20,975 nt of DNA from a virus. The stretch lies in UHGV virus genome UHGV-0216266; one strand, written 5' to 3'. The notes beneath the pieces were generated by a model. It was not told where the DNA came from, ran no database searches, and saw only the letters and a program-made list of their open reading frames with translations. Both the position numbers and the translations under genes were made by a program. Of the stretch, positions 1 through 20,975 are shown in pieces. How positions within the stretch are numbered: position 1 is the stretch's first letter; each line of letters opens with the position of its first letter.

Positions 1-22
1 CCTTTATAAAATTTATTCATTC

Positions 23-1540
23 TTAATACCCCAACGCGATAAAACAACAATCTTCGGTGCCCTCTCCGGATGGCGACCAGTTCTGAATACTGATATGCGT
101 TCTGCTGGCAATACGCACATTCATCGCGGCATTGTAGCCAGATGTTCCACGGTTTCCGGTCGCAAATAAGCCTGCATAGGGAAAAGCAAATGGTAAGGCA
201 TATCCAGTATCAGCTCCCTTTTGTGTTGCCACCGTTCCCCACTGCAACATAAGTTTCACCGGGTTTCCTGTCGTCGCAATGCATGGAATGTAGATGTAGC
301 CATTACCTGACATCATTGACCTGAAACTGTCTAAATCCAGTAACTTCGAGGCATTATCCCCTCCAACATCTCGTGTTGCAGCGGCCCCTAACCGGAGCGC
401 ATTTCGGAAGGCTGATATATCAGAAATATCAGAACCATTAGCTGATTTCTGCATAGCTCCGGAGGCTTTATTTATCGTTTCCCCCAGACCAAGGTATGCG
501 AGAAGACCAGCTACATCCTTTCCACTCAAATTAGTCAGCGTATTGTCCAGCGGTTGTTTACCTGCCAGTGCATTAAGCATTGTCGTGGCAAAGTTCGGGT
601 CATTCCCCAGTGCCGCCGCCAGTTCGTTCAGTGTATCCAGTGCCGCAGGTGCAGAACCCACCATTCCTGCAATCGCCGATTTCACAAAAGCCGTAGTGGC
701 AATCTGTGTATTATTGACCGACTGCGCCGCCGTGGGGGCTGTTGGCGTTCCGGTGAGTGCCGGACTCGACAGCGGAGCTTTCAGTGCCAGCGCATTGTTA
801 ATGGTGGTACTGAATTTCGGATCATTGTTAATGGCTACGGCTATTTCTTTCAGCGTGTCCAGCGTGGCTGGCGCATCATTAATAATAGCCGTCAGTGCAG
901 CCTGAACAAACGCTGTGGTCGCAACCTGCGTGGTGTTATTCCCCGCCGCTGGCGTTGGCGCTTTGGGTGTCCCGGTAAACGTAGGACTTTCTTTCTGTGC
1001 ATACTGTGAATGCGGGTCCGGTGCGGCAAGATGTTTTGCCATCTGATCATCCGCGTACACCTTCAGCTCCAGTACCTTATCATCCACATACTTGCGGGTT
1101 GCCAGCACTACGGCAGGGTCGATTTTCAGGGTGATATTGTCCGTGCTGCTGGTAATCAGTACCATGCGCACGGTCTGGGTACGCCCGCTGCCTTCAGCCA
1201 GTTGCGGCTTATAGCTTTCCGGGCAGTTTCCCACGGCAATCAATGCCCCGGACTCATCAAACAGGCCCACTTCACGTATCCACCAACCGCCCTCGTTTTC
1301 AGGGATCACCTGTTCAGCAATAATCTGGCTACTGTTCTGCGGGTCGATATAAAGCATATTCAGCGCAGCCCGGCGTTTCTCATTTACCAGTGCCGTCTGC
1401 TTTGCGTCCGGCGTTGGCAATACTCCGCCGCCATCGCCCACCGCCATATGGGTAATTTTTAGCGGCACACCGAGCGCGGCGGCGCTGGCAAGTTTCGCCG
1501 CGCCAATATCCGTCAGCAGGGTATAAAATTTTGTGCTCAT
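23..1540 (-). CDS. H: Tail fiber protein (P2 gpH-like)
   Basis: 505-aa ORF. N-terminus MSTKFYTLLTDIGAAKLA...HMAVGDGGG resembles the conserved P2 gpH N-terminal domain (recollection). Two tandem ~73-aa fibre repeats at aa ~185-331 (SP.FTGTP.APT..NNT.ATTAFV...LDTL.E.A.A..NDP.F.TT..NALA.K.PL). ATG at 1538-1540 overlaps the I stop (ATGA). Sits downstream of baseplate genes J and I. Confidence 0.8.
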   Translation of the reverse strand: MSTKFYTLLTDIGAAKLASAAALGVPLKITHMAVGDGGGVLPTPDAKQTALVNEKRRAALNMLYIDPQNSSQIIAEQVIPENEGGWWIREVGLFDESGALIAVGNCPESYKPQLAEGSGRTQTVRMVLITSSTDNITLKIDPAVVLATRKYVDDKVLELKVYADDQMAKHLAAPDPHSQYAQKESPTFTGTPKAPTPAAGNNTTQVATTAFVQAALTAIINDAPATLDTLKEIAVAINNDPKFSTTINNALALKAPLSSPALTGTPTAPTAAQSVNNTQIATTAFVKSAIAGMVGSAPAALDTLNELAAALGNDPNFATTMLNALAGKQPLDNTLTNLSGKDVAGLLAYLGLGETINKASGAMQKSANGSDISDISAFRNALRLGAAATRDVGGDNASKLLDLDSFRSMMSGNGYIYIPCIATTGNPVKLMLQWGTVATQKGADTGYALPFAFPYAGLFATGNRGTSGYNAAMNVRIASRTHISIQNWSPSGEGTEDCCFIALGY

Positions 1541-2142
1541 GGATTCACTCTCATTGTGTCAATAACATGGACCGCCCCGCCTTCATGCGCGGTGCCACCG
1601 GAAATAATCGTTTCGTTGATATACGGATAGATCGTGATTTCTTCGCCAAGATAGCTGGCGGCTCCCACCCAATGCGGGCCGCTGGTCTGCAGATTGATGG
1701 ACATGCCGATCATGTGGCGGCTACATGGTTTGGCATCGCTTATCAGTCGCTCAAGTTCCAGATAGGTATCTTCAGTGATGCCCTGGTCCTGCACGCCGAT
1801 ATCCAGGCGAAACGTGCCCGGTGCCTCTCCGGTTTGCCACCACTCAATAATGCGGATCAGAAAGCCGAACGGCTCCACCACCCGCCGCACGGCACTGGTG
1901 GTCCCTTTATGCTGATGAATATAAAAAGCATCCTTCACCACCTGGCGCTTGACGCTTTCTGTCCAGCCCTCGTCCCAGCGATCCACAGAGAACGCCCAGG
2001 CGAGATAAGGCAGGAAACTGACCGGACAGGTTGCCGGATTCCACAAGTCACGAAGCGGCACCTGCAGATCAGAAATTCCGCTGCAGGTTTGCGCCAGTCG
2101 GCGCTCCAGTGGTGTTGAACCCGGTGGCAGCAGACTATTCAT
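1537..2142 (-). CDS. I: Baseplate assembly protein (P2 gpI-like)
   Basis: 201-aa ORF, ATG at 2140-2142, between J and H as in P2. Protein MNSLLPPGSTPLERRLAQ... is consistent with the gpI family from memory. Confidence 0.75.
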   Translation of the reverse strand: MNSLLPPGSTPLERRLAQTCSGISDLQVPLRDLWNPATCPVSFLPYLAWAFSVDRWDEGWTESVKRQVVKDAFYIHQHKGTTSAVRRVVEPFGFLIRIIEWWQTGEAPGTFRLDIGVQDQGITEDTYLELERLISDAKPCSRHMIGMSINLQTSGPHWVGAASYLGEEITIYPYINETIISGGTAHEGGAVHVIDTMRVNP

Positions 2143-3043
2143 CCGTTCCTCCGTTGGTTACGCTCCACTGCGTACATGATGCCGCCTGTGTTTTGTTCAG
2201 GACCACATCCGCCAGAGGAGAAGCCAGCTCCACACGCTGCACACCCTCAACATGCAGGGCGGCAAAGATGGCGCTACGGCGAATATCCCGACCAAGACGC
2301 GTCTGACTGGCGATGTACTTCTGCAGGCTGGCTTTTGCCGCTGCCATTACCGGCTCTGCTTCCGGTCCCGGATAGAGAAAAATGGTGGCTTCCACGCGAT
2401 ACGGGATGATTTCTGCGCTGCGAACCGTAAGACGGTCAGCCACCGGGCGGACGTTCTCACTGTTCAGAGCTTTTTCCACCACGTCCAGCAGGTCTTTTTC
2501 TGCAGTTCCATCGCCTTCGCGGCTAAGGACAGTCAGCACCACCTCTGCAGGTGCCGGGCTGGTTGCACTGGCATCCGCCACCCGACCGTCGGCGCTTCGG
2601 GCATGAAATTCATAAGCTGCAGTTGGCCCCGCAACTGAAAGCCCTTCAAAGGCTGCAGGCACACGCAGGCGTAACGCTTCATCGCTTTCCATCACAGCTG
2701 CAACGGGCGGCACAGCGTCATTATCAGCAGGCGTCACCGTCAGGCGTTTCACGTTGTAGTTGGCAGCGAGCTGGTCAAGATCGCTGCCCATCGCGTAAGC
2801 CACCATCACAGCCTGCGCGGCTTCGTTAATGCGCTGGCGCAGAAGCAACTCACGGTAAGCGTTCTCCTGCAGCAATTTGGTGACGGGTTCAGATTCCAGT
2901 TCCAGCGTGCGGATCACTGCTTCCTGCTCATCTTTCGGATGAAGCGCAACAAATTCGGCCTTGCGTTCGGCAAGCAGCGTCTCAAAGTCCGGCACATCCA
3001 CAATCTGCGGCGCAGGCAACTGCGAAAGGTCAATCACTGCCAT
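2135..3043 (-). CDS. J: Baseplate assembly protein (P2 gpJ-like)
   Basis: The track ORF extends to 3082, but the internal ATG at 3041-3043 (MAVIDLSQLPAP...) gives 302 aa, the size I recall for P2 gpJ, and overlaps the W stop at 3030-3032 by only 14 nt. Synteny W-J-I. Confidence 0.8.
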   Translation of the reverse strand: MAVIDLSQLPAPQIVDVPDFETLLAERKAEFVALHPKDEQEAVIRTLELESEPVTKLLQENAYRELLLRQRINEAAQAVMVAYAMGSDLDQLAANYNVKRLTVTPADNDAVPPVAAVMESDEALRLRVPAAFEGLSVAGPTAAYEFHARSADGRVADASATSPAPAEVVLTVLSREGDGTAEKDLLDVVEKALNSENVRPVADRLTVRSAEIIPYRVEATIFLYPGPEAEPVMAAAKASLQKYIASQTRLGRDIRRSAIFAALHVEGVQRVELASPLADVVLNKTQAASCTQWSVTNGGTDE

Positions 3044-3389
3044 TCTCTGCTCCTGTTGATACGGAAAGGGAAACAGGCACACCGTTATTACGCCGCCCGC
3101 TCAGCACCACCACCATTGAACCGTCAAAATTGCTGTTGATGGTGATGGAATCCAGCGTCATCCGTGGCTCCCAGCGACTCAGCGCCACATACACTGCCGA
3201 CATGACCTGCAGGCGTAATGCCGGATTTTGTGGCTGGTCTATCAGTGCCGACAGCAGGGAACCATATTCACGGCGAGCAATGCGGCTACCCTGCGGCGTC
3301 AGCAGAATGTCCCGCACCGACTGGCGCAGATGGTCAATATCAGTAATGACTTTGCCGCTGGTATTGTTCATCCCGCTATAAAGCGTCAT
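3030..3389 (-). CDS. W: Baseplate wedge protein (P2 gpW / GPW-gp25 family)
   Basis: 119-aa ORF. ATG at 3387-3389 overlaps the V stop (ATGA). Size and position match P2 W. Confidence 0.75.
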   Translation of the reverse strand: MTLYSGMNNTSGKVITDIDHLRQSVRDILLTPQGSRIARREYGSLLSALIDQPQNPALRLQVMSAVYVALSRWEPRMTLDSITINSNFDGSMVVVLSGRRNNGVPVSLSVSTGAENGSD

Positions 3390-3964
3390 ACCGGGCCTCC
3401 GGTTGTATCTCCGCCTTTCAGGACGCCAGTATGCTGATGCGCATCAACCACGATCCCGTTAGAACTCATCGCTCCGCCGCCCTGAGTAACGCCACCATTG
3501 ATCACCACTTCGCTGTTAATGCGCGTGCGGTCAGCCTCCAGTACAAACTCACTGGTTTTCATGGTGATGTTGTCAGCGGCCTCAATGACCATTGATTTGA
3601 TGCCCCTGACATACCAGCGCCCGGTGGCGGGTTCATATTCAAACCAGCTACCGTCAGGATGTTCTGTCACGCAGGCGTCCGCCGACGTCGACGGTGGTGC
3701 GAACTGATTCGAATAGACAGCGGGCAGCGCAAAGGCAGTCTCCAGATTGCCGCCCAGACTCAGCAGCACCACCTGCTCACCTTCTGATGGTTTCCACCAT
3801 GTGCGGGCATTACCCGCGCGCAGCGTCAGCCAGTTAATCCAGTTAGTTTCAAGGTCGCCCGTTTTCACCCGGCAAAGCCAGTTTGTCCTGTCCACTTCGG
3901 TGACTACCCCAGTGCGGATCAGGTTGGTGATAAGGCGCATGATTTCGGTTAATTGTGCGTTCAT
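3386..3964 (-). CDS. V: Baseplate spike/hub protein (P2 gpV-like)
   Basis: 192-aa ORF, ATG at 3962-3964. First gene after a non-coding gap that follows S, as for the P2 V operon. Protein is Gly/Thr-rich at the C-terminus, typical of spike proteins. Confidence 0.75.
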   Translation of the reverse strand: MNAQLTEIMRLITNLIRTGVVTEVDRTNWLCRVKTGDLETNWINWLTLRAGNARTWWKPSEGEQVVLLSLGGNLETAFALPAVYSNQFAPPSTSADACVTEHPDGSWFEYEPATGRWYVRGIKSMVIEAADNITMKTSEFVLEADRTRINSEVVINGGVTQGGGAMSSNGIVVDAHQHTGVLKGGDTTGGPV

Positions 3965-4009
3965 AGGGAAAGGTTGCCATCAGGGGAAGAAAGGCGGCAG
4001 TGCTGCAAC

Positions 4010-4029
4010 TTGTATCAGTGCTGATACAA
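4010..4029 (-). promoter_or_regulatory. Perfect 9+2+9 palindrome TTGTATCAG-TG-CTGATACAA containing TGT-N12-ACA; candidate late-activator (Ogr/B-type) site for the V operon
   Basis: Read directly at 4010-4029. TGT is 4011-4013 and ACA is 4026-4028. It lies in the 68-nt gap between the S stop (4033) and the V start (3964). P2-family late promoters carry a TGT-N12-ACA dyad (established knowledge). The centre is ~55 nt from the V ATG, which is closer than I would expect if the dyad is centred at -55 from the transcription start. Confidence 0.4.
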
Positions 4030-4032
4030 AAA

Positions 4033-4479
4033 TCACCCCGCCAGCCATTGCAGAATCATGTCGCGGGTCATTGCCTCAACATCATCATTTACACCCAGAA
4101 GGCGACGCTCTGCGTAACGGACCTCCGGTCCTTTGCGGCTGACGCGATCACGTAAGCCGTAGTGATGAACACGGGCAATGCGCTGTACCTTGCCTTCAAA
4201 CTGCACGCTGGCAGAGTCGGCGCTGGCGGCAGTTTTCAGGTATTTTGTGGTGCGCAGCTTTGTAAACATCTGACGTTTGATGCGCCCCTTTTTGCTGCGT
4301 GCTGTTACCCTGCGCGGCTCATAACTGCTGCCATCAGGATTGCGCTGCATCCTGATGTTCTGCTGCTGTGTCCGGCGCAGTTCCTGCGCCAGCTGGCGCA
4401 TCATGCGGCTTCTTGCGGCTGGCTCCAGATTCGCCAATAATGCACTCAGCCAGTTGTCCACCTTCTGCAGTTCATCCAC
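4033..4479 (-). CDS. S: Tail completion protein (P2 gpS-like)
   Basis: 148-aa ORF. GTG start at 4477-4479 overlaps the R stop at 4472-4474. Synteny R-S-V. Confidence 0.7.
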   Translation of the reverse strand: MDELQKVDNWLSALLANLEPAARSRMMRQLAQELRRTQQQNIRMQRNPDGSSYEPRRVTARSKKGRIKRQMFTKLRTTKYLKTAASADSASVQFEGKVQRIARVHHYGLRDRVSRKGPEVRYAERRLLGVNDDVEAMTRDMILQWLAG

Positions 4480-4924
4480 GTTTCACCGTCCACATTTCTT
4501 CAGGTTCATCAGGTTCCGCTACCGCTTCAACGTTCGACACACTGCCGTCAGTGCTGACCAGCACACGCTCCGTCAGTTGCAGGTTAAGGCTGATATCACA
4601 GACATCGTTGCGCAGAATATCCACCTCAAAGGTGAATAGCTTTTCCCGTAACGCCGGGTTATTGATGGCATCGGGCTGGTTATCCCGCAGCCACAGCAAA
4701 ACCGGGGCCATCAGCAGATTCTGGTCGCCGCTGAAATCCTCTATCACCACGTTCAGGGTATAGCGGTACTCCCATGACATGGAGCTGGCCCCCGTGGCAA
4801 CCAGCGAACCGTTATCCACAAACAGATGCAGTTTGTCCGGGTTATTGCGGACATAAGGCACTGCTTTATTGAGGGCGTGGCGCAGGGATTGTGGTTTGTT
4901 CACTGTTTCGCTCCTGACACGCAA
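4472..4924 (-). CDS. R: Tail completion protein (P2 gpR-like)
   Basis: 150-aa ORF. The track start codon is TTG (4922-4924) and there is no nearby in-frame ATG, so the start is uncertain. Follows the lysis cassette as in P2. Confidence 0.65.
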   Translation of the reverse strand: MRVRSETVNKPQSLRHALNKAVPYVRNNPDKLHLFVDNGSLVATGASSMSWEYRYTLNVVIEDFSGDQNLLMAPVLLWLRDNQPDAINNPALREKLFTFEVDILRNDVCDISLNLQLTERVLVSTDGSVSNVEAVAEPDEPEEMWTVKRG

Positions 4925-5156
4925 TAATCATGTCCACTTTGTCTGCACAGACCGCCCAGGCGGCCTCCGTTTCATCCAGCAATGCGTTCAGACCACCGTT
5001 AGTGCGTGGCGCTGCCTGCTCCAGCCGACACGGCGTCACTCGCGGACAACCACTGACGGTAACCTGCACCTCCGGTGAGTGCCGGACGTTCCCGCAGCCG
5101 GATAATGTCAGCAGGCAAAGGAGTATCAGCCCAGCGGCGTAAATCCTCGTTCTCAC
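4866..5156 (-). CDS. lysC: Outer-membrane lipoprotein spanin (o-spanin, LysC/Rz1-like)
   Basis: 96-aa ORF starting (GTG, 5154-5156) inside lysB in another frame and running 59 nt into R. N-terminus MRTRIYAAGLILLCLLTLSGC has a signal peptide plus lipobox (LSGC). Pro-rich C-terminus. Confidence 0.6.
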   Translation of the reverse strand: MRTRIYAAGLILLCLLTLSGCGNVRHSPEVQVTVSGCPRVTPCRLEQAAPRTNGGLNALLDETEAAWAVCADKVDMIIACQERNSEQTTIPAPRPQ

Positions 5157-5427
5157 GTTTCAGTTCCTCGATCCGGCGTTGTCGTTGTCTCAGCTGTGCG
5201 CTGGTCTGTTCTGCTTCGGCATAGAGCCGCGCCTGCTCCCGGTTATTGGTTTCAGTCAGAATGGACAGGCTGATAAGCTGGCTGTTGCTCTTTGCCAGTG
5301 CATGGCTTTTGCTCTGCAGCTCGTCTGCCTGCGTGCTGATGGTCTGGCTGGCATCAGCCAGCCGCCACGTCTGCCAGCCCAGCGCCGCCAGTAATAACGC
5401 CAGCACAACCAGCAGCAACCGGTTCAT
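4999..5427 (-). CDS. lysB: Inner-membrane spanin (i-spanin, LysB/Rz-like)
   Basis: 142-aa ORF, ATG at 5425-5427 overlapping the lysA stop (ATGA). N-terminal TM segment LLLVVLALLLAALGW followed by a charged, coiled-coil-like region (LRQRQRRIEELKRENEDLRR). Confidence 0.7.
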   Translation of the reverse strand: MNRLLLVVLALLLAALGWQTWRLADASQTISTQADELQSKSHALAKSNSQLISLSILTETNNREQARLYAEAEQTSAQLRQRQRRIEELKRENEDLRRWADTPLPADIIRLRERPALTGGAGYRQWLSASDAVSAGAGSATH

Positions 5428-5801
5428 GCTGCTACCTGTTGCGCCATCTGATTACGGGTGATCCAGAAGGCAATAACGGTCAGTAGATAAAAGACCAGGG
5501 TAATAGCCCACCCCGTCCAGGCGAGACTTACAACAATCAGCAATCGCATCACCCAACTGGTAAATACGTTTTCTTTTCGGGTAATTGTCTTCAGCAAAGA
5601 TGCCCTTAACTCCTGCCAGAGCGGACCATTCTTAATTAACGCAGCCAGTGCTACCGGAATTACCGCCCATGTCAGCAAACAGGCTACCCAAACGCCGGAC
5701 TCTGCCAGTACCGGAAAAATCCCCTGCGGATACACCATTGCTGCGATTAACAGCGCCATCCATAACATCAGAAACAGTCCGCTGATTAATTTCTTTTTCA
5801 T
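5424..5801 (-). CDS. lysA: LysA-like membrane protein (lysis accessory, possible antiholin)
   Basis: I prefer the ATG at 5799-5801 (MKKKLISGLFLMLWMALLIAAM..., 125 aa). It has a GGGAG Shine-Dalgarno and abuts the K stop at 5803-5805, whereas the track start at 5873 would overlap K by 70 nt. Multiple hydrophobic helices. Confidence 0.6.
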   Translation of the reverse strand: MKKKLISGLFLMLWMALLIAAMVYPQGIFPVLAESGVWVACLLTWAVIPVALAALIKNGPLWQELRASLLKTITRKENVFTSWVMRLLIVVSLAWTGWAITLVFYLLTVIAFWITRNQMAQQVAA

Positions 5802-5802
5802 T

Positions 5803-6315
5803 TCAGTTTGCTCCCTGTAAGCACCAGGCCATCTCCCGCGCACGGCGGTTATCCAGCCCCTGATTAAAAACACCTTTCACATAAACCCAGCGCGGCAACT
5901 GTCGGCACGCATCTGCCCAGCGCCGCTGATTGAGTAATTTCACCAGCGTGGAACTGCAGGCATTGCCCGTTCCCACGTTGAAGGCAAACGACACCGCAGC
6001 GTCATACACCTTCTGCGGCGGCTGTTGCTTCACACACCTTTCCAGCGCCCGCTCCACACGCAGCACGTTGGAGATCAGCCCTTCTGCTGCCTGTCGCTCC
6101 GTAATGGTTTTGCCGGGAATGACGCCTGACGTATTACCAATGCCGTCGGTCCAGACACCCGCGCTGCACTGATACGGCTGCAGACGACAACCTTCGTAAT
6201 CGGCAATCAGTTTCAGCCCCTCCACGGAGGTGTGAAGCTGCTGAAAACCCGGCAGCGTGGCAGCAATAGCCAGCACGGCCCCGACAAGGCAGCGTTTAAC
6301 GATTGATGGATTCAT
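5803..6315 (-). CDS. K: SAR endolysin (T4/P1 Lyz-type lysozyme, GH24-like)
   Basis: 170-aa ORF. N-terminal weakly hydrophobic Gly/Ala-rich segment containing Cys9 (KRCLVGAVLAIAATLPGF). Catalytic region YEGCRLQPYQCSAGVWTDGIGNT gives E41, C43, C50, T56, matching the E-x-C-x6-C-x5-T spacing I recall for P1 Lyz. Confidence 0.75.
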   Translation of the reverse strand: MNPSIVKRCLVGAVLAIAATLPGFQQLHTSVEGLKLIADYEGCRLQPYQCSAGVWTDGIGNTSGVIPGKTITERQAAEGLISNVLRVERALERCVKQQPPQKVYDAAVSFAFNVGTGNACSSTLVKLLNQRRWADACRQLPRWVYVKGVFNQGLDNRRAREMAWCLQGAN

Positions 6316-6511
6316 AGTCCTCCCGCGAGATCTGCCCGTCGCGCAGAAGCTGGTAGGCTTTGTGTTTGTAGTACCAGTTGATAGCCAGCATCAGCACACC
6401 AATCATCAGGCCGCCCAGCGTTGAGGCATCCTTGATGGACAAATCGCCCAGCCAGGCCAGCACGACGGCGATGCAATACGTGATAAAGGCGCTGATTCGC
6501 TCAAGCGTCAT
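6296..6511 (-). CDS. Y: Holin, probable pinholin (P2 gpY position)
   Basis: 71-aa ORF with two hydrophobic helices (ISAFITYCIAVVLAWLG, LGGLMIGVLMLAINWYY) and a charged C-terminus, immediately upstream of the endolysin. ATG at 6509-6511. Confidence 0.65.
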   Translation of the reverse strand: MTLERISAFITYCIAVVLAWLGDLSIKDASTLGGLMIGVLMLAINWYYKHKAYQLLRDGQISREDYESINR

Positions 6512-6514
6512 AAT

Positions 6515-6718
6515 TCAGTCCCATAGCTGGACGGTCTGCACGGTGGTGGTGGTCGGAATGTCCGGCAGCTCCACCTGCAGCCCGTGAGGTAAAAAGGGGC
6601 CGTATTCGGCAAGCCCCGGATTTGCCTTCAGTACCTGCTCCGTGACACCCTGCGTGCGCCCGTAATGACGCCAGCAAAGCGCGTCCACCGTGTCATACTG
6701 ATGCGCACGCACTTTCAT
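6515..6718 (-). CDS. X: Tail protein X (P2 gpX-like, LysM-like)
   Basis: 67-aa ORF, the same length as P2 X. ATG at 6716-6718 overlaps the L stop (TGATG). Between L and Y as in P2. Confidence 0.7.
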   Translation of the reverse strand: MKVRAHQYDTVDALCWRHYGRTQGVTEQVLKANPGLAEYGPFLPHGLQVELPDIPTTTTVQTVQLWD

Positions 6719-7182
6719 CAGATAAGCTCCACTGTGCAGTGCGGCGCATCCTGCACCCGGCTGATGGCCCAGCGGGCGTCACACCACAAATCACCGCTGG
6801 CTTCTGCCAGTTCTTCGCCCCGCTTCACACCGGATGCCGTGGCGTCATAGTCCTGGTAACGTTCGTTGAGCATGGCGCGTGCCCAGCAGTAAACCGCGTT
6901 GAAATAGTGCTGAATGCGCTCGCTTTTGCCGTCCAGTTGTTCCGCTGGGACTTCTGCCAGCGAGGCATACCCCAGCATCTGCTGGCGTCTGCGAAACTCA
7001 TACAGCTCTGCGTTGACCTCCGAAATTGCCGACAGCGCAACCTGCTTTAAACGCGGCTGCGTCACCGTGCCATCAGTGCGCATCACGCTGCGAAACTCCG
7101 ACAGGTCCACATCAGGCCAGAACGGCGTATTTCTGATGATTTCCGCCTGTTCCGGTGCCTGTTCTGGCGCAACAAACTTCAT
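6718..7182 (-). CDS. L: Head completion/stabilisation protein (P2 gpL-like)
   Basis: ATG at 7180-7182 (MKFVAPEQ...) is preceded by an AGGAGA Shine-Dalgarno. The track's GTG start at 7245 lacks one. Position between M and X. Confidence 0.7.
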   Translation of the reverse strand: MKFVAPEQAPEQAEIIRNTPFWPDVDLSEFRSVMRTDGTVTQPRLKQVALSAISEVNAELYEFRRRQQMLGYASLAEVPAEQLDGKSERIQHYFNAVYCWARAMLNERYQDYDATASGVKRGEELAEASGDLWCDARWAISRVQDAPHCTVELI

Positions 7183-7277
7183 GCTGCTTTCTCCTGAAAT
7201 AAAGGGCGGTGGACGGGGTTTTGATGTGGCAGTGCCTTTCGCCACCCCGTGCCGCCCGTGCGCGGGGGCACGTTCTG

Positions 7278-7928
7278 TCAGCGGCTGTCATTGCGCAGTC
7301 TGCGCTCCAGCTGCTGTTTGTCTTTTTTCACGCCACAGCGGGGATCGAGCTGTAACGCATGGTTGAGATGATTAAGGGCGGAAGCCGGATTGCTTTCACT
7401 CAGAACAGCGCCAATCGCTTTATGCAGACGCGCCCGTGACTGGTCCGGCATATCCAGACCGTCTGTCAGCTCCAGCGTCTGCAGCAACAGATCGGCATCA
7501 AAGCCGGTGGCGGCAAGCATTGCGCTCTGCGCTGCATCTGCCATTTCCTCTGCCAGTACGGTCTGCACATTGCGGTTACCCAGCGGCATCACCCAGCCAT
7601 GACGCAGGGCATGACGCCCGATCTCCAGCGCCCCGGCATAATCTCCGGCATCAATGCGCCACAGCATCACGTACATCAGCACGTCATCCTGTTGAGCGCC
7701 TCCGGCAGCCAGGACGCCCTCCGCCCAGGCGGCATATTTCGGCAGCAGCTCCACCTTTATTTCCGCTTTTTTGACCGTGGACTGAACGCCCTTGAGACGG
7801 CGGCGGTCTTCCGCCAGTTGCAGCAGCATCAGGTCATAGCCAGATGCGTGGCGAACGCTGCCGCCCTCGCGGGCGGCCTGTTCAGCCTGAACGCGCAGGC
7901 GATGCTGCCGTGCGGGACTCAGGCTCAT
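7278..7928 (-). CDS. M: Terminase small/endonuclease subunit (P2 gpM-like)
   Basis: 216-aa ORF, ATG at 7926-7928, directly after the N stop (7932-7934). Synteny O-N-M-L. Confidence 0.7.
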   Translation of the reverse strand: MSLSPARQHRLRVQAEQAAREGGSVRHASGYDLMLLQLAEDRRRLKGVQSTVKKAEIKVELLPKYAAWAEGVLAAGGAQQDDVLMYVMLWRIDAGDYAGALEIGRHALRHGWVMPLGNRNVQTVLAEEMADAAQSAMLAATGFDADLLLQTLELTDGLDMPDQSRARLHKAIGAVLSESNPASALNHLNHALQLDPRCGVKKDKQQLERRLRNDSR

Positions 7929-7931
7929 AGG

Positions 7932-8990
7932 TTACGCTCCGGCTTCTGCTGCAGCGGCGCTGAAATCGCCAATCTGGATGTTTTCCACCAGTGCGGCGCA
8001 GCGGTAGTCCTCAACCACATAGGCTTCGTTAACGGATTCAAAGTTTTCAATCCGGTCACGTTTCGGGTTGTCGATAACTGAACGGCGGCGGGTGTCTTCC
8101 TGCCAGTAGATGGACAGGTTATCCAGACGGGTGATTAGCAACGCATTCGGCGGGAAGAACGGCGCACGCACGGCCTGCAGGCCACCCATGCGTTTCTGAC
8201 TGATGATCATATCGGCAGCCAGTTTTTCACTGTTTTCCTGCTCTTTGTTGACCAGCGGGAAATACTTGTCAGACAGCAGTTCACGCCCGCAAATAACCAC
8301 CAGATCGTCATCGTCCTGGTAAACCACGTCGATAAGCTCATTGACGGCATCCATCACTACGGCGTCCAGGTTGGCATATTCGCCACCTTTCCCGACTTTC
8401 ACCGCACCCGGTGTAGTTTCACCGCCCGTGGTGGTGCTGCCCATGACGTGATCCGGTGCATCCTCACGGATTTTCTGCAGCCAGCCTTTATTCACATCCT
8501 GCAGCAGCGGGTTTTCGCTACGGTTGGAGGTTTTCGCACGCTTCACGCCGTTAAAGCCGATCATGATGCGGTCCAGTGCCTGACGTTTCACGATGGCGTC
8601 ACGGATACGCACCTGGAAATCCTGAAACTTCGCCCACAGGTCCAGCTTCGCGTAGGTCAGCACCGTGTCAAAGTTGGTCTGCTCGCATTTATATTCCACA
8701 TCGACCATCAGCGTCGGATCGACAGGTTCACGCTCTTTCGCGGTGGTATCAGTGGTTCCGGCAATGGTGCTGCCAACACCCAGCCCCAGCAACTGACCGG
8801 ACTGCTCAGTCACTGGCGTGACGTTAATCAGTGTCAGGAAAGCGGCGGACTGCTGGATCTGGTCTTCCAGCGTCTGCTGCACGGACGGTTCGACGGTGAA
8901 CTTGCTGGACAGTTCTTCAACTGCAACACCGTTCAGACGCGCCAGCTGCTGCAGGTAAGCGTTAAAAGCAAAGCGGGTATTCTTCTTCAT
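7932..8990 (-). CDS. N: Major capsid protein (P2 gpN-like)
   Basis: 352-aa ORF (P2 N is ~357 aa by memory), ATG at 8988-8990. Follows scaffold gene O. Confidence 0.8.
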   Translation of the reverse strand: MKKNTRFAFNAYLQQLARLNGVAVEELSSKFTVEPSVQQTLEDQIQQSAAFLTLINVTPVTEQSGQLLGLGVGSTIAGTTDTTAKEREPVDPTLMVDVEYKCEQTNFDTVLTYAKLDLWAKFQDFQVRIRDAIVKRQALDRIMIGFNGVKRAKTSNRSENPLLQDVNKGWLQKIREDAPDHVMGSTTTGGETTPGAVKVGKGGEYANLDAVVMDAVNELIDVVYQDDDDLVVICGRELLSDKYFPLVNKEQENSEKLAADMIISQKRMGGLQAVRAPFFPPNALLITRLDNLSIYWQEDTRRRSVIDNPKRDRIENFESVNEAYVVEDYRCAALVENIQIGDFSAAAAEAGA

Positions 8991-9006
8991 CGGGTTTTGT
9001 GCTCCA

Positions 9007-9840
9007 TCAGCAATTGGTCAGAGTGTCAGCGGGGGCGTTACCGCCTGTTGCACGCTGGCGGTAGTCCTGGCGGCTGTCTTCATGACTCAGCTTATCCACC
9101 AGTTCGTTAAAGGCGGCTTGTTGTGCCTGCAGGGCAGTCTCCATCTCAGACAGGCGTTCTTCCTGCTCAGACAGGAATTTTTCGGTGCGCGTGCTCAGGT
9201 TTTGCTGCTCAGTGGCGACCAGTTCCACGGCCTTATGCACATCAGAGAACCGTGCATCATCGGACTGCTCTTTTTTGGTGAACAGCGCCGTGACGCGGGC
9301 AAACAGGGACGGCTTGTCCTCCTGGACTTCTTCCAGTTCGATCACCGTTTCCTCTGCAGCGGTAAAAAGATTGGCGGGATTCTGCTTGCGGTTTGCCAGC
9401 GGGTTATGGGCTGCACTGGCGCTGAATGTCAGCATTTCCGTACCCAGACTGGCGGGATCATCAGTGGCAGCCAGGCCGACCAGGTAGGCTTTGCCCGTAT
9501 CAGCAAACTTCGGGCTGACTTCCATAGAGGTGAATAATTTCTGGCCTTTTTTCACCAGTTCCACCAAGGACTCCGTTGGCTCAACGTCGGCATACAGTGC
9601 CATCTTGCCTGCCAGCGGACCTTCCGTGATTTCTTCAGCAAACAGCGCCGTCACCTTGCCGTAGCGGTTAAAGGTGCTGTCCGGAAGATAAGACTTGATG
9701 TGCTCAAGGTTAATCAGCGCGGTGTACACCGCCGGATTGTAGCTGGCTGCCATCTGTTCCAGCCATTCACGCTGGATTTCGCGTCCGTCGGTAGTGGCAC
9801 CTTCCACCCCGATGCGAAAACGCTTTGCTTTCACTGTCAT
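9007..9840 (-). CDS. O: Capsid scaffolding protein (P2 gpO-like)
   Basis: 277-aa ORF, ATG at 9838-9840 with a GGAG Shine-Dalgarno. Acidic, coiled-coil-rich C-terminal half. Divergent from P across a 142-bp intergenic region. Confidence 0.8.
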   Translation of the reverse strand: MTVKAKRFRIGVEGATTDGREIQREWLEQMAASYNPAVYTALINLEHIKSYLPDSTFNRYGKVTALFAEEITEGPLAGKMALYADVEPTESLVELVKKGQKLFTSMEVSPKFADTGKAYLVGLAATDDPASLGTEMLTFSASAAHNPLANRKQNPANLFTAAEETVIELEEVQEDKPSLFARVTALFTKKEQSDDARFSDVHKAVELVATEQQNLSTRTEKFLSEQEERLSEMETALQAQQAAFNELVDKLSHEDSRQDYRQRATGGNAPADTLTNC

Positions 9841-9918
9841 GAGCCGTGCTCCGTTAGAAAAAACTTACTGGAGCCTTATGGTTACGGTGATGGGGGCAGT
9901 GAAACAATGCGCGGTATT

Positions 9919-9936
9919 TGTACCGACAACCACACA
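9919..9936. promoter_or_regulatory. TGT-N12-ACA dyad in the O/P divergent late-promoter region
   Basis: TGT at 9919-9921 and ACA at 9934-9936, the only such dyad inside the 142-bp O-P intergenic region. Its centre is ~87 nt from the O ATG and ~55 nt from the P ATG. Arm symmetry is weak beyond TGT/ACA, so a chance match is possible. Confidence 0.3.
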
Positions 9937-9982
9937 AACCGCAGGCGGGGAAAGCCTTCATTCAAGGCTGTAGGTTTGTGCC

Positions 9983-11749
9983 ATGAACACCACACTGACA
10001 CCCGCAGATCTCGATCCCCGTCGGCAGGCCATGCTGCTGTACTTTCAGGGATACCGCGTAGCCCGCATTGCTGAAATGCTGGGCGAGAAAGTTGCAACCG
10101 TTCACAGCTGGAAAAAACGCGACAAGTGGGGTGACTATGGGCCGCTGGATCAGATGCAGCTCACCACCGCCGCACGCTACTGCCAGCTCATTATGAAGGA
10201 GCACAAAGAAGGGAAAGATTTCAAAGAGATTGACCTGCTGGCGCGCCAGTCTGAGCGCCACGCGCGGATCGGCAAGTTTAACAATGGCGGCAACGAATCC
10301 GACTTAAACCCTAACGTCGCCAACCGCAACAAAGGCCCACGCCGTCAGCCGGAAAAGAATGTTTTCACCGATGAGCAGATTGAGAAGCTGGAAGAAATCT
10401 TCCATTCCTCCATGTTCAACTACCAGCGCCACTGGTGGGAAGCCGGAAAAACCAACCGCATCCGCAACCTGCTGAAGTCACGCCAGATCGGCGCGACCTT
10501 TTACTTTGCCCGTGAAGCCCTGATTGACGCCCTGCTGACCGGACGTAACCAGATTTTCCTTTCCGCCAGCAAGGCACAGGCCCACGTCTTTAAGCAGTAC
10601 ATCATCGACTTCGCCAAAGAAGTGGAGGTGGAGTTGAAAGGCGATCCGATGGTGCTTCCTAACGGGGCCACGCTTTACTTCCTCGGCACCAATGCCCGCA
10701 CGGCCCAGAGTTATCACGGCAACCTGTATCTGGATGAATATTTCTGGATACCGAAATTCCAGGAGCTGCGCAAAGTGGCTTCCGGTATGGCTATTCACAA
10801 GAAATGGCGACAAACCTATTTTTCCACGCCATCCAGCCTGACACACAGTGCTTATCCGTTCTGGTCCGGTGCGCTATTCAACCGTGGGCGCAACAAAGCA
10901 GATAAGGTGGACATCGACCTGTCCCACAGCAATCTGGCCCCCGGCCTGCTGTGCGCAGATGGGCAATACCGCCAGATTGTCACCGTGGAAGATGCAGTGC
11001 GCGGCGGATGTAACCTGTTCGACCTCGATCAGTTACGCATGGAGTACAGCCCGGACGAATACCAGAACCTGCTGATGTGCGAGTTTGTGGACGATCTCGC
11101 GTCTGTGTTCCCACTCAGCGAGCTGCAGGCGTGCATGGTGGACAACTGGGAAGTCTGGACCGACTTTCATGCACTGGCACTGCGCCCATTTGGCTGGCGC
11201 GAAGTGTGGATCGGTTATGACCCGGCGAAAGGTACGCAGAACGGCGACAGTGCCGGATGCGTGGTGGTGGCACCGCCAGCCGTGCCGGGCGGCAAGTTCC
11301 GCATTCTTGAGCGTCACCAGTGGCGCGGGATGGACTTTCGCGCCCAGGCTGACGCCATCAAAAAACTGACCGAACAGTACAACGTGACCTATATCGGCAT
11401 CGACTCAACCGGCGTTGGTCACGGGGTTTATGAGAACGTGAAAGCGTTCTTTCCTGCCGTCCGGGAGTTTGTCTACAACCCCAACGTTAAAAACGCCCTG
11501 GTACTCAAGGCCTACGACATTATCAGCCACCGCCGTCTGGAGTTTGACGCCGGGCACACCGACATTGCGCAGTCATTCATGGCAATCCGTCGCGCCACCA
11601 CCGCCAGTGGCAACCGCCCGACCTATGAAGCCAGCCGCAGCGAAGAAGCCAGCCATGCCGATCTGGCCTGGGCAACGATGCACGCACTGTTTAACGAACC
11701 GCTGCAGGGCGAATCCGCCAATACCAGCAATATTGTGGAGATTTTTTGA
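9983..11749 (+). CDS. P: Terminase large (ATPase) subunit (P2 gpP-like)
   Basis: 588-aa ORF (P2 P is ~590 aa by memory), ATG at 9983-9985. Its TGA stop overlaps the Q ATG (TGATG). Confidence 0.85.
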   Translation: MNTTLTPADLDPRRQAMLLYFQGYRVARIAEMLGEKVATVHSWKKRDKWGDYGPLDQMQLTTAARYCQLIMKEHKEGKDFKEIDLLARQSERHARIGKFNNGGNESDLNPNVANRNKGPRRQPEKNVFTDEQIEKLEEIFHSSMFNYQRHWWEAGKTNRIRNLLKSRQIGATFYFAREALIDALLTGRNQIFLSASKAQAHVFKQYIIDFAKEVEVELKGDPMVLPNGATLYFLGTNARTAQSYHGNLYLDEYFWIPKFQELRKVASGMAIHKKWRQTYFSTPSSLTHSAYPFWSGALFNRGRNKADKVDIDLSHSNLAPGLLCADGQYRQIVTVEDAVRGGCNLFDLDQLRMEYSPDEYQNLLMCEFVDDLASVFPLSELQACMVDNWEVWTDFHALALRPFGWREVWIGYDPAKGTQNGDSAGCVVVAPPAVPGGKFRILERHQWRGMDFRAQADAIKKLTEQYNVTYIGIDSTGVGHGVYENVKAFFPAVREFVYNPNVKNALVLKAYDIISHRRLEFDAGHTDIAQSFMAIRRATTASGNRPTYEASRSEEASHADLAWATMHALFNEPLQGESANTSNIVEIF

Positions 11750-12783
11750 TGGGAAAGAGTAAGAAGAACCGCGCTGCGGCGACGAAACAGATCCAGCTTA
11801 AAAGTCAAACTACAGCCGAAGCATTCAGCTTCGGCGATCCCGTTCCTGTTCTGGACCGCCGAGAATTACTGGACTATGTGGAATGCGTACAGATGGACCG
11901 TTGGTATGAGCCGCCCGTCAGCTTTGACGGACTGGCGCGCACCTTCCGCGCTGCAGTGCATCACAGTTCCCCGATTGCAGTAAAGTGCAACATTCTGACC
12001 AGTACCTACATCCCTCACCCGCTGCTCAGCCAGCAGGCTTTTTCGCGTTTTGTGCAGGACTATCTGGTATTTGGCAATGCCTATCTGGAGAAACGCACGA
12101 ACCGCTTCGGTGAAGTGATCGCCCTTGAACCTGCGCTGGCAAAATACACCCGACGCGGATTAGACCTGGATACCTACTGGTTTGTGCAATACGGTATGAC
12201 AACCCAGCCGTATCAGTTCACGAAAGGCAGCATTTTTCATCTGATGGAACCGGATATTAATCAGGAGATCTACGGCCTGCCCGGTTATCTTTCTGCCATT
12301 CCGTCAGCCCTGCTCAACGAGTCCGCCACGCTGTTCCGCCGTAAGTATTACATCAACGGCAGCCATGCAGGCTTCATCATGTATATGACTGACGCCGCGC
12401 AGAACCAGGAGGATGTGAACAACCTCCGCAACGCGATGAAAAGCGCCAAAGGTCCGGGCAACTTCCGCAACCTGTTTATGTATTCGCCCAACGGTAAAAA
12501 AGACGGCATCCAGATCATCCCACTGTCTGAGGTTGCAGCAAAGGATGAATTTCTGAACATTAAGAACGTGAGCCGCGATGACATGATGGCAGCACACCGC
12601 GTACCGCCGCAGATGATGGGCATTATTCCTAACAATACCGGCGGCTTTGGTGATGTGGAAAAAGCCAGCCGCGTCTTTGTCCGTAATGAGTTAATACCGC
12701 TACAAAAAAGACTCGAAGAACTAAATGAGTGGTTGGGGGAAAAGGTTATTTCTTTTGAACCATATAAATTTGACATTGAATAA
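11749..12783 (+). CDS. Q: Portal protein (P2 gpQ-like)
   Basis: ATG at 11749-11751 (MGKSKKNRAA..., 344 aa, matching the P2 Q length by memory). The track ORF begins one codon earlier at TTG. Co-oriented with and overlapping P. Confidence 0.85.
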   Translation: MGKSKKNRAAATKQIQLKSQTTAEAFSFGDPVPVLDRRELLDYVECVQMDRWYEPPVSFDGLARTFRAAVHHSSPIAVKCNILTSTYIPHPLLSQQAFSRFVQDYLVFGNAYLEKRTNRFGEVIALEPALAKYTRRGLDLDTYWFVQYGMTTQPYQFTKGSIFHLMEPDINQEIYGLPGYLSAIPSALLNESATLFRRKYYINGSHAGFIMYMTDAAQNQEDVNNLRNAMKSAKGPGNFRNLFMYSPNGKKDGIQIIPLSEVAAKDEFLNIKNVSRDDMMAAHRVPPQMMGIIPNNTGGFGDVEKASRVFVRNELIPLQKRLEELNEWLGEKVISFEPYKFDIE

Positions 12784-12827
12784 AAGAAATAACCACCACC
12801 AGTCACACATTGGTAATGTGTGACTGG

Positions 12828-13373
12828 TTAGCGTCCCAATCTAAAGTTTAATTTTTCTCTTGGAGTCATTGCACGCCCAATAGCCCCATCTAATAAATGA
12901 CTATTTTTCTCTAAATGTTCACGCGCCCATGGCTGTAAGTTGAAAGCAAAACCGTAGATCATATCCCCAACACTGGTGGCTCTATAAGTAATCCCCTTAG
13001 CCACAAGTCCCCCCATGACCCCATCCTCAGGCCCACACATAAGTGAATTAACACCTTCGGTAATATAAGACTTTAAATATCCTTTTTCTTCTGCTGTTAG
13101 CTTCTCAAGGTAGGAAGTGCGTACCTTCTTAGCCTGCCTTTCACCAAGTAAGTCATAGAAAGAGAGATAGACTCTTGCAACTAAATAAGATACAGACAGT
13201 AAAAATGCAGGTCCAATAAAAATCCTATACTCATTACGAAAGCCATCAACAGCCACTTTTACTGCCAAAGAGTCTGGCAGAAAAAGTATAAGACCTAAAA
13301 CACATGTAATAGCCACAAGAAATGCTGCAGGTACTTTTCGAAAAAACTCTGCAACTCCAGTTATAACGTCCAT
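12828..13373 (-). CDS. Hypothetical two-TM membrane protein (accessory gene between portal gene and cos)
   Basis: 181-aa ORF in visibly AT-rich DNA (~37-40% GC on hand-counted lines, against ~55% in flanking phage genes). ATG at 13371-13373 with a GGAGG Shine-Dalgarno 10 nt upstream. Two N-terminal hydrophobic helices (AAFLVAITCVLGLILFL, IFIGPAFLLSVSYLVARVYL) and a ~110-aa soluble C-terminal domain. No family recognised. Confidence 0.6.
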   Translation of the reverse strand: MDVITGVAEFFRKVPAAFLVAITCVLGLILFLPDSLAVKVAVDGFRNEYRIFIGPAFLLSVSYLVARVYLSFYDLLGERQAKKVRTSYLEKLTAEEKGYLKSYITEGVNSLMCGPEDGVMGGLVAKGITYRATSVGDMIYGFAFNLQPWAREHLEKNSHLLDGAIGRAMTPREKLNFRLGR

Positions 13374-13462
13374 TTTGTCTATACCTCCAACAGCGCTAAA
13401 AAGTATTTTGAAATTCTACCTCATAACTATGCCAAAAGCACTGCGTCCCCCATCAGCGCGCG

Positions 13463-13481
13463 CTCGTATCCCCGCCACGCC
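13463..13481 (-). other. Candidate cos (cohesive-end) site
   Basis: The minus strand reads GGCGTGGCGGGGATACGAG. The first 13 nt match the 19-nt cohesive end I recall for phage 186 (GGCGTGGCGGGGAAAGCAT; P2 has GGCGAGGCGGGGAAAGCAC). Orientation points toward Q, as expected. Confidence 0.5.
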
Positions 13482-13526
13482 TGCCCGCTTTATGTAGTGG
13501 TTTTCATGCAGGTGCATAATCTACGC

Positions 13527-13550
13527 AAAAGCCCGCCAGTTCTGGCGGGC
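13527..13550 (-). terminator. GC-rich hairpin (GCCCGCCAG / CTGGCGGGC) with a U4 tail on the minus strand
   Basis: Perfect 9-bp inverted repeat at 13531-13550. The minus-strand transcript would end ...hairpin-UUUUGCG. No U-tract on the plus strand. Confidence 0.4.
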
Positions 13551-13823
13551 CTTAGCAAAAACGATCCTCAAACGATCATGCAATCTCATGCAGCATAGAC
13601 ATGCACAGACGAGTAAAGCGAATCGGACTTTACGCAAGGTGAACTCCTCAGCGGGCATAATCAGTATGTCGGAAGATCTCTAAAAATGAATAATTCGGTT
13701 AACAGGTATGCTTACAAAAGCATATATTTGATTAAAAATCATGTAAGGGGGAGGATCTCAAACTGAATCGCCACGGGTTTTACAAACTTCGATAGTCTCT
13801 CTAACGTTTCGGCTGAGGTCAAA

Positions 13824-14249
13824 ATGAAAAGCTTTTACGTATTAATTTTAATTCTGGTTGCAAGCTTTGTTAGCGTCCCAGTTCAGGCGGTAACAGCTAA
13901 AAACTATGAGAAAGGAACTAAAGCTCAACAGAAATCAATATCTTACCTTTCATGTGCATTCTATGGCAGTAGCACACAATTAGATCCTAGCTACACGGAG
14001 CAAGTACCTACAGCCGATATCAAGATATTACAGAAAGCAGCTTACCACGCTTACAACGATGCGCTCTCATACTTTGGCTATGAGGAACCAGATCACGAAC
14101 AACGCATAATTGATTATGCTGAATTTGTGGCGTCGCAAGAAGCTGTGTTATGGGATAAGCCGGGAATGAATGGAAAGCAGGTAACACTAATTGCTCGTTC
14201 TCTCTACAATGAGAGTAACTGTAACTTGTTACTGGACTCAATTAAGTAG
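13824..14249 (+). CDS. Hypothetical secreted/periplasmic protein (accessory gene at the old/tin-equivalent position)
   Basis: 141-aa ORF in AT-rich DNA. ATG at 13824 with a GAGG Shine-Dalgarno 5 nt upstream. N-terminal signal peptide MKSFYVLILILVASFVSVPVQA with an AXA-type cleavage motif (VQA/VT). Mature ~119 aa with two Cys. Convergent with the DinI-like operon. No family recognised. Confidence 0.6.
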   Translation: MKSFYVLILILVASFVSVPVQAVTAKNYEKGTKAQQKSISYLSCAFYGSSTQLDPSYTEQVPTADIKILQKAAYHAYNDALSYFGYEEPDHEQRIIDYAEFVASQEAVLWDKPGMNGKQVTLIARSLYNESNCNLLLDSIK

Positions 14250-14408
14250 GAAAAAGATGGTATTTTGCCCGTAGTTTCAACCTTAATCTCCAAACCTGTC
14301 GCAGAACGGGCGTTCACTCATCAAATAAACGCCACACCTAACGCCTCACTGTACTCGTTGTTCAACCTTGCTGACGCCAGAAGCAATTTCAGACGCCAGC
14401 AACGTTTC

Positions 14409-14642
14409 TTAATGCAGCCAGCTGTCGTCTTCCCACACCTTCTGCATAATTTTCATCACTTGTTTTCTTTCTTCGTCCAGTTGCAGTCCGGTCAGTTCCA
14501 CACCGTTAGAGCTACCTTTGCGGATACGAATTACCGTTTTGGGATACAGGGGGCGCAGATTGCGGTAAAGCTCGGATTCAAGGGCGTCCAGTGTAGACTG
14601 GCTAATCTTCTGCTCTTTATCGATCATTATTTCAATGCGCAT
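14409..14642 (-). CDS. DinI-family protein (resembles the DinI-like C-terminal part of the 186 Tum antirepressor)
   Basis: ATG at 14640-14642 (MRIEIMIDKEQKISQSTLDALESELYRNLRPLYPKTVIRIRKGSSNGVELTGLQLDEERKQVMKIMQKVWEDDSWLH, 77 aa) with a GAGGTG Shine-Dalgarno. Similar to E. coli DinI (MRIEVTIAK...ETWESADDWFV) as recalled from memory. Confidence 0.7.
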   Translation of the reverse strand: MRIEIMIDKEQKISQSTLDALESELYRNLRPLYPKTVIRIRKGSSNGVELTGLQLDEERKQVMKIMQKVWEDDSWLH

Positions 14643-14652
14643 AAAAGTCACC

Positions 14653-14841
14653 TCAGCTGATGACATCCATTGAGCGGTTGTATTCGTGGGTTCTGATTTT
14701 TGCCATGAGTTCATCTGTCAGTTCAGAAACCCACTGCAGGGCCAGCCCCTTCTCTTCATCACTACACTCACTAGCCGCTACAAGCTTAAGAAAAAAATCA
14801 ATGCGCTGGAGCTTCAAAGACTCCAAAAAATAGTCCTGCAT
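14653..14841 (-). CDS. Small acidic protein, first gene of the LexA-controlled operon (possible Tum N-terminal-like module)
   Basis: 62-aa ORF. ATG at 14839-14841 preceded by GGAGG. Stop 10 nt upstream of the DinI-like start. Directly downstream of the LexA-box promoter. Confidence 0.55.
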   Translation of the reverse strand: MQDYFLESLKLQRIDFFLKLVAASECSDEEKGLALQWVSELTDELMAKIRTHEYNRSMDVIS

Positions 14842-14881
14842 CTTTCCTCCTATAACACCAAAGCAATACTGTATACATAAC

Positions 14882-14925
14882 CACTGTTTATATTTACAGT
14901 ATATAATAATCTTACTGATGTAAAA
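14882..14925 (-). promoter_or_regulatory. SOS (LexA-box) promoter
   Basis: Plus 14882-14901 cactgtttatatttacagta matches the LexA consensus TACTGT(AT)4ACAGTA, with CTGT-N8-ACAG exact at 14884-14899. On the minus strand a -10 TATACT (plus 14898-14903) overlaps the box, and a -35-like TTTTAC (plus 14920-14925) sits 16 nt away. A second half-site CTGT is at 14869-14872. Confidence 0.6.
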
Positions 14926-14993
14926 CGTTTTTTTACGTTCATCGGCCTGATATGCCTGGTATTATTAAGAGCACGAATTGTTAACCCGCGTAA

Positions 14994-17408
14994 TTAATAC
15001 AGGTTCCGCCACTTATCATCTTCCTTCAGACGCTGGTTCCGATAGAAGATACGCAGGCCTGCTCCTGACGGAATACTGCCACCGCGAAGGAGTAAATCTA
15101 CCTCTTTCTCGCTGCCATCAAATCCTCTGGACTTCAGTTCATAGACGAGCTGCTGTCGTTGATGGTCTGTAATTCGCTGTTTGTAGTTTCTACGCCGTTT
15201 CGGTTTCACCAGGCGTAACCTTGCAGCCAGTTCCCGGCGCTCTTTTTTGTTCATACTGTGCAGAAAATCGTGCAACTCCTTGTCATCCATGCGGGTAATA
15301 TCCGTTCTGGTGTCCCCATCAGCTGATTTATCTTTCTCCTGTTGGTTCAAATTTTCAGCAAGGGGACAGTTATTGCCACGAGTCCAAGGGGCGCAAGCGC
15401 CCTGGTCGGCTGCCGCCTCCTGAACGTCAACGGCTTTACGAACCATTTTCCACTTCACTGCATGAGTGCAGATCTTGCCCTCTGCAATGGGTGACCAGAT
15501 GCCATAAATACGAATGCCGTGATCGCCATAGGCGGTCGGCTCTTCGTTGATTTCATAAGCGGTTCTGATGAGGTGATATTTACGGGGAACCAGTACGCCG
15601 CCCTGCTTCATGATGTAGGTGGCAAAACAACCAGCATCAGCAGCAGCCAGAATGGCATCAAGACGCGGGTTATCCAGTACCGGCGCACCTGCTTTTTTGT
15701 CACCCTGTTGCCTTGCCGCCTGACCAGCCAGCAAGCGAAGTTCACGGTAAGCCTGACGCCCCGGAATACCAAAGAAGCGGAATTGCTGAACACGATGCAG
15801 AGACGCCCAGGCATTCACGTATTCAGCGTTATCACGCAGAGATTTACCCGTTTCCTTGCTGATCTCGCCAGCCAGACCACGACCGTCAATGTTCTTACTG
15901 ATATATTTCGCGATGTAGCTTGTCGGCGTTCCTTTGCGCGGGTTAATCAACTCAGACTTAAAGCGCGGCCCAGTGTTATTGCCCAGCTCCTCGCGGTCTT
16001 CACGGATGGCAAACTTACGCAGTAATGCAGTGATGGCACGGCGGTCTTTTTTGCGCATGAAACACAACAGGTGCCAGTGAACTGTGCCATCATGATGCGG
16101 CTCAGCCACCCGCACGCCATACCAGCGCAACCCGGCTTTGTGCATCGCCTTACGAAATGCAGCAAACATGCCGACCAGATAATCGCTGCTTTGTCTTACC
16201 GTCGCGTTTGTCCAGGTCGGGTTTGGTCTGCCGTTATTTAGCGTGGAATGGAAACGCGACGGACAGGTGATAGTGTAGAAAACGGCGCAGTCACCGCGCA
16301 TTTCCGCGATAAGCTCCAGACCTTTAACACAGGCCATCATCTCATTGCGGCGATGCGCAGGGTTGCTGCTGCTGGCGTTTACCACATCCTCCATGTCCAG
16401 CGTGTCGCCGTCTTCGTTCACCAGTTCATGAGAACGGAAAAACTCCAGCGACTTACGGCGCTGCTCACGTCTATGCATCACGGCTTCATAGCTGACATAA
16501 GGAGATGCTTTTTTGCTGACCAGGCAAACAGCGCGCAACTGCTCTTCCCGCCATTCGCAACGCATCTTCCATAATTTCCGATACCACCAGTCGGCGCACA
16601 ACATACGCGCCAGCGAACCCGGAATGAGTTCATAGGGCACGGGTTTACGGCGGTTTCTTTTCCGACGGAGTTGCTCAAACGCAGGTGGGATGACATCCAG
16701 ACGCAGGGTTTCCGCTGCCACCTTTTCCCATGTCTTGCGGATTTCTTCTGGCTTAACGTCATCGGTGGCATACAAATCACCACAAGCTGCATCAAGGCAC
16801 ATACTCATATGCGCAGCTACCAGGGTGGACAGGCGTTTCACCTGATCCTGACTCATTTCAGGCAGGATCAGCAGGCCGTCCAGCCCTTCATGGCTTGCCA
16901 TAAAGCGAAAAGATGCAGATAGCTGACTGTCGCGTACATGCTCCAGTCGTTCCAGACATGGCTTAATCGTCTCACGTAAATAGCGGGAATAAGCCTTTGG
17001 CCTGCCCAGGCTGCTGAAGTATTCAATACGTTGCATCAGCGGCTTGCTGATATGGGAAGGCTGGGCGTTGACGTCCGCCAGAATGACCATGTCTGAATTA
17101 AAACGCTGCTGCTCATGCGCCAGCTTTGCCCGGCTAATGAGCTTATCCTGCTCCATTTCGCGCTGGACAGGATCACGTGATTCATTAAAGAAATAACGCT
17201 CCCAGACCTGATCACTCAGTGCCTCGCGGCGCAACTGTTCCTGCTCGTTATCGGCAGCGTACAGAGTGATCAGGTTTGAAAGCGTAGAAACCGGCGCAAC
17301 TTCCGCCGGGTCCAGATAAGGGTTAATGGCCTTTTTCGTGCTGTTCCATGAGAATGCTGCGGCAGCCTCGTTAAAGCCGCAGCAGTTGTTCATATCGGCA
17401 TGACTCAT
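14994..17408 (-). CDS. A: Replication initiation endonuclease (P2 gpA-like rolling-circle initiator)
   Basis: 804-aa ORF. ATG at 17406-17408 overlaps the Dam stop (ATGA). Contains the His-hydrophobic-His motif VHWHLL typical of HUH-type initiators. Large size and position next to the early region match P2 A / 186 A. Confidence 0.8.
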
Positions 17409-18262
17409 GCACGTACTCCGTACACGGCAGAACTATCCACGCCACGCGAATAATCAAATCCCATCCAGCAGCGCGGCCCGGAAACAGCAATGATTTCTGT
17501 TGCTGATTTACCCTCGCCAGCTGCCACACCGATGCTGCGTTTTACCTTGATATAGTGGTGAGTAAAATTGCGATACAGCGAACGGATCAGGGATGTGTCA
17601 CTGTTAGAAACAATGACCGGATGTCCTTCTGATGACCGATGTTCAAGAACGGATGCCAGGTGATACTGGTCATCTTCAGTGAAACCATCAGTGTGATAAC
17701 CGGAAAACGTACCGTCATATGGCGGATCGCAATACACCACATCTCCCGCCTTCAACATCGTCAGCGTTTCATCAAAGCTGGCGCAGATAAACGTTGCTCG
17801 CTGGGCTTTTTCTGCAAATGTGCGAAGTTCTTTTTCAGGGAAATACGGATTTTTATAATTACCGTAGGGAATGTTGAAATGCCCGCTCTTGTTATAGCGA
17901 CATAAACCACGGTAACCGTGACGATTGAGATACAGGAAATATACCGCTTTCATGAAATCAGTAATTTCAGTTGAGCAGTTAAACTCCTGCCTTATGTTGT
18001 AATAAGCCACCTCCCTGTTTGCGATCTCAAATAAAACTCTGGCGCGAGATATAAACGATTCACAATCAGCGGCAACCTTTTTATAGAGGTTGATTAAATC
18101 AGGATTAATATCCGCAACCAGATAGCTGGGATAATCCGTTTCCATCATCACAGCACAGGAACCCGCGAAAGGTTCAACCAGTCGCGGGCCAGCAGGAAGG
18201 TATTTTTTCAGTTCTGGCATAATGGCGGTTTTATTTCCCGCCCATTTCAGGATGGTGCTCAT
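17405..18262 (-). CDS. DNA N6-adenine methyltransferase (Dam family), orphan
   Basis: ATG at 18260-18262 ([11 protein letters not shown]..., 285 aa) with a GGAGG Shine-Dalgarno. Motifs KWAGNK, EPFAGS (SAM-binding FxGxG) and DPPY (catalytic motif IV of N6-adenine methyltransferases). No adjacent nuclease gene. Confidence 0.85.
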
Positions 18263-18486
18263 ACAGCACCTCCGTTGTAATGTTTGCCTTTCAGTTCTGC
18301 GATTTCCTGACAGGTAATGCAAAGCTGCACTCCCGGAATGGCGCGGCGTCGTGCTGGCGGAATTGGCGCTTCACATTCAATGCAAAGTACGCGTGACACG
18401 CCCGGTGATTTGGCACGGGCTGCACGGATATGGCTCTGGCGTTCTTCTTCAACGCGCTGCTGTACGAGATCCATTGCATCAGCCAT
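18259..18486 (-). CDS. TraR/DksA-family C4 zinc-finger protein
   Basis: 75-aa ORF with CIEC-x17-CITC (CxxC-N17-CxxC). ATG at 18484-18486. Its stop overlaps the Dam start (ATGA). Confidence 0.7.
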   Translation of the reverse strand: MADAMDLVQQRVEEERQSHIRAARAKSPGVSRVLCIECEAPIPPARRRAIPGVQLCITCQEIAELKGKHYNGGAV

Positions 18487-18719
18487 TAGTGGATCTCCTG
18501 CGCTTCGTTCTGGATTGCTTCAGCAGTCACGCGCAGCAGTTCTGCCGCTTCCACGTGGTTTAGCTGGCGGGATGAGATATAACACGCCAGGCTATCAAGG
18601 CGAGCAGCCATTGCTTCAGCCCTTGCCCGGCGTTCTTCCAGACGAGCCTCTGTCAGTAAAATATTAAGCCCTGCGTCATCCGGTCCGGTTTTAGTCGTGA
18701 GGGTTTCAATATTACGCAT
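18486..18719 (-). CDS. Hypothetical early-region protein
   Basis: ATG at 18717-18719 (MRNIETLTTKTG..., 77 aa) with an AGGAG Shine-Dalgarno. The track ORF begins at TTG two codons earlier. Its stop overlaps the TraR-like start. Confidence 0.5.
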   Translation of the reverse strand: MRNIETLTTKTGPDDAGLNILLTEARLEERRARAEAMAARLDSLACYISSRQLNHVEAAELLRVTAEAIQNEAQEIH

Positions 18720-18786
18720 AATCAATTCTCCTGAATTTAGATAAAGGGATGCCCGGCGGGTTTACGCCATTAATTTCATTAGTTGG

Positions 18787-19128
18787 TTAATTCGGCATGG
18801 TTAGCCGTCTGGGAAATAAGCTCACCACTGCACGAAAATGATTCATTGCTTTAATCAACTCCCGCTTTTCGTCAGTGGTCAGCTCATTAATGCTGATGCT
18901 ATGACGTTCAGCTGGAATTTTTGCCATAAAGAATATGGCAGCCAGTGCCCTTTTATTTTGTTCATTATTGATATCCCATGGATCACGCATATCTTTAATA
19001 AACCGCTCAAGCTCTGACTCAATATTCAGGCCAAAAACTTTCGCCCTTAACTCCGCAATGTGATTAAGTCCATTCAGGCGTTCACCGGGGCTTAATGGAA
19101 CAGTTGCTGCAGTGCCTTCAATAGCCAT
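18787..19128 (-). CDS. Hypothetical early-region protein
   Basis: 113-aa ORF, ATG at 19126-19128. By position it corresponds to the 186 fil/dhr or P2 orf78-83 block, but I do not recognise the sequence. Confidence 0.45.
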   Translation of the reverse strand: MAIEGTAATVPLSPGERLNGLNHIAELRAKVFGLNIESELERFIKDMRDPWDINNEQNKRALAAIFFMAKIPAERHSISINELTTDEKRELIKAMNHFRAVVSLFPRRLTMPN

Positions 19129-19292
19129 TTGTTCCCCCGTTTTTTCGTAGATAGTTCTGCCAGCAATTCATCTTGTGAACGGCACGGATGCCAGCGTTTA
19201 CCATCCTCCCCCATGATCCAGCCGTGACCGTAATGCATTGCCGGGCTTTGTTTAACCAGCAGCGATGCAAATGATGGTTCTTTCGTCAGCAT
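19092..19292 (-). CDS. Hypothetical small protein immediately downstream of cII
   Basis: ATG at 19290-19292 (MLTKEPSFASLLVKQ..., 66 aa) with a GAGGTG Shine-Dalgarno. The track start at 19322 would overlap cII. Overlaps the next gene by 37 nt. Confidence 0.4.
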   Translation of the reverse strand: MLTKEPSFASLLVKQSPAMHYGHGWIMGEDGKRWHPCRSQDELLAELSTKKRGNKWLLKALQQLFH

Positions 19293-19299
19293 AAGCACC

Positions 19300-19809
19300 T
19301 CACAGCAAACCAAATGAAGCACCGAGGCCAGTCACGGTATCAACTGCACTCGCCATCGCAGGATTAGCCTGTAAACGGGCCTGCAATGAAACAGCCGCCA
19401 GCGCCATCAGTCGTGTTACAGAGTTAATGCTGCTGATAGCATCACGACGACCGGCACAGGTTTTTACATCGCCAGACACCGCACCTGCAGCAACACGCCC
19501 GATCTCTGCGGTTGCACTCATGACGTAATGTGGCAGTTTCTCTTTTGCCACCTCATTAATCGGTACACATGGCAGACAATGAATCTGTGCCAGAAAACCA
19601 TCTACCAGCGTTGAATCTTCAGTCAGATCGGTAAGCAGCCAGATTTCTGGTGCGGTTAATAAATGAGGCTGAGCTGGGTTCAGCTTGTTCCGCAGAATCT
19701 GCACATTCATGCCTGCACGTTCTGCCAGTTGCACCAGATTGTGGCGCAGTGCAAATGCACGACAGGCTTCATCAAAATGTGGATGTTTGGAAACTTGGTA
19801 ATCAAACAT
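19300..19809 (-). CDS. cII: Phage regulatory protein CII (186 CII / CP76 family)
   Basis: ATG at 19807-19809 gives 169 aa ([76 protein letters not shown]...). Length and N-terminal sequence are as I recall for 186 CII. Follows the apl-like gene. Confidence 0.65.
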
Positions 19810-19841
19810 GGTCAATGCCTCTGATGTATTTCAGAATCGAA

Positions 19842-20063
19842 CTAATTAAGGTTTAGATTGCATTCTGAAAGCGCATCAACGGTCATTGCTGCTATGTTGA
19901 TCATCACTTTTTCGCGTTTTTTATCTTTGCGCAGACGGTGACGGATAAGGCGTCCATCAGCCAACATATCATTGATGGTATCGATGGATAGCCCTGTCAG
20001 CTCGCTATAGCGTTCAATAGTCACATGAGGCGTGGTAAGAGTGATTGAAATGTTAGGTCTCAT
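19842..20063 (-). CDS. apl: Apl/Cox-like small DNA-binding protein (excisionase and repressor of the lysogenic promoter)
   Basis: 73-aa ORF, ATG at 20061-20063. Divergent from cI and first gene of the lytic early operon. Probable HTH around [18 protein letters not shown]. Assignment is by position and size. Confidence 0.5.
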
Positions 20064-20135
20064 GATGCAACATTCCTCGTTTAATGATGATTAATCAGGA
20101 CGAATACGGATCGTTTGTATTTTGTGAACACCATA

Positions 20136-20164
20136 AACATACGATCGCACAGTGAAATCGTCAA
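20136..20164 (-). promoter_or_regulatory. Candidate early lytic promoter (pR-like) for apl-cII
   Basis: Minus strand TTGACG (plus 20159-20164), 17-nt spacer, TATGTT (plus 20136-20141), ~65 nt upstream of the apl ATG. Lies inside the cI-apl intergenic region, consistent with 186-type face-to-face promoters. Confidence 0.3.
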
Positions 20165-20188
20165 GATAAAAGTTCACTTGGAGTGACC

Positions 20189-20758
20189 ATGAATTTGGAG
20201 AAAGGCGGACGAGGCGCCATAGAGCGCATGGTAGAAGCTTATGGATTCAAGACTCGACAGGCGTTGTGCGATCATTTAGGAATCTCTAAAAGTACACTCG
20301 CCACACGCTACATGCGTGACTCATTCCCAGCAGAATGGGTAATCCAGTGCGCCCTTGAAACAGGAACCTCGCTTAATTGGCTCACAACCGGGCATGGTTC
20401 AAAGCAAACTTCAGGTAATACAAATACTATGGAAGTTGCTAAATATGTATTATCTGATGGGGCCTTGTGTGAAGACGGTTTTTATATTTTCGATAGAGAA
20501 TTTCTACCGTCGGCATTCAAGAATCTTTTTGTAATCACAGATAATAATTCTGAATTTATTTGTGATAAGGAATTTGATGATATACGTGATGGTAAATGGG
20601 TAATAAGTATTGATGGCGAAATAACGATCCGTGACATTACTCGTTTACCCGGTGGAAGAATCTTCGTCGAGGGTGGAAACAGAGCCTTCGAATGTAAGAT
20701 AGAAGACATTGAAATAATTGGTAAAATTATAAGCTTAACAGTCAAGTATGTTAAATAG
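20189..20758 (+). CDS. cI: CI-type immunity repressor (186 CI-like)
   Basis: ATG at 20189-20191 with GGAG 5 nt upstream (MNLEKGGRG...). The track ORF starts at GTG 20183. 189-191 aa against ~192 aa for 186 CI by memory. N-terminal HTH (TRQALCDHLGISKSTLATRY). Divergent from apl. Confidence 0.65.
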   Translation: MNLEKGGRGAIERMVEAYGFKTRQALCDHLGISKSTLATRYMRDSFPAEWVIQCALETGTSLNWLTTGHGSKQTSGNTNTMEVAKYVLSDGALCEDGFYIFDREFLPSAFKNLFVITDNNSEFICDKEFDDIRDGKWVISIDGEITIRDITRLPGGRIFVEGGNRAFECKIEDIEIIGKIISLTVKYVK

Positions 20759-20773
20759 TACCGGGAGGAAATT

Positions 20774-20836
20774 ATGCTTGGTAAGGTATTTTTTGTGGTT
20801 TTGTCATGTTCTTTGTTATTAAACCCACTAGCTACC
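20774..20836 (+). pseudogene. 5' end of an ORF interrupted by IS1 (identity unknown; sits where int is expected)
   Basis: ATG at 20774 with a strong GGGAGG Shine-Dalgarno 15 nt after the cI stop. Encodes MLGKVFFVVLSCSLLLNPLAT (hydrophobic), then the reading frame runs into the IS1 inverted repeat beginning at 20837. Confidence 0.3.
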
Positions 20837-20975
20837 GGTAATGCTGCCAACTTACTGATTTAGTGTATGATGGTGATTTTAAGGTGCTTGCGTGGCTTCC
20901 ATTTCCATCAGATGTCCTTCCTGCTCCGCTACTGAAGGCGTGGTGCGTAACGGCAAAAGCACTGCCGGACATCAG
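20837..20975 (+). mobile_element. IS1-family insertion sequence, terminal ~139 bp (partial, continues beyond the window)
   Basis: 20837-20859 ggtaatgctgccaacttactgat matches the IS1 terminal inverted repeat (GGTGATGCTGCCAACTTACTGAT / GGTAATGACTCCAACTTATTGAT from memory). It is followed by the conserved IS1 leader and the insA start. Confidence 0.85.
20892..20975 (+). CDS. insA: IS1 InsA (transposition repressor / N-terminal part of InsAB transposase), 5' partial
   Basis: GTG at 20892, then [27 protein letters not shown]. This matches the IS1 InsA N-terminus (zinc ribbon CPSC...). Truncated by the window end. Confidence 0.75.

Follow-up and report, generated by a model that had tools for sequence, protein, structure and literature searches.

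Late transcription and the S-V and O-P gaps

Two inverted repeats in a P2-like prophage raise the question of where its late mRNAs begin. We analyzed a stretch of 20,975 nt (UHGV virus genome UHGV-0216266; here the window), in which the motif TGT-N12-ACA lies about 55 nt upstream of the start codons of the late genes V and P. Ogr binds inverted repeats whose center lies near -55 and acts via the RNA polymerase alpha subunit (PMC3152322), and TGT-N12-ACA is common to P2 late promoters (PMC3931495). The initial annotation had taken the same distance as its premise, in agreement with this literature, and had drawn from it that transcripts from both dyads would be nearly leaderless unless this phage follows another spacing rule or its start codons have to be revised.

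The window is a P2-like Escherichia coli prophage of the Wadgaonvirus type (Peduoviridae), and the segment is a common one, carried by at least 540 of the 5,426 E. coli genomes that are complete. Gene identities assigned by Pfam placed the dyads at the heads of late operons, one in the gap between S and V and one in the gap between O and P. Applied to an identical segment of an E. coli chromosome, PGAP called both S and V and left the V start codon unchanged. Searches for known RNA families (Rfam) and tRNAs found none in the window. The features of the S-V region are as follows.

3386 to 3964, minus strand: gene V (baseplate spike), which opens the V-W-J-I-H operon; Pfam Phage_base_V and Apex; aligned from M1 with P2 and 186 V; PGAP start identical
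3962 to 3964, minus strand: ATG start codon of V; P2 annotation and dyad geometry predict that transcription begins on its A (3964)
3971 to 3976, minus strand: -10-like hexamer CAACCT, at -12 to -7 relative to the V ATG and 43.5 nt away from the dyad center; A(-11) and T(-7) conserved
3995 to 4000, minus strand: putative weak -35-like CTGCCG (-36 to -31), which the P2 clade has as TTGCCG; 29 non-redundant contexts show weak conservation of the T at -35
4010 to 4029, minus strand: predicted binding site of the pV activator (Ogr type), TTGTATCAG-CA-CTGATACAA on the coding strand; center at -55.5 from the V ATG
4033 to 4479, minus strand: gene S (tail completion), which closes the O operon; Pfam Phage_tail_S

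A conserved dyad at a fixed distance from the V start codon

As first annotated, the plus strand at 4010-4029 reads TTGTATCAGTGCTGATACAA, a perfect 9+2+9 palindrome with a 2-nt center, and TGT-N12-ACA occupies positions 4011-4028 within it. The palindrome is the main occupant of the 68-nt gap that separates the S stop codon (4033-4035) from the V ATG (3962-3964), and it lies 3 nt from that stop codon. From the dyad centers at 4019.5 and 9927.5 to the first base (A) of the V and P start codons, respectively, the distance is exactly 55.5 nt in both cases, which refines the earlier figure of about 55 nt. Half-sites common to the relatives follow the consensus wT-TGT-R-Y-S-A (extended form, wTTGTRYSA).

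Motif frequency was uninformative, and the case for the dyads consequently rests on their position. TGT-N12-ACA occurs four times in the window against 5.3 +/- 2.3 expected, close to the five chance occurrences estimated earlier, and we dropped enrichment as an argument. Besides the two dyads, the match at 295-312 sits within the tail-fiber gene and looks like chance, and the match at 9977-9994 over the P ATG appears to be chance as well, being unconserved, with TGT replaced by TGG in the sister group. The palindrome itself is unusual: of perfect palindromes with arms of at least 9 nt and loops of at most 4 nt, the window has three against 0.49 expected.

All 42 distinct 150-nt sequences upstream of V in the window's clade contained exactly one perfect TGT-N12-ACA, located 54.5 to 57.5 nt from the V ATG and at exactly 55.5 nt in 34 of them. 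In IMG/VR, the initial scans yielded V genes of close relatives alone (at least 88% identity); the diversity analyzed is owed to upstream cassettes that have been swapped and to separate scans that used P2 V and SEN4 P as seeds. From 157 related loci we obtained 29 non-redundant V-upstream contexts that are mutually less than 76% identical. These unrelated contexts retain the dyad 54.5 to 57.5 nt from the V ATG and an nAnnnT -10 element at -12 to -7, and they lack a Shine-Dalgarno sequence. Upstream conservation is limited to the dyad, A(-11), T(-7), and, weakly, T(-35), and homology among the relatives starts exactly at the V ATG. In the P2 clade, the left half-site is retained at the same place. 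In dozens of lineages, the upstream DNA has thus been exchanged entirely while the 55-nt distance at V persists, which implies strong selection for a leaderless V message in enterobacterial P2-like phages.

The predicted pV promoter and its P2 counterpart

No consensus sigma-70 promoter was present in 3800-4200. CAACCT and CTGCCG agree with the sigma-70 consensus at key positions only, and such a poor match without a good -35 element predicts dependence on an activator. Since the -10 hexamers match TATAAT solely at A2 and T6 (CAACCT), the start point could shift by 1 to 2 nt. Pairing of the V upstream sequence with the anti-Shine-Dalgarno sequence was the weakest among 14 late genes (-1.8 kcal/mol), and the downstream genes of the V operon do carry Shine-Dalgarno sequences. 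We discarded a divergent promoter reading from the S-V dyad into S antisense, as the mirror position (4063-4068) reads GCGGGT and by eye lacks nAnnnT.

The P2 record (NC_001895) places the pV activator site at 10239-10266 and the start of the V operon at 10308, the first base of the V coding sequence, from which it follows that the P2 V mRNA is leaderless. A passage in PMC4633059 also names P2 among the sources of leaderless genes, crediting Christie and Calendar (1985), so that the leaderless status of P2 V derives from the RefSeq feature table and this secondary citation. As in the window, P2 pV lies between S and V with its activator dyad 55.5 nt from the V ATG, its -10 element is minimal (CAATCT versus CAACCT here), neither V has a Shine-Dalgarno sequence, and both V proteins begin with MN. 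The sequences upstream of the two ATGs are otherwise unrelated. The P2 site is TGT-N11-ACA, whereas the site here has N12 within a perfect palindrome of 9-bp arms; the P2 promoter is separated from S by orf30 and a putative terminator, whereas only the 68-nt gap is found here; and the P2 start is annotated, whereas that of the window is predicted from geometry and homology to P2. On the 186 record, the V homologue orf32 carries no promoter feature; in its upstream sequence, TTGTGTGA forms a left half-site at a distance of about 55 nt from the ATG, and CATTCT occupies -13 to -8.

The palindrome had been read as a late-promoter dyad of the Ogr/B/Delta type before V, and the P2 pV site at the same position agrees with this reading. 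The expectation of near-leaderless transcripts likewise agrees with the P2 V-operon start. The arrangement at pV is therefore ordinary and already mapped in P2; the same geometry at P seems to be little documented.

A probable shared dyad between O and P

The second dyad lies between two divergent genes, O on the minus strand with its ATG at 9840 and P on the plus strand with its ATG at 9983. The region has the following features.

9007 to 9840, minus strand: gene O (capsid scaffold/protease); Pfam Phage_GPO
9841 to 9872, minus strand: predicted O leader of 32 nt, from dyad geometry, with a GGAG Shine-Dalgarno sequence at 9849-9852
9879 to 9884, minus strand: putative pO -10-like TAACCA (CAACCA in most relatives); start predicted near 9872 (+/-3 nt), analogous to P2 pO
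9919 to 9936, no strand assigned: predicted activator site shared by pO (leftward) and pP (rightward), TGTACCGACAACCACACA; one site in the P2 and 186 records; conserved in 80 relatives
9971 to 9976, plus strand: pP -10-like TAGGTT, followed by 6 nt and the P ATG; TATGTT in the sister group, TAGCCT in P2, 186, and others
9983 to 9985, plus strand: start codon of P; geometry predicts that pP transcription begins on its A (9983), without a leader in this lineage
9983 to 11749, plus strand: gene P (terminase large subunit); Pfam Terminase_5, Terminase_6N, and Terminase_6C

The initial annotation suspected that this site in particular might be fortuitous. It corresponds, however, to the single activator site that pO and pP share in the P2 record, with starts at 3016 and 3127, 55 to 56 nt to each side, and to the single B-protein site recorded for pV and p12 in 186. 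In both phages, as here, the gap that separates the scaffold gene from the terminase gene has one dyad. Judged by this correspondence, the O-P dyad is a late-promoter element that must also serve O, and a fortuitous origin is excluded.

The distance from the dyad to the O ATG (87.5 nt) is that found in 186. On the P side, the dyad center of P2 and 186 is 78.5 nt from the ATG, with a 23-nt leader and a GGCGAGG Shine-Dalgarno sequence, whereas here the distance is 55.5 nt and the leader is absent. In the proposed comparison with the late promoters of 186, the shared pV/p12 site agrees and the leader of P differs.

The late promoters compared have a uniform architecture. At +43.5 nt from the dyad center lies a hexamer in pV, pP, pO, and the pF of a relative, and at +55.5 nt lies an A, A, T, and A, respectively. 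The leaders predicted from this geometry are 0 nt for pV, 0 nt for pP, 32 nt for pO, and 30 nt for the relative's pF; GGAG or AGGAGG is present at both of the genes with a leader. The predicted O and P starts fall about 55 nt to either side of the dyad, 111 nt apart. P2 shows a similar layout, with GAAACT, 6 nt, and the start site at pO and 57 to 59 nt from activator site to start at pF.

The main competing explanation is that the O-P dyad drives pO only and that P is transcribed with a leader from a start further upstream or from another promoter, with AAGG/TAGG serving as a weak ribosome-binding site; on this view, the 55.5-nt distance to P would simply follow from the compactness of the intergenic region. 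In P2, 186, PSP3, and ST147phi7.1, P does have a 23-nt leader with GGCGAGG, so that both experimentally studied phages, P2 and 186, have a leadered P, and the AAGG...TAGG sequence upstream of P pairs formally with the anti-Shine-Dalgarno sequence at -5.6 kcal/mol. Against this, AAGG is 14 nt from the P ATG, and the 142-nt O-P region holds no further dyad upstream of P. Moreover, TAGGTT lies exactly 43.5 nt from the dyad center and 6 nt before the ATG, matching the position of TAGCCT relative to the mapped P2 start. In the sister group, a G-to-T change turns TAGG into TATG, improving the match to a -10 element and abolishing the reading of AGG as a Shine-Dalgarno sequence.

The combination of hexamer, 6 to 7 nt, and ATG, with a dyad at 55.5 to 56.5 nt where one is present, also recurs in divergent clades, namely, Dagavirus, Graikaemvirus, and Senquatrovirus, and was found in 17 of 24 distinct IMG/VR contexts. 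In ENT90, the hexamer is followed by 7 nt and the P ATG without a recognizable dyad. Weighing these points, we regard a P that is leadered and independent of the dyad as doubtful, though it deserves serious consideration, and favor a dyad shared by pO and pP.

Start codons of V and P

Short normal leaders would result if the V or P start codon were misassigned or if the activator acted over a different distance in this phage. Automated gene calls are fallible, and in-frame ATGs occur at codon 9 of V and codon 17 of P. Neither downstream ATG has a Shine-Dalgarno sequence, however, and M1-N2 of V aligns with V of P2 and 186 and is invariant, with conservation among relatives beginning at the ATG despite unrelated upstream DNA. 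In P, the Terminase_5 domain starts at residue 11, ahead of the next methionine, and the N terminus aligns with that of P2. The two main sequence groups differ by three substitutions in P codons 1 to 16, all synonymous third-position changes; a few single relatives have non-synonymous changes as well. An altered activation distance conflicts with the leadered pO and pF of the same lineage, which fit the 55.5-nt rule with leaders of 30 to 32 nt and clear Shine-Dalgarno sequences. These findings support the assigned start codons of V and P and make either variant of this explanation improbable. Neither a different spacing rule nor revised start codons, the two ways out offered by the initial annotation, is needed when P2 itself is leaderless at V.

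An RNA hairpin as an unlikely reading of the palindrome

Instead of, or besides, binding a protein, the S-V palindrome might act as an RNA hairpin (terminator, attenuator, or processing site) that ends the O-S operon. Its start just past the S stop codon is in keeping with such a role, as are the putative terminator that follows S in P2 and the folding of the read-through RNA (4045-3990) at -22.3 kcal/mol (z = -2.46). The palindrome is not followed by a U-tract, though (AAGUUGCAG), the sole terminator-like match in 3800-4200 is weak and lies upstream (one found versus 0.6 expected), and the Rfam search had no match. Folding of the dyad is also unconserved, since the values for the relatives span 0.0 to -16 kcal/mol and many of them are 0, whereas the TGT/ACA motif and the distance to the ATG are invariant. 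We rejected a terminator or other RNA hairpin as the main function on the missing U-tract, the chance-level scan match, and the unconserved folding, and we give a hairpin role little credence. With no convincing terminator between S and V, read-through from the O-S operon may reach V.

That the palindrome and TGT-N12-ACA arose by chance, as the unenriched bare motif might suggest, is hardly conceivable given that their position is conserved in every relative examined, that palindromes with such arms are rare, and that the sites correspond to annotated functional sites in P2 and 186.

The candidate activator and a model for late transcription

The window ends inside the tail-fiber gene, short of the expected position of ogr. 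The FI region, in front of which P2-like phages have a further late promoter of this kind, is outside it as well. A complete phage that is 96% identical, NC_049342, encodes a 72-amino-acid Ogr_Delta protein at 29211-29429, after gene D (PF04606; E = 9e-21), and has a pF dyad before its sheath gene. The activators of P4 (Delta), PSP3, and phiR73 belong to the Ogr/Delta zinc-finger family (PF04606), as is expected of the activator here. The Delta-dependent promoters of the satellite phage P4 (Psid and PLL) have operators of the same TGT-N12-ACA class (PMC3931495) but belong to a different element than the phage studied here.

From the sequence, its positional conservation, and the correspondence with annotated sites of P2 and 186, we infer that the activator binds, where transcription starts in this phage, and how translation is initiated. 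In this model, a zinc-finger activator of the Ogr family would bind two TTGTRYSA half-sites centered 55.5 bp upstream of the start and, by way of the alpha subunit, bring sigma-70 RNA polymerase to a promoter whose -35 element is poor (CTGCCG) and whose -10 element is minimal (CAACCT, 3971-3976). Transcription from pV would start on the A of the V ATG (3964); a start there would make the V-W-J-I-H mRNA leaderless, with V lacking a 5' untranslated region and a Shine-Dalgarno sequence, and ribosomes would bind the 5'-terminal AUG of V directly. The 9919-9936 site would act bidirectionally as one activator site for pO and pP. The O transcript would begin near 9872 with a 32-nt leader and a GGAG Shine-Dalgarno sequence, and the P-Q transcript would begin at the A of the P ATG (9983) as a second leaderless late mRNA. 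Taken together, the S-V dyad probably is the operator of pV with V leaderless, and the O-P dyad is probably shared by pO and pP with P leaderless in this lineage.

Leaderless initiation in E. coli needs an AUG start codon, and V and P both have ATG. Lambda cI (from PRM) and Tn1721 tetR are known AUG-first transcripts that likewise have an ATG start and no Shine-Dalgarno sequence (PMC4633059), but they encode regulators, whereas the predicted leaderless cistron here heads a polycistronic structural operon. A point against the model is that leaderless translation in E. coli is inefficient, at about 10% of leadered translation (PMC4633059).

Possible role and consequences for annotation

We lean somewhat toward the view that P-Q is leaderless both here and in Dagavirus, Graikaemvirus, Entnonagintavirus, Senquatrovirus, and relatives, and that this is a conserved, deliberate device for low output or for translation coupling. 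If so, P-Q would start from the shared Ogr site without the 23-nt leader and Shine-Dalgarno sequence of P2 and 186, and two of the four late operons would be AUG-first. V (spike trimer) and P (terminase) are needed in few copies, and leaderless initiation would set a low output for the first cistron. Alternatively, leaderless messages could couple translation of the late genes to the condition of the host's translation machinery. In either case, the arrangement would be more than a P2 curiosity.

The S-V palindrome and the O-P dyad can be annotated as late-promoter activator sites, and the start codons of V and P should be kept despite the missing ribosome-binding sites. P alternates between leadered and leaderless forms among genera and so provides a natural series of promoters and 5' ends for the study of leaderless translation in E. 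coli. The rule that the -10 hexamer lies 43.5 nt and the start 55.5 nt from the dyad center predicts late transcription starts in common P2-like prophages.

Late genes in the window

By nucleotide and protein comparisons, the window is part of a Peduoviridae prophage of the P2-like type, with 96% identity to both Escherichia phage 500465-1 (genus Wadgaonvirus) and Klebsiella phage 4LV2017; its segment 3800-4200 is 100% identical in several E. coli chromosomes and was found in at least 540 of 5,426 complete E. coli genomes. Pfam matches and annotations of relatives gave the following late genes, those on the minus strand being the P2 "rightward" ones:

3386-3964, minus strand, V, followed by W, J, I, and H
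4033-4479, minus strand, S
9007-9840, minus strand, O
9983-11749, plus strand, P, with Q likewise on the plus strand

Since the end of the window falls in a tail-fibre gene, neither pF, the late promoter of the FI operon, nor ogr lies inside it.

A palindrome with P2 pV geometry upstream of V

Most of the 68-nt S-V gap is taken up by a perfect palindrome (4010-4029; plus strand, TTGTATCAGTGCTGATACAA; 9-bp arms, 2 nt between them), which contains TGT-N12-ACA, the motif of Ogr/B/Delta-type late activators. The window holds four matches to this motif (295, 4011, 9919, and 9977), and shuffles gave 5.3 +/- 2.3, bearing out the chance expectation of about five in the initial annotation, so the count alone is no proof. 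Perfect palindromes of this size are rare: three with arms of 9 bp or more occur in the window, against 0.49 expected. Centred at 4019.5 and 9927.5, the 4011 and 9919 dyads are each exactly 55.5 nt away from the first base of a start codon (V, 3964; P, 9983). The perfect palindrome and the shared spacing of about 55 nt noticed earlier are confirmed. The remaining matches were judged to be chance as late sites: 295-312 is inside the tail-fibre gene, and 9977-9994 overlaps the P ATG and has TGG in the sister group, the second main sequence group among O-P relatives. We also observed that the palindrome core (plus-strand 8-mer CAGTGCTG, 4016-4023) has a second copy 18 nt downstream at 3998-4005, at a -35-like position in the promoter spacer; this repeat may be chance or a remnant of duplication.

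In the P2 record (NC_001895), positions 10239-10266 are labelled "activator binding site; activation of pV promoter"; the centre of this site is 55.5 nt from the V ATG, identical to the distance in the window. The "transcription start site for V operon" is placed at 10308, the first base of the V CDS, so that P2 V mRNA is annotated as leaderless. A paper on leaderless translation (PMC4633059) names lambda, P2, and Tn1721 as the origin of the small number of leaderless genes studied in E. coli, citing Christie & Calendar 1985, "Bacteriophage P2 late promoters II", for P2. The conserved inverted repeats to which Ogr binds have their centres at about -55 from late start sites, and Ogr works via the RNA polymerase alpha subunit (PMC3152322, with co-authors from the P2 late-transcription group), and the TGT-N12-ACA consensus of PP, PO, PV, and PF is restated in PMC3931495. 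The -55 rule used in the initial annotation is thus correct, and the leaderless consequence, which it took to call for a different spacing rule or revised start codons, is, for V, the accepted state.

Conservation upstream of V among relatives

We collected 80 IMG/VR loci with V proteins at least 88% identical to that of the window (window clade) and 80 further loci around P2-type V. The V proteins are almost identical, yet the DNA 5' of the ATG belongs to many unrelated sequence types, with an S-V cargo insert of at least 637 bp in 30 of the 80 window-clade loci and the 68-nt gap of the window in the other 50. Exactly one perfect TGT-N12-ACA was present in all 42 distinct 150-nt upstream sequences of this clade, always centred 54.5 to 57.5 nt from the V ATG (55.5 nt in 34/42). 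In the P2 clade, the left half-site GTTGTG(C/T)CA is held in place at 55.5 to 56.5 nt. Retention of this distance despite wholesale replacement of upstream DNA is modestly new.

Across a non-redundant set of 29 contexts (<76% identical), the only informative upstream columns were the TTGT...ACAA dyad, A(-11), T(-7), and a weak T(-35), and strong conservation starts exactly at ATGAAC of V. A(-11) and T(-7) are the key bases of a -10 hexamer spanning -12 to -7; with a hexamer that ends there, the start point falls on the A of the V ATG. Anti-Shine-Dalgarno (anti-SD) pairing of V is the weakest of the 14 late genes in the window (-1.8 kcal/mol, versus -9.5 to -9.7 kcal/mol for I, W, and K). Residues M1-N2 of V are invariant relative to P2 and 186, and the PGAP start call is identical. 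These findings strongly support the S-V palindrome as the pV operator and make a leaderless V mRNA in the window phage likely. The observation holds, although in essence it finds again the pV promoter of P2 with its leaderless V message.

We read the palindrome as a protein site rather than an RNA hairpin, and a conserved terminator role for it is unlikely. Read-through RNA around it has a moderate fold (-22.3 kcal/mol, z = -2.46), but self-complementarity outside the TGT/ACA triplets is not conserved (predicted hairpin energies lie between 0.0 and -16 kcal/mol, many of them 0), the dyad is not followed by a U-tract, the sole match in a terminator scan was weak, at chance level, and upstream of the palindrome, and no Rfam families or tRNAs were present. 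Both halves of 21 distinct sites, folded together, gave the half-site consensus w-T-TGT-R-Y-S-A, which the window sequence TTGTATCA matches on both sides.

The S-V junction is a cargo hotspot among loci L005-L084, with window 3965-4032 as the empty form. Most inserts hold a single AT-rich ORF that runs on the opposite strand, as orf30 does in P2; their products include TIR_2- and FRG-domain proteins and several without a Pfam match. Every cargo variant has its own pV dyad sequence at unchanged distance from V, and in L077 a recombination joint lies between dyad and -10. A common P2-clade pV variant (L087 and most P2-clade loci) carries a GC-rich hairpin, GCCGCCGG-TATGAC-CCGGCGGC followed by ATCCTTCCCGTT, at -40 to -14 upstream of V, between dyad and -10. 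This hairpin, missing in P2 itself and in the window, could attenuate O-operon read-through just ahead of V.

The shared O-P site and the start of P

The 142-nt O-P gap is well conserved (80 relatives), and 9919-9936 is its only dyad. The P ATG is 55.5 nt away from this dyad and the O ATG 87.5 nt, a distance shared with 186. The P2 record likewise has a single site (3057-3087) for both pP (start 3016, ATG 2993, leader 23 nt) and pO (start 3127, ATG 3167, leader 40 nt), and in 186 a single B-protein site lies between pV and p12. The shared pO/pP site is also recovered in the window. Applying P2 geometry to this dyad predicts two promoters:

pO, start near 9872, hexamer TAACCA at 9884-9879, 32-nt leader, GGAG at 9852-9849
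pP, start at the A of the P ATG, hexamer TAGGTT at 9971-9976, then 6 nt

In P2, the equivalent hexamer TAGCCT is also followed by 6 nt and a mapped start, but then by the 23-nt leader with GGCGAGG, which the window lineage lacks.

We considered whether the P start is mis-called or served by a hidden SD. In the sister group, TATGTT, a better -10, replaces TAGGTT, and the only AGG near the P ATG is lost. Three substitutions divide the two main groups over P codons 1-16, all synonymous and at third positions, with non-synonymous changes in a few single relatives. The Pfam domain Terminase_5 begins at P residue 11, and the next Met lies further on, at residue 17. A hexamer, 6 to 7 nt, and ATG, with a dyad at 55.5 to 56.5 nt, recur in ST13-OXA48phi12.1, vB_YenM_31.17, and SEN4; ENT90 has a hexamer, 7 nt, and ATG with no recognisable dyad. 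A scan that started from SEN4 P showed the hexamer arrangement (TAGCCT, TACTCT, TAATCT, or GAAAGT) in 17 of 24 distinct contexts. The sister-group hexamer, the synonymous substitutions, the Terminase_5 boundary, and this recurrence favour a leaderless P over either alternative. We regard a leaderless P in the window lineage as a well-supported prediction that is rather more probable than its alternatives, though less secure than for V. The earlier suspicion that the 9936 site may be fortuitous does not hold. Other phages have P leaders of 23 nt (P2, 186, PSP3, and ST147phi7.1), 48 nt (vB_YenM_42.18), or about 25 nt with GGAGGG (one IMG/VR clade). An apparently leaderless terminase gene, in this genus and several others, is modestly new.

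One terminase clade (IMG/VR loci L296-L303) lacks TGT-N12-ACA and has in its place, about 44 to 67 nt upstream of the P ATG, a different perfect 24-nt palindrome, GGTTCTCATAGC|GCTATGAGAACC, centred at the same -55.5, which suggests a late activator with changed DNA specificity and unaltered promoter geometry. In Salmonella phage SEN4 (KT630645.2), just 44.5 nt separate the annotated O start from the shared dyad, which cannot be reconciled with a pO start at -55. A more likely start is the in-frame ATG some 54 nt further downstream (MPMTNFFR..., fitting the P2 O N-terminal motif KFFR), and the deposited CDS is probably too long.

The late regulon in a complete relative

The complete phage NC_049342 (96% identical) encodes a 72-aa Ogr_Delta zinc-finger protein after gene D (PF04606, E = 9e-21) and has a third perfect dyad, TGTGTGAATAACGACACA, 85.5 nt ahead of the sheath gene. 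From its centre, +43.5 nt leads to the hexamer CAACAT and +55.5 nt to an A, leaving a 30-nt pF leader with AGGAGG; in P2, the pF site is at 17555-17583 and the start at 17626-17628. All four late promoters of this lineage have one architecture in common, and predicted leader length alone varies (0, 0, 32, and 30 nt for pV, pP, pO, and pF).

In the mechanism we propose, the Ogr homologue would bind the palindrome as a symmetric oligomer and touch the alpha C-terminal domain of RNA polymerase, and sigma-70 holoenzyme would start transcription at the A of the V ATG. Ribosomes would then start on the 5'-terminal AUG, with W, J, I, and H served by their own SDs. Homology, conserved geometry, and the missing SD are observed. 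We infer binding, start sites, and translation mode in the window phage, taking the known parts by analogy from P2, and consider the mechanism as a whole probable.

A cargo locus between Q and A

Window 12828-14660 is a cargo locus between Q and replication gene A:

12828-13373, minus strand, SieB superinfection-exclusion homologue (PF14163, E = 4.5e-25)
13824-14249, plus strand, ORF with no match in Pfam or PADLOC
14265-14660, plus strand, ORF with no match in Pfam or PADLOC

A perfect palindrome with 14-bp arms (12798-12828, ACCAGTCACACATT-GGT-AATGTGTGACTGGT) sits between the stops of Q (12783) and of the SieB-like gene that converges on it (12828). It may serve as a terminator in both directions or as a protein site; a clear T-run is absent on its plus side. 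A GC-rich perfect palindrome, GCCCGCCAG-TT-CTGGCGGGC, preceded by AAAA, lies at 13531-13550 within non-coding 13374-13823 in the cargo/cos-proximal region, and could either terminate leftward transcription or be a piece of the cos region.

Follow-up and report, generated by a model that had tools for sequence, protein, structure and literature searches.

Lysis cassette of a P2-family prophage with a putative P1 Lyz-type SAR endolysin and a probable pinholin

Introduction

Disulfide caging of endolysins was reportedly described by Kuty et al. in 2010. The endolysin triad of the form E-8x-C/D-5x-T has been documented, as has the part that the catalytic Cys of P1 Lyz plays in a disulfide (PMC3556154). 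The endolysin of phage 21, R21, has a catalytic Asp, lacks a Cys in its signal-arrest-release (SAR) domain, and is regulated conformationally; its partner S21 uses a dual start to make an antiholin, and the Gly/Ser/Ala-rich TMD1 of S21 leaves the membrane. A third system, hol/lys of the Haemophilus phage HP1, belongs to the Peduoviridae. HP1 Lys lyses Escherichia coli alone and in a Sec-dependent manner (PMC7312051), HP1 Hol and S21 are both experimentally supported pinholins (PMC7312051; S21 record annotation), and the role of the glycine zipper in pinholins has been described (PMC9025707).

Phage P2 itself is equipped differently. P2 Y is a 93-aa holin (PF04550, phrog_175) with three hydrophobic stretches, whereas P2 K, of 165 aa (phrog_90), is soluble and lacks a hydrophobic segment at its N-terminus. 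This bears out what an earlier note, made from the letters of the present DNA, had said of P2. In the P2 record, lysA is annotated as “nonessential; affects timing of lysis.”

Here, we analyzed a window of 20,975 nucleotides (the whole stretch of DNA from virus genome UHGV-0216266, numbered from its first letter) and compared its lysis genes with these systems. We put at about 0.78 the probability that the window holds a lysis cassette from the late operon of a P2-family prophage (Peduoviridae), one that works by means of a SAR endolysin and a probable pinholin. Close prophage kin are Escherichia phage 500465-1 and Klebsiella phage 4LV2017, with Fels-2 more distant. Orthologous cassettes in Fels-2, SEN8, RE2010 (Salmonella), Escherichia phage 500465-1, Klebsiella 4LV2017, and KP12 have 85-98% nucleotide identity to the present one and match its gene order, with no substantial difference from it. 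The cassette is already annotated and described in close relatives, and its novelty is low: the Fels-2 record notes the similarity of the endolysin to P1 Lyz, and the orthologue KP12.peg.319 has been purified, found to be lytic, and, from a model resembling P1 Lyz, described as a P1-like SAR endolysin (2023, PMC9902359).

Results

Cassette layout and neighboring genes

The earlier note had placed the lysis pair, with a holin of 71 aa, in 5803-6511. Our reading of the frames agrees exactly, with the 71-aa holin at 6296-6511 and a 170-aa endolysin at 5803-6315, both on the minus strand. The cassette runs holin, endolysin, lysA, lysB, lysC and has the following features.

6296..6511, minus strand: class II holin of 71 aa, probable pinholin (PF16080, phrog_20, hhalign against S21)
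5803..6315, minus strand: GH24 muramidase of 170 aa, putative SAR endolysin (P1 Lyz subtype; PF00959, PDB 1XJT/1XJU)
6244..6291, minus strand: predicted signal-arrest-release segment, endolysin residues 9-24, CLVGAVLAIAATLPGF (hydrophobicity, conservation)
6148..6195, minus strand: predicted endolysin catalytic and caging motif, E41-G-C43-x6-C50-x5-T56 (P1 Lyz alignment)
5424..5801, minus strand: LysA-like membrane protein of 125 aa (phrog_162, NF038378)
4999..5427, minus strand: LysB, an Rz-like inner-membrane (i-) spanin with an N-terminal TMD (TIGR03495, phrog_89)
4866..5156, minus strand: LysC, an Rz1-like outer-membrane lipoprotein (o-) spanin (PF23793, NF038368)

The holin and endolysin genes overlap by 20 nt, and a GGAGG Shine-Dalgarno lies just 5' of the endolysin ATG at 6315. 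Coupling is tight at the next two junctions, which read TGAnATG (lys-lysA, with the lysA ATG 1 nt past the endolysin stop) and ATGA (lysA-lysB), and lysC overlaps the end of lysB. A promoter and terminator scan of the cassette returned nothing beyond shuffled expectation, and PADLOC gave no matches on the cargo ORFs adjoining the portal gene.

The three downstream products resemble those of P2. The LysA-like protein has strongly hydrophobic stretches that we read as four TMDs, matches NCBIfam NF038378, and belongs to phrog_162 (E 6e-43), as does P2 LysA (E 2e-67); it is a putative lysis-timing factor or antiholin. LysB matches TIGR03495 phage_LysB above cutoff (E 2e-51) as well as phrog_89 and is 35% identical to P2 LysB over the C-terminal half of the P2 protein. 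LysC, with the lipobox LSGC, matches PF23793 (E 2e-14) and, above cutoff, NF038368 P2_Rz1 (E 8e-36) and is 41% identical to P2 LysC.

In P2, Y and K occupy the same late-operon slot as the pair described here, between X and lysA, and the X proteins are 61% identical. The holin and endolysin have no meaningful BLASTP similarity to P2 Y and K, their Pfam and PHROG families differ from those of the P2 proteins, and hhalign of the holin against Y gives 3.6%. By these comparisons, the holin-endolysin pair is unrelated to Y and K, and the flanking X, lysA, lysB, and lysC genes are homologues of their P2 counterparts, in keeping with the earlier suggestion of an exchanged lysis module. Either side may have made the exchange, and P2 itself could be the exception within its family.

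Of 5426 complete E. coli genomes, 1031 (19%) carry the cassette; it ranks among the commonest prophage lysis modules in Enterobacteriaceae. A locus search for the holin alignment returned 80 loci, all of them 100% identical and showing no diversity. Many Lys-LysA fusions of 277-296 aa are present in databases. Programmed frameshifting was considered for these and rejected: the fusion junctions differ in position near the lys end in the two sequences inspected, and, since no stop interrupts the lysA frame in the 24 codons 5' of its ATG, slipping into that frame anywhere in the last part of lys gives a fusion.

The endolysin as a homologue of P1 Lyz

The endolysin carries a GH24 domain (PF00959, E 4.6e-40), and its top match among PDB chains in a phmmer search is P1 Lyz (1XJT, 1XJU; E 2e-26). 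Identity is 37% to P1/P7 Lyz (172 aa aligned) and 34% to HP1 Lys. The P1/P7 Lyz sequence was taken from the P7 record, which has C13, E42, C44, C51, and T57, the last four of which agree with the positions given in the earlier note. Around the active site, the endolysin (“adyEgCrlqpyqCsagvwTdgignt”) aligns gap-free with P1 (“gnaEgCrrdpymCpagvwTdgignt”), and the proposed P1 Lyz spacing is borne out: E41, C43, C50, and T56 correspond to E42, C44, C51, and T57. We read the respective codons at 6193-6195, 6187-6189, 6166-6168, and 6148-6150, with C9 at 6289-6291, and the spacing of the triad is E-8x-C-5x-T. The catalytic position is thus occupied by Cys (C50), not by Asp. Across 34 close homologues, E41, C50, and T56 never vary, and conservation of C43 is at least 90%.

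An AF2 model built from the 34 close homologues has 1XJT as its best PDB match (TMq 0.74, Foldseek). Its mean pLDDT is 70.9, with values of <50 over residues 40-69; this weak zone is the catalytic and caging region, and the model was used for the coarse fold only and not for Cys-Cys proximity. Judging from the alignments, the match to P1 Lyz is one of homology, not chance.

P1/P7 Lyz and the endolysin share the GH24 fold, the Glu-8x-Cys-5x-Thr triad, a Cys at Glu+2 as the predicted cage residue, another Cys in the signal anchor, and a total of seven Cys. All seven endolysin Cys have counterparts in P1 Lyz, five of them exact and two shifted by a helical turn or an indel (C94/C120 here, C91/C118 in P1 Lyz). 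P1 Lyz differs in having an 11-residue insert (119-129) that is missing from the endolysin and in its hydrophobic segment, which is about 20 aa long with the Cys mid-helix, whereas that of the endolysin is 13-16 aa long with Cys9 right after KR, at the cytoplasmic end. Genetic context differs too: the P1 genome has lydD 3' of lyz and an unlinked lydA, whereas here the holin is upstream, in a P2-type cassette.

The holin and the size of the hole

The holin has two uncharged hydrophobic stretches (residues 6-22 and 29-48), in line with the two TM helices first proposed for this 71-aa protein, a loop, DLSIKD, with a net charge of -1, and a charged C-terminal tail rich in K/R/E/D, all consistent with the N-in/C-in layout expected of class II holins of small size. 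It matches PF16080, the HP1 holin family, at 36.7 bits (cutoff, 28.8), scores 23.2 bits against PF04971 (P21 S), below the cutoff of 26, and falls in phrog_20 (E 2e-26), the PHROG that also holds S21 (E 1e-32) and HP1 Hol (E 9e-10). NCBI names its homologues “HP1 family phage holin.” Alignment with the phage 21 holin, which the earlier note had proposed as a check, gives an hhalign probability of 69% (E 4e-5) against S21; for the enzymes of the two phages, R21 has Asp where the endolysin here has Cys. Set against HP1 Hol alone, the holin gave no significant match (BLASTP E 0.19; hhalign 5%); the link to HP1 comes from the Pfam and PHROG profiles.

The HP1 cassette, from the same phage family, resembles this one in that its holin lacks a dual-start motif and hol overlaps lys; it differs in its place, which is behind the tail tube gene instead of X, and in the lack of an annotated lysA or lysC. 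S21 and the holin here are both class II proteins of 68-71 aa with an acid-base pair at the N-terminus (MDKIS in S21, MTLERIS here) as well as the motif N(W/L)Y(Y/F)K, and the N-terminus of five residues with one positive charge is like that of S21-68. They also share a small-xxx-small-xxx-small pattern in TMD2, where S30-G34-G38 aligns with the S21 zipper G40-S44-G48; in the holin homologues, G34 is invariant and S30 and G38 are at least 90% conserved. Unlike S21, the holin has no dual start.

We consider the holin a probable pinholin on the strength of these family and motif matches. An alternative is that it is a canonical large-hole class II holin that happens to sit beside a SAR endolysin. 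Either kind of holin would serve, because SAR endolysins need only depolarization, and P1 Lyz and R21 both function with canonical holins (PMC9025707). The character of TMD1 also speaks for a large hole. This segment (ISAFITYCIAVVLAWLG) is shorter than in S21, and its mean Kyte-Doolittle hydropathy (KD) is 2.12 with 35% Gly/Ala/Ser/Thr, compared with 0.52 and 55% for S21, 1.08 for HP1 Hol, and about 1.0 for Pseudomonas relatives; it is therefore not weakly hydrophobic in the manner of a SAR domain, hydropathy being a proxy for behavior only. The alignment with S21 shows no counterpart in the holin of a 6-residue Gly/Ser-rich insert that S21 has. Given the hydrophobic TMD1 and the missing insert, exit from the membrane, which is essential for pinhole formation by S21, is doubtful here. 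Furthermore, a heptamer model of the orthologous KP12 holin was poor (pLDDT about 51; PMC9902359).

Weighing against the large hole are the Pfam family and PHROG that the holin has in common with two experimentally supported pinholins, the alignment with the S21 zipper, and the company that such holins keep. Distant relatives, collected by tblastn against phage records, lie beside SAR endolysins in 7 of 7 cases from three phage lineages; S21 and HP1 Hol are paired in the same way, and none of these nine has a cytoplasmic endolysin as its partner. A large-hole holin is on these grounds somewhat unlikely. The earlier description of the holin as pinholin-like in size and topology is supported; the holin also matches pinholins in family, zipper, and SAR pairing, though not in having a SAR-like TMD1.

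The two observations on TMD1 and the start codons may belong together. In the enterobacterial branch of the HP1/S21 holins, TMD1 would now be a stable helix and the dual-start antiholin would have been lost, with LysA as antiholin and a trigger other than the externalization used by S21. We regard this scenario as speculative and rather doubtful; if true, it would be a distinct control route for a P1 Lyz-type SAR endolysin.

Cysteines and the predicted cage

Three Cys carry the comparison with P1 Lyz. MAFFT aligns C9 with P1 C13 and HP1 C11, and C43 with P1 C44 and HP1 C49; C9 is invariant among the close homologues, and HP1 Lys shows the same Cys pattern as the endolysin (C11, C49, C56). The pair C43/C50 needs more caution, since the motif E-x-C-x6-C-x5-T also occurs in 20 homologues without the N-terminal extension, so that the Cys pair alone is no proof of caging. 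These 20 proteins are presumably cytoplasmic, and a cage of the P1 Lyz kind would be impossible in them; likewise, the phiCbK endolysin has a catalytic Cys and no SAR domain (PMC3556154). Such cases would suit a SAR endolysin regulated conformationally, like R21, in which the Cys are structural or catalytic only and no cage or isomerization exists. That account is improbable in view of the N-terminal Cys, which 20/22 SAR endolysins of the Cys type have and 0/6 of the Asp type (Fisher p 7e-5), the alignment of all three key Cys with P1 C13, C44, and C51, and the odd Cys count of seven, as in P1 Lyz. An odd count is compatible with one thiol being free throughout. Regulation through a disulfide cage is the reading that we carry forward.

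The N-terminal segment

The endolysin begins with a positive n-region (K7, R8). Behind it comes a short segment, Ala-rich and weakly hydrophobic, which bears the Cys. The hydrophobic core, CLVGAVLAIAATL, is 13 aa long, or 16 aa if extended to F24, and is shorter than the ~20-aa SAR domains of P1 Lyz and R21. The earlier note had called the segment Gly/Ala-rich; Cys9, the weak hydrophobicity, and the richness in Ala are all there, but it holds a single Gly. Over residues 9-24, KD is 2.1 and Gly/Ala/Ser/Thr make up 44%, values comparable to those of the SAR domains of P1, HP1, and R21. Endolysin homologues conserve a “KRC + 12 residues + P” pattern together with the Cys. A lipoprotein signal was considered and rejected, as no lipobox precedes any Cys.

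Cleavage of the segment as a Sec signal peptide, which would make the enzyme a secreted soluble lysozyme with no role for Cys9, restrained only by the energized membrane like Lys44 of Oenococcus phage fOg44, is very improbable: although the core has the length of a signal-peptide h-region (13-16 residues), KR before it and Pro-Gly after it give an n-h-c layout, and an A-I-A motif lies at residues 16-18, that motif sits inside the helix core with just 7 hydrophobic residues before it, the homologues have PGF, PQF, or PDF after the core with no small residue conserved at -1 and thus no conserved signal-peptidase site past the core, and the invariance of Cys9 in close homologues and its covariation with the catalytic Cys would be unexpected in a discarded peptide and argue that the segment is kept in the mature protein. 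SignalP-type tools labelled HP1 Lys, which is SAR by experiment, a signal peptide (PMC7312051), so the sequence alone is ambiguous on this point. With all sequence-testable features present, classification of the enzyme as a SAR endolysin of the P1 Lyz subtype is supported.

Discussion

Gene structure, homology, motif alignment, cysteine covariation, and genomic pairing form the basis of the mechanism proposed here, which is modelled on P1 Lyz, R21/S21, and HP1. We infer export, tethering, release, disulfide isomerization, and hole size by homology. The Sec system would export the endolysin, and the uncleaved N-terminal segment (residues 9-24) would tether it to the inner membrane. In this tethered state, the enzyme is predicted to be inactive because Cys50 would be locked in a disulfide with Cys43, while Cys9, where the membrane helix meets the cytoplasm, would keep its thiol free. 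Meanwhile, the holin (71 aa, class II) would build up and then depolarize the membrane, most likely through small pinholes. On loss of the proton-motive force, the SAR segment would exit the bilayer, and Cys9 could then attack the cage, forming Cys9-Cys43 and freeing Cys50 for the Glu41-Cys50-Thr56 triad. The activated endolysin would degrade the wall around the whole cell, after which the LysB/LysC spanin would disrupt the outer membrane; LysA probably tunes the timing.

The cassette matters little beyond correct annotation. Pairs of this kind, a pinholin-family holin and a SAR endolysin of the P1 Lyz type, are textbook material, and HP1, another P2-family phage, provides an experimental case. 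Some annotations do need to be fixed: in the Fels-2 reference, the endolysin start is placed 11 codons late, omitting the SAR-domain KRC (K7, R8, and C9), and lysA is split into two ORFs; LysA homologues are mislabelled “endolysin.” Any use of the lysozyme as an enzybiotic would require that the SAR segment and the regulatory cysteines be removed or allowed for. For the family, this holin branch with its hydrophobic TMD1 would serve, in a modest way, to probe the generality of the S21 pinhole pathway.

Gene order and relation to P2

By its sequence, the window is a P2-family prophage, and its lysis cassette, with tail gene X ahead of it, has the following gene order.

6515-6718, minus strand: tail gene X (PF05489; 61% identity to P2 X), with the holin gene downstream
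6296-6511, minus strand: holin, a 71-aa ORF directly after X
5803-6315, minus strand: endolysin (lys), a 170-aa ORF preceded by GGAGG and overlapping the holin ORF by 20 nt
5424-5801, minus strand: LysA-like membrane protein of 125 aa, with its ATG 1 nt past the lys stop
4999-5427, minus strand: LysB, with an ATGA overlap with the gene for the 125-aa membrane protein
4866-5156, minus strand: LysC, overlapping the end of lysB

An earlier note proposed that 5803-6511, which is exactly the holin and endolysin genes, encodes a pinholin and an endolysin with a P1 Lyz-type cysteine cage, and that this module had been exchanged relative to P2. The exchange is borne out. As that note stated, P2 Y is a larger, three-TM holin (93 aa, three hydrophobic stretches; PF04550, phrog_175) and P2 K is of the soluble type (165 aa, N-terminal hydrophobic segment absent; phrog_90); neither has meaningful similarity to the window's holin and endolysin, whereas the cassette flanks are homologous to P2 (X as listed, LysC at 41% and LysB at 35% identity, and LysA in the same PHROG). 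On these protein comparisons, the pair is thus a non-homologous replacement within a conserved operon, and the exchange may have gone in either direction. The combination of an HP1-type holin with a P1 Lyz-type endolysin occurs in several Peduoviridae genera (HP1, Fels-2, EtG, ENT90, and Yersinia phages). The 2-kb lysis region shares 97-98% identity with Escherichia phage 500465-1 (Peduoviridae, Wadgaonvirus) and Klebsiella phages 4LV2017 and KP12, and ~85% with Fels-2, SEN8, and RE2010. Of 5426 complete E. coli genomes, 1031 contain the holin-endolysin stretch, several with 100% identity, and the matches are annotated as "lysozyme" and "HP1 family phage holin."

Endolysin

The endolysin matches Pfam Phage_lysozyme (PF00959, E value 4.6e-40), and among all PDB chains it is matched best by P1 Lyz in its active and inactive forms (1XJT, 2e-26; 1XJU, 5e-25). 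In this match, endolysin residues 39-62 pair with the P1 catalytic stretch free of gaps. Alignment with P1/P7 Lyz, using the sequence from the P7 record, gave 37% identity over 172 residues. E41, C43, C50, and T56 correspond, as the earlier note stated, to P1 Lyz E42, C44, C51, and T57, with Cys at the catalytic position, and Cys9 shares one alignment column with P1 C13 and HP1 C11. Both enzymes have seven cysteines (9, 43, 50, 94, 120, 137, and 165 in the endolysin; 13, 44, 51, 91, 118, 150, and 178 in P1 Lyz), an odd count compatible with one thiol being free at all times. An AF2 model of moderate confidence (pLDDT 70.9, poor at residues 40-69) has 1XJT as its top PDB match over 169 columns, N-terminal helix included.

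The N-terminus, MNPSIVKR-CLVGAVLAIAATL-PGFQQ, could be a signal-arrest-release (SAR) segment, a cleavable signal peptide, or a stable anchor. Its uncharged core of 13 residues (16 if counted to F24) resembles the SAR domains of P1, HP1, and R21, the phage 21 endolysin, in hydropathy; those domains run to roughly 20 residues, and the shorter core has the length of a signal-peptide h-region. Two comparative arguments favor an uncleaved segment. First, a small residue at -1 is not conserved, since homologues have PGF, PQF, or PDF after the core, and the A-I-A motif (residues 16-18) lies inside the helix core. Second, the Cys is conserved and covaries with the catalytic chemistry. It is found in the hydrophobic stretch of 15/17 homologues with <70% identity, a SAR-like N-terminus, and the E-C-C-T pattern (the other two look N-terminally truncated), as well as in P1, HP1, EtG, ENT90, and YenM_06.16-2, but in none of six Asp-type SAR endolysins, with R21 checked against the phage 21 record. 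The resulting contrast, 20/22 Cys-type versus 0/6 Asp-type (Fisher p 7e-5), involves related sequences, so that the p value is indicative only.

Because E-x-C-x6-C-x5-T is also found in 20 homologues without an N-terminal extension, the two Cys do not by themselves indicate caging; support for the P1 mechanism comes from the three cysteines together. GH24 lysozymes P0163, P0167, P0203, and others without the extension show that the pair is not confined to exported enzymes. Soluble Cys-type endolysins may descend from P1 Lyz-like ancestors (PMC3556154), with which the pattern in the GH24 homologues agrees.

Holin

The 71-aa holin is hydrophobic and uncharged at residues 6-22 and 29-48; as its loop is net negative and its C-terminus highly charged, it is predicted to be a class II holin of N-in/C-in topology. 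It scores 36.7 bits against PF16080, "HP1 holin family" (gathering threshold, 28.8), and 23.2 bits against PF04971, "P21 holin S," just under the threshold of 26. The holin, the phage 21 pinholin S21, and HP1 Hol all match phrog_20 (E values 2e-26, 1e-32, and 9e-10). A profile of 30 holin homologues aligned with S21 at 69% probability (E value 4e-5, 50 columns), pairing MTLERIS with (M)DKIS, NWYYK with NLYFK, and S30-G34-G38 with the S21 zipper G40-S44-G48. HP1 Hol acts as a pinholin: cells are killed but neither lyse nor leak beta-galactosidase, and phage release depends on it. HP1 Lys acts as a SAR endolysin (PMC7312051).

Gene neighbors of seven distant holin relatives (28-37% identity) provided an independent test. 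These were four Peduoviridae (YenM_06.16-2, EtG, MHG75, and ENT90), two Autographiviridae (Ep4 and YMC11/06/C171), and an unclassified phage of Yersinia, YenM_210.17, whose lysis cassette is of the lambda-style S/R/Rz kind. In 7/7, the gene after the holin encodes an endolysin whose N-terminus is SAR-type, of the Cys or Asp kind, which fits the pinholin class because a pinholin is not known to serve a cytoplasmic endolysin.

The holin is therefore probably a pinholin by family and context. Speaking against this, its TMD1 is the most hydrophobic of the compared set (mean Kyte-Doolittle hydropathy 2.12; 35% Gly/Ala/Ser/Thr), whereas that of S21 (0.52; 55%) carries a Gly/Ser-rich insert missing here. 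There is also no dual start, with a stop two codons upstream of the ATG and no MKSMDK-like motif. The S21 pathway, with its exit of TMD1 from the membrane, may therefore not hold for this holin. The five-residue N-terminus with one positive charge resembles S21-68; S21 becomes an antiholin when further positive charges are added at its N-terminus (PMC9025707).

In P2-like phages of Yersinia and Erwinia, the holin relatives start with MGLKMEK, MGLTMEK, or MKMEK (loci L086, 1295-1516; L089, 1295-1516; L088, 1301-1516), possibly dual-start antiholin/holin motifs comparable to MKSMDK of S21. Separately, Cys13 in TMD1 (window 6473-6475) is at least 90% conserved in close homologues (56-99% identity); V, W, L, or G takes its place in the relatives from Yersinia, Erwinia, and phage 21.

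Proposed lysis mechanism

Gene structure, homology, the motif with its Cys covariation, and genomic pairing are shown directly, and every biochemical step that follows is carried over from P1 Lyz, R21/S21, and HP1. The endolysin would be exported by Sec and tethered through residues 9-24, inactive while its catalytic Cys is caged by C43-C50. Depolarization of the membrane by the holin would release the SAR segment, upon which C9 would attack C43, freeing C50 for murein degradation. LysB/LysC would then disrupt the outer membrane, with LysA modulating the timing.

Annotation of related loci

Public protein sets contain dozens of 276-296-aa endolysin-LysA fusions, one of which (P0012) is present on 30 contigs. 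The lysA frame stays open over the 24 codons that precede its ATG (window 5803-5873). In the two fusions inspected, P0012 and P0015, the frame changes within the last lys codons at differing positions; the fusions look like pseudogenes or assembly errors rather than products of programmed frameshifting. In Fels-2 (NC_010463.1, 2125-3014), the endolysin is annotated from an internal codon (158 aa), omitting MNPSIVKRCLV with its charged n-region and SAR Cys, and the lysA homologue is split into two "hypothetical proteins." LysA homologues (window 5424-5801; related loci L001, 2125-2502, and L002, 2010-2435), small proteins of the membrane, have strongly hydrophobic stretches and match no enzymatic domain in Pfam. 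Their "endolysin" label, carried by PHROG 162 and several RefSeq phage records, P2 included, is a propagated misannotation.

Other genes of the prophage

12828-13373, minus strand: SieB-like superinfection-exclusion gene (PF14163, E value 4.5e-25)
13824-14249, plus strand: 141-aa ORF without Pfam or PADLOC match
14265-14660, plus strand: 131-aa ORF without Pfam or PADLOC match
14994-17408: gene A replication protein
17405-18322, minus strand: Dam-like D12-class N6-adenine methyltransferase (PF02086; PADLOC "orphan methyltransferase," E value 2e-110), immediately upstream of gene A and overlapping it
19300-19815, minus strand: CII (CP76) regulator, immunity region
20183-20758, plus strand: CI repressor (PF07022 and PF16452 domains), immunity region

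In the interval from portal gene Q to gene A, the position of old and tin in P2, the window has the SieB-like gene and the two ORFs beside it, which may be prophage cargo or defense genes. With an immunity region of phage 186 type, the prophage is thus 186/Fels-2-like and not P2-like in its control region.

Relation to earlier work

The Fels-2 RefSeq record already mentions the likeness of its endolysin to P1 Lyz, and the NCBI name of the holin is "HP1 family phage holin." The KP12 orthologue, peg.319, was modeled on 1XJT in 2023 and its conserved SAR domain noted; the purified protein was lytic, and a partner pinholin was sought, with the cysteines not discussed (PMC9902359). The earlier note's analysis of the lysis cassette was correct and careful, and the cassette is an ordinary, already recognized module of low novelty.

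Follow-up and report, generated by a model that had tools for sequence, protein, structure and literature searches.

SieB was recognized genetically decades ago; the proteins of P22 (192 aa) and lambda (184 aa) are the founders of the Pfam family PF14163. A further member, YopH (178 aa) of the Bacillus phage SPbeta, carries the RefSeq name superinfection exclusion B family protein. Membrane effectors such as lambda RexB sacrifice infected cells, and RexB requires a separate sensor, RexA. P22 SieB halts macromolecular synthesis midway in the lytic cycle (PMC10883804) and is inhibited by Esc, which is encoded within sieB (PMC10002423); in the P22 annotation esc is in frame and starts at sieB codon 25. 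Reviews describe the killing mechanism of SieB as still poorly understood, and a 2024 paper on P22 SieA calls SieB 'less well-understood'. The interval between gpA and gpQ of P2 is an anti-phage defence hotspot (Rousset et al. 2022; PMC9122126), with old and tin among its cargo in P2 (PMC9122126; PMC9519451).

The window analysed here, which derives from a P2-like prophage, is the whole stretch of 20,975 nt of the virus genome UHGV-0216266. The portal gene, a gpQ homologue (11746..12783, plus strand; PF04860, E 2.4e-18; 'phage portal protein' in RefSeq), forms one boundary of the hotspot, and the gene for the replication endonuclease, a gpA homologue (14994..17408, minus strand; RefSeq annotation), forms the opposite boundary according to the published definition (PMC9122126). 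Between the two, beside cos and convergent with the portal gene, a gene of the sieB family is located at 12828..13373 on the minus strand, identified from the list of open reading frames, the match to PF14163, the RefSeq annotation and the signature of purifying selection. The open reading frame, which an earlier note on this DNA had placed between the portal gene and a cos-like site, runs from an ATG start to a TAA stop (12828-12830) and encodes 181 aa, identical to RefSeq WP_021548667.1; direct reading of the sequence confirmed its own GGAGG ribosome-binding site (13384..13388, minus strand), 10 nt 5' of the ATG.

The cos 19-mer GGCGTGGCGGGGATACGAG (13463..13481, minus strand), 89 nt upstream of the same ATG, is identical to the cos of 186 at 15 of 19 positions and to that of P2 at 14 of 19, and is found unchanged, at the same relative position, in Citrobacter, in Scandinavium and in 10 IMG/VR loci. 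It lies inside a cos block common to Fels-2, RE2010 and other P2-like phages (13455..13606, strand not assigned; megablast and allele alignment); in a megablast against 47 phage records, this block alone made up the coverage within the query. In the alignment, conservation ends approximately 8 nt portal-side of the 19-mer, at the boundary of a variable slot. The distance from portal gene to cos is 679 nt in the window, near the ~690 bp given in the earlier note, and is occupied by the sieB-like gene; as that note had stated, the portal gene of P2 and 186 lies close to the cohesive end with no gene between, the annotated gaps being 167 nt in P2 (cosL 1-19, tQ 160-181, Q from 187) and 176 nt in 186.

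The 181-aa protein belongs to the SieB family. The search with the Pfam SieB model, which had been proposed beforehand, gave a full-length match (E 4.5e-25; 88.4 bits, with a gathering cut-off of 26 bits), residues 20-157 aligning with positions 2-146 of the 147 in the model; the E values of lambda SieB and P22 SieB against this model are 1e-29 and 4e-29, respectively. Comparison of the subfamily of the present protein with the lambdoid SieB family by hhalign gave a probability of 90.5% (E 1.4e-6, 110 columns), and P22 SieB was the top Foldseek match among viral proteins (BFVD; probability 0.99) when the AlphaFold (AF2) model was used as query. Pairwise BLASTP was weak, with E 0.006 to lambda SieB and no match to P22 SieB. 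In E. coli MB06234, WP_021548667 is annotated as "superinfection exclusion B family protein"; the homologue search returned hundreds of relatives (E as low as 1e-113), nearly all of those listed being 160-190 aa long. The layout is the one expected of PF14163, ~160-200 aa long, with two transmembrane helices near the N-terminus ahead of a soluble C-terminal domain. No Pfam family other than SieB passed for this protein; PHROGs and NCBIfam gave no match, PADLOC-DB v2.0.0 likewise gave no family with E of 1 or less, and a search of PDB sequences gave chance-level matches alone, to old yellow enzyme (E ~0.17). The family guess that had been made from architecture is thereby confirmed as homology. 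The accompanying suggestion of a SieB-type exclusion or abortive-infection protein holds for the homology and was put too strongly for the function, which we infer from family membership and by analogy with the described SieB proteins.

The present protein resembles lambda and P22 SieB in size, in its N-terminal segment, in its two hydrophobic helices and in a C-terminal domain starting with LTxxE; all three are encoded by single prophage genes, antisense or convergent to the lytic operon. It differs from them in sequence, with only about 20% identity; in its last ~45 residues (GFAFNLQPWAREYLE...LLDG...PMTP), which have no counterpart in lambdoid SieBs; and in site, the gene lying in the P2 cos hotspot whereas lambdoid sieB lies in the N-ral region. 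It also differs from P22 sieB in that no Esc-type internal start is evident: the first internal ATG of the 181-aa frame is codon 112, and the GTG at codon 20 and the TTG or GTG codons at 36 and 40 are not preceded by a Shine-Dalgarno sequence. Such a start was rejected, neither an ATG nor a Shine-Dalgarno sequence being found at the corresponding place; this leaves membership of the family intact, since Esc is not family-defining.

YopH is the closest phage-borne relative in INPHARED (27.8% identity over 92%, E 4e-14) and shares with the present protein the C-terminal motif F-x-[YF]-N-[IL]-Q-P-W-A-R-x-Y-L, which is lacking in lambdoid SieBs; it differs in its Gram-positive host, its large siphovirus and the position of its gene within the yop operon. 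P2 Old and Tin are comparable as non-essential, variably present cargo of the same cos-side hotspot, expressed to exclude other phages, but as proteins (Old, an ATPase-nuclease; Tin, soluble) they are unrelated to the SieB-like protein, and their genes occupy the gpA side of cos in P2, whereas the sieB-like gene occupies the portal side, where P2 and 186 have no gene. The likeness to lambda RexB would be one of functional logic only, that of a small inner-membrane protein of a prophage halting the infected cell; searches of Pfam, PADLOC, PHROGs and NCBIfam gave no sequence or family link, and in the SieB-like protein sensor and effector would share one polypeptide.

Taken with its location, family membership makes it reasonably probable, in our assessment, that the gene is a self-contained, single-gene SieB-family cargo of the portal-proximal arm of the hotspot, aborting infection by heterologous phages.

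The AF2 model of the protein is confident (pLDDT 89.5) when built from a diverse alignment; a shallow alignment of close homologues left the C-terminal domain at pLDDT <50. The following segments are distinguished, all on the minus strand: an N-terminal helix, codons 2-13 (13335..13370; AF2 helix 2-12, and conservation), in which F11, R12 and K13 are almost invariant within the subfamily and which is the counterpart of the stretch of P22 SieB that its inhibitor Esc lacks; transmembrane helix 1, codons 14-32 (13278..13334; AF2 helix 16-31, pLDDT >85); transmembrane helix 2, codons 50-71 (13161..13226), part of a continuous AF2 helix 43-90 that is predicted to run on as a cytoplasmic stalk to residue 90 and is rich in K/R after the membrane segment; and a winged-helix-like domain, predicted to be cytoplasmic, codons 93-147 (12933..13097), with the motifs LTxEEKGYL, DGVMxGL and GFAFNLQPW. 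The two N-terminal transmembrane helices named in the earlier note correspond to Kyte-Doolittle peaks (19 residues) of 2.71 at residues 14-32 and 1.66 at residues 51-69, both helical in the model, and the soluble C-terminal domain that it described is the folded domain following helix 43-90. A class II holin, likewise with two transmembrane helices, was considered and rejected because no Pfam holin family matched and the gene lies outside a lysis cassette; in related P2-like prophages holin (PF16080) and lysozyme are encoded in the late region, not at the portal-cos locus.

Four K/R are found among the 15 residues past transmembrane helix 2, the conserved R12-K13 precedes transmembrane helix 1 and the loop has a net charge of zero; the protein is predicted to reside in the inner membrane with both termini cytoplasmic. 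Residues 72-181, most of the conserved mass, would then be cytoplasmic and the periplasmic loop would comprise only ~16 residues, a poor fit for contact with an injection apparatus. This bears on the reading in which the protein acts at entry, like P22 SieA, T4 Imm and HK97 gp15, which block DNA injection or translocation, so that the infected cell is not sacrificed. A small, prophage-encoded inner-membrane protein from a family named 'superinfection exclusion' would suit that role, and DNA entry is the target of many prophage membrane cargo proteins (PMC10883804); P22 and lambda SieB, however, act after entry, midway in the lytic cycle (PMC10883804), and together with the predicted topology this renders an entry block unlikely.

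In the model, the fold of the C-terminal domain resembles winged-helix regulators of the MarR/ArsR type. The domain has no conserved catalytic-type residues, and its putative recognition helix, GVMGGLVA (residues 118-125), is rich in glycine, hydrophobic and devoid of basic residues, which is atypical for helices that read DNA. Assignment to the DNA-binding regulators of the MarR/ArsR type is not supported, as the protein shows neither membership of such a sequence family nor a basic recognition helix. Among the alleles of P2-like phages divergence is fairly even, the stalk being least and transmembrane helix 1 and the winged-helix domain most conserved; a hypervariable 'sensor' region was rejected on these grounds.

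The resemblance to regulators could also be taken as a sign of membrane cargo with no part in defence, whether it alters the physiology of the host envelope as a lysogenic-conversion factor, regulates through its membrane-tethered winged helix or modulates induction or lysis of its own prophage; the zero matches in PADLOC would agree with it, as would the finding of Rousset et al. (PMC9122126) that no more than about one in three of the hotspot systems that they cloned was active. Such a role is nevertheless improbable in view of the homology to bona fide SieB proteins, a locus that is a hotspot enriched in defence genes, the defence-type genes adjoining homologues elsewhere and the atypical recognition helix.

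The SieB-family gene is rare and patchily distributed. Of 5426 E. coli genomes, 21 carry it, compared with 925 in which 80% or more of the window is found, and among closely related E. coli prophages its share is only ~2%. No sequenced P2-like phage had it when 50,697 phage records (INPHARED) were searched by megablast and tblastn. All 11 IMG/VR relatives (48-100% identity) have the gene order gpA-cos-sieB-portal, and P2-like phages from several genera hold diverged alleles in this slot. In the GW-AmxH19 prophage the portal-cos slot holds a different 3-gene cassette, and in DETEC-P881 the gpA arm contains other cargo alongside the same sieB. Location between the gpA and gpQ homologues, patchy presence, alternative cargo and an empty slot in P2 and 186 agree with the published hotspot, of which the gene is a rare, modular, otherwise ordinary prophage cargo with a putative anti-phage role. 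The earlier note had presented it as an insertion between portal gene and cos; its absence from P2 and 186 bears this out, but the novelty was overstated. Protein, name and hotspot were already known: besides its RefSeq name, WP_021548667 is catalogued as 'SieB' in Table S5 of Rousset et al., the list for the gpA-gpQ locus (PMC9122126), and 'SieB' is absent from Table S2, which gives the systems evaluated (PMC9122126).

A function in packaging or the virion, for instance as a membrane-tethered accessory factor binding cos, might be suggested by the mere 89 nt between cos and the start of the gene and by the winged-helix-like domain of its product. The distribution effectively refutes it: the gene is missing from P2, from 186, from all P2-like phages in INPHARED and from about 98% of the closely related E. 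coli prophages, and homologues are known from chromosomal loci outside phages as well as from SPbeta; moreover, it is on the far side of the 19-mer that the functional, conserved cos block is found. We regard such a role as extremely improbable.

The gene is low in GC (40%; window, 52%) and stays at ~40-42% even in a Pseudomonas locus of 63% GC. Synonymous sites are saturated (pS 0.71-0.96) and the non-synonymous distance is just 0.13-0.35, a pattern that indicates purifying selection; with hundreds of homologues and constrained non-synonymous sites, the comparison of sequences identifies the reading frame as a real gene, not a chance one. Neighbours of the homologues vary (Vibrio, Pseudomonas, Acidihalobacter and cassette-array contexts), none being constant, and several of these contexts carry genes for integrase, HipA, DUF4145, Shedu-type, HEPN or AIPR proteins. 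A two-gene system was rejected because the neighbours differ between contexts.

A degraded prophage of E. coli MB06234 still carries the gene at 100% identity. This retention, together with the potential toxicity of a membrane hairpin, would suit an addiction or toxin-like membrane protein, one that stabilizes the prophage or kills cells losing it and does not sense incoming phages. A useful defence gene is equally expected to persist in a degraded prophage, however, and no antitoxin-like partner gene or RNA is adjacent (variable neighbours; no Rfam match; no overlapping small open reading frame), so that we consider addiction very unlikely.

The transcription signals fit a gene that stands alone. 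A 14-bp hairpin with a U-rich tail (12798..12828, minus strand; terminator scan, dG -25.9 kcal/mol, z -5.95), located between the convergent portal and sieB genes, is the predicted terminator of the sieB-like transcript. A GC-rich hairpin followed by UUUU (13527..13551, minus strand; dG -23.4 kcal/mol, z -5.0; found in the sequence) is likely the terminator of the gpA-side transcript before cos, isolating the sieB-like gene as a transcription unit of its own. For a promoter, a -10-like hexamer TAGAAT (13413..13418, minus strand) was seen by eye as a candidate, without a good -35; the Scandinavium allele has TAGAAT at the matching place and the Citrobacter allele TACACT, and a consensus promoter scan of the upstream region on the strand of the gene gave no full sigma-70 site. 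An Rfam search of 12500-15000 gave no match.

On the other side of cos, the gpA arm carries a second low-GC cargo gene (13824..14249, plus strand), which encodes 141 aa with a signal-peptide-like N-terminus, matches phrog_7437 and is inherited in combinations independent of the sieB-like gene. The analysis confirms the portal-proximal side of cos, where P2 and 186 have no gene, as a second arm of the known hotspot, exchanging its cargo independently of the gpA arm.

If the cargo acts as the favoured reading of an aborting SieB-family protein supposes, the prophage would express the protein in the lysogen, where it would reside in the inner membrane, its N- and C-termini both on the cytoplasmic side. 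Upon infection by a heterologous phage, the cytoplasmic domain would recognize a phage product made in the lytic cycle; the protein, probably oligomeric, would then perturb the membrane via its N-terminal helix and hairpin, and macromolecular synthesis would halt midway in the cycle, so that the infection aborts, as with P22 SieB. The membrane part is proposed as effector, and oligomerization is proposed, because P22 Esc, which is SieB minus its first 24 residues, neutralizes SieB.

The subfamily is widespread, with >2000 clusters at 50% identity. The PF14163 clade marked by the motif GFAFNLQPWAREYL is found in Gammaproteobacteria, marine metagenomes, islands and cassette arrays, and the motif is shared by SPbeta YopH. 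A bolder and rather unlikely extension is that this clade as a whole constitutes a stand-alone, one-protein sensor-effector defence, in which the membrane-tethered winged-helix domain would recognize a mid-cycle phage product (e.g., a replication or packaging nucleoprotein) and gate a membrane-collapsing oligomeric hairpin. If true, the clade would add one more family to those missing from PADLOC, and its compact, highly conserved and confidently modelled version of the protein would offer a way into SieB killing. The subfamily is a convenient candidate for experimental work on the mechanism of SieB, because its protein is short, strongly conserved and widespread, has a confidently modelled hairpin and winged-helix-like domain, and comes with no partner gene.

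The ORF between the portal gene and cos lies, as placed in the earlier note, at 12828..13373 on the minus strand (ATG start, 181 codons, TAA stop), with its own ribosome-binding site, GGAGG, 10 nt upstream of the ATG (13384-13388). Its protein has hundreds of homologues (E down to 1e-113); comparison of alleles shows saturation at synonymous sites (pS 0.71-0.96) and a non-synonymous distance of 0.13-0.35, with a dN/dS of about 0.06 for the closest pair with computable dS. Judged by its sequence, the ORF is a real gene, hereafter the sieB-like gene. Convergent with it is the portal gene (gpQ; PF04860, E 2.4e-18), whose end is at 12783. The cos-like 19-mer GGCGTGGCGGGGATACGAG (13463-13481, minus strand; 15/19 against 186 cos, 14/19 against P2 cos) is contained in ~13455-13606, the sole segment of 12700-14300 conserved in sequenced P2-like phages (e.g. 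Fels-2 and RE2010). Portal and cos are 679 nt apart in the window, against 167 nt in the annotated P2 genome (cosL at 1-19, terminator tQ at 160-181, Q from 187) and 176 nt in 186; neither of these two intervals contains a gene, so the description of P2 and 186 in the earlier note was correct.

Family, hotspot and annotation are already known, and the protein's own accession stands in a published catalogue. The window protein is 100% identical to RefSeq WP_021548667.1 of E. coli MB06234 ('superinfection exclusion B family protein'). In P2-like phages, anti-phage systems are concentrated in the gpA-gpQ interval next to cos, a hotspot in which P2's own old and tin sit [Rousset et al. 2022, PMC9122126], as confirmed by Vassallo et al. 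2022 (PMC9519451). In the portion of the P2-locus table of Rousset et al. considered here, the accession is present under the label 'SieB'; the label occurs at least 14 times and WP_021548667 at least 10 times. Neither the window protein nor SieB is present in their table of cloned and tested systems, and no published experiment on this SieB subfamily was found in the literature.

The window protein belongs to the SieB family: it matches Pfam PF14163 'Super-infection exclusion protein B' with E 4.5e-25 and 88.4 bits (gathering cut-off, 26 bits) over model positions 2-146 of 147. This Pfam family truly includes the genetically defined SieB proteins, lambda SieB (184 aa) matching at 1e-29 and P22 SieB (192 aa) at 4.3e-29. 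Pairwise similarity to lambda SieB is weak (22% identity, E 0.006), and pairwise comparison with P22 SieB gave no match; homology to the lambdoid SieBs is nevertheless indicated by profile-profile alignment of the window subfamily with 43 lambdoid-type SieBs (probability 90.5%, E 1.4e-6, 110 columns, spanning the membrane hairpin plus the N-terminal half of the C-terminal domain) and by the structural model, whose top match among predicted viral structures is P22 SieB (Q38660; probability 0.99). The SieB-like identity guessed earlier is thus supported. PADLOC, PHROGs and NCBIfam contain no model matching the protein. A profile search against 1.84 billion representative proteins retrieved 2154 clusters at E up to 1e-3; among the 150 matches listed, nearly all are 160-190 aa long. 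The last ~45 residues (GFAFNLQPWAREYLE...LLDG...PMTP) are subfamily-specific in comparison with lambdoid SieBs and, among sequenced phages, common only to the uncharacterised YopH of Bacillus phage SPbeta (27.8% identity to the window protein, E 4e-14).

An AlphaFold model computed from 66 aligned sequences that represent the whole family has mean pLDDT 89.5 and pTM 0.65. Predicted elements are an N-terminal helix (residues 2-12); TM1 (16-31); a short loop helix (34-39); a single long helix comprising TM2 and a cytoplasmic stalk (43-90); a helix (94-104), a strand (110-113) and a further helix (118-125); a beta hairpin (129-137 and 141-146); and, within 148-180, C-terminal helices at 148-156, 158-161 and 171-180. 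Hydropathy is highest at residues 14-32 (2.71) and 51-69 (1.66), in agreement with these helices, and the two N-terminal TM helices with a soluble C-terminal domain described earlier are borne out. Basic residues flank the hairpin, ahead of TM1 and behind TM2, which favours a topology in which both ends would be cytoplasmic. The putative recognition helix is hydrophobic and rich in glycine, and the positions conserved across the whole family (P33, L92, L100, L123) include none of catalytic type, which favours a binding or sensing module and speaks against enzymatic activity or classical DNA reading. A membrane function unrelated to defence is considered improbable.

In cells superinfected by P22-like phages, P22 SieB halts macromolecular synthesis midway through the lytic cycle (PMC10883804); a block of phage entry by the window protein is likewise given little weight. 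P22 protects itself through the SieB inhibitor Esc, which sieB itself encodes (PMC10002423) and whose annotated start is in frame at codon 25 of the gene. Because full-length SieB is neutralised by a version without residues 1-24, it probably acts as an oligomer; killing would require the N-terminal helix and the start of TM1, both missing from Esc. The corresponding N-terminal helix of the window protein is strongly conserved, with F11, R12 and K13 nearly invariant. We consider it fairly likely, from these comparisons taken together, that a phage product is sensed by the winged-helix-like domain in the cytoplasm, whereupon the N-terminal helix together with the membrane hairpin would execute a membrane-level shutdown by which infection aborts. 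No Esc-like internal start was found in the sieB-like gene, the first internal ATG being codon 112 and the GTG/TTG codons 20, 36 and 40 having no Shine-Dalgarno sequence upstream; self-immunity of the carrying phage, if needed at all, must work otherwise. A toxin or addiction role for the protein is regarded as very improbable.

The sieB-like gene behaves as cargo. It is present in 21 of 5426 complete E. coli genomes (all at ≥99% identity, all chromosomal); the adjacent cos block is present in 1278 and at least 80% of the whole window in 925. It was found in no sequenced P2-like phage of INPHARED, and few related prophages have it. The gene's distribution essentially excludes a cos or packaging role for this neighbour of cos. 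Its GC content is 40.3% (window, 52.2%), and homologues stay at ~40-42% even where, as in one Pseudomonas case, the locus is at 63%; this composition points to horizontal transfer. Conservation around cos stops ~8 nt portal-side of the 19-mer, a break that marks the edge of the slot. Same-slot alleles are found in Scandinavium (78% identity) and Citrobacter (67%), 85-86 nt from an identical cos 19-mer, and the order gpA-cos-sieB-portal is kept in 11/11 IMG/VR viral contigs encoding a relative (48-100% identity). Such diverged alleles in one slot indicate a long-standing occupant in one P2-like lineage, not a one-off insertion. The most diverged P2-like-phage allele (48% identity; IMG/VR contig 3300006946_000075, L032) is in the same slot, with a portal 75% identical and a cos with 2 mismatches; in each of the loci compared, divergence is greater in the sieB allele than in the adjoining portal gene. 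Among the complete E. coli genomes of the collection, none is an exact match to the window over its whole length (best ~97%). MB06234 (L001), the sole E. coli record identical across 12700-14300, is without window 1075-10852 (9.8 kb); in its prophage the terminase, tail-fibre and tape-measure genes are pseudogenised and the sieB region is intact.

The two sides of cos vary independently in cargo. E. coli GW-AmxH19 has the gpA-arm genes of the window and, in its portal-cos slot, three unrelated hypothetical genes (368, 142 and 215 aa; L020 1171-3365, minus strand) in place of the sieB-like gene; these gave no match in Pfam or PADLOC and are candidate cargo of the hotspot, as yet uncharacterised. 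In E. coli DETEC-P881, the same sieB gene is accompanied by different gpA-arm genes (L021 5400-6457, minus strand), encoding hypothetical proteins of 280 and 71 aa with no family matches. On the gpA side of cos in the window, a 141-aa ORF (13824-14249, plus strand; 40% GC; signal-peptide-like N-terminus MKSFYVLILILVASFVSVPVQA; phrog_7437, E 4e-99; no match in Pfam or PADLOC) is a second cargo gene, and its association with a different portal-side cassette in GW-AmxH19 indicates that the arms assort independently. In the Scandinavium P2-like prophage, an AIPR gene (abortive infection phage resistance, PF10592; L012 5794-7581, minus strand) lies on the gpA side and the 78%-identical sieB on the portal side, so that two candidate defences are present, one per arm. 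Next to gpA are a DinI-like gene (PF06183, E 1.3e-22; 77 aa in RefSeq) and a 62-aa phrog_698 gene (14409-14841, minus strand); their recurrence in many hotspot loci of the published table, as far as considered here (PMC9122126), suggests backbone, not variable cargo.

The sieB-like gene is autonomous in layout. A GC-rich hairpin (GCCCGCCAG...CTGGCGGGC) followed by UUUU (13527-13551, minus strand; dG -23.4 kcal/mol, z -5.0), missed by the terminator scan, probably terminates the gpA/DinI-side transcript just before cos; a 14-bp hairpin with a U-rich tail lies downstream of the gene (12798-12828, minus strand; dG -25.9 kcal/mol, z -5.95). The consensus promoter scan reported none between cos and the ATG; a -10-like TAGAAT without a good -35 is present there (13413-13418, minus strand), and an identical hexamer recurs at the equivalent position of the Scandinavium allele. 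With flanking hairpins and a candidate -10, the gene looks like a separate transcription unit, presumably expressed in the lysogen.

Distant members (50-57% identity) are found outside the P2-like slot: in Vibrio, in an island with an integrase fragment and HipA; in Pseudomonas, in a small islet; in Acidihalobacter, adjoining a DUF4145 gene; and in GCA_052884555.1 (L014, 1-15300; 53%-identical homologue), within a long array of small genes, all on one strand, with DpnII-MboI, SduA_C (Shedu-type), HEPN_RiboL-PSP and bPH_2 domains, which looks like an integron-cassette array or defence island. Since none of the neighbours compared is constant, the window protein most likely works without a partner.

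Three results go further than the published catalogue: cargo on the portal side of the hotspot is exchanged independently of that in the gpA arm, the window SieB subfamily is stably established on the portal side in different genera, and a confident structural model is now available for the SieB family; the experimental path from this gene to a mechanism is short.

Follow-up and report, generated by a model that had tools for sequence, protein, structure and literature searches.

A probable cos packaging site with an array of YGCATG repeats at fixed distances from the predicted nick in a P2-like prophage of Escherichia coli

Results

The stretch of DNA analysed here (the window) comprises 20,975 nucleotides of the virus genome UHGV-0216266 and represents a P2-like prophage in an orientation reversed with respect to the P2 map. 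The prophage is of the Fels-2 type, belongs to E. coli and is apparently intact. From about position 10853 rightwards, the window matches the chromosome of E. coli MB06234 with 100% identity over its right half; the prophage copy in that strain is degraded, and the late genes in the window look intact. Pfam matches, together with the RefSeq annotation of an identical stretch, give the gene order gpM, N, O, gpP, gpQ, cos, A, as in P2. The genes on either side of the block studied here are as follows.

7278-7928, minus strand: small terminase, gpM homologue (Pfam PF05944 Phage_term_smal, E 2e-40)
7932-8990, minus strand: major capsid (gene table)
9007-9840, minus strand: scaffold (gene table)
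9983-11749, plus strand: large terminase, gpP homologue (Pfam Terminase_5 over residues 11-68, Terminase_6N and Terminase_6C)
11746-12783, plus strand: portal, gpQ homologue (Pfam Phage_portal; RefSeq annotation of the identical stretch)
12828-13373, minus strand: SieB-family superinfection-exclusion gene, cargo (Pfam SieB, E 4.5e-25)
about 13455-13606, minus strand: putative cos block, the feature studied (cross-family conservation)
13824-14249, plus strand: cargo ORF (gene table)
14409-14642, minus strand: DinI-like gene (gene table)
14994-17408, minus strand: replication gene A (gene table)
17405-18262: phage Dam methylase gene (RefSeq annotation of the identical stretch)

Both terminase subunits are annotated from Pfam, and searching their sequences against the PDB found no relative for either one. 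Residues 13-46 of gpP give a sub-threshold match to Sigma70_r4_2 that overlaps the Terminase_5 region, and we predict that the N-terminus of gpP is an HTH-like domain of the gpP type and that gpP is the nuclease that cuts cos. A search of the entire window against Rfam at gathering thresholds returned no RNA family.

The block lies between Q and the A side, as cos does in the P2 and 186 records that we compared, and gpQ is the left-end marker of the P2 map that adjoins cos. A hotspot for defence and cargo genes adjoining cos, between gpA and gpQ, has been described (PMC9122126). The SieB gene is strain-specific cargo that sits between cos and Q, outside cos, and marks the edge of that hotspot. 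When the region was compared with phage genomes by BLAST, the match was confined to approximately 13452-13606, with unrelated cargo on both flanks, and within it the window was 92-97% identical to Fels-2, RE-2010, SEN8 and peduoviruses of Klebsiella and E. coli. Fels-2 and phage 500465-1 carry other genes on both sides of the block, and in other E. coli strains homology with the window ends at approximately 13455-13456. Judged from these alignments, the functional block appears to extend to approximately 13455, slightly further left than the position 13463 at which the initial annotation had begun it. In the numbering used below, position 0 is the initial G of the minus-strand GGCG (window 13481), such that the window coordinate equals 13481 - p; borders at -125 and +26 thus separate cos from both cargo segments of the gpA-gpQ hotspot. 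From left to right, the block contains the following elements, in which a caret marks a predicted nick.

13455-13462, minus strand: right nick flank CGCGCGC (+19 to +25), left edge of the block (conservation profile)
13463-13481 (0 to +18), minus strand: predicted 19-nt 5' cohesive end GGCGTGGCGGGGATACGAG (sequence; identity with SEN8; analogy with P2 and 186)
13482-13491 (-10 to -1), minus strand: left nick flank AAAGCGGGCA, containing GCGGGCA^ (also in P2, 186 and P4)
13500-13517 (-36 to -19), minus strand: proximal element ATGCA-CC-TGCATG-AAAAC, with TGCAT at -29 corresponding to the hexamer at 13505 (conservation)
13527-13550, minus strand: hairpin GCCCGCCAG-AA-CTGGCGGGC (-69 to -50), then TTTT (-49 to -46) (fold, conservation)
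13562-13577 (-96 to -81), minus strand: two GATC (Dam) sites 11 bp apart, GATCGTTTGAGGATCG, at 13563-13566 and 13574-13577 on the plus strand (conservation)
13577-13606, minus strand: distal array of three TGCATG direct repeats at -124, -111 and -101 (hexamers at 13600, 13587 and 13577), right edge of the block (conservation)

The initial annotation had recognized a 13-nt match to the P2/186 cohesive end at 13469-13481. The reverse complement of these positions, GGCGTGGCGGGGA, agrees with the 186 cohesive end at 13/13 positions and with that of P2 at 12/13, P2 having an A at position 5, and the claim holds in full for 186 and with one mismatch for P2. That the remaining six nucleotides diverge from both phages was correct, as the complete 19-mer, read from 13481 to 13463, matches 186 (GGCGTGGCGGGGAAAGCAT) at 15/19 positions and P2 (GGCGAGGCGGGGAAAGCAC) at 14/19. 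The overhang nevertheless fits the form found in the P2 family, GGCG(A/T)GGCGGGG followed by 6-7 nt, and the same 19-mer is labelled 'putative cos site' at positions 1-19 of the Salmonella phage SEN8 record. The records of SEN8 and of Erwinia phage EtG terminate exactly at the predicted nick. By analogy with these phages, we predict that the top strand is nicked between 13482 and 13481 and the bottom strand between 13463 and 13462.

To place this cohesive end among its relatives, we draw on a scan of IMG/VR with a pattern that covered only -9 to +13 around the nick and that matched at least 120 stretches. Among the matches listed, the 19-mer of the window is the commonest cos class (43 of 123 loci), and the other classes are the P2/P4 type (at least 32), an ATAGCAT type (at least 21) and the 186 type (at least 13). 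Most of the listed loci encode homologues of Q, P and A, and at least nine encode psu, sid or delta and are P4-like satellites. Conservation of the left nick flank among the IMG/VR matches arises by construction, since this flank lies inside the search pattern, while its presence in P2, 186 and P4 is independent of the search. The GCGCGC at +20 to +25 is strongly conserved in the information-content profile although it lies outside the pattern. Together the two flanks give the nick region a two-fold symmetry, with GCGGGCA^ on the top strand (-7 to -1), GCGCGCG^ on the bottom strand (the reverse complement of +19 to +25) and the consensus GCGSGCR^ on both, an arrangement that would suit recognition by a dimeric nuclease.

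Over -36 to +26, gapless identity with the window is 45/62 for P2, 50/62 for 186 and 48/62 for P4, compared with 9-13/34 just outside. P2 and P4 share a contiguous block of identity from -29 to +25, which takes in the TGCAT at -29. PMC5694545, PMC3931495 and PMC9594776 cite a 55-bp P2/P4 cos core as necessary for packaging. The first two of these papers refer for the conserved core to Ziermann & Calendar 1990, and the P2-P4 identity block corresponds to the core that these two papers give (PMC5694545, PMC3931495). The location between Q and A, the identity with the putative cos of SEN8 and the similarity to P2 and 186 all bear out the earlier reading of a cos-like core, and the block is almost certainly a cos site.

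Outside this core, the most prominent features of the block are four copies of CATGCA, all on the plus strand, at 13505, 13577, 13587 and 13600. The copy at 13505 sits within ATGCA-GG-TGCAT (13506-13517, plus strand). These positions and the palindrome were as the initial annotation had given them, and its statement that the cluster exceeds chance is also upheld: four same-strand copies within 101 bp occurred in 2 of 2000 first-order Markov simulations of the window. The window as a whole holds 12 copies on both strands, compared with 25.6 expected, and one third of them fall within these 101 bp. The four hexamers read (T/C)GCATG on the minus strand and, counted from the nick predicted for the top strand, lie at -124, -111, -101 and -29, on the side of that nick that is the right end of the P2 map. 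The alignments described below indicate that the conserved unit is this minus-strand (T/C)GCAT(G) and not strictly CATGCA.

The comparative evidence for the array is far stronger than the hexamer statistic within the window. In 111 non-redundant cos regions drawn from the IMG/VR matches listed, YGCAT occupies -124 in 66% (a further 28% carry it at -121/-120), -111 in 83% and -101 in 88%; at -29, TGCAT is present in 109/111 and YGCAT in 111/111. The background frequency of TGCAT is 0.0013 per position. The ATGCA half at -36 is found in 66% of these regions and is absent in P2. Across the listed matches, information content stays high between about -125 and +25 and drops to near zero from about +27 on one side and beyond about -125 on the other. 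YGCAT stands at -123/-124, -111, -101 and -29 in P2 (at -123), 186, P4, SEN8 and the window, so that alignment with P2, 186 and related phages shows the repeats to be retained, the opposite of the lack of conservation that the initial annotation had named as evidence against them.

These positions stand out from the sequence around them. When P2, 186, P4 and the window are compared without gaps, the distal array shows 55-76% identity and the core 73-87%, whereas the spacer reaches only 17-50% and the flanks 21-41%; in the comparisons with P2, identity in the spacer is near random. Between P2 and P4, islands of identity outside the core occur only at the repeats. All four repeats are present in 8/8 of the P4-like satellite loci that we analysed among the listed matches. 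In an independent sample of species-representative genomes of the Enterobacterales, each repeat was found in 24-30 of 30 usable loci; genomes with the cos class of the window came from Pantoea, Klebsiella, Raoultella, Serratia, Enterobacter, Citrobacter, Kluyvera and others. Pooling the Fels-2 class gave 73 distinct blocks, in which YGCATG is present at -124, -111, -101 and -29 in 64, 66, 66 and 73, respectively, and YGCAT at the three distal positions in 64-67. Phages of Ralstonia, Erwinia and Yersinia also keep distal and proximal copies. The distal array is not universal, since Aeromonas phage LPM4 has the proximal TGCAT only, with three copies of AAGGATC in place of the distal triplet. As far as sequence comparison can indicate, these data support selection on the four YGCAT positions independent of the surrounding sequence.

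Between the proximal and distal repeats lies the hairpin. On the plus strand, 13531-13550 reads GCCCGCCAG-tt-CTGGCGGGC, which confirms the perfect 9-bp stem noted in the initial annotation. The T-run follows the stem on the minus strand only (AAAA at 13527-13530 on the plus strand), and there the GC-rich stem-loop stands directly 5' of UUUU, the arrangement of an intrinsic terminator. The minus-strand RNA folds with a minimum free energy of -23.4 kcal/mol (z = -4.9; 0/200 shuffles as stable). A simple scan for consensus terminators did not include the hairpin among its listed sites. Its designation as a terminator in the initial annotation gains from the terminator-like fold and the T-run, and would apply to transcription of the minus strand alone.

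Within the pooled Fels-2 class, CCA-N4-TGG is present in 61 of the 73 blocks, with six loop variants, and the T-run in 68; counted among the listed IMG/VR matches, 87% of the class have at least four T after the stem. Covariation is almost absent and the stem is near-invariant in the class; the non-Watson-Crick cells comprise 8 that would be wobble pairs in minus-strand RNA, 5 that would be wobble pairs in RNA of the other strand and 16 others. In Fels-2 some 100 bp separate the last minus-strand early gene from the hairpin downstream of it; in the window the hairpin follows the A-dinI genes in the minus direction. A strong stem with a T-run is typical of the Fels-2 cos class, and on sequence grounds the hairpin is likely to act as a transcription terminator for the minus strand only. 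The 186 terminator t95b was considered as a positional homologue and was rejected, as it lies at -189 to -162, outside the cos block.

The pair of GATC sites directly adjoins the distal YGCATG array. Of the 73 pooled Fels-2-class blocks, 64 have GATC at both -96 and -85, and the 7-nt spacer between the two takes 16 different forms. Among the listed IMG/VR matches, the P2, 186 and P4 classes almost entirely lack the pair, against a background of 0.08 per 30 bp. Presence of the pair co-occurs strongly with presence of a Dam gene (16/4/4/29), an association that is fully confounded by lineage.

Discussion

The block of approximately 150 bp lies between unrelated cargo genes in a P2-like prophage. 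We propose that 13455-13606, approximately, is the complete cos packaging site of this Fels-2-type prophage, with the roles for the array and the hairpin that are set out below, and we assign this reading a probability of roughly 0.8.

By analogy with P2 and 186, terminase, made up of the small subunit gpM and the large subunit gpP, would recognize the block on circular phage DNA during lytic growth and would introduce two nicks 19 nt apart, after GCGGGCA and after GCGCGCG on opposite strands, to leave the 5' overhangs GGCGTGGCGGGGATACGAG. Conservation suggests that the distal triplet of repeats and the TGCATG at -29 together form a sequence-specific recognition array for terminase. The spacing of the repeats, 10-13 bp, is close to one helical turn and would align them along approximately the same face of the helix. 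Candidate readers are an oligomeric gpM and/or the HTH-like N-terminal domain of gpP, and the array could have a function like that of the repeated R sites in lambda cosB. If its role is like that of cosB, its position predicts that the right end of the P2 map is packaged first; a cosQ-like role is the alternative. The hairpin and T-run would most likely terminate minus-strand transcripts from the gene A-dinI early operon or from cargo, and in doing so would keep RNA polymerase off the nick region, the neighbouring cargo and the antisense strand of Q and P.

That the YGCATG array is what terminase reads is, to our judgement, probable. In support of this, the array is the sole sequence outside the core of approximately 55 bp that P4-type satellites have in common with their helpers, which is what one expects of a signal that a satellite must mimic. 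We put forward as a hypothesis, built on sequence comparison, that YGCATG at four fixed positions is a so-far-undescribed recognition code of P2-type terminase that P4-like satellites have copied. Full-text searches of the literature, which did not extend to Ziermann & Calendar 1990, found neither the fixed YGCATG array nor the GATC pair described, and no binding-site map for P2-type terminase.

Could the repeats serve the neighbouring genes instead, as promoter or operator elements of cargo? P2 offers a precedent, since its old-tin mRNA starts at 33424/33426, leftward and approximately -150 from the nick, such that the upstream region of the promoter overlaps the distal array. The identity and orientation of the neighbouring genes vary, however, while the distance of the array is fixed to the nick and not to any gene; P4 satellites have unrelated neighbours (psu on that side) and still the same array; and in the window the sole promoter-like site for the adjacent plus-strand ORF, at 13699-13728, is outside the block. 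We consider this explanation very unlikely. Alternatively, a host nucleoid protein, such as IHF at I1 of lambda cosB, may bind to the repeats or to the spacer and bend the DNA, with terminase reading the core of about 55 bp only; the gap of approximately 70 bp between distal and proximal repeats and the inverted repeat in the spacer do resemble a bent nucleoprotein architecture. The initial annotation had likewise allowed for a host factor, a suggestion that finds no support in its IHF version, as the IHF consensus WATCAANNNNTTR is not enriched in the spacers: across the 111 regions from the listed IMG/VR matches, spacers match it no better than controls do, and the best match has at least three mismatches in 88/111 spacers, compared with two or fewer in half of the controls. 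In the spacer of the window the best match to WATCAANNNNTTR has three mismatches, which falls short of a lambda-type IHF site. To our knowledge, YGCATG is the consensus of no E. coli nucleoid protein, and conservation of the array from the Enterobacterales to Ralstonia phages is better explained by a phage-encoded reader than by a host one. We regard a host nucleoid protein as a decidedly unlikely reader. We disfavour still more strongly, as scarcely credible, the idea that the motifs persist merely through descent of a recently spread block of approximately 150 bp, with no selection on the motifs themselves. The 92-97% identity of the whole block within the Fels-2 class does make counts within that class non-independent; between classes, however, the motif positions persist where the spacer has fallen to 17-50% gapless identity, and the islands of identity between P2 and P4 lie exactly at the repeats.

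A further alternative concerns the hairpin and is compatible with the main reading: the inverted repeat at -69 to -50 may be primarily a part of cos that acts at the DNA level, read by terminase or structural, and not a terminator. Both 186 (CGCCAGAGCTGGCG) and P4 (ACCGCGCC-ATTCCC-GGCGCGGT) have shorter inverted repeats centred exactly at -59.5 that lack a T-run, and among the listed IMG/VR matches the best inverted repeat is centred at -59.5 in 50/114 regions and stems of at least 6 bp are found in 38% of spacers, compared with 8% of controls. P2, on the other hand, has a working cos and no such repeat. Termination is favoured in the Fels-2 class by the T-run of 68/73 pooled blocks and by a long GC-rich stem like those of intrinsic terminators, and in Fels-2 itself by the position of the hairpin about 100 bp past the final early gene on the minus strand, which is where one would look for the terminator of the operon. 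We regard a primarily DNA-level role as rather unlikely, and retain minus-strand termination as the preferred function of the hairpin.

For the GATC pair, we considered that in the Fels-2 class Dam methylation at -96 and -85 might gate recognition or cleavage of cos, and that the phage would carry its own Dam for that reason. If true, this would amount to control of the P1 pac kind grafted onto a cos system, although we rate the proposal as unlikely. Sternberg and Coulby, whose paper is among the references of PMC10359639, are said to have reported in 1990 that cleavage of P1 pac is regulated by Dam methylation. As in P1, GATC lies within the packaging recognition region and the phage has its own Dam methylase (17405-18262); unlike P1 pac, the window has only two GATC sites, and the mechanism is that of cos and not headful packaging.

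As for what is new, the finding is the correct recognition of a kind of element that is already known and leaves the picture of cos unchanged, because P2 cos is a textbook subject, the 55-bp core is cited, the 19-mer is annotated in GenBank and the hotspot is published. P2-family cos sites have been in the textbooks since work of the 1970s to 1990. For annotation, the analysis places the packaging site of this prophage and the ends predicted for its genome. For mechanism, its value lies in a hypothesis, cheap to test, of how P2-type terminase recognizes its DNA: through four copies of YGCATG whose distances from the nick are fixed and which helpers and P4-like satellites have in common. In practice, the result also bears on how efficient P2/P4 cosmids for delivering DNA are designed.

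The closest known systems are the cos sites of Fels-2, SEN8 and RE-2010 (Felsduovirus) and of the Klebsiella and E. coli peduoviruses, with which the window shares an identical 19-mer as well as the hairpin, the GATC pair and the repeats. The window differs from Felsduovirus cos in the cargo genes on both sides, and from most members of the Fels-2 class in that their second and third distal repeats are CGCATG, whereas all four in the window are TGCATG. The ends of this class are 'putative' in SEN8, the sole annotated record found, and our search found no experimental mapping of them. The cos sites of P2, 186 and P4 share with the window the location between Q and the A side, the terminase protein families, the flanks AAGCGGGCR and (T/C)GCGCGC and the YGCAT positions, and that of 186 also shares the first 13 nt of the overhang. 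They differ from it at overhang positions 14-19, which are TACGAG in the window and not AAGCAT or AAGCAC, and in the spacer, which in the window has a strong terminator-like hairpin and two GATC sites. Lambda cos is organized as cosQ-cosN-cosB, with R3, I1, R2 and R1, and combines a nick site with repeats, staggered nicks and 5' overhangs (PMC4669245). The window resembles it in having a nick site with partial two-fold symmetry, predicted staggered nicks with 5' overhangs, and short repeats within approximately 130 bp on one side that are candidate binding sites for the small terminase. The two have no sequence similarity, and the window differs from lambda in its 19-nt overhang, compared with 12 nt, in having no IHF-like site and in carrying its repeats on the opposite side from the terminase genes. 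P2-type terminase, in contrast to that of lambda, acts on monomeric circles.

Borders of the cos block and the adjoining cargo

The edges of the cos block, the minus-strand packaging region at window ~13455/13456 and ~13606, coincide with recombination breakpoints. Rightwards of ~13455, other E. coli strains are 99.9-100% identical to the window; leftwards their DNA differs, and the window carries a SieB cassette (12828-13373). Counting from the predicted top-strand nick (between 13482 and 13481, the latter being position 0), divergence among the IMG/VR relatives is complete beyond -125 in the matches listed. This coincidence of borders and breakpoints agrees with the published cargo hotspot adjoining cos (PMC9122126). 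Features on either side of the block are as follows.

12798-12828, terminator-like on the minus strand: inverted repeat with a 14-bp stem (terminator scan)
13699-13728: promoter-like site, TTAACA-18-TATATT (promoter scan)
13824-14249, plus strand: cargo ORF of 141 aa

The inverted repeat lies between the convergent genes for the portal (ending at 12783) and SieB (ending at 12828) and is likely a terminator, placed as are P2 tQ and 186 tW. The cargo ORF points away from cos and towards the dinI-A operon, with which it converges. It has no Pfam match; its N-terminus, MKSFYVLILILVASFVSVPVQA (translation of 13824-13889), looks like a signal peptide.

We also compared the window with a related prophage in E. 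coli MB06234 (NZ_CM129882, 3124784-3145758), which has host genes ybjL-rimK at its left and is identical to the window from ~10853 rightwards only, window 1-10853 not being matched in this way. That copy is degraded, with large terminase, tape-measure and tail genes annotated as partial pseudogenes, and the late genes of the window look intact and are in P2 order; by sequence, therefore, the same early region and cos are present in intact and decayed prophages alike.

Candidate recognition elements in cos and terminase

The cos spacer of the window contains paired Dam sites, and the prophage has a methylase gene of its own.

13563-13566 and 13574-13577 (within 13562-13577): GATC (Dam) pair, 11 bp apart
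17405-18262, minus strand: DNA adenine methylase (Dam) gene (annotation)
9983-10190: Pfam Terminase_5 domain, N-terminal in the large terminase gpP (residues ~11-68)

The GATC pair sits immediately beside the distal repeats, three TGCATG copies at -124, -111 and -101. Both sites are kept in 64 of the 73 distinct cos blocks pooled as the Fels-2 class, which share the 19-mer of the window, and the 7-nt stretch between them takes 16 different forms in this class; in the P2, 186 and P4 cos classes the pair is almost absent. Co-occurrence of a Dam gene with the pair (16/4/4/29) reflects an association at lineage level only. In Aeromonas phage LPM4, a distant P2-like phage, TGCAT persists at the proximal position together with the CCAG..CTGG inverted repeat, and about -125 to -80 from its own cos three AAGGATC repeats stand in place of the distal YGCAT triplet, possibly an alternative recognition array with Dam sites.

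Since sigma-70 region 4, a helix-turn-helix (HTH), matches the Terminase_5 region as well, though below threshold, gpP itself may contribute to sequence-specific DNA recognition. A PDB sequence search found no solved structures with detectable sequence similarity to gpP or to the small terminase gpM.

The predicted nick sites (window 13455-13491) are two-fold symmetric: one strand reads GCGGGCA^ and the opposite strand GCGCGCG^, placing the consensus GCGSGCR^ directly outside both ends of the 19-nt overhang. P2 has the same nick-site symmetry, as GCGGGCG^ and GCGCGCA^.

What the first reader, a model, noticed from the sequence alone, without database searches (positions are those of the whole stretch)
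13824..14249. Secreted 141-aa protein at the old/tin-equivalent slot
The ORF has a canonical Sec signal peptide (MKSFYVLILILVASFVSVPVQA, AXA cleavage motif) and two cysteines in the mature part, suggesting a periplasmic disulfide-bonded protein. It is convergent with the SOS-controlled operon and would sit at the right end of the linear phage genome. A periplasmic prophage product at a defence hotspot could block DNA injection or receptor function of incoming phage, or be a lysogenic-conversion factor.
Basis: inference. Interest (0 to 1): 0.65.

Follow-up and report, generated by a model that had tools for sequence, protein, structure and literature searches.

The report
Secreted orphan protein beside prophage cos
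A P2/186-like prophage carries, next to its DNA-packaging site where such phages keep anti-phage genes, a small self-contained gene for an exported, all-helical protein with two invariant cysteines; it has no characterised relative, and it most plausibly acts in the periplasm to keep other phages (or other envelope-attacking agents) out, which is untested.

Summary
Window 13824-14249 (+) is a real gene: dN/dS is 0.14-0.20, and it is at least 99% identical at the DNA level in 101 of 5426 complete E. coli genomes. It encodes a 141-aa protein. All 22 known relatives keep a Sec-type signal peptide (cleavage VQA|VT here, which fits the -3/-1 rule but is not literally AXA). All have exactly two cysteines in the mature part and an acidic mature domain.

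The gene sits on a ~730-bp cassette (13607-14337) between the conserved cos block and the LexA-controlled DinI/Tum-like operon. This is the position of old/tin in P2 and orf97 in 186. The slot is empty or holds other cargo in sibling prophages. The gene co-occurs with at least 19 different cargoes on the other side of cos, so it is an autonomous module.

AlphaFold gives a confident five-helix model (pLDDT 95). It has no significant match in PDB or BFVD. Pfam, NCBIfam and PADLOC give no hit; PHROGs gives only phrog_7437, of unknown function. Relatives lie only in temperate-phage and phage-plasmid accessory positions in Enterobacterales.

Function is unproven. My best reading, at about 0.35, is a Spackle-like periplasmic exclusion factor. 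An orphan periplasmic immunity or inhibitor protein is the main rival. Interest is moderate.

The parts
13824..14249 (+). Complete ORF, 141 codons plus stop. RefSeq WP_000834899.1 'hypothetical protein'; phrog_7437.
   Evidence: dN/dS is 0.14-0.20. The copy is 100% identical in 29 of 32 IMG/VR loci.
13824..13889 (+). Signal-peptide coding part (residues 1-22, MKSFYVLILILVASFVSVPVQA). Predicted signal peptidase I site is VQA|VT.
   Evidence: Heuristic features. The same architecture is present in all 22 family members while the sequence itself is not conserved. In the full-length AF2 model this segment is a separate low-confidence helix.
13890..14246 (+). Mature domain: 119 aa, pI 5.06, predicted five-helix bundle. 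Invariant C44 and C133 give a putative disulfide linking helix 1 to the last helix. W110, Y128 and N132 are also invariant in A2.
   Evidence: AF2 on the 21-sequence alignment gives pLDDT 95.4 and pTM 0.88. Conservation. The disulfide itself is inferred; no coordinates were available.
13815..13818 (+). Shine-Dalgarno GAGG, 5 nt upstream of the ATG.
   Evidence: Read directly from the sequence. Conserved in L042 and L043.
13699..13728 (+). Promoter-like site TTAACA-18-TATATT (10/12), inside the cassette and ~95 nt upstream of the ATG. A candidate own promoter.
   Evidence: This is a consensus match only, and the region has no excess of such sites over shuffles. It is partly conserved in L042 and L043.
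13607..14337 (+). ~730-bp cargo cassette carrying only this gene. About 40% GC against 52% for the whole window.
   Evidence: In sibling prophage L011 the cos block abuts the DinI-downstream block with ~7 bp between them. Composition.
13456..13611 (.). Conserved cos block flanking the cassette on the left. The cohesive-end equivalent is the reverse complement of 13463-13481.
   Evidence: Present at 89-100% identity in all sibling loci compared, with variable DNA on both sides. Compared with the annotated cos of phage 186.
14338..14480 (.). Conserved right flank of the cassette: 14338-14408 is the region downstream of the DinI-like gene, and 14409-14480 overlaps the 3' end of that gene's ORF (14409-14714, minus strand).

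Best explanation
**Shown**
- This is an autonomous, single-gene accessory cassette.
- It sits in the cos-proximal cargo slot of a P2/186-like prophage.

**Predicted, not shown**
- The cassette appears to carry its own promoter-like site and ribosome-binding site.
- Its product carries a predicted cleavable Sec signal peptide.
- The remaining 119-aa mature domain is acidic and is predicted to fold as a five-helix bundle.

**Inferred**
- The gene is expressed from the prophage.
- The protein is exported by Sec, cleaved after VQA22, and oxidised by DsbA to a C44-C133 disulfide that ties helix 1 to the C-terminal helix.
- It then acts in the periplasm as a stoichiometric binder or inhibitor of a component that an incoming phage must use there. 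Candidates are a tail-associated peptidoglycan hydrolase, an ejection or tape-measure protein, or the periplasmic face of a host entry factor.
- Superinfecting phages would therefore adsorb but fail to deliver DNA.

This is how T4 Spackle works, but the protein is not a detectable relative of Spackle.
For: **Real, selected gene**
- dN/dS is 0.14-0.20.
- DNA at least 99% identical covers the gene in 101 of 5426 E. coli genomes.
- The exact protein is found on at least 1000 contigs.

**Export**
- Signal-peptide features are present in 22 of 22 family members, although the sequence there is not conserved.
- There are exactly two cysteines in the mature part, invariant in A2.

**Fold**
- The AF2 model is confident: pLDDT 95.4, five helices.

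**Location**
- The gene lies between cos and the LexA-box/DinI operon.
- P2 carries old and tin in this gpA-gpQ cos-proximal hotspot, which is a documented hotspot of anti-phage systems (PMC9122126).
- Phage 186 carries orf97 there, annotated 'expression from plasmid blocks 186 infection'.
- Sibling prophages hold a TPR-HEPN_LA2681 protein or other cargo in the same sub-slot, or nothing.
- The adjacent Q-cos sub-slot holds Septu PtuA, AbiU, a ThsB-like TIR protein, a helicase system, or SieB.

**Autonomy**
- The same cassette occurs with at least 19 different Q-cos cargo types.
- It persists at 92% nucleotide identity in a lineage whose terminase and portal genes are only 68% identical.
- WP_000834899 appears 32 times in the held text of Rousset supplementary file 6. 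The two passages shown are hotspot-locus rows with different partner genes.

**Architecture analogy**
- T4 Spackle is also a signal peptide plus a small helical bundle plus one disulfide, and it inhibits the gp5 lysozyme in the periplasm (PMC7677548).
- All 21 mature family members are acidic, pI 4.5-5.9. Spackle binds a basic patch on the lysozyme.
Against: - There is no experimental datum of any kind for this family.
- PADLOC gives no hit and no annotated PHROG matches.
- Distant relatives lie in generic positions: next to an integrase, at an ssrA att site, or inside co-directional arrays of small genes near ParA/ParG. Those positions equally host virulence or fitness morons or lytic-cycle genes.
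- The promoter call is a weak consensus match, and no terminator was found.
- Expression in the lysogen is assumed.
- The disulfide is inferred without coordinates.
- An acidic pI is common among periplasmic proteins.
Confidence: 0.35

Rival explanations
1. Orphan periplasmic immunity or inhibitor protein acting on non-phage agents. It would neutralise a peptidoglycan- or envelope-targeting enzyme delivered from outside, such as a T6SS amidase or muramidase effector, a pesticin or colicin-M-type bacteriocin, or animal lysozyme. That would make it a lysogenic-conversion fitness factor rather than an anti-phage factor.
For: - It shares the physical features of many periplasmic immunity proteins: exported, small, helical, two conserved cysteines, acidic.
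- Prophage-edge positions next to int or att are typical of conversion morons.
- The SSU5-like phage-plasmids that carry a homologue also carry a 'lysozyme inhibitor LprI family' gene ~3 kb away.
Against: - No cognate effector or toxin gene lies next to any family member examined.
- There is no sequence match to any solved immunity protein.
- The family is confined to phage and phage-plasmid DNA. It was not confirmed in any of the 185,579 species-representative genomes with the patterns used.
Confidence: 0.25
2. The gene serves the phage's own lytic cycle rather than the lysogen. Examples would be a periplasmic regulator of lysis timing (antiholin-, Spackle- or RI-like, active during infection), or protection of the infected cell from lysis-from-without.
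For: - In several distant relatives the gene is embedded in co-directional arrays of small genes rather than standing alone: L004, L006, L050, L051.
- T4 Spackle and RI are themselves expressed during infection (established knowledge; PMC7677548).
Against: - In the P2-like copies the gene is transcribed opposite to every neighbouring phage operon, from inside its own cassette.
- It is dispensable: the slot is empty in L011, and only about 9% of E. coli genomes with this prophage type carry it (101 of 1081).
- It is far from the lysis genes.
Confidence: 0.12
3. General periplasmic stress or fitness factor, such as an HdeA-, Spy- or CpxP-like chaperone or a small-molecule or metal binder, which benefits the host in the gut.
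For: - It is a small, acidic, helical periplasmic protein with two invariant cysteines that could form one disulfide, which is broadly the HdeA class (HdeA properties are from my own knowledge).
Against: - No invariant His, Met or Cys pattern suggests metal or haem binding.
- Restriction to phages and rapid divergence (24-40% identity among members) fit an arms-race role better.
Confidence: 0.1
4. The N-terminus is not cleaved, or is lipidated, so the protein is membrane-tethered: an inner-membrane signal anchor or a lipoprotein facing the periplasm. It would then act at a membrane like Imm, SieA, Cor or Llp rather than as a soluble factor.
For: - Cleavage was assessed only with heuristics; SignalP was not available.
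- One variant (P0005) has LSAC in its signal peptide, a possible lipobox.
- One database source names a variant 'outer membrane lipoprotein-sorting protein'.
Against: - The hydrophobic core is short, about 13-15 residues, and is followed by a helix-breaking proline and a -3/-1 site in the window protein.
- There is no cysteine at +1 in 20 of 22 members.
- The LolA-derived name rests on an 11-bit hit against a curated cutoff of 157 bits.
Confidence: 0.08

Closest known systems
T4 Spackle (Sp, gp61.3), a periplasmic superinfection-exclusion protein
   Same: - A cleavable export signal, a small all-helical bundle and a single disulfide linking an N-terminal helix to a C-terminal helix.
- A soluble periplasmic protein encoded by a phage.
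- Spackle is a stoichiometric inhibitor of an incoming phage's tail lysozyme (PMC7677548).
   Different: - There is no detectable sequence or fold relationship.
- The mature domain is 119 aa against 75 aa.
- Spackle is an early gene of a virulent phage. This is cargo of temperate phages, presumably expressed from the prophage.
- The target is unknown.
P2 old and tin, and 186 orf97 (positional equivalents)
   Same: - They occupy the same cos-proximal slot between the end of the replication/SOS operon and cos.
- They are dispensable cargo.
- P2 old and tin are named 'accessory phage exclusion genes' (PMC9122126). The 186 orf97 annotation says expression from a plasmid blocks 186 infection.
   Different: - Those proteins are cytoplasmic: Old is an ATPase-TOPRIM nuclease (title and abstract of bioRxiv 10.64898/2026.07.10.737580).
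- This protein has no sequence similarity to any PADLOC model and is exported.
- orf97 is co-directional with tum, whereas this gene is convergent with the operon.
Envelope-level exclusion proteins of temperate phages (P22 SieA, P1 Sim, HK97 gp15, T5 Llp, lambdoid Cor)
   Same: - They are expressed by a resident phage.
- They act at the envelope to stop DNA delivery or receptor use by incoming phages (P22 SieA: PMC10883804; T5 Llp: PMC9586334; the rest from my own knowledge).
   Different: - Most are integral membrane proteins or lipoproteins. This one is predicted to be soluble.
- No PHROG with such an annotation matches.
Periplasmic T6SS immunity proteins such as Tai4
   Same: - Small, exported and helical.
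   Different: - The match is within the noise of generic helical hits.
- No effector gene is adjacent.
- The family is phage-restricted.
HXS periplasmic anti-phage system (PMC13128918)
   Same: - A periplasmic effector proposed to block phage DNA entry. This shows that periplasmic defence effectors exist outside classical superinfection exclusion.
   Different: - HXS needs rSAM-enzyme maturation of a His-X-Ser repeat peptide and is a multi-gene system.
- This is a single gene with no repeats.

Membership tests
Sec (signal peptidase I) secreted proteins | Basic n-region, a 7-15-residue hydrophobic core, and small residues at -3/-1 followed by a polar mature N-terminus | tested here: met
   Heuristic scan: MK, then a hydrophobic core (best 10-residue Kyte-Doolittle window 3.26), then VQA|VT. 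The same layout is found in 22 of 22 family members. SignalP itself was not available.
Bacterial lipoproteins (signal peptidase II) | Lipobox [LVI][ASTVI][GAS]C with Cys at +1 | tested here: not met
   There is no cysteine in residues 1-43 of the window protein. Only variant P0005 has LSAC.
P2-like cos-proximal hotspot cargo (Rousset et al. 2022) | Lies between replication gene A and portal gene Q, adjacent to cos | tested here: met
   Portal 11746-12783, cos block 13456-13611, target 13824-14249, A 14994-17408. The hotspot definition is from PMC9122126.
P2-like cos-proximal hotspot cargo (Rousset et al. 2022) | Presence or absence and replacement among otherwise syntenic prophages | tested here: met
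   The slot is empty in L011 and holds HEPN_LA2681 or other genes in L012-L014. WP_000834899 occurs 32 times in the held text of their supplementary file 6, and the passages shown are hotspot-locus rows.
P2-like cos-proximal hotspot cargo (Rousset et al. 2022) | Confers resistance to phage infection | not testable with these tools
   This needs plaque assays. The protein sequence was not found in the held, truncated text of their system table.
T4 Spackle family | Sequence or fold homology to Spackle | tested here: not met
T4 Spackle family | Exported helical bundle with one disulfide | tested here: inconclusive
   The signal peptide, helical model and two invariant cysteines are present. Cys-Cys proximity could not be measured because no coordinates are returned.
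T4 Spackle family | Binds and inhibits a tail-associated lysozyme | not testable with these tools
   Needs biochemistry or complex prediction.
Known anti-phage defence families (PADLOC-DB v2) | HMM match to any model | tested here: not met
   0 families at E up to 1.
SieB (PF14163) | Pfam match | tested here: not met
   The target has no Pfam hit. The neighbouring gene 12828-13373 is the SieB-family member.
Tai4-type T6SS immunity proteins | Specific fold match, and adjacency to a cognate effector | tested here: not met
LolA (a name given to a variant by one source) | NCBIfam or Pfam LolA model above its cutoff | tested here: not met
   NF000666 scored 11.3 bits, E 0.23, against a cutoff of 157. 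The name is seen.

The most novel reading that the evidence does not exclude
This is the founding member of a previously unrecognised family of soluble periplasmic anti-phage effectors with a fold not represented in the PDB. Temperate phages of Enterobacterales (P2/186-like prophages, SSU5-like phage-plasmids and others) would spread it as a one-gene cassette. It would block genome entry of heterologous phages by binding a periplasm-exposed phage or host component.
Probability: 0.3. Interest if true: 0.7.

Novelty: new variant of a known kind. Interest (0 to 1): 0.45.

Why it matters
Almost all catalogued defence systems act in the cytoplasm or at the inner membrane. Soluble periplasmic factors that stop phages before DNA entry are few: T4 Spackle, P1 Sim and the recently described HXS.

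This gene has several properties that make it a good candidate for another one:
- It is a one-gene, 0.7-kb cassette.
- It is common; the exact protein is found on at least 1000 public contigs.
- Its fold is confidently predicted but unmatched.
- It is trivially clonable.

A positive result would add a new entry-blocking mechanism. It would also explain why the cassette is kept while the neighbouring cargo turns over. A negative result would mark it as a conversion or immunity moron, and would caution against reading every hotspot gene as defence.

Tried and rejected
**Searches that found nothing useful**
- Pfam, NCBIfam and PADLOC scans of the target gave no hits, or only sub-threshold noise to PepQ and LolA.
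- PHROGs gave only phrog_7437, of unknown function.
- megablast of 13600-14400 against the phage collection matched only the DinI end. tblastn of the protein against the phage collection found nothing.
- Foldseek against BFVD found nothing with E of 0.001 or less.
- AFDB libraries were not available.
- Profile searches against PDB sequences were empty.
- Rfam on 12500-15200 gave no RNA family.
- RNA folding of the 14240-14420 gap showed no terminator and a z-score of about 0.
- Paper searches for WP_000834899 and for phrog_7437 returned 0 papers.
- The supplements of the 2026 NAR paper on P2 hotspots are not held.

**Searches that failed technically or were not confirmed**
- The same scan with a closer alignment gave 56 pattern matches, none confirmed.

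**Ideas tested and dropped**
- The P2 cos sequence recalled from memory did not match within 3 mismatches. The cos site was instead located by conservation and by comparison with the annotated 186 cos.
- I tested whether the 62-aa ORF plus the DinI-like ORF are a split 186 Tum. Only the DinI half is similar.
- I tested whether L013's slot gene is a 186 orf97 homologue. It is not.

Full report
**1. What the window is**

ORF content and family scans identify a P2/186-like prophage, read in the orientation opposite to the usual P2 map.

| Feature | Coordinates | Evidence |
|---|---|---|
| Terminase | 9983-11749 (+) | |
| Portal | 11746-12783 (+) | |
| SieB-family gene | 12828-13373 (-) | PF14163, E 4.5e-25, |
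| Target ORF | 13824-14249 (+) | |
| DinI-like gene | 14409-14714 (-) | RefSeq annotates a 234-nt (77-aa) CDS here; PF06183; 41% identical to the C-terminal half of 186 Tum |
| 62-aa ORF, phrog_698 | 14653-14841 (-) | |
| Replication endonuclease A | 14994-17408 (-) | |

A perfect LexA box (CTGTTTATATTTACAG, 14884-14899) precedes the 62-aa/DinI operon. This parallels the LexA-controlled p95-tum-orf97 operon annotated in phage 186.

**2. Where cos is, and what the slot is**

A ~150-bp block, window 13456-13611, is conserved at 89-100% identity in every sibling prophage examined. The DNA on both sides of it differs between prophages.

The reverse complement of 13463-13481 reads GGCGTGGCGGGGATACGAG. 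The annotated 19-nt cohesive end of 186 is GGCGTGGCGGGGAAAGCAT. The target therefore lies about 340 bp from cos on the replication-gene side. That is the right end of the packaged genome.

- In 186 this place holds orf97, annotated 'expression from plasmid blocks 186 infection'.
- In P2 the gpA-gpQ cos-proximal locus holds old and tin (PMC9122126).

In sibling prophage L011 the cos block abuts the DinI-downstream block with about 7 bp between them. The target therefore rides on a ~730-bp cassette, 13607-14337. The ORF is 40% GC, against 52% for the window.

Other siblings carry different cargo in the same sub-slot: a TPR-HEPN_LA2681 protein in L012, and unknown genes in L013 and L014.

The sub-slot on the other side of cos, between portal and cos, holds the following:

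| Locus | Cargo in the portal-cos sub-slot |
|---|---|
| Window | SieB family |
| L001 | Septu-like PtuA + HNH |
| L011 | STM2766/2767 helicase pair |
| L012 | AbiU |
| L013 | ThsB-like TIR + unknown |

**3. The gene is real and autonomous**

- DNA at least 99% identical covers the gene in 101 of 5426 complete E. coli genomes. That is about 9% of the 1081 genomes that carry this DinI-A region.
- The exact protein is on at least 1000 public contigs, always named hypothetical.
- Thirty-two IMG/VR loci carry it. Wherever the flanks are present in the P2-like loci, the arrangement is the same: cos block, 217 bp, ORF, 88 bp, DinI-downstream block.
- Across 30 loci the portal-cos interval next to it falls into 19 unrelated cargo types, including a nearly empty one.
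- In L043 the terminase and portal genes are only 68% identical to the window, yet the ORF is 92% identical.
- Pairwise dN/dS among the diverged copies is 0.14-0.20.
- WP_000834899 occurs 32 times in the held text of Rousset et al. supplementary file 6. The two passages shown are hotspot-locus rows that call it 'hypothetical', one with HIRAN and one with DUF262/DUF1524 neighbours.
- I could not find it in the stored, truncated part of their curated system table.
- The window's SieB is their system #89.

**4. The protein**

- Residues 1-22 form a typical Sec signal: an MK n-region, a hydrophobic core, P18, and V-Q-A at -3 to -1. This is not literally AXA, but it fits the -3/-1 rule.
- The mature 119-aa part has pI 5.06 and two cysteines, C44 and C133.
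- An exhaustive HMMER search of 1.84 billion cluster representatives found 17 proteins at E of 0.001 or less. Three of these are weak, multi-stretch matches to much longer proteins. The related proteins retrieved are 126-168 aa, or 126-145 aa once the apparently mis-started P0012 is set aside.
- The word-indexed search of 5.8 billion proteins added a few more.
- Those with an organism name are from Enterobacterales: Escherichia, Klebsiella, Enterobacter, Hafnia, Salmonella, Citrobacter and Rahnella.
- All 22 members examined keep a signal peptide of varying sequence and exactly two cysteines in the mature part. All 21 mature domains in alignment A3 are acidic, pI 4.5-5.9.
- Invariant positions in the 16-sequence alignment are C44, W110, Y128, N132 and C133. 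Y41 and A99 are nearly invariant. The best-conserved stretch is IIDYAEFVASQEAVLWDKPGMN.

**5. Structure**

| Model input | pLDDT | pTM | Note |
|---|---|---|---|
| Full-length sequence, 7 sequences | 76 | 0.68 | Signal peptide forms a detached helix |
| Mature domain, 21 sequences | 95.4 | 0.88 | Five helices: 3-31, 41-62, 69-88, 98-108, 111-118 |

The invariant cysteines sit in helix 1 and at the start of the last helix. A disulfide is likely, but it is inferred because no coordinates are returned.

- Foldseek against PDB and BFVD gave nothing significant.
- The AFDB was not available.
- Profile searches against all PDB sequences were empty.

**6. Contexts of distant relatives**

| Locus or protein | Context |
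|---|---|
| H37-H48, L002, L003 (~31% identical) | Twelve plasmids of 105-232 kb; nine typed non-mobilizable. L002 and L003 are IncFIB and look like SSU5-like phage-plasmids (my interpretation). There the gene is a lone plus-strand gene among minus-strand genes. |
| P0009 | Directly after a prophage integrase |
| L045 (77% identical copy) | Followed by a strong terminator and then the 3' end of ssrA, so it is at the att edge of a non-P2 prophage |
| P0026 | At a prophage edge near umuDC, DinI and a tailspike |
| P0016, P0017, P0010, P0013 | Inside co-directional arrays of small phage genes, two of them near ParA/ParG |

The family therefore looks like phage accessory cargo, but it is not always in a recognised defence hotspot and is not always a stand-alone unit.

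**7. Interpretation**

What is shown: a selected, autonomous accessory gene sits in the P2-type cos-proximal hotspot. What is strongly predicted: its product is exported, and the mature part is a small, acidic helical bundle.

The mechanism is inferred. The closest working analogy is T4 Spackle. Spackle is a 75-aa mature helical bundle with one disulfide. It is exported to the periplasm, where it binds the gp5 tail lysozyme and blocks superinfection (PMC7677548).

I commit to a Spackle-like periplasmic entry-exclusion role at about 0.35. This rests on the location (old/tin, orf97, HEPN and other defence cargo in the same slot), the export, the phage restriction and the rapid divergence.

The rivals, with my confidence in each:
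- An orphan periplasmic immunity or inhibitor protein acting on T6SS effectors, bacteriocins or lysozyme (0.25).
- A role in the phage's own lytic cycle (0.12).
- A general periplasmic fitness or chaperone factor (0.10).
- A membrane-tethered rather than soluble form (0.08).

The protein is not a member of any named family. Every membership test by sequence or fold failed.

**8. Novelty and score**

The kind of thing, a prophage moron encoding an exported protein in a known hotspot, is familiar. The protein has already been listed, unnamed, in a published hotspot catalogue. The family itself is uncharacterised and its confident fold has no match, so I rate it a new variant of a known kind.

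Interest is moderate at 0.45. It is not surprising in itself. It is nevertheless a cheap and well-defined candidate for a rare class, soluble periplasmic anti-phage effectors (compare HXS, PMC13128918).

Noticed in passing
window 12828-13373 (-): A SieB-family gene (PF14163, E 4.5e-25; 181 aa; listed with 2 TM segments) fills the portal-cos sub-slot. It is identical to system #89 ('SieB', 39 occurrences) of Rousset et al. 2022 Table S5B. None of the 32 IMG/VR loci that carry the target has it.
   Followed up: partly
window 14884-14899, with ORFs 14653-14841 (-) and 14409-14714 (-): A perfect LexA box, CTGTTTATATTTACAG, lies upstream of a 62-aa ORF (phrog_698) and a DinI-like ORF. The DinI-like ORF is 41% identical to the C-terminal half of the 186 antirepressor Tum. 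The 62-aa ORF shows no similarity to the Tum N-terminus, so whether this pair acts as an SOS antirepressor is open.
   Followed up: partly
window 13456-13611: The ~150-bp cos block is conserved in all sibling prophages, with variable cargo on both sides. The cohesive-end equivalent (reverse complement of 13463-13481, GGCGTGGCGGGGATACGAG) shares its first 13 bases with 186 cos and then diverges. RefSeq annotates a pseudogene ('hypothetical protein, internal stop') over this block in L001, which is probably not a gene.
   Followed up: partly
window 12798-12828: A hairpin with a 14-bp stem lies exactly between the portal stop codon and the SieB stop codon. It looks like a bidirectional terminator.
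   Followed up: no
L002 5573-5992 and L003 5989-6405 (plasmids NZ_CP010244.1 and NZ_CP134668.1): A ~31%-identical homologue lies on ~105-116-kb non-mobilizable IncFIB plasmids that look like SSU5-like phage-plasmids. It is a lone gene opposed to its neighbours, next to a DUF4942 gene and ~3 kb from a 'lysozyme inhibitor LprI family' gene.
   Followed up: partly
L045 8001-9020: A 77%-identical copy lies in a non-P2 prophage. It is followed by a strong intrinsic terminator and then the 3' end of ssrA (tmRNA), so it sits at the att-site edge of the prophage. About 60 bp upstream of the ATG is still alignable with the P2-type cassette.
   Followed up: partly
P0005 (Enterobacter roggenkampii variant) and P0029: P0005 has LSAC inside its signal peptide, a possible lipobox, unlike the rest of the family. 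One source names P0029 'outer membrane lipoprotein-sorting protein'. That name rests on an 11-bit LolA hit against a 157-bit cutoff and is spurious.
   Followed up: partly
L001 2775-4675; L012 505-2244 and 2646-4223; L013 2015-3363: Sibling prophages carry Septu-like PtuA + HNH, AbiU plus a TPR-HEPN_LA2681 protein on opposite sides of cos, and a ThsB-like TIR protein with an unknown partner. This illustrates two independent cargo sub-slots separated by cos.
   Followed up: partly

Follow-up and report, generated by a model that had tools for sequence, protein, structure and literature searches.

The stretch of viral DNA analysed here (UHGV virus genome UHGV-0216266, 20,975 nucleotides; hereafter the window) very probably carries the SOS-induction operon of a Fels-2/DuoHS-type, 186-like prophage of the P2 family (Peduoviridae) residing in an E. 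coli chromosome, with a small TumA protein inactivating the CI repressor. A promoter predicted to be LexA-controlled reads into a 62-aa gene that corresponds to the N-terminal part of the phage 186 Tum protein and into a 77-aa gene that corresponds to its DinI-like C-terminal half. The module is not new, having already been described and genetically tested in almost identical prophages. We report its sequence anatomy, its homologies and its conservation across genera.

A predicted LexA-controlled operon behind replication gene A

The whole module lies on the minus strand, just past replication gene A (Table 1). A first-pass annotation, made from the sequence alone, had proposed a LexA box, a promoter and ORFs of 62 and 77 aa, the latter 10 nt apart and in different frames. 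All of these features are present on the minus strand, the two start positions being 199 nt apart. Within the tested segment (12700-14420) the window matches an E. coli chromosome at 100%, and the module was found in 1,125 of 5,426 complete E. coli genomes, that is, in about one in five. The strong hairpin that follows the stop codon of the dinI-like gene is probably either the end of the SOS transcript or the boundary of a cargo region; homology with the DuoHS prophage of E. coli HS stops at 14411.

Table 1. Features of the operon and its surroundings in the window, listed in the order of transcription, with the cI gene last.
Feature	Position	Strand	Remark
Replication gene A, 804 aa	17408..14994	-	Upstream neighbour of the SOS promoter
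-35 hexamer TTTACA of the predicted SOS promoter (counterpart of 186 p95)	14919..14924	-	Sequence and conservation
Alternative -10 hexamer TATACT	14898-14903	-	Better hexamer, but 15 nt from the -35
-10 hexamer TACTGT, inside LexA box 1	14896..14901	-	Same hexamer as the annotated -10 of 186 p95
Predicted LexA box 1, TACTGTAAATATAAACAGTG (minus strand)	14882..14901	.	Consensus match, PSSM, conservation
Predicted LexA box 2, CAGTGGTTATGTATACAGTA	14867..14886 (14886..14867)	.	Overlaps box 1; colicin-style double operator
Shine-Dalgarno AGGAGG of the 62-aa gene	14846..14851	-	4 nt before the ATG
tumA-like gene, 62 aa	14653..14841	-	Homologous to the N-terminal part of 186 Tum
Junction hairpin GTCATC-agctga-GGTGAC	14647..14664	-	Spans the tumA stop and the next Shine-Dalgarno
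tumB/dinI-like gene, 77 aa	14409..14642	-	Homologous to the C-terminal half of 186 Tum
Strong hairpin after the dinI-like stop	14364..14406	-	11+3 bp stem; without U-tract on the minus strand
cI repressor gene, 186-type	20183..20758	+	Predicted target of the antirepressor

A simple promoter scan did not call a sigma-70 promoter at the site of the LexA box because TACTGT fits only three of the six positions of the -10 consensus. The promoter is predicted instead from the annotated 186 p95 (TTCACA-N18-TACTGT) and from the geometry conserved across related loci; in the window the spacer between TTTACA and TACTGT measures 17 nt.

Within the 21 kb of the window, the palindrome CTGT-N8-ACAG has a single occurrence, at 14884-14899, against 0.24 expected by chance. 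The 20-mer that contains it (14882-14901) deviates from the LexA consensus at three positions and found no equal match in 100 shuffles. To score SOS boxes we used a PSSM trained on E. coli sites from the literature, with training scores of 12.7-28.4 and a median of 21.4. Box 1 reached 24.4, above the training median. Box 2 was the second-best site in the window with 15.9, a value within the range of genuine sites, and the next unrelated site in the 21 kb scored 7.9. Going by its palindrome, its AT-rich spacer and its position over the promoter, box 1 is a predicted LexA box, and the near-consensus LexA operator that had been proposed to cover the -10 is supported by the motif search, the shuffles, the PSSM and the likeness to 186 p95.

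The first-pass annotation overlooked the second, overlapping box at 14867-14886. The two 16-bp boxes share one base (CTG-N10-CAGTG-N10-CAG) and lie downstream of the -35, which is the pattern of a double operator, and both would be expected to be occupied by LexA as two dimers. Over 42 nt, the operator shows 85-88% identity to those located immediately upstream of the colicin R gene (cra, pColR) and the pesticin gene (pst, pPCP1), and it also resembles many small Col-type plasmids. It has the same layout as the colicin and pesticin operators (TACTGT-N-CAGTGG-N-TACAGTA), whereas its -35 region and the genes behind it show no relationship to theirs, the predicted product being an antirepressor here and a toxin there. 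Either common descent or convergence imposed by LexA could explain the likeness to cra and pst. Double overlapping SOS boxes of colicin promoters were described by Lu and Chak (1996, as cited in PMC2994835), and basal expression from colicin-type promoters with double SOS boxes is not detectable (PMC2994835). In contrast to the double box of the window, 186, PSP3 and a Yersinia phage with a tum gene possess a single LexA box.

Two genes that correspond to the two parts of 186 Tum

The record of phage 186 shows the promoter p95 with a LexA site over its -10, followed by a tum ORF of 146 aa that contains three further starts in the same frame. The last of these, a GTG placed after AAGGAGG, leads to a DinI-only product. 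The same record states that full-length Tum alone 'inhibits CI DNA binding', while DinI-only forms 'modulate SOS induction'. Work on p95-tum is reportedly that of Lamont in 1989, Brumby in 1996 and Shearwin in 1998. The operon of the window shares with p95-tum its position, the -10 TACTGT inside the LexA box, homologous modules and, as predicted target, a 186-type CI. It differs in that 186 fuses the modules into one 146-aa ORF with internal starts and has one consensus LexA box; moreover, the 186 operon continues with orf97 after tum.

Residues 1-75 of the DinI-like ORF align with residues 71-145 of 186 Tum at 41% identity (3e-24). This alignment and the 186 record agree with the earlier description of 186 Tum as LexA-controlled and as having a DinI-like C-terminal half. 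The 77-aa ORF matches the Pfam family DinI (PF06183) with an E-value of 6.6e-23 and 81.3 bits (cut-off 24.2). Against NF007893, the NCBIfam equivalog of host DinI, it obtained 42.7 bits and thus stayed under the cut-off of 111 bits. Judged by these matches, the protein is a phage DinI-like paralogue and not the chromosomal DinI.

The relationship of the 62-aa ORF is more remote. Pairwise BLASTP detected no similarity to 186 Tum or to PSP3 TumA, and profiles were needed. We compared 28 diverse relatives of the 62-aa ORF with 107 relatives of the 186 Tum N-terminus using hhalign and obtained a probability of 96.8% (P 2.9e-10) with a colinear match of positions 4-44 to 4-44. Direct pairwise comparison of the ORF with 186 Tum by phmmer gave 6e-05 to 1e-04, and a phmmer chain leads through a 60-aa 'tum protein' of a Yersinia phage that matches the window ORF at 6.5e-7 and 186 Tum at 4e-9. 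The ORF belongs to PHROG 698 (3.6e-38) and also matches PHROG 8554 (2.4e-8) and PHROG 1993 (0.0022), to which PSP3 TumA and the N-terminus of 186 Tum belong. Reciprocally, residues 7-44 of 186 Tum match PHROG 698 (2.4e-5). Profile, phmmer and PHROG results, together with the DinI alignment, therefore identify the two ORFs as the two halves of Tum.

Searches of Pfam and NCBIfam yielded no family for the 62-aa ORF, its PHROG family is listed with 'unknown function', and almost all records label the gene 'hypothetical protein' or, wrongly, 'levan regulatory protein'. AlphaFold models the protein as a two-helix hairpin (helices 2-23 and 28-61, pLDDT 88). When this model was searched against the PDB with Foldseek, only generic helical hairpins were returned (E > 0.4), and a sequence-profile search of the PDB gave no match; the modelled two-helix fold carries no functional information.

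The window does not contain a single fused Tum ORF but the split form (tumA/tumB). The 62-aa ORF ends with a stop codon at 14653-14655, and the 10-nt gap behind it holds the Shine-Dalgarno sequence GAGGTGA that, together with an ATG, belongs to the dinI-like gene alone. The proposal that the Tum function is divided over two cistrons in different frames was accordingly upheld. The first-pass annotation had also asked whether the ORFs correspond to the N- and C-terminal parts of 186 Tum and whether a frameshift separates them. Alignment places them at the N-terminal part and the C-terminal half, respectively. A recent frameshift does not separate them, the two-cistron form being common and conserved. 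It is in fact the rule, as seen in Fels-2, PSP3 (tumA/tumB), DuoHS and 21 of 33 surveyed loci, and the fused gene of 186 is the exception. Lemire et al. (PMC3121763) likewise state that tum is split in two in Fels-2 and PSP3. Most database entries related to the N-terminus of 186 Tum are stand-alone proteins of 63-78 aa, some of them frameshift variants of the 186 linker. A phmmer search of the full library with the 62-aa ORF returned 66 representatives, mostly stand-alone proteins of 55-75 aa with a few longer or fragmentary ones. Not one of the 66 is built as a fused protein of about 146 aa that ends in a DinI part, and so fusion does not characterise the 62-aa branch.

Related prophages and conservation of the module

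The closest relative is DuoHS of E. coli HS. Its 62-aa protein is 98.4% identical to that of the window (one T51S substitution) and its DinI-like protein 100% identical, and both prophages have the same double SOS box core, the same 10-nt gap and the same position after gene A. DuoHS differs by three bases in the spacer of box 2 and by the cargo downstream of the dinI-like gene (12710-14410 in the window). The 62-aa gene of DuoHS is ECHS_RS04495 in RefSeq and the DinI-like gene is ECHS_RS04500; the supplement of the Phollow study names ECHS_RS04495 as the gene deleted as 'tum' (PMC12055606). In-frame deletion of tum, or a lexA(Ind-) allele, abolished mitomycin C-induced lysis and the formation of virion foci (Ortiz de Ora et al., 2025, PMC12055606). 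In the tum deletion strain, the response of the host SOS reporter persisted (PMC12055606). In DuoHS, both the 62-aa gene and a cleavable LexA are thus needed for induction by mitomycin. The first-pass annotation had predicted a mitomycin-inducible prophage, and this is what those experiments demonstrate for a near-identical element.

Fels-2 of Salmonella LT2 shares about 99% DNA identity with the window over the promoter and the genes (STM2728, STM2726.1/STM2727). The 62-aa protein STM2728 is 98.4% identical and the DinI-family protein STM2726.1 100% identical to their counterparts. Unlike the window, Fels-2 has a third gene, STM2726, on the same strand, and the CI proteins of the two share only 41% identity. 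The genes STM2726-2727-2728 act as a single operon that is induced by DNA damage, STM2727 being upregulated 5.5- to 14.8-fold with the mutagen MX (PMC2225428). The Fels-2 module was treated by Bunny, Liu and Roth (2002, as cited in PMC3121763).

In PSP3, too, tum is divided into two cistrons that come after gene A, and a LexA box covers the promoter. The upstream gene, tumA, is described in its record as 'similar to 5' end 186 tum; UV induction of prophage', and the second gene, tumB, as 'similar to dinI and 3' end of 186 tum'. The DinI-like protein of the window shares 78% identity with TumB. TumA falls into the 186-type branch (PHROG 1993), and its resemblance to the 62-aa protein is remote (phmmer 0.018-0.03). 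The PSP3 genes lie in the same frame with a stop codon plus one codon between them, whereas the frames in the window differ. By description, the dinI-gfoA/gftA operons of Gifsy-1, -2 and -3 (Lemire et al., 2011, PMC3121763) are comparable in that they too combine a LexA-controlled small antirepressor with a DinI homologue. Their gene order is reversed (dinI first), and their repressors belong to another group related to DicA/RacR.

Conservation was surveyed at 33 loci encoding relatives of the 62-aa protein, with one genome per species and at least 15 genera, all found with a single protein. The genera include Escherichia, Citrobacter, Enterobacter, Klebsiella, Raoultella, Kluyvera, Serratia, Pantoea, Erwinia and Tatumella. 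CTG-N10-CAG is present within about 100 nt upstream of the 62-aa homologue at 31 of the 33 loci, and 21 retain the double box. The promoter geometry TT[TC]ACA-N17-T[AG]CTG is kept at 25/33 loci, and the start region (T/C)AGGAGG(G/A)AA(G/A)ATG is conserved in related loci. Directly downstream, a dinI-like gene follows in 21 cases; none was seen within the 900 nt examined in the remaining 12. Among relatives the intercistronic gap measures 8-12 nt and the relative frame varies.

Competing explanations and the proposed route to induction

The operon might be an accessory 'moron' cassette whose DinI-like protein modulates the host SOS response, the 62-aa ORF being an unrelated protein or no gene at all and having no role in induction. 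The lack of a Pfam or NCBIfam family, the label 'hypothetical protein' carried nearly everywhere and the failure of BLASTP to relate the 62-aa ORF to 186 Tum would fit this idea. It conflicts with the profile homology to the N-terminal part of Tum, with the conservation of the 62-aa ORF and the LexA box at 31/33 loci, among them 12 where no dinI-like gene was found downstream, and with the near-identical DuoHS gene, deletion of which prevents induction but leaves the host SOS reporter responsive. We consider the cassette very improbable. The converse reading, that the DinI-like protein is the inducer, acting through RecA or CI, and that the DuoHS phenotype reflects lost translational coupling to the downstream gene, we rate as extremely improbable. 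Coupling would be consistent with the 10-nt gap and with the small hairpin that includes the stop codon and the following Shine-Dalgarno sequence, but this hairpin folds no better than chance (z = 0.22). Besides, antirepressor activity in PSP3 maps to the upstream gene (PMC3121763, from a personal communication cited second-hand), the 186 record ascribes inhibition of CI binding to full-length Tum only and modulation of the SOS response to the DinI-only forms, and 12 of the 33 loci have no dinI-like gene that was found downstream.

A third reading retains the Tum function and has both ORFs joined by recoding, either +1 frameshifting or readthrough at AGC-TGA-G, into a single Tum-like product of about 144 aa. 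Indeed, 186 makes a fused 146-aa protein, and in the window the DinI frame has no stop in the 24 codons that precede its ATG, giving a 101-aa ORF (14409..14714) that extends across the end of the 62-aa ORF. However, a gap of 8 to 12 nt among relatives means that the relative frame is not conserved, and the last sense codon is AGC in the window and AAT in Fels-2; the varying frame and the non-conserved codon argue against recoding to a fused protein. Neither AGC nor AAT would appear to allow +1 re-pairing of the tRNA. A separate Shine-Dalgarno sequence and ATG serve the DinI-like gene, the DinI part of 186 itself retains an internal Shine-Dalgarno sequence and GTG, and the inspected records of Fels-2, PSP3, E. 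coli HS and phage 813R9 each call two genes. A recoding fusion, and with it the 101-aa in-frame extension of DinI, was rejected as a candidate on the variable gap lengths and the non-conserved junction codons, and the chance that such a product is made appears negligible.

The junction hairpin was likewise considered as an attenuator or coupling element. This candidate was dropped since its folding equals that of shuffled sequence (z = 0.22); a contribution to translational coupling is conceivable at most.

Separate TumA and DinI-like proteins remain the preferred reading, and the following sequence of events can be proposed. In the lysogen, LexA bound to the promoter just downstream of gene A would keep the operon silent, probably as two dimers on the overlapping boxes, which span the -10 and the transcription start. 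Upon DNA damage, activated RecA would promote self-cleavage of LexA, and the operon would be transcribed. The 62-aa protein would then bind the 186-type CI without cleaving it and stop CI from holding its operators, so that the lytic promoter could fire and the prophage would be induced. The DinI-like protein may bind RecA filaments and thereby tune the SOS signal. What it contributes to prophage induction is uncertain; Gifsy prophages with non-polar deletions of dinI showed no significant change in induction (PMC3121763).

Direct binding of the 62-aa protein to CI, with a block of operator binding, is suggested by analogy to 186. There, Tum inactivates CI by sequestration (PMC7708051), and reversible binding between Tum and CI prevents binding to the operators (Shearwin, 1998, as cited in PMC3121763 and PMC7708051). 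The CI of the window shares 33% identity with 186 CI (E 6.6e-37); on this similarity it is of the 186 type, predicted to escape cleavage by RecA, and is the predicted target of the 62-aa protein. By inspection, it is identical to the DuoHS CI from the annotated HS start, which lies 6 nt later, and Apl and CII of the window are identical to the proteins of the HS prophage, whose CII shares 69% identity with 186 CII. The 186-type immunity genes noted in the first-pass annotation were thereby recovered for both CI and CII.

The window thus represents a common E. coli prophage type that is predicted to be inducible by DNA-damaging agents including antibiotics, as already demonstrated for DuoHS and Fels-2. 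The practical value lies in annotation: the 62-aa gene merits the name TumA-type antirepressor. The double SOS box and the occurrence of one TumA with divergent CIs are modest leads on induction thresholds and on cross-talk between prophages. We tentatively suggest, as a possibility that we hold to be somewhat less probable than its opposite, that the double operator provides for very tight, cooperative induction with a late threshold and in few unstressed cells, and that one TumA recognises a conserved N-terminal patch of CI and could cross-induce P2-family prophages with divergent CIs.

Proteins that are 98-100% identical to the TumA of the window are paired with divergent repressors, namely the CI of Fels-2 (41% identity to the window CI) and that of Klebsiella phage 4LV2017 (48%). 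The latter comprises 313 aa and has a duplicated N-terminal domain. Recognition of a conserved CI patch by TumA, allowing it to act across such prophages, is a possibility; within the N-terminal domain of CI, the window and Fels-2 proteins have the stretch RDSFPAEWVIQCALETG in common, and the Klebsiella CI carries a similar one.

A predicted double LexA operator

We predicted a second LexA box in the window that overlaps the one already reported, and the two boxes together are a predicted colicin-type double SOS operator. Sequence comparison over 42 nt gave 85-88% identity between this operator and those upstream of colicin R and pesticin. In contrast to the window, phage 186, PSP3 and a Yersinia phage each carry a single LexA box.

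Features of the tum module, the cI genes and the cargo region (window positions unless a locus is named)
Feature	Position	Strand	Remarks
SieB-family superinfection-exclusion ORF	12828..13373	minus	PF14163, 4.5e-25; in cargo region
141-aa ORF	13824..14249	plus	N-terminus signal-peptide-like; PHROG 7437 (unknown function); in cargo region
Strong hairpin, 11+3 bp	14364-14406		directly 3' of dinI-like stop codon
101-aa ORF	14409-14714	minus	taken as chance open frame
Second LexA box, predicted	14867-14886		overlaps reported box, 14882-14901
cI, window	20183-20758
cI, Fels-2	L044:3592-4224
cI, Klebsiella phage 4LV2017	L043:2903-3844
Internal start for DinI part, phage 186	L001:7277-7300		Shine-Dalgarno AAGGAGG + GTG; within fused tum

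Nearly identical TumA proteins and divergent CI repressors

TumA proteins that are nearly identical (98-100%) are paired with CI repressors sharing only 41-48% identity with the CI of the window. The CI of Klebsiella phage 4LV2017 comprises 313 aa and has a duplicated N-terminal HTH domain. The window and Fels-2 CIs share the N-terminal stretch RDSFPAEWVIQCALETG exactly, and the Klebsiella phage protein has a similar one; this stretch could represent a common target of the antirepressor. If so, cross-induction would be possible.

Fused and split forms of tum

The fused tum of phage 186 contains an internal start for its DinI part. Most of the database entries related to the N-terminus of 186 Tum (P0182-P0301) are stand-alone proteins with lengths of 63-78 aa, and some carry a frameshifted version of the 186 linker. 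It seems that tum has been fused and split repeatedly. We also considered a 101-aa ORF in which the DinI frame opens 24 codons farther upstream, within the last part of the 62-aa gene, and regarded it as a chance open frame because the frame as well as the gap length differ among relatives.

Distribution, annotation and the neighboring cargo region

The module is carried by 1,125 of 5,426 complete E. coli genomes. Its 62-aa antirepressor gene (14653-14841 in the window) is listed as 'hypothetical protein' in RefSeq, the corresponding family PHROG 698 is entered as 'unknown function', and neither Pfam nor NCBIfam returned a model for the protein. The label 'levan regulatory protein' is given to relatives of the 62-aa protein in two places, a UniRef entry and the record of a Klebsiella phage. 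Siccibacter turicensis carries the module in decayed form (L040, about 1400-1680), with the LexA box gone and the frame shortened to about 20 codons.

Between the dinI-like and portal genes, the window carries cargo (12710-14410) that differs from that of DuoHS, the near-identical prophage of E. coli HS. The hairpin behind the dinI-like gene lacks a U-tract on the minus strand. As DuoHS homology starts again at position 14411, this hairpin lies just within the variable cargo, bordering the conserved backbone.

Follow-up and report, generated by a model that had tools for sequence, protein, structure and literature searches.

A solitary Dam-type adenine methylase gene in the slot upstream of the replication gene A of a P2-like phage

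Results

Four tightly packed genes on the minus strand

The window analysed here is the whole stretch of 20,975 nucleotides of the UHGV virus genome UHGV-0216266. Its minus strand carries, in this order, the genes for a DUF2732 protein, a TraR/DksA zinc-finger protein, a Dam methylase and a gpA protein, which meet at the junctions TAATG, ATGA and ATGA (Table 1). The DUF2732 and TraR-like genes have a single base in common at TAATG. At the TraR-like/Dam junction, GTATGAGC, the Dam ATG lies at 18262-18260 and the TraR-like TGA at 18261-18259, and at the Dam/A junction, GCATGAGT, the ATG of A lies at 17408-17406 and the Dam TGA at 17407-17405; the two ATGA overlaps that an earlier note on this DNA had described for these three genes are therefore present. 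Every start in the block is preceded, 7-13 nt upstream, by a Shine-Dalgarno-like GGAG or GGAGG. The true start of Dam is the ATG at 18262, giving 285 residues, rather than the TTG at 18322 given by the ORF lister. GC content drops to 0.43-0.47 over Dam from 0.52-0.56 in its flanks, which fits the nature of a cassette. The remaining genes of the window are SieB-like, DinI-like, regulatory, morphogenetic or of unknown function, and Fil (cell-division inhibitor family, PF10893) is encoded in the same early operon as Dam.

Table 1. Coordinates of the features discussed in the text
Feature	Position	Strand	Basis or remark
DUF2732 gene	18486..18725	-	PF10809 4.9e-28; heads the compact block of four genes
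TraR/DksA-family C4 zinc-finger gene, 75 aa	18259..18486	-	PF01258 1.9e-11
Dam-family (D12 class) N6-adenine DNA methyltransferase gene, 285 aa	17405..18262	-	PF02086 4.1e-75
gpA-type rolling-circle replication initiator gene A, 804 aa	14994..17408	-	PF05840 2.7e-127
ATGA stop/start overlap, TraR-like to Dam	18259..18262	-	Read from sequence
ATGA stop/start overlap, Dam to A	17405..17408	-	Read from sequence
Probable ori (nick region) inside A	15369..15400	-	21/31 matches to P2 ori, 19/31 to 186 ori
Candidate early lytic promoter, pR-like TTGACG-17-TATGTT	20136..20164	-	Consensus match only
cos, 19-nt cohesive end GGCGTGGCGGGGATACGAG	13463..13481	-	Flanks match 186 end junction
GATC pair 11 bp apart, candidate Dam target	13563..13577	.	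85 and 96 bp from cos

The TraR-like protein scores 44.2 bits against PF01258 (cut-off 24.9) and 65.8 bits against TIGR02419, C4_traR_proteo (cut-off 59.7), and its translation shows the pattern C-x2-C-x17-C-x2-C, as befits a TraR/DksA C4 zinc-finger protein; its homologues are gp33 of 186 and orf82 of P2. The A protein is a P2 gpA-type rolling-circle initiator (PF05840, Phage_GPA, 424.7 bits), 31-33% identical to the A proteins of 186 and P2. When the three are aligned, the HUH-type metal motif H438-H439-D-G-T-x-H444-W-H446 and the paired active-site tyrosines Y498/Y502 show no variation. The probable ori sits at the place in A that is equivalent to that of the P2 and 186 ori.

The candidate pR-like promoter would drive apl-cII-fil-...-TraR-Dam-A and has a GATC, at 20143, in its spacer; scans for promoter-like and terminator-like signals between 14800 and 20975 gave totals at chance level. 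According to its record, 186 has a terminator, tM1, near the beginning of A. The corresponding region here contains a GC-rich hairpin of 9 bp, 24-53 nt into A (17355-17384), but with a z-score of only -2.0 and no U-run following, it is a weak candidate for an analogue of tM1. Between DUF5347 and DUF2732, where an analogue of 186 tR1 was sought, the fold was no better than that of shuffled sequences.

A phage paralogue of Dam that likely recognises GATC

The methylase matches PF02086 (MethyltransfD12) over profile positions 1-253 of 253 with 253.2 bits (cut-off 22) and the TIGR00571 'dam' subfamily with 317.6 bits (cut-off 114.85), bearing out its previous assignment to the Dam family. It stays below the cut-off of the host-Dam equivalog NF008152 (286.8 bits vs 441) and, judging by its sequence, it is a phage paralogue and not the host enzyme. 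Structures of E. coli Dam (EcoDam) match it at 1.1e-72, with 47% identity over 258 aligned residues. KWAGNK occupies residues 6-11 and the catalytic motif IV DPPY, invariant in 64 unique relatives, residues 179-182. Both had been listed in the earlier note; the FxGxG listed with them reads in fact FAGSC (32-36), the last Gly being replaced by Cys. This form of the AdoMet-binding motif I is also invariant in the 64 relatives and aligns to FVGAG of EcoDam; it leaves the profile score unaffected but departs from the literal FxGxG pattern. Complete occurrences of the gene number 69, and 68 of these are intact.

What is the target of the enzyme? With EcoDam (PDB 2G1P/4GOL) it has fold family, motif order and DPPY in common. 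Unlike EcoDam, it has Arg (R118) at the position of N120, FAGSC for FVGAG and five residues fewer after DPPY, it differs in the 22 residues at its C-terminus, and it is phage-borne and presumably expressed in lytic growth only. The roles in GATC reading of EcoDam residues K9, Y119, N120, L122, R124, P134 and Y138 have been described (PMC4417163), and all of them except N120 are identical in the phage protein (6/7). Among the 64 unique relatives, down to 60% identity, the contact residues are kept in 63-64, the exceptions being one Y119 variant and one P134 variant. Because the residues with which EcoDam contacts GATC are conserved in this way, GATC is likely the target of this Dam as well.

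A relaxed or non-GATC specificity might nevertheless be proposed, given that the base-contacting N120 is replaced by R118 and that five residues of the loop after DPPY are missing, both changes being fixed in the clade together with the terminal Cys of motif I. We consider this very improbable, since the residues that read the first base pair (K9 and Y138) and those that read the third and fourth (L122, P134 and R124) are kept in 63-64 of the 64 relatives, and the family is named after an element reportedly endowed with Dam methylase function. In addition, non-specific M.EcoGII-like enzymes are of the other (beta) class, to which PMC7544214 assigns M.EcoGII; the enzyme studied here is a full-length D12 (alpha) member, and a non-specific methylase of the M.EcoGII type can be ruled out.

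No partner restriction endonuclease was found among the genes of the window, some of which encode hypothetical proteins, and the annotation of the complete Fels-2 genome lists none. With the TraR-like gene and A as its neighbours, Dam is a solitary (orphan) methyltransferase, in agreement with what had been noted before.

The gene block is widespread and already annotated

The gene is an ordinary Dam-type adenine methylase of Fels-2/retron-Ec67-type P2-like prophages, and its presence next to A is real, ordinary and already known. The four-gene block is annotated in the RefSeq phages Cartapus and Fels-2 (STM2732-2729) and in a prophage of K. pneumoniae Kp52145 (PMC7826664); gene order and sizes match in all three and nothing material differs. 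In Fels-2, STM2730 is the same gene in the same place, within a series of DUF2732, DksA/TraR zinc finger, 858-bp Dam and gpA. Phage records with the block number 71, and about a quarter of the complete E. coli genomes have it (1240 of 5426); the identical Dam protein was found on 471 contigs. One member of the 90% cluster of Dam bears the name 'retron EC67 DNA adenine methylase'. References for this methylase of 186-related prophages are the article of Hsu, Inouye & Inouye from 1990 (PNAS 87:9454), the title of which gives a Dam methylase function for the Ec67 element, and that of Dodd & Egan from 1996 (Virology 219:115); a search of the literature for experimental work on P2-like Dam returned nothing further. 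Unlike the Ec67 element, the copy described here comes without a retron; Ec67 and Ec86 are inserted between the portal gene and cos, a site which the SieB-like gene occupies here. As reported, the finding is not new: the gene, the genes around it and the family name can be found in RefSeq annotation and in publications from 1990 onward, which the earlier note had not recognised.

Solitary adenine methyltransferases of lytic growth are likewise found in T4 (T4 Dam, of the same D12 family as the enzyme studied here, 2.9e-18), in P1 (P1 Dam), in Stx phages (M.EcoVT2Dam, whose target is GATC; PMC6602927) and in HP1 (orf13). HP1 is also P2-like, and its small orf13 methyltransferase (173 aa) closes the early rep operon, downstream of rep.

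The overlap with A is not specific to the methylase

The ATGA sequences at both junctions are stop/start overlaps of the kind found in translationally coupled gene pairs. Coupling of Dam and A is suggested by analogy with the annotation of 186, in which orf84 and A overlap by 4 nt, exactly as Dam and A do here, and in which a note states that translation of A appears to need translation to the end of the upstream orf84. In 186, this upstream gene is PAPS-reductase-like, and in P2, the gene that overlaps A by 11 nt is orf83, a DUF5405 gene and not a methyltransferase; the comparison of overlaps rests in each case on annotated records. In close relatives, the place of Dam is either empty or taken by PAPS-reductase-like genes, a C5 methylase or DUF3850, and some have another gene between Dam and A. 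We conclude that the position of Dam, between the TraR-like gene and A, is a slot for exchangeable, non-essential cargo. Because of the 186 orf84 note, the P2 orf83 and the variable content of the slot, the overlap reflects the expression of A and the presence of this slot, and not a Dam-specific link; the earlier suggestion that coupling to A says something particular about the methylase finds no support, and this corrected reading is one outcome of the analysis. Co-expression with A upon infection or induction is still the natural reading, since Dam belongs to the early lytic operon and lies directly upstream of A, overlapping it.

GATC density differs between Dam-carrying and Dam-less clades

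For GATC, the observed/expected ratio (O/E) comes to 0.78 in the window and to 0.76 in Fels-2, compared with 0.20 in P2 and 0.13 in 186. The latter two are Dam-less, and in both of them no other of the 256 tetramers is as depleted as GATC. In IMG/VR loci, fetched at lengths of up to 22 kb so that some host flank is possible, the median O/E was 0.80 for 69 Dam-carrying loci with a window-type A, 0.34 for 81 Dam-less loci with a 186-type A and 0.25 for 81 Dam-less loci with a P2-type A. HP1, with its different and small methyltransferase, has an O/E of 0.63. The contrast is clear and fits a role of Dam in keeping phage DNA fully methylated, but it covers only three A-gene clades (plus HP1) and is thus not phylogenetically independent. 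Moreover, within the clade of the window, GATC is not depleted in the roughly ten members that truly lack Dam (tblastn counted 13 loci, a few of which are cut contigs). Their pooled O/E is 0.77-0.78, with a range of 0.55-0.94, so that there is no fixed link between carriage and density from genome to genome. A search of these Dam-less members for a second methyltransferase with a (D/N/S)PP(Y/F/W) motif yielded one candidate ORF (L066), which has no Pfam match.

The ori homologue contains no GATC, the nearest site being about 70 bp off. Therefore, there is no lead for a control of replication through GATC at the origin, of the type known at oriC, and this possibility is unsupported.

A conserved GATC pair beside cos

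In the clade, 64 unique sequences next to cos were compared, and the two GATC sites of the pair are kept in 62 and 61 of them, respectively. They are retained where the spacer has diverged and also in Dam-less clade members. Three TGCATG repeats are conserved here, the third of which directly adjoins the first GATC; 186 shares this repeat architecture, but has GCATGCGTC at the GATC position. On the pair side of cos, the window-type clade has a mean of 3.3 GATC in 350 bp and on the other side 0.7, while the values in the P2 and 186 clades are 0.6-0.8 in the same comparison. The pair is a candidate methylation-sensitive packaging signal.

In P1, Dam regulates pac cleavage, which is established for that phage only. 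Dam could, in a similar way, serve packaging or late-cycle control if methylation of the cos-side GATC sites modulated terminase or SeqA binding and only fully methylated circles were packaged. Both the conservation of the pair across a diverged spacer and the one-sided GATC excess, restricted to the window-type clade, point in this direction. We give the idea a slim chance, however, because Dam-less members have retained the pair as well, which makes it independent of the phage enzyme, because its conservation could stem from another bound factor or from the adjacent terminator, and because it is a single locus that was noticed by inspection after the fact. A joint reading, for which the chances are small, is that P2-like phages of enterobacteria answer a single host constraint in two ways, either by purging GATC almost completely, like P2 and 186, or by carrying a Dam cassette beside the replication gene at a normal GATC density. 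In the latter, methylation might have been co-opted for packaging, in analogy to P1 pac, through the GATC pair, whose two sites are a helical turn from each other and adjoin the terminase-repeat region of cos.

Discussion

Why would a P2-like phage carry a Dam of its own? The earlier note had proposed anti-restriction and the control of replication or packaging; the present data rather favour full methylation of GATC-rich phage DNA, and they provide one weak lead for packaging and none for replication. The explanation that we favour, with a probability of roughly 0.6, is that the gene is a solitary Dam of the Fels-2/Ec67 type, held in an exchangeable slot, which keeps the GATC sites of the replicating phage fully methylated. 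In a 186-like temperate phage, Dam would be repressed in the lysogen along with the rest of the early lytic operon and, like A, be produced once the phage infects a cell or is induced, A being probably translated by ribosomes arriving from whichever gene precedes it, as annotated for 186 orf84/A. Host Dam might be limiting for DNA that replicates fast and reaches a high copy number; endogenous Dam has been described as rate-limiting for high-copy DNA (bioRxiv 10.1101/2020.06.22.160242). Under such conditions, the phage enzyme would bring the rolling-circle products, with about 3.5 GATC per kb, to full methylation, and the phage would avoid the costs of unmethylated or hemimethylated GATC, namely incision by MutH, binding by SeqA and, in the next host, methylation-sensitive restriction at GATC. 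P2 and 186, which lack Dam, apparently evade these costs in another way, their genomes having been purged of GATC. The contrast between Dam-carrying and Dam-less clades bears, in this respect, on why enterobacteriophages avoid GATC, a question for which GATC avoidance, poor methylation of phage DNA and effects of MutH have been reported (PMC5014478).

The last of these costs might also be the main one. Phage orphan methyltransferases are, as a rule, proposed to act in anti-restriction, Dam has been counted among the functions that protect against type II systems (10.1101/2020.06.22.160242), and an enzyme expressed early and without a partner nuclease would suit it, leaving progeny pre-methylated against GATC-cutting MboI/DpnII-type systems of the next host. 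We see a modest chance, well short of even, that this is what the gene is for. According to the phage record, the hosts of the clade are Escherichia, Klebsiella and Salmonella, all Dam-positive enterobacteria, and for this reason the host enzyme would leave progeny at least partly GATC-methylated anyway. This explanation also overlaps with the maintenance of full methylation, because full methylation serves both.

Could the host chromosome be the target instead? Overproduced Dam might hypermethylate it to the benefit of the phage, either by shortening the hemimethylated window, by disabling mismatch repair or oriC sequestration, or by changing Dam-sensitive expression. The early operon that contains Dam also encodes Fil, and the adjoining gene is a member of the TraR/DksA-like family of RNA-polymerase regulators, which means that the operon already has host-directed functions. 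However, the sequence contains no pointer to host targets and the difference in GATC density between clades would be left unexplained, and we therefore regard host manipulation as a far-fetched explanation.

Finally, phage Dam is a known trigger of retron-type abortive infection (bioRxiv 10.1101/2020.06.22.160242), so that carriage of the gene has a defence-related cost.

An ordinary prophage gene

The Dam gene singled out by the earlier note is an ordinary prophage gene, long known and widely annotated. The block that begins with DUF2732 and ends with A, the gene for the rolling-circle replication initiator gpA, spans 3.7 kb and matches 71 phage records, and the RefSeq phage Cartapus, a 98% match, is annotated with DUF2732, a DksA-like zinc finger, Dam and gpA. 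The 1082-bp span to which the note had drawn attention was found in 1240 of 5426 complete E. coli genomes, where PGAP labels the products DNA adenine methylase, TraR/DksA regulator and replication endonuclease. In Salmonella phage Fels-2 the genes run in the order of the window (STM2732 to STM2729), and its record notes a likeness to 'retron EC67 DNA adenine methylase', and a K. pneumoniae Kp52145 prophage carries an identical set of genes with identical lengths (222, 510, 201, 342, 234, 228, 858 and 2415 bp; PMC7826664). The exact Dam protein occurs on 471 contigs, and its 90% cluster has 4038 members, one of them named after Ec67. This name stems from Hsu, Inouye & Inouye 1990, whose title credits that element with Dam methylase function, and Dodd & Egan 1996 locates retron Ec67 within a 186-related prophage. 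What is worth pursuing is only a contrast between clades in GATC content and a pair of GATC sites beside cos.

The right third of the window is the early region, on the minus strand, of a 186-like temperate phage (see the table). The junctions of DUF2732, zinc finger, methyltransferase and gpA are, in order, TAATG, ATGA and ATGA, the last two as claimed, and each start codon of this four-gene block is preceded by its own GGAG-type ribosome-binding site. Since gene order, junctions and the KWAGNK and DPPY motifs were all confirmed, the feature is real and was correctly described except at motif I, which reads FAGSC and not FxGxG. Two GATC sites fall in the switch region, the 119 bp that separate cI from the apl-position gene, and the one at 20143 is inside the best pR-like promoter, in the spacer directly before the -10 hexamer. 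Downstream of A, a DinI-family (Tum-like) gene and a 62-aa ORF, an arrangement common to Fels-2, Cartapus and Kp52145, probably form an SOS-controlled antirepressor module as known from phage 186.

Features of the window and of cargo-slot genes in comparison loci (L-numbers)
Feature	Position	Strand	Remark
CI-type repressor	20183-20758	+	early region
Candidate pR-like promoter	20164-20136	-	consensus match only
GATC sites of switch region	20109, 20143
Apl/Cox-position gene	19842-20063	-	early region
CII	19300-19815	-	early region
Fil	19092-19322	-	early region
DUF5347	18787-19128	-	early region
DUF2732	18486-18725	-	early region
TraR/DksA C4 zinc finger	18259-18486	-	early region
D12-class methyltransferase (Dam)	17405-18262	-	early region
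gpA	14994-17408	-	early region
Hairpin in A	17355-17384	-	24-53 nt into coding sequence
ori homologue inside A	15369-15400	-	likeness to known ori
62-aa ORF	14653-14841	-
DinI-family (Tum-like) gene	14409-14714	-
GATC pair	13563, 13574		spacing 11 bp; 85 and 96 bp away from cos, A-proximal side
Hairpin with T-run	13525-13551	-	between GATC pair and cos
cos (cohesive end)	13463-13481	-	flanks match 186 end junction
SieB-family gene	12828-13373	-	PF14163, 4.5e-25
C5 cytosine methylase in slot	L062 4998-6182
DUF3850/ASCH in slot	L063 8812-9108
Unknown ORF in slot	L033 3346-4176		276 aa

A Dam-family enzyme

The methyltransferase matches PF02086 across the entire profile (4.1e-75), passes the TIGR00571 'dam' subfamily model while failing the host-Dam equivalog model, and shares 47% of 258 aligned residues with E. 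coli Dam (EcoDam; E = 1.1e-72 against solved structures). Of the EcoDam residues with a role in GATC reading or intercalation (K9, Y119, N120, L122, R124, P134 and Y138; PMC4417163), the only one to differ is N120, which is Arg. The six other contact residues and DPPY are kept in 63-64 of 64 unique IMG/VR relatives, down to 60% identity, the exceptions being one Y119 variant and one P134 variant. With these residues conserved and 68 of the 69 complete IMG/VR copies intact, the pattern indicates that the enzyme is functional and under purifying selection, GATC being its most likely specificity. A non-specific enzyme of the M.EcoGII type was set aside because M.EcoGII is of the beta class (PMC7544214). 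Damaged copies are rare: in one locus (L039 6093-7009) the gene is split into ORFs of 189 and 117 aa, and another (L049 6712-7215) carries an inserted IS1 transposase upstream of the gene.

The earlier note saw no partner nuclease, and no nuclease candidate was found next to Dam or in the rest of the window, nor a restriction enzyme in the complete Fels-2 annotation; the portal-to-A cargo consists of a SieB-like protein, a 141-aa ORF without family assignment, the 62-aa ORF and the DinI/Tum-like protein.

GATC content follows the clade

What might such an enzyme be for? Under a Markov expectation, the 21 kb of the window contain 74 GATC sites (observed/expected, O/E, 0.78) and Fels-2 has an O/E of 0.76, whereas the Dam-less phages 186 and P2 have 14 sites in 30.6 kb (0.13) and 25 in 33.6 kb (0.20). 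Over the whole genomes of 186 and P2, GATC is the most depleted of the 256 tetramers, other 4-bp palindromes being unremarkable. We then sorted IMG/VR loci around A by their A gene and scored Dam by tblastn. This Dam was found in none of the 81 loci with a 186-type A (median O/E 0.34) or the 81 with a P2-type A (0.25; about 0.3 GATC sites on average per A gene), and in 69 loci with a window-type A (0.80). Another 13 window-type loci scored as lacking it, about ten of which are truly Dam-less, a few being cut contigs, and their median is 0.78. Since these members are not depleted, the link between Dam carriage and GATC density across the three clades compared is at the level of the clade, not of the genome. 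HP1 is a fourth point of another kind, with a small DNA methyltransferase downstream of rep and an O/E of 0.63 over 16 kb.

PMC5014478 (citing McClelland 1984 and Deschavanne & Radman 1991) reports that enterobacteriophages avoid GATC, that host Dam methylates phage DNA poorly and that phage yield is affected by MutH and Dam status; on high-copy DNA, endogenous Dam is rate-limiting (10.1101/2020.06.22.160242). The simplest reading is that the window clade would tolerate GATC at normal density thanks to a Dam of its own, which would keep rolling-circle products fully methylated. Replication control, also proposed in the earlier note, receives no support, because no GATC was found in the ori homologue inside A.

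Coupling to A and the cargo slot

The position of Dam implies early lytic co-expression with A, presumably from the candidate pR-like promoter, but no mechanistic link between methylation and initiation, since the content of the slot is variable and coupling to A is generic. According to the phage 186 record, translating orf84 as far as its end 'appears necessary for translation of A protein'; this upstream gene, which overlaps the A start by 4 nt, is unrelated and PAPS-reductase-like, and the same record places early in A a terminator, tM1, that would act without A translation. In P2, the gene overlapping A from upstream is orf83 (DUF5405). The Dam/A overlap belongs to the expression of A; the functional ideas put forward were reasonable but generic, and the weight placed on this coupling is not justified. 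A GC-rich hairpin of 9 bp near the start of the window's A gene recalls tM1 (-20.2 kcal/mol for the 71-nt stretch holding it, z = -2.0) but has no U-run.

Across 80 IMG/VR loci whose A proteins share 77-99% identity with the window's, the zinc finger-to-A interval may be empty or hold Dam alone, a DUF3850/ASCH gene with Dam, Dam with a PAPS-reductase-like gene, with a C5 cytosine methylase or with unknown ORFs, or the PAPS-reductase-like gene alone (this gene is present in L028, L031, L065, L068, L075 and L079). GC content is 0.43-0.47 across Dam (17500-18300) against 0.52-0.56 in the flanking TraR-like gene and A, which is consistent with a horizontally acquired cassette. Because the content of the interval varies and GC dips at Dam, Dam is one among several cassettes of a cargo slot. 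The slot also gathers DNA modification-related genes other than Dam; that of phage 186 holds an exonuclease-like gene, DUF5405 and the PAPS-reductase-like gene.

The cos region

The two sites of the GATC pair are present in 62/64 and 61/64 unique window-clade sequences (~95%; loci L004-L083 and L244), are kept where the seven intervening bases have diverged, and occur also in Dam-less members of the clade. The first directly adjoins the third in a conserved array of three TGCATG repeats. Both 186 and P2 have these repeats and lack the pair, 186 reading GCATGCGTC where the first GATC stands. Per 350 bp at cos, GATC averages 3.3 on the side of the pair against 0.7 on the opposite side. P1 pac, a methylation-sensitive site, offers a model for comparison, and by analogy the pair might be a methylation-sensitive terminase or SeqA site, although we consider this unlikely for a pattern noticed post hoc.

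Two further elements lie nearby. One is a strong hairpin with a T-run after it (GGCCCGCCAGAACTGGCGGGCTTTTGC), conserved in the clade and matching 186 t95b in position; the other is a SieB-family superinfection-exclusion gene in the interval that separates the portal gene's end from cos. According to Dodd & Egan 1996, retrons Ec67 and Ec86 take the place of DNA at the portal/cos site of 186-related prophages, and this site looks like a defence-cargo site.
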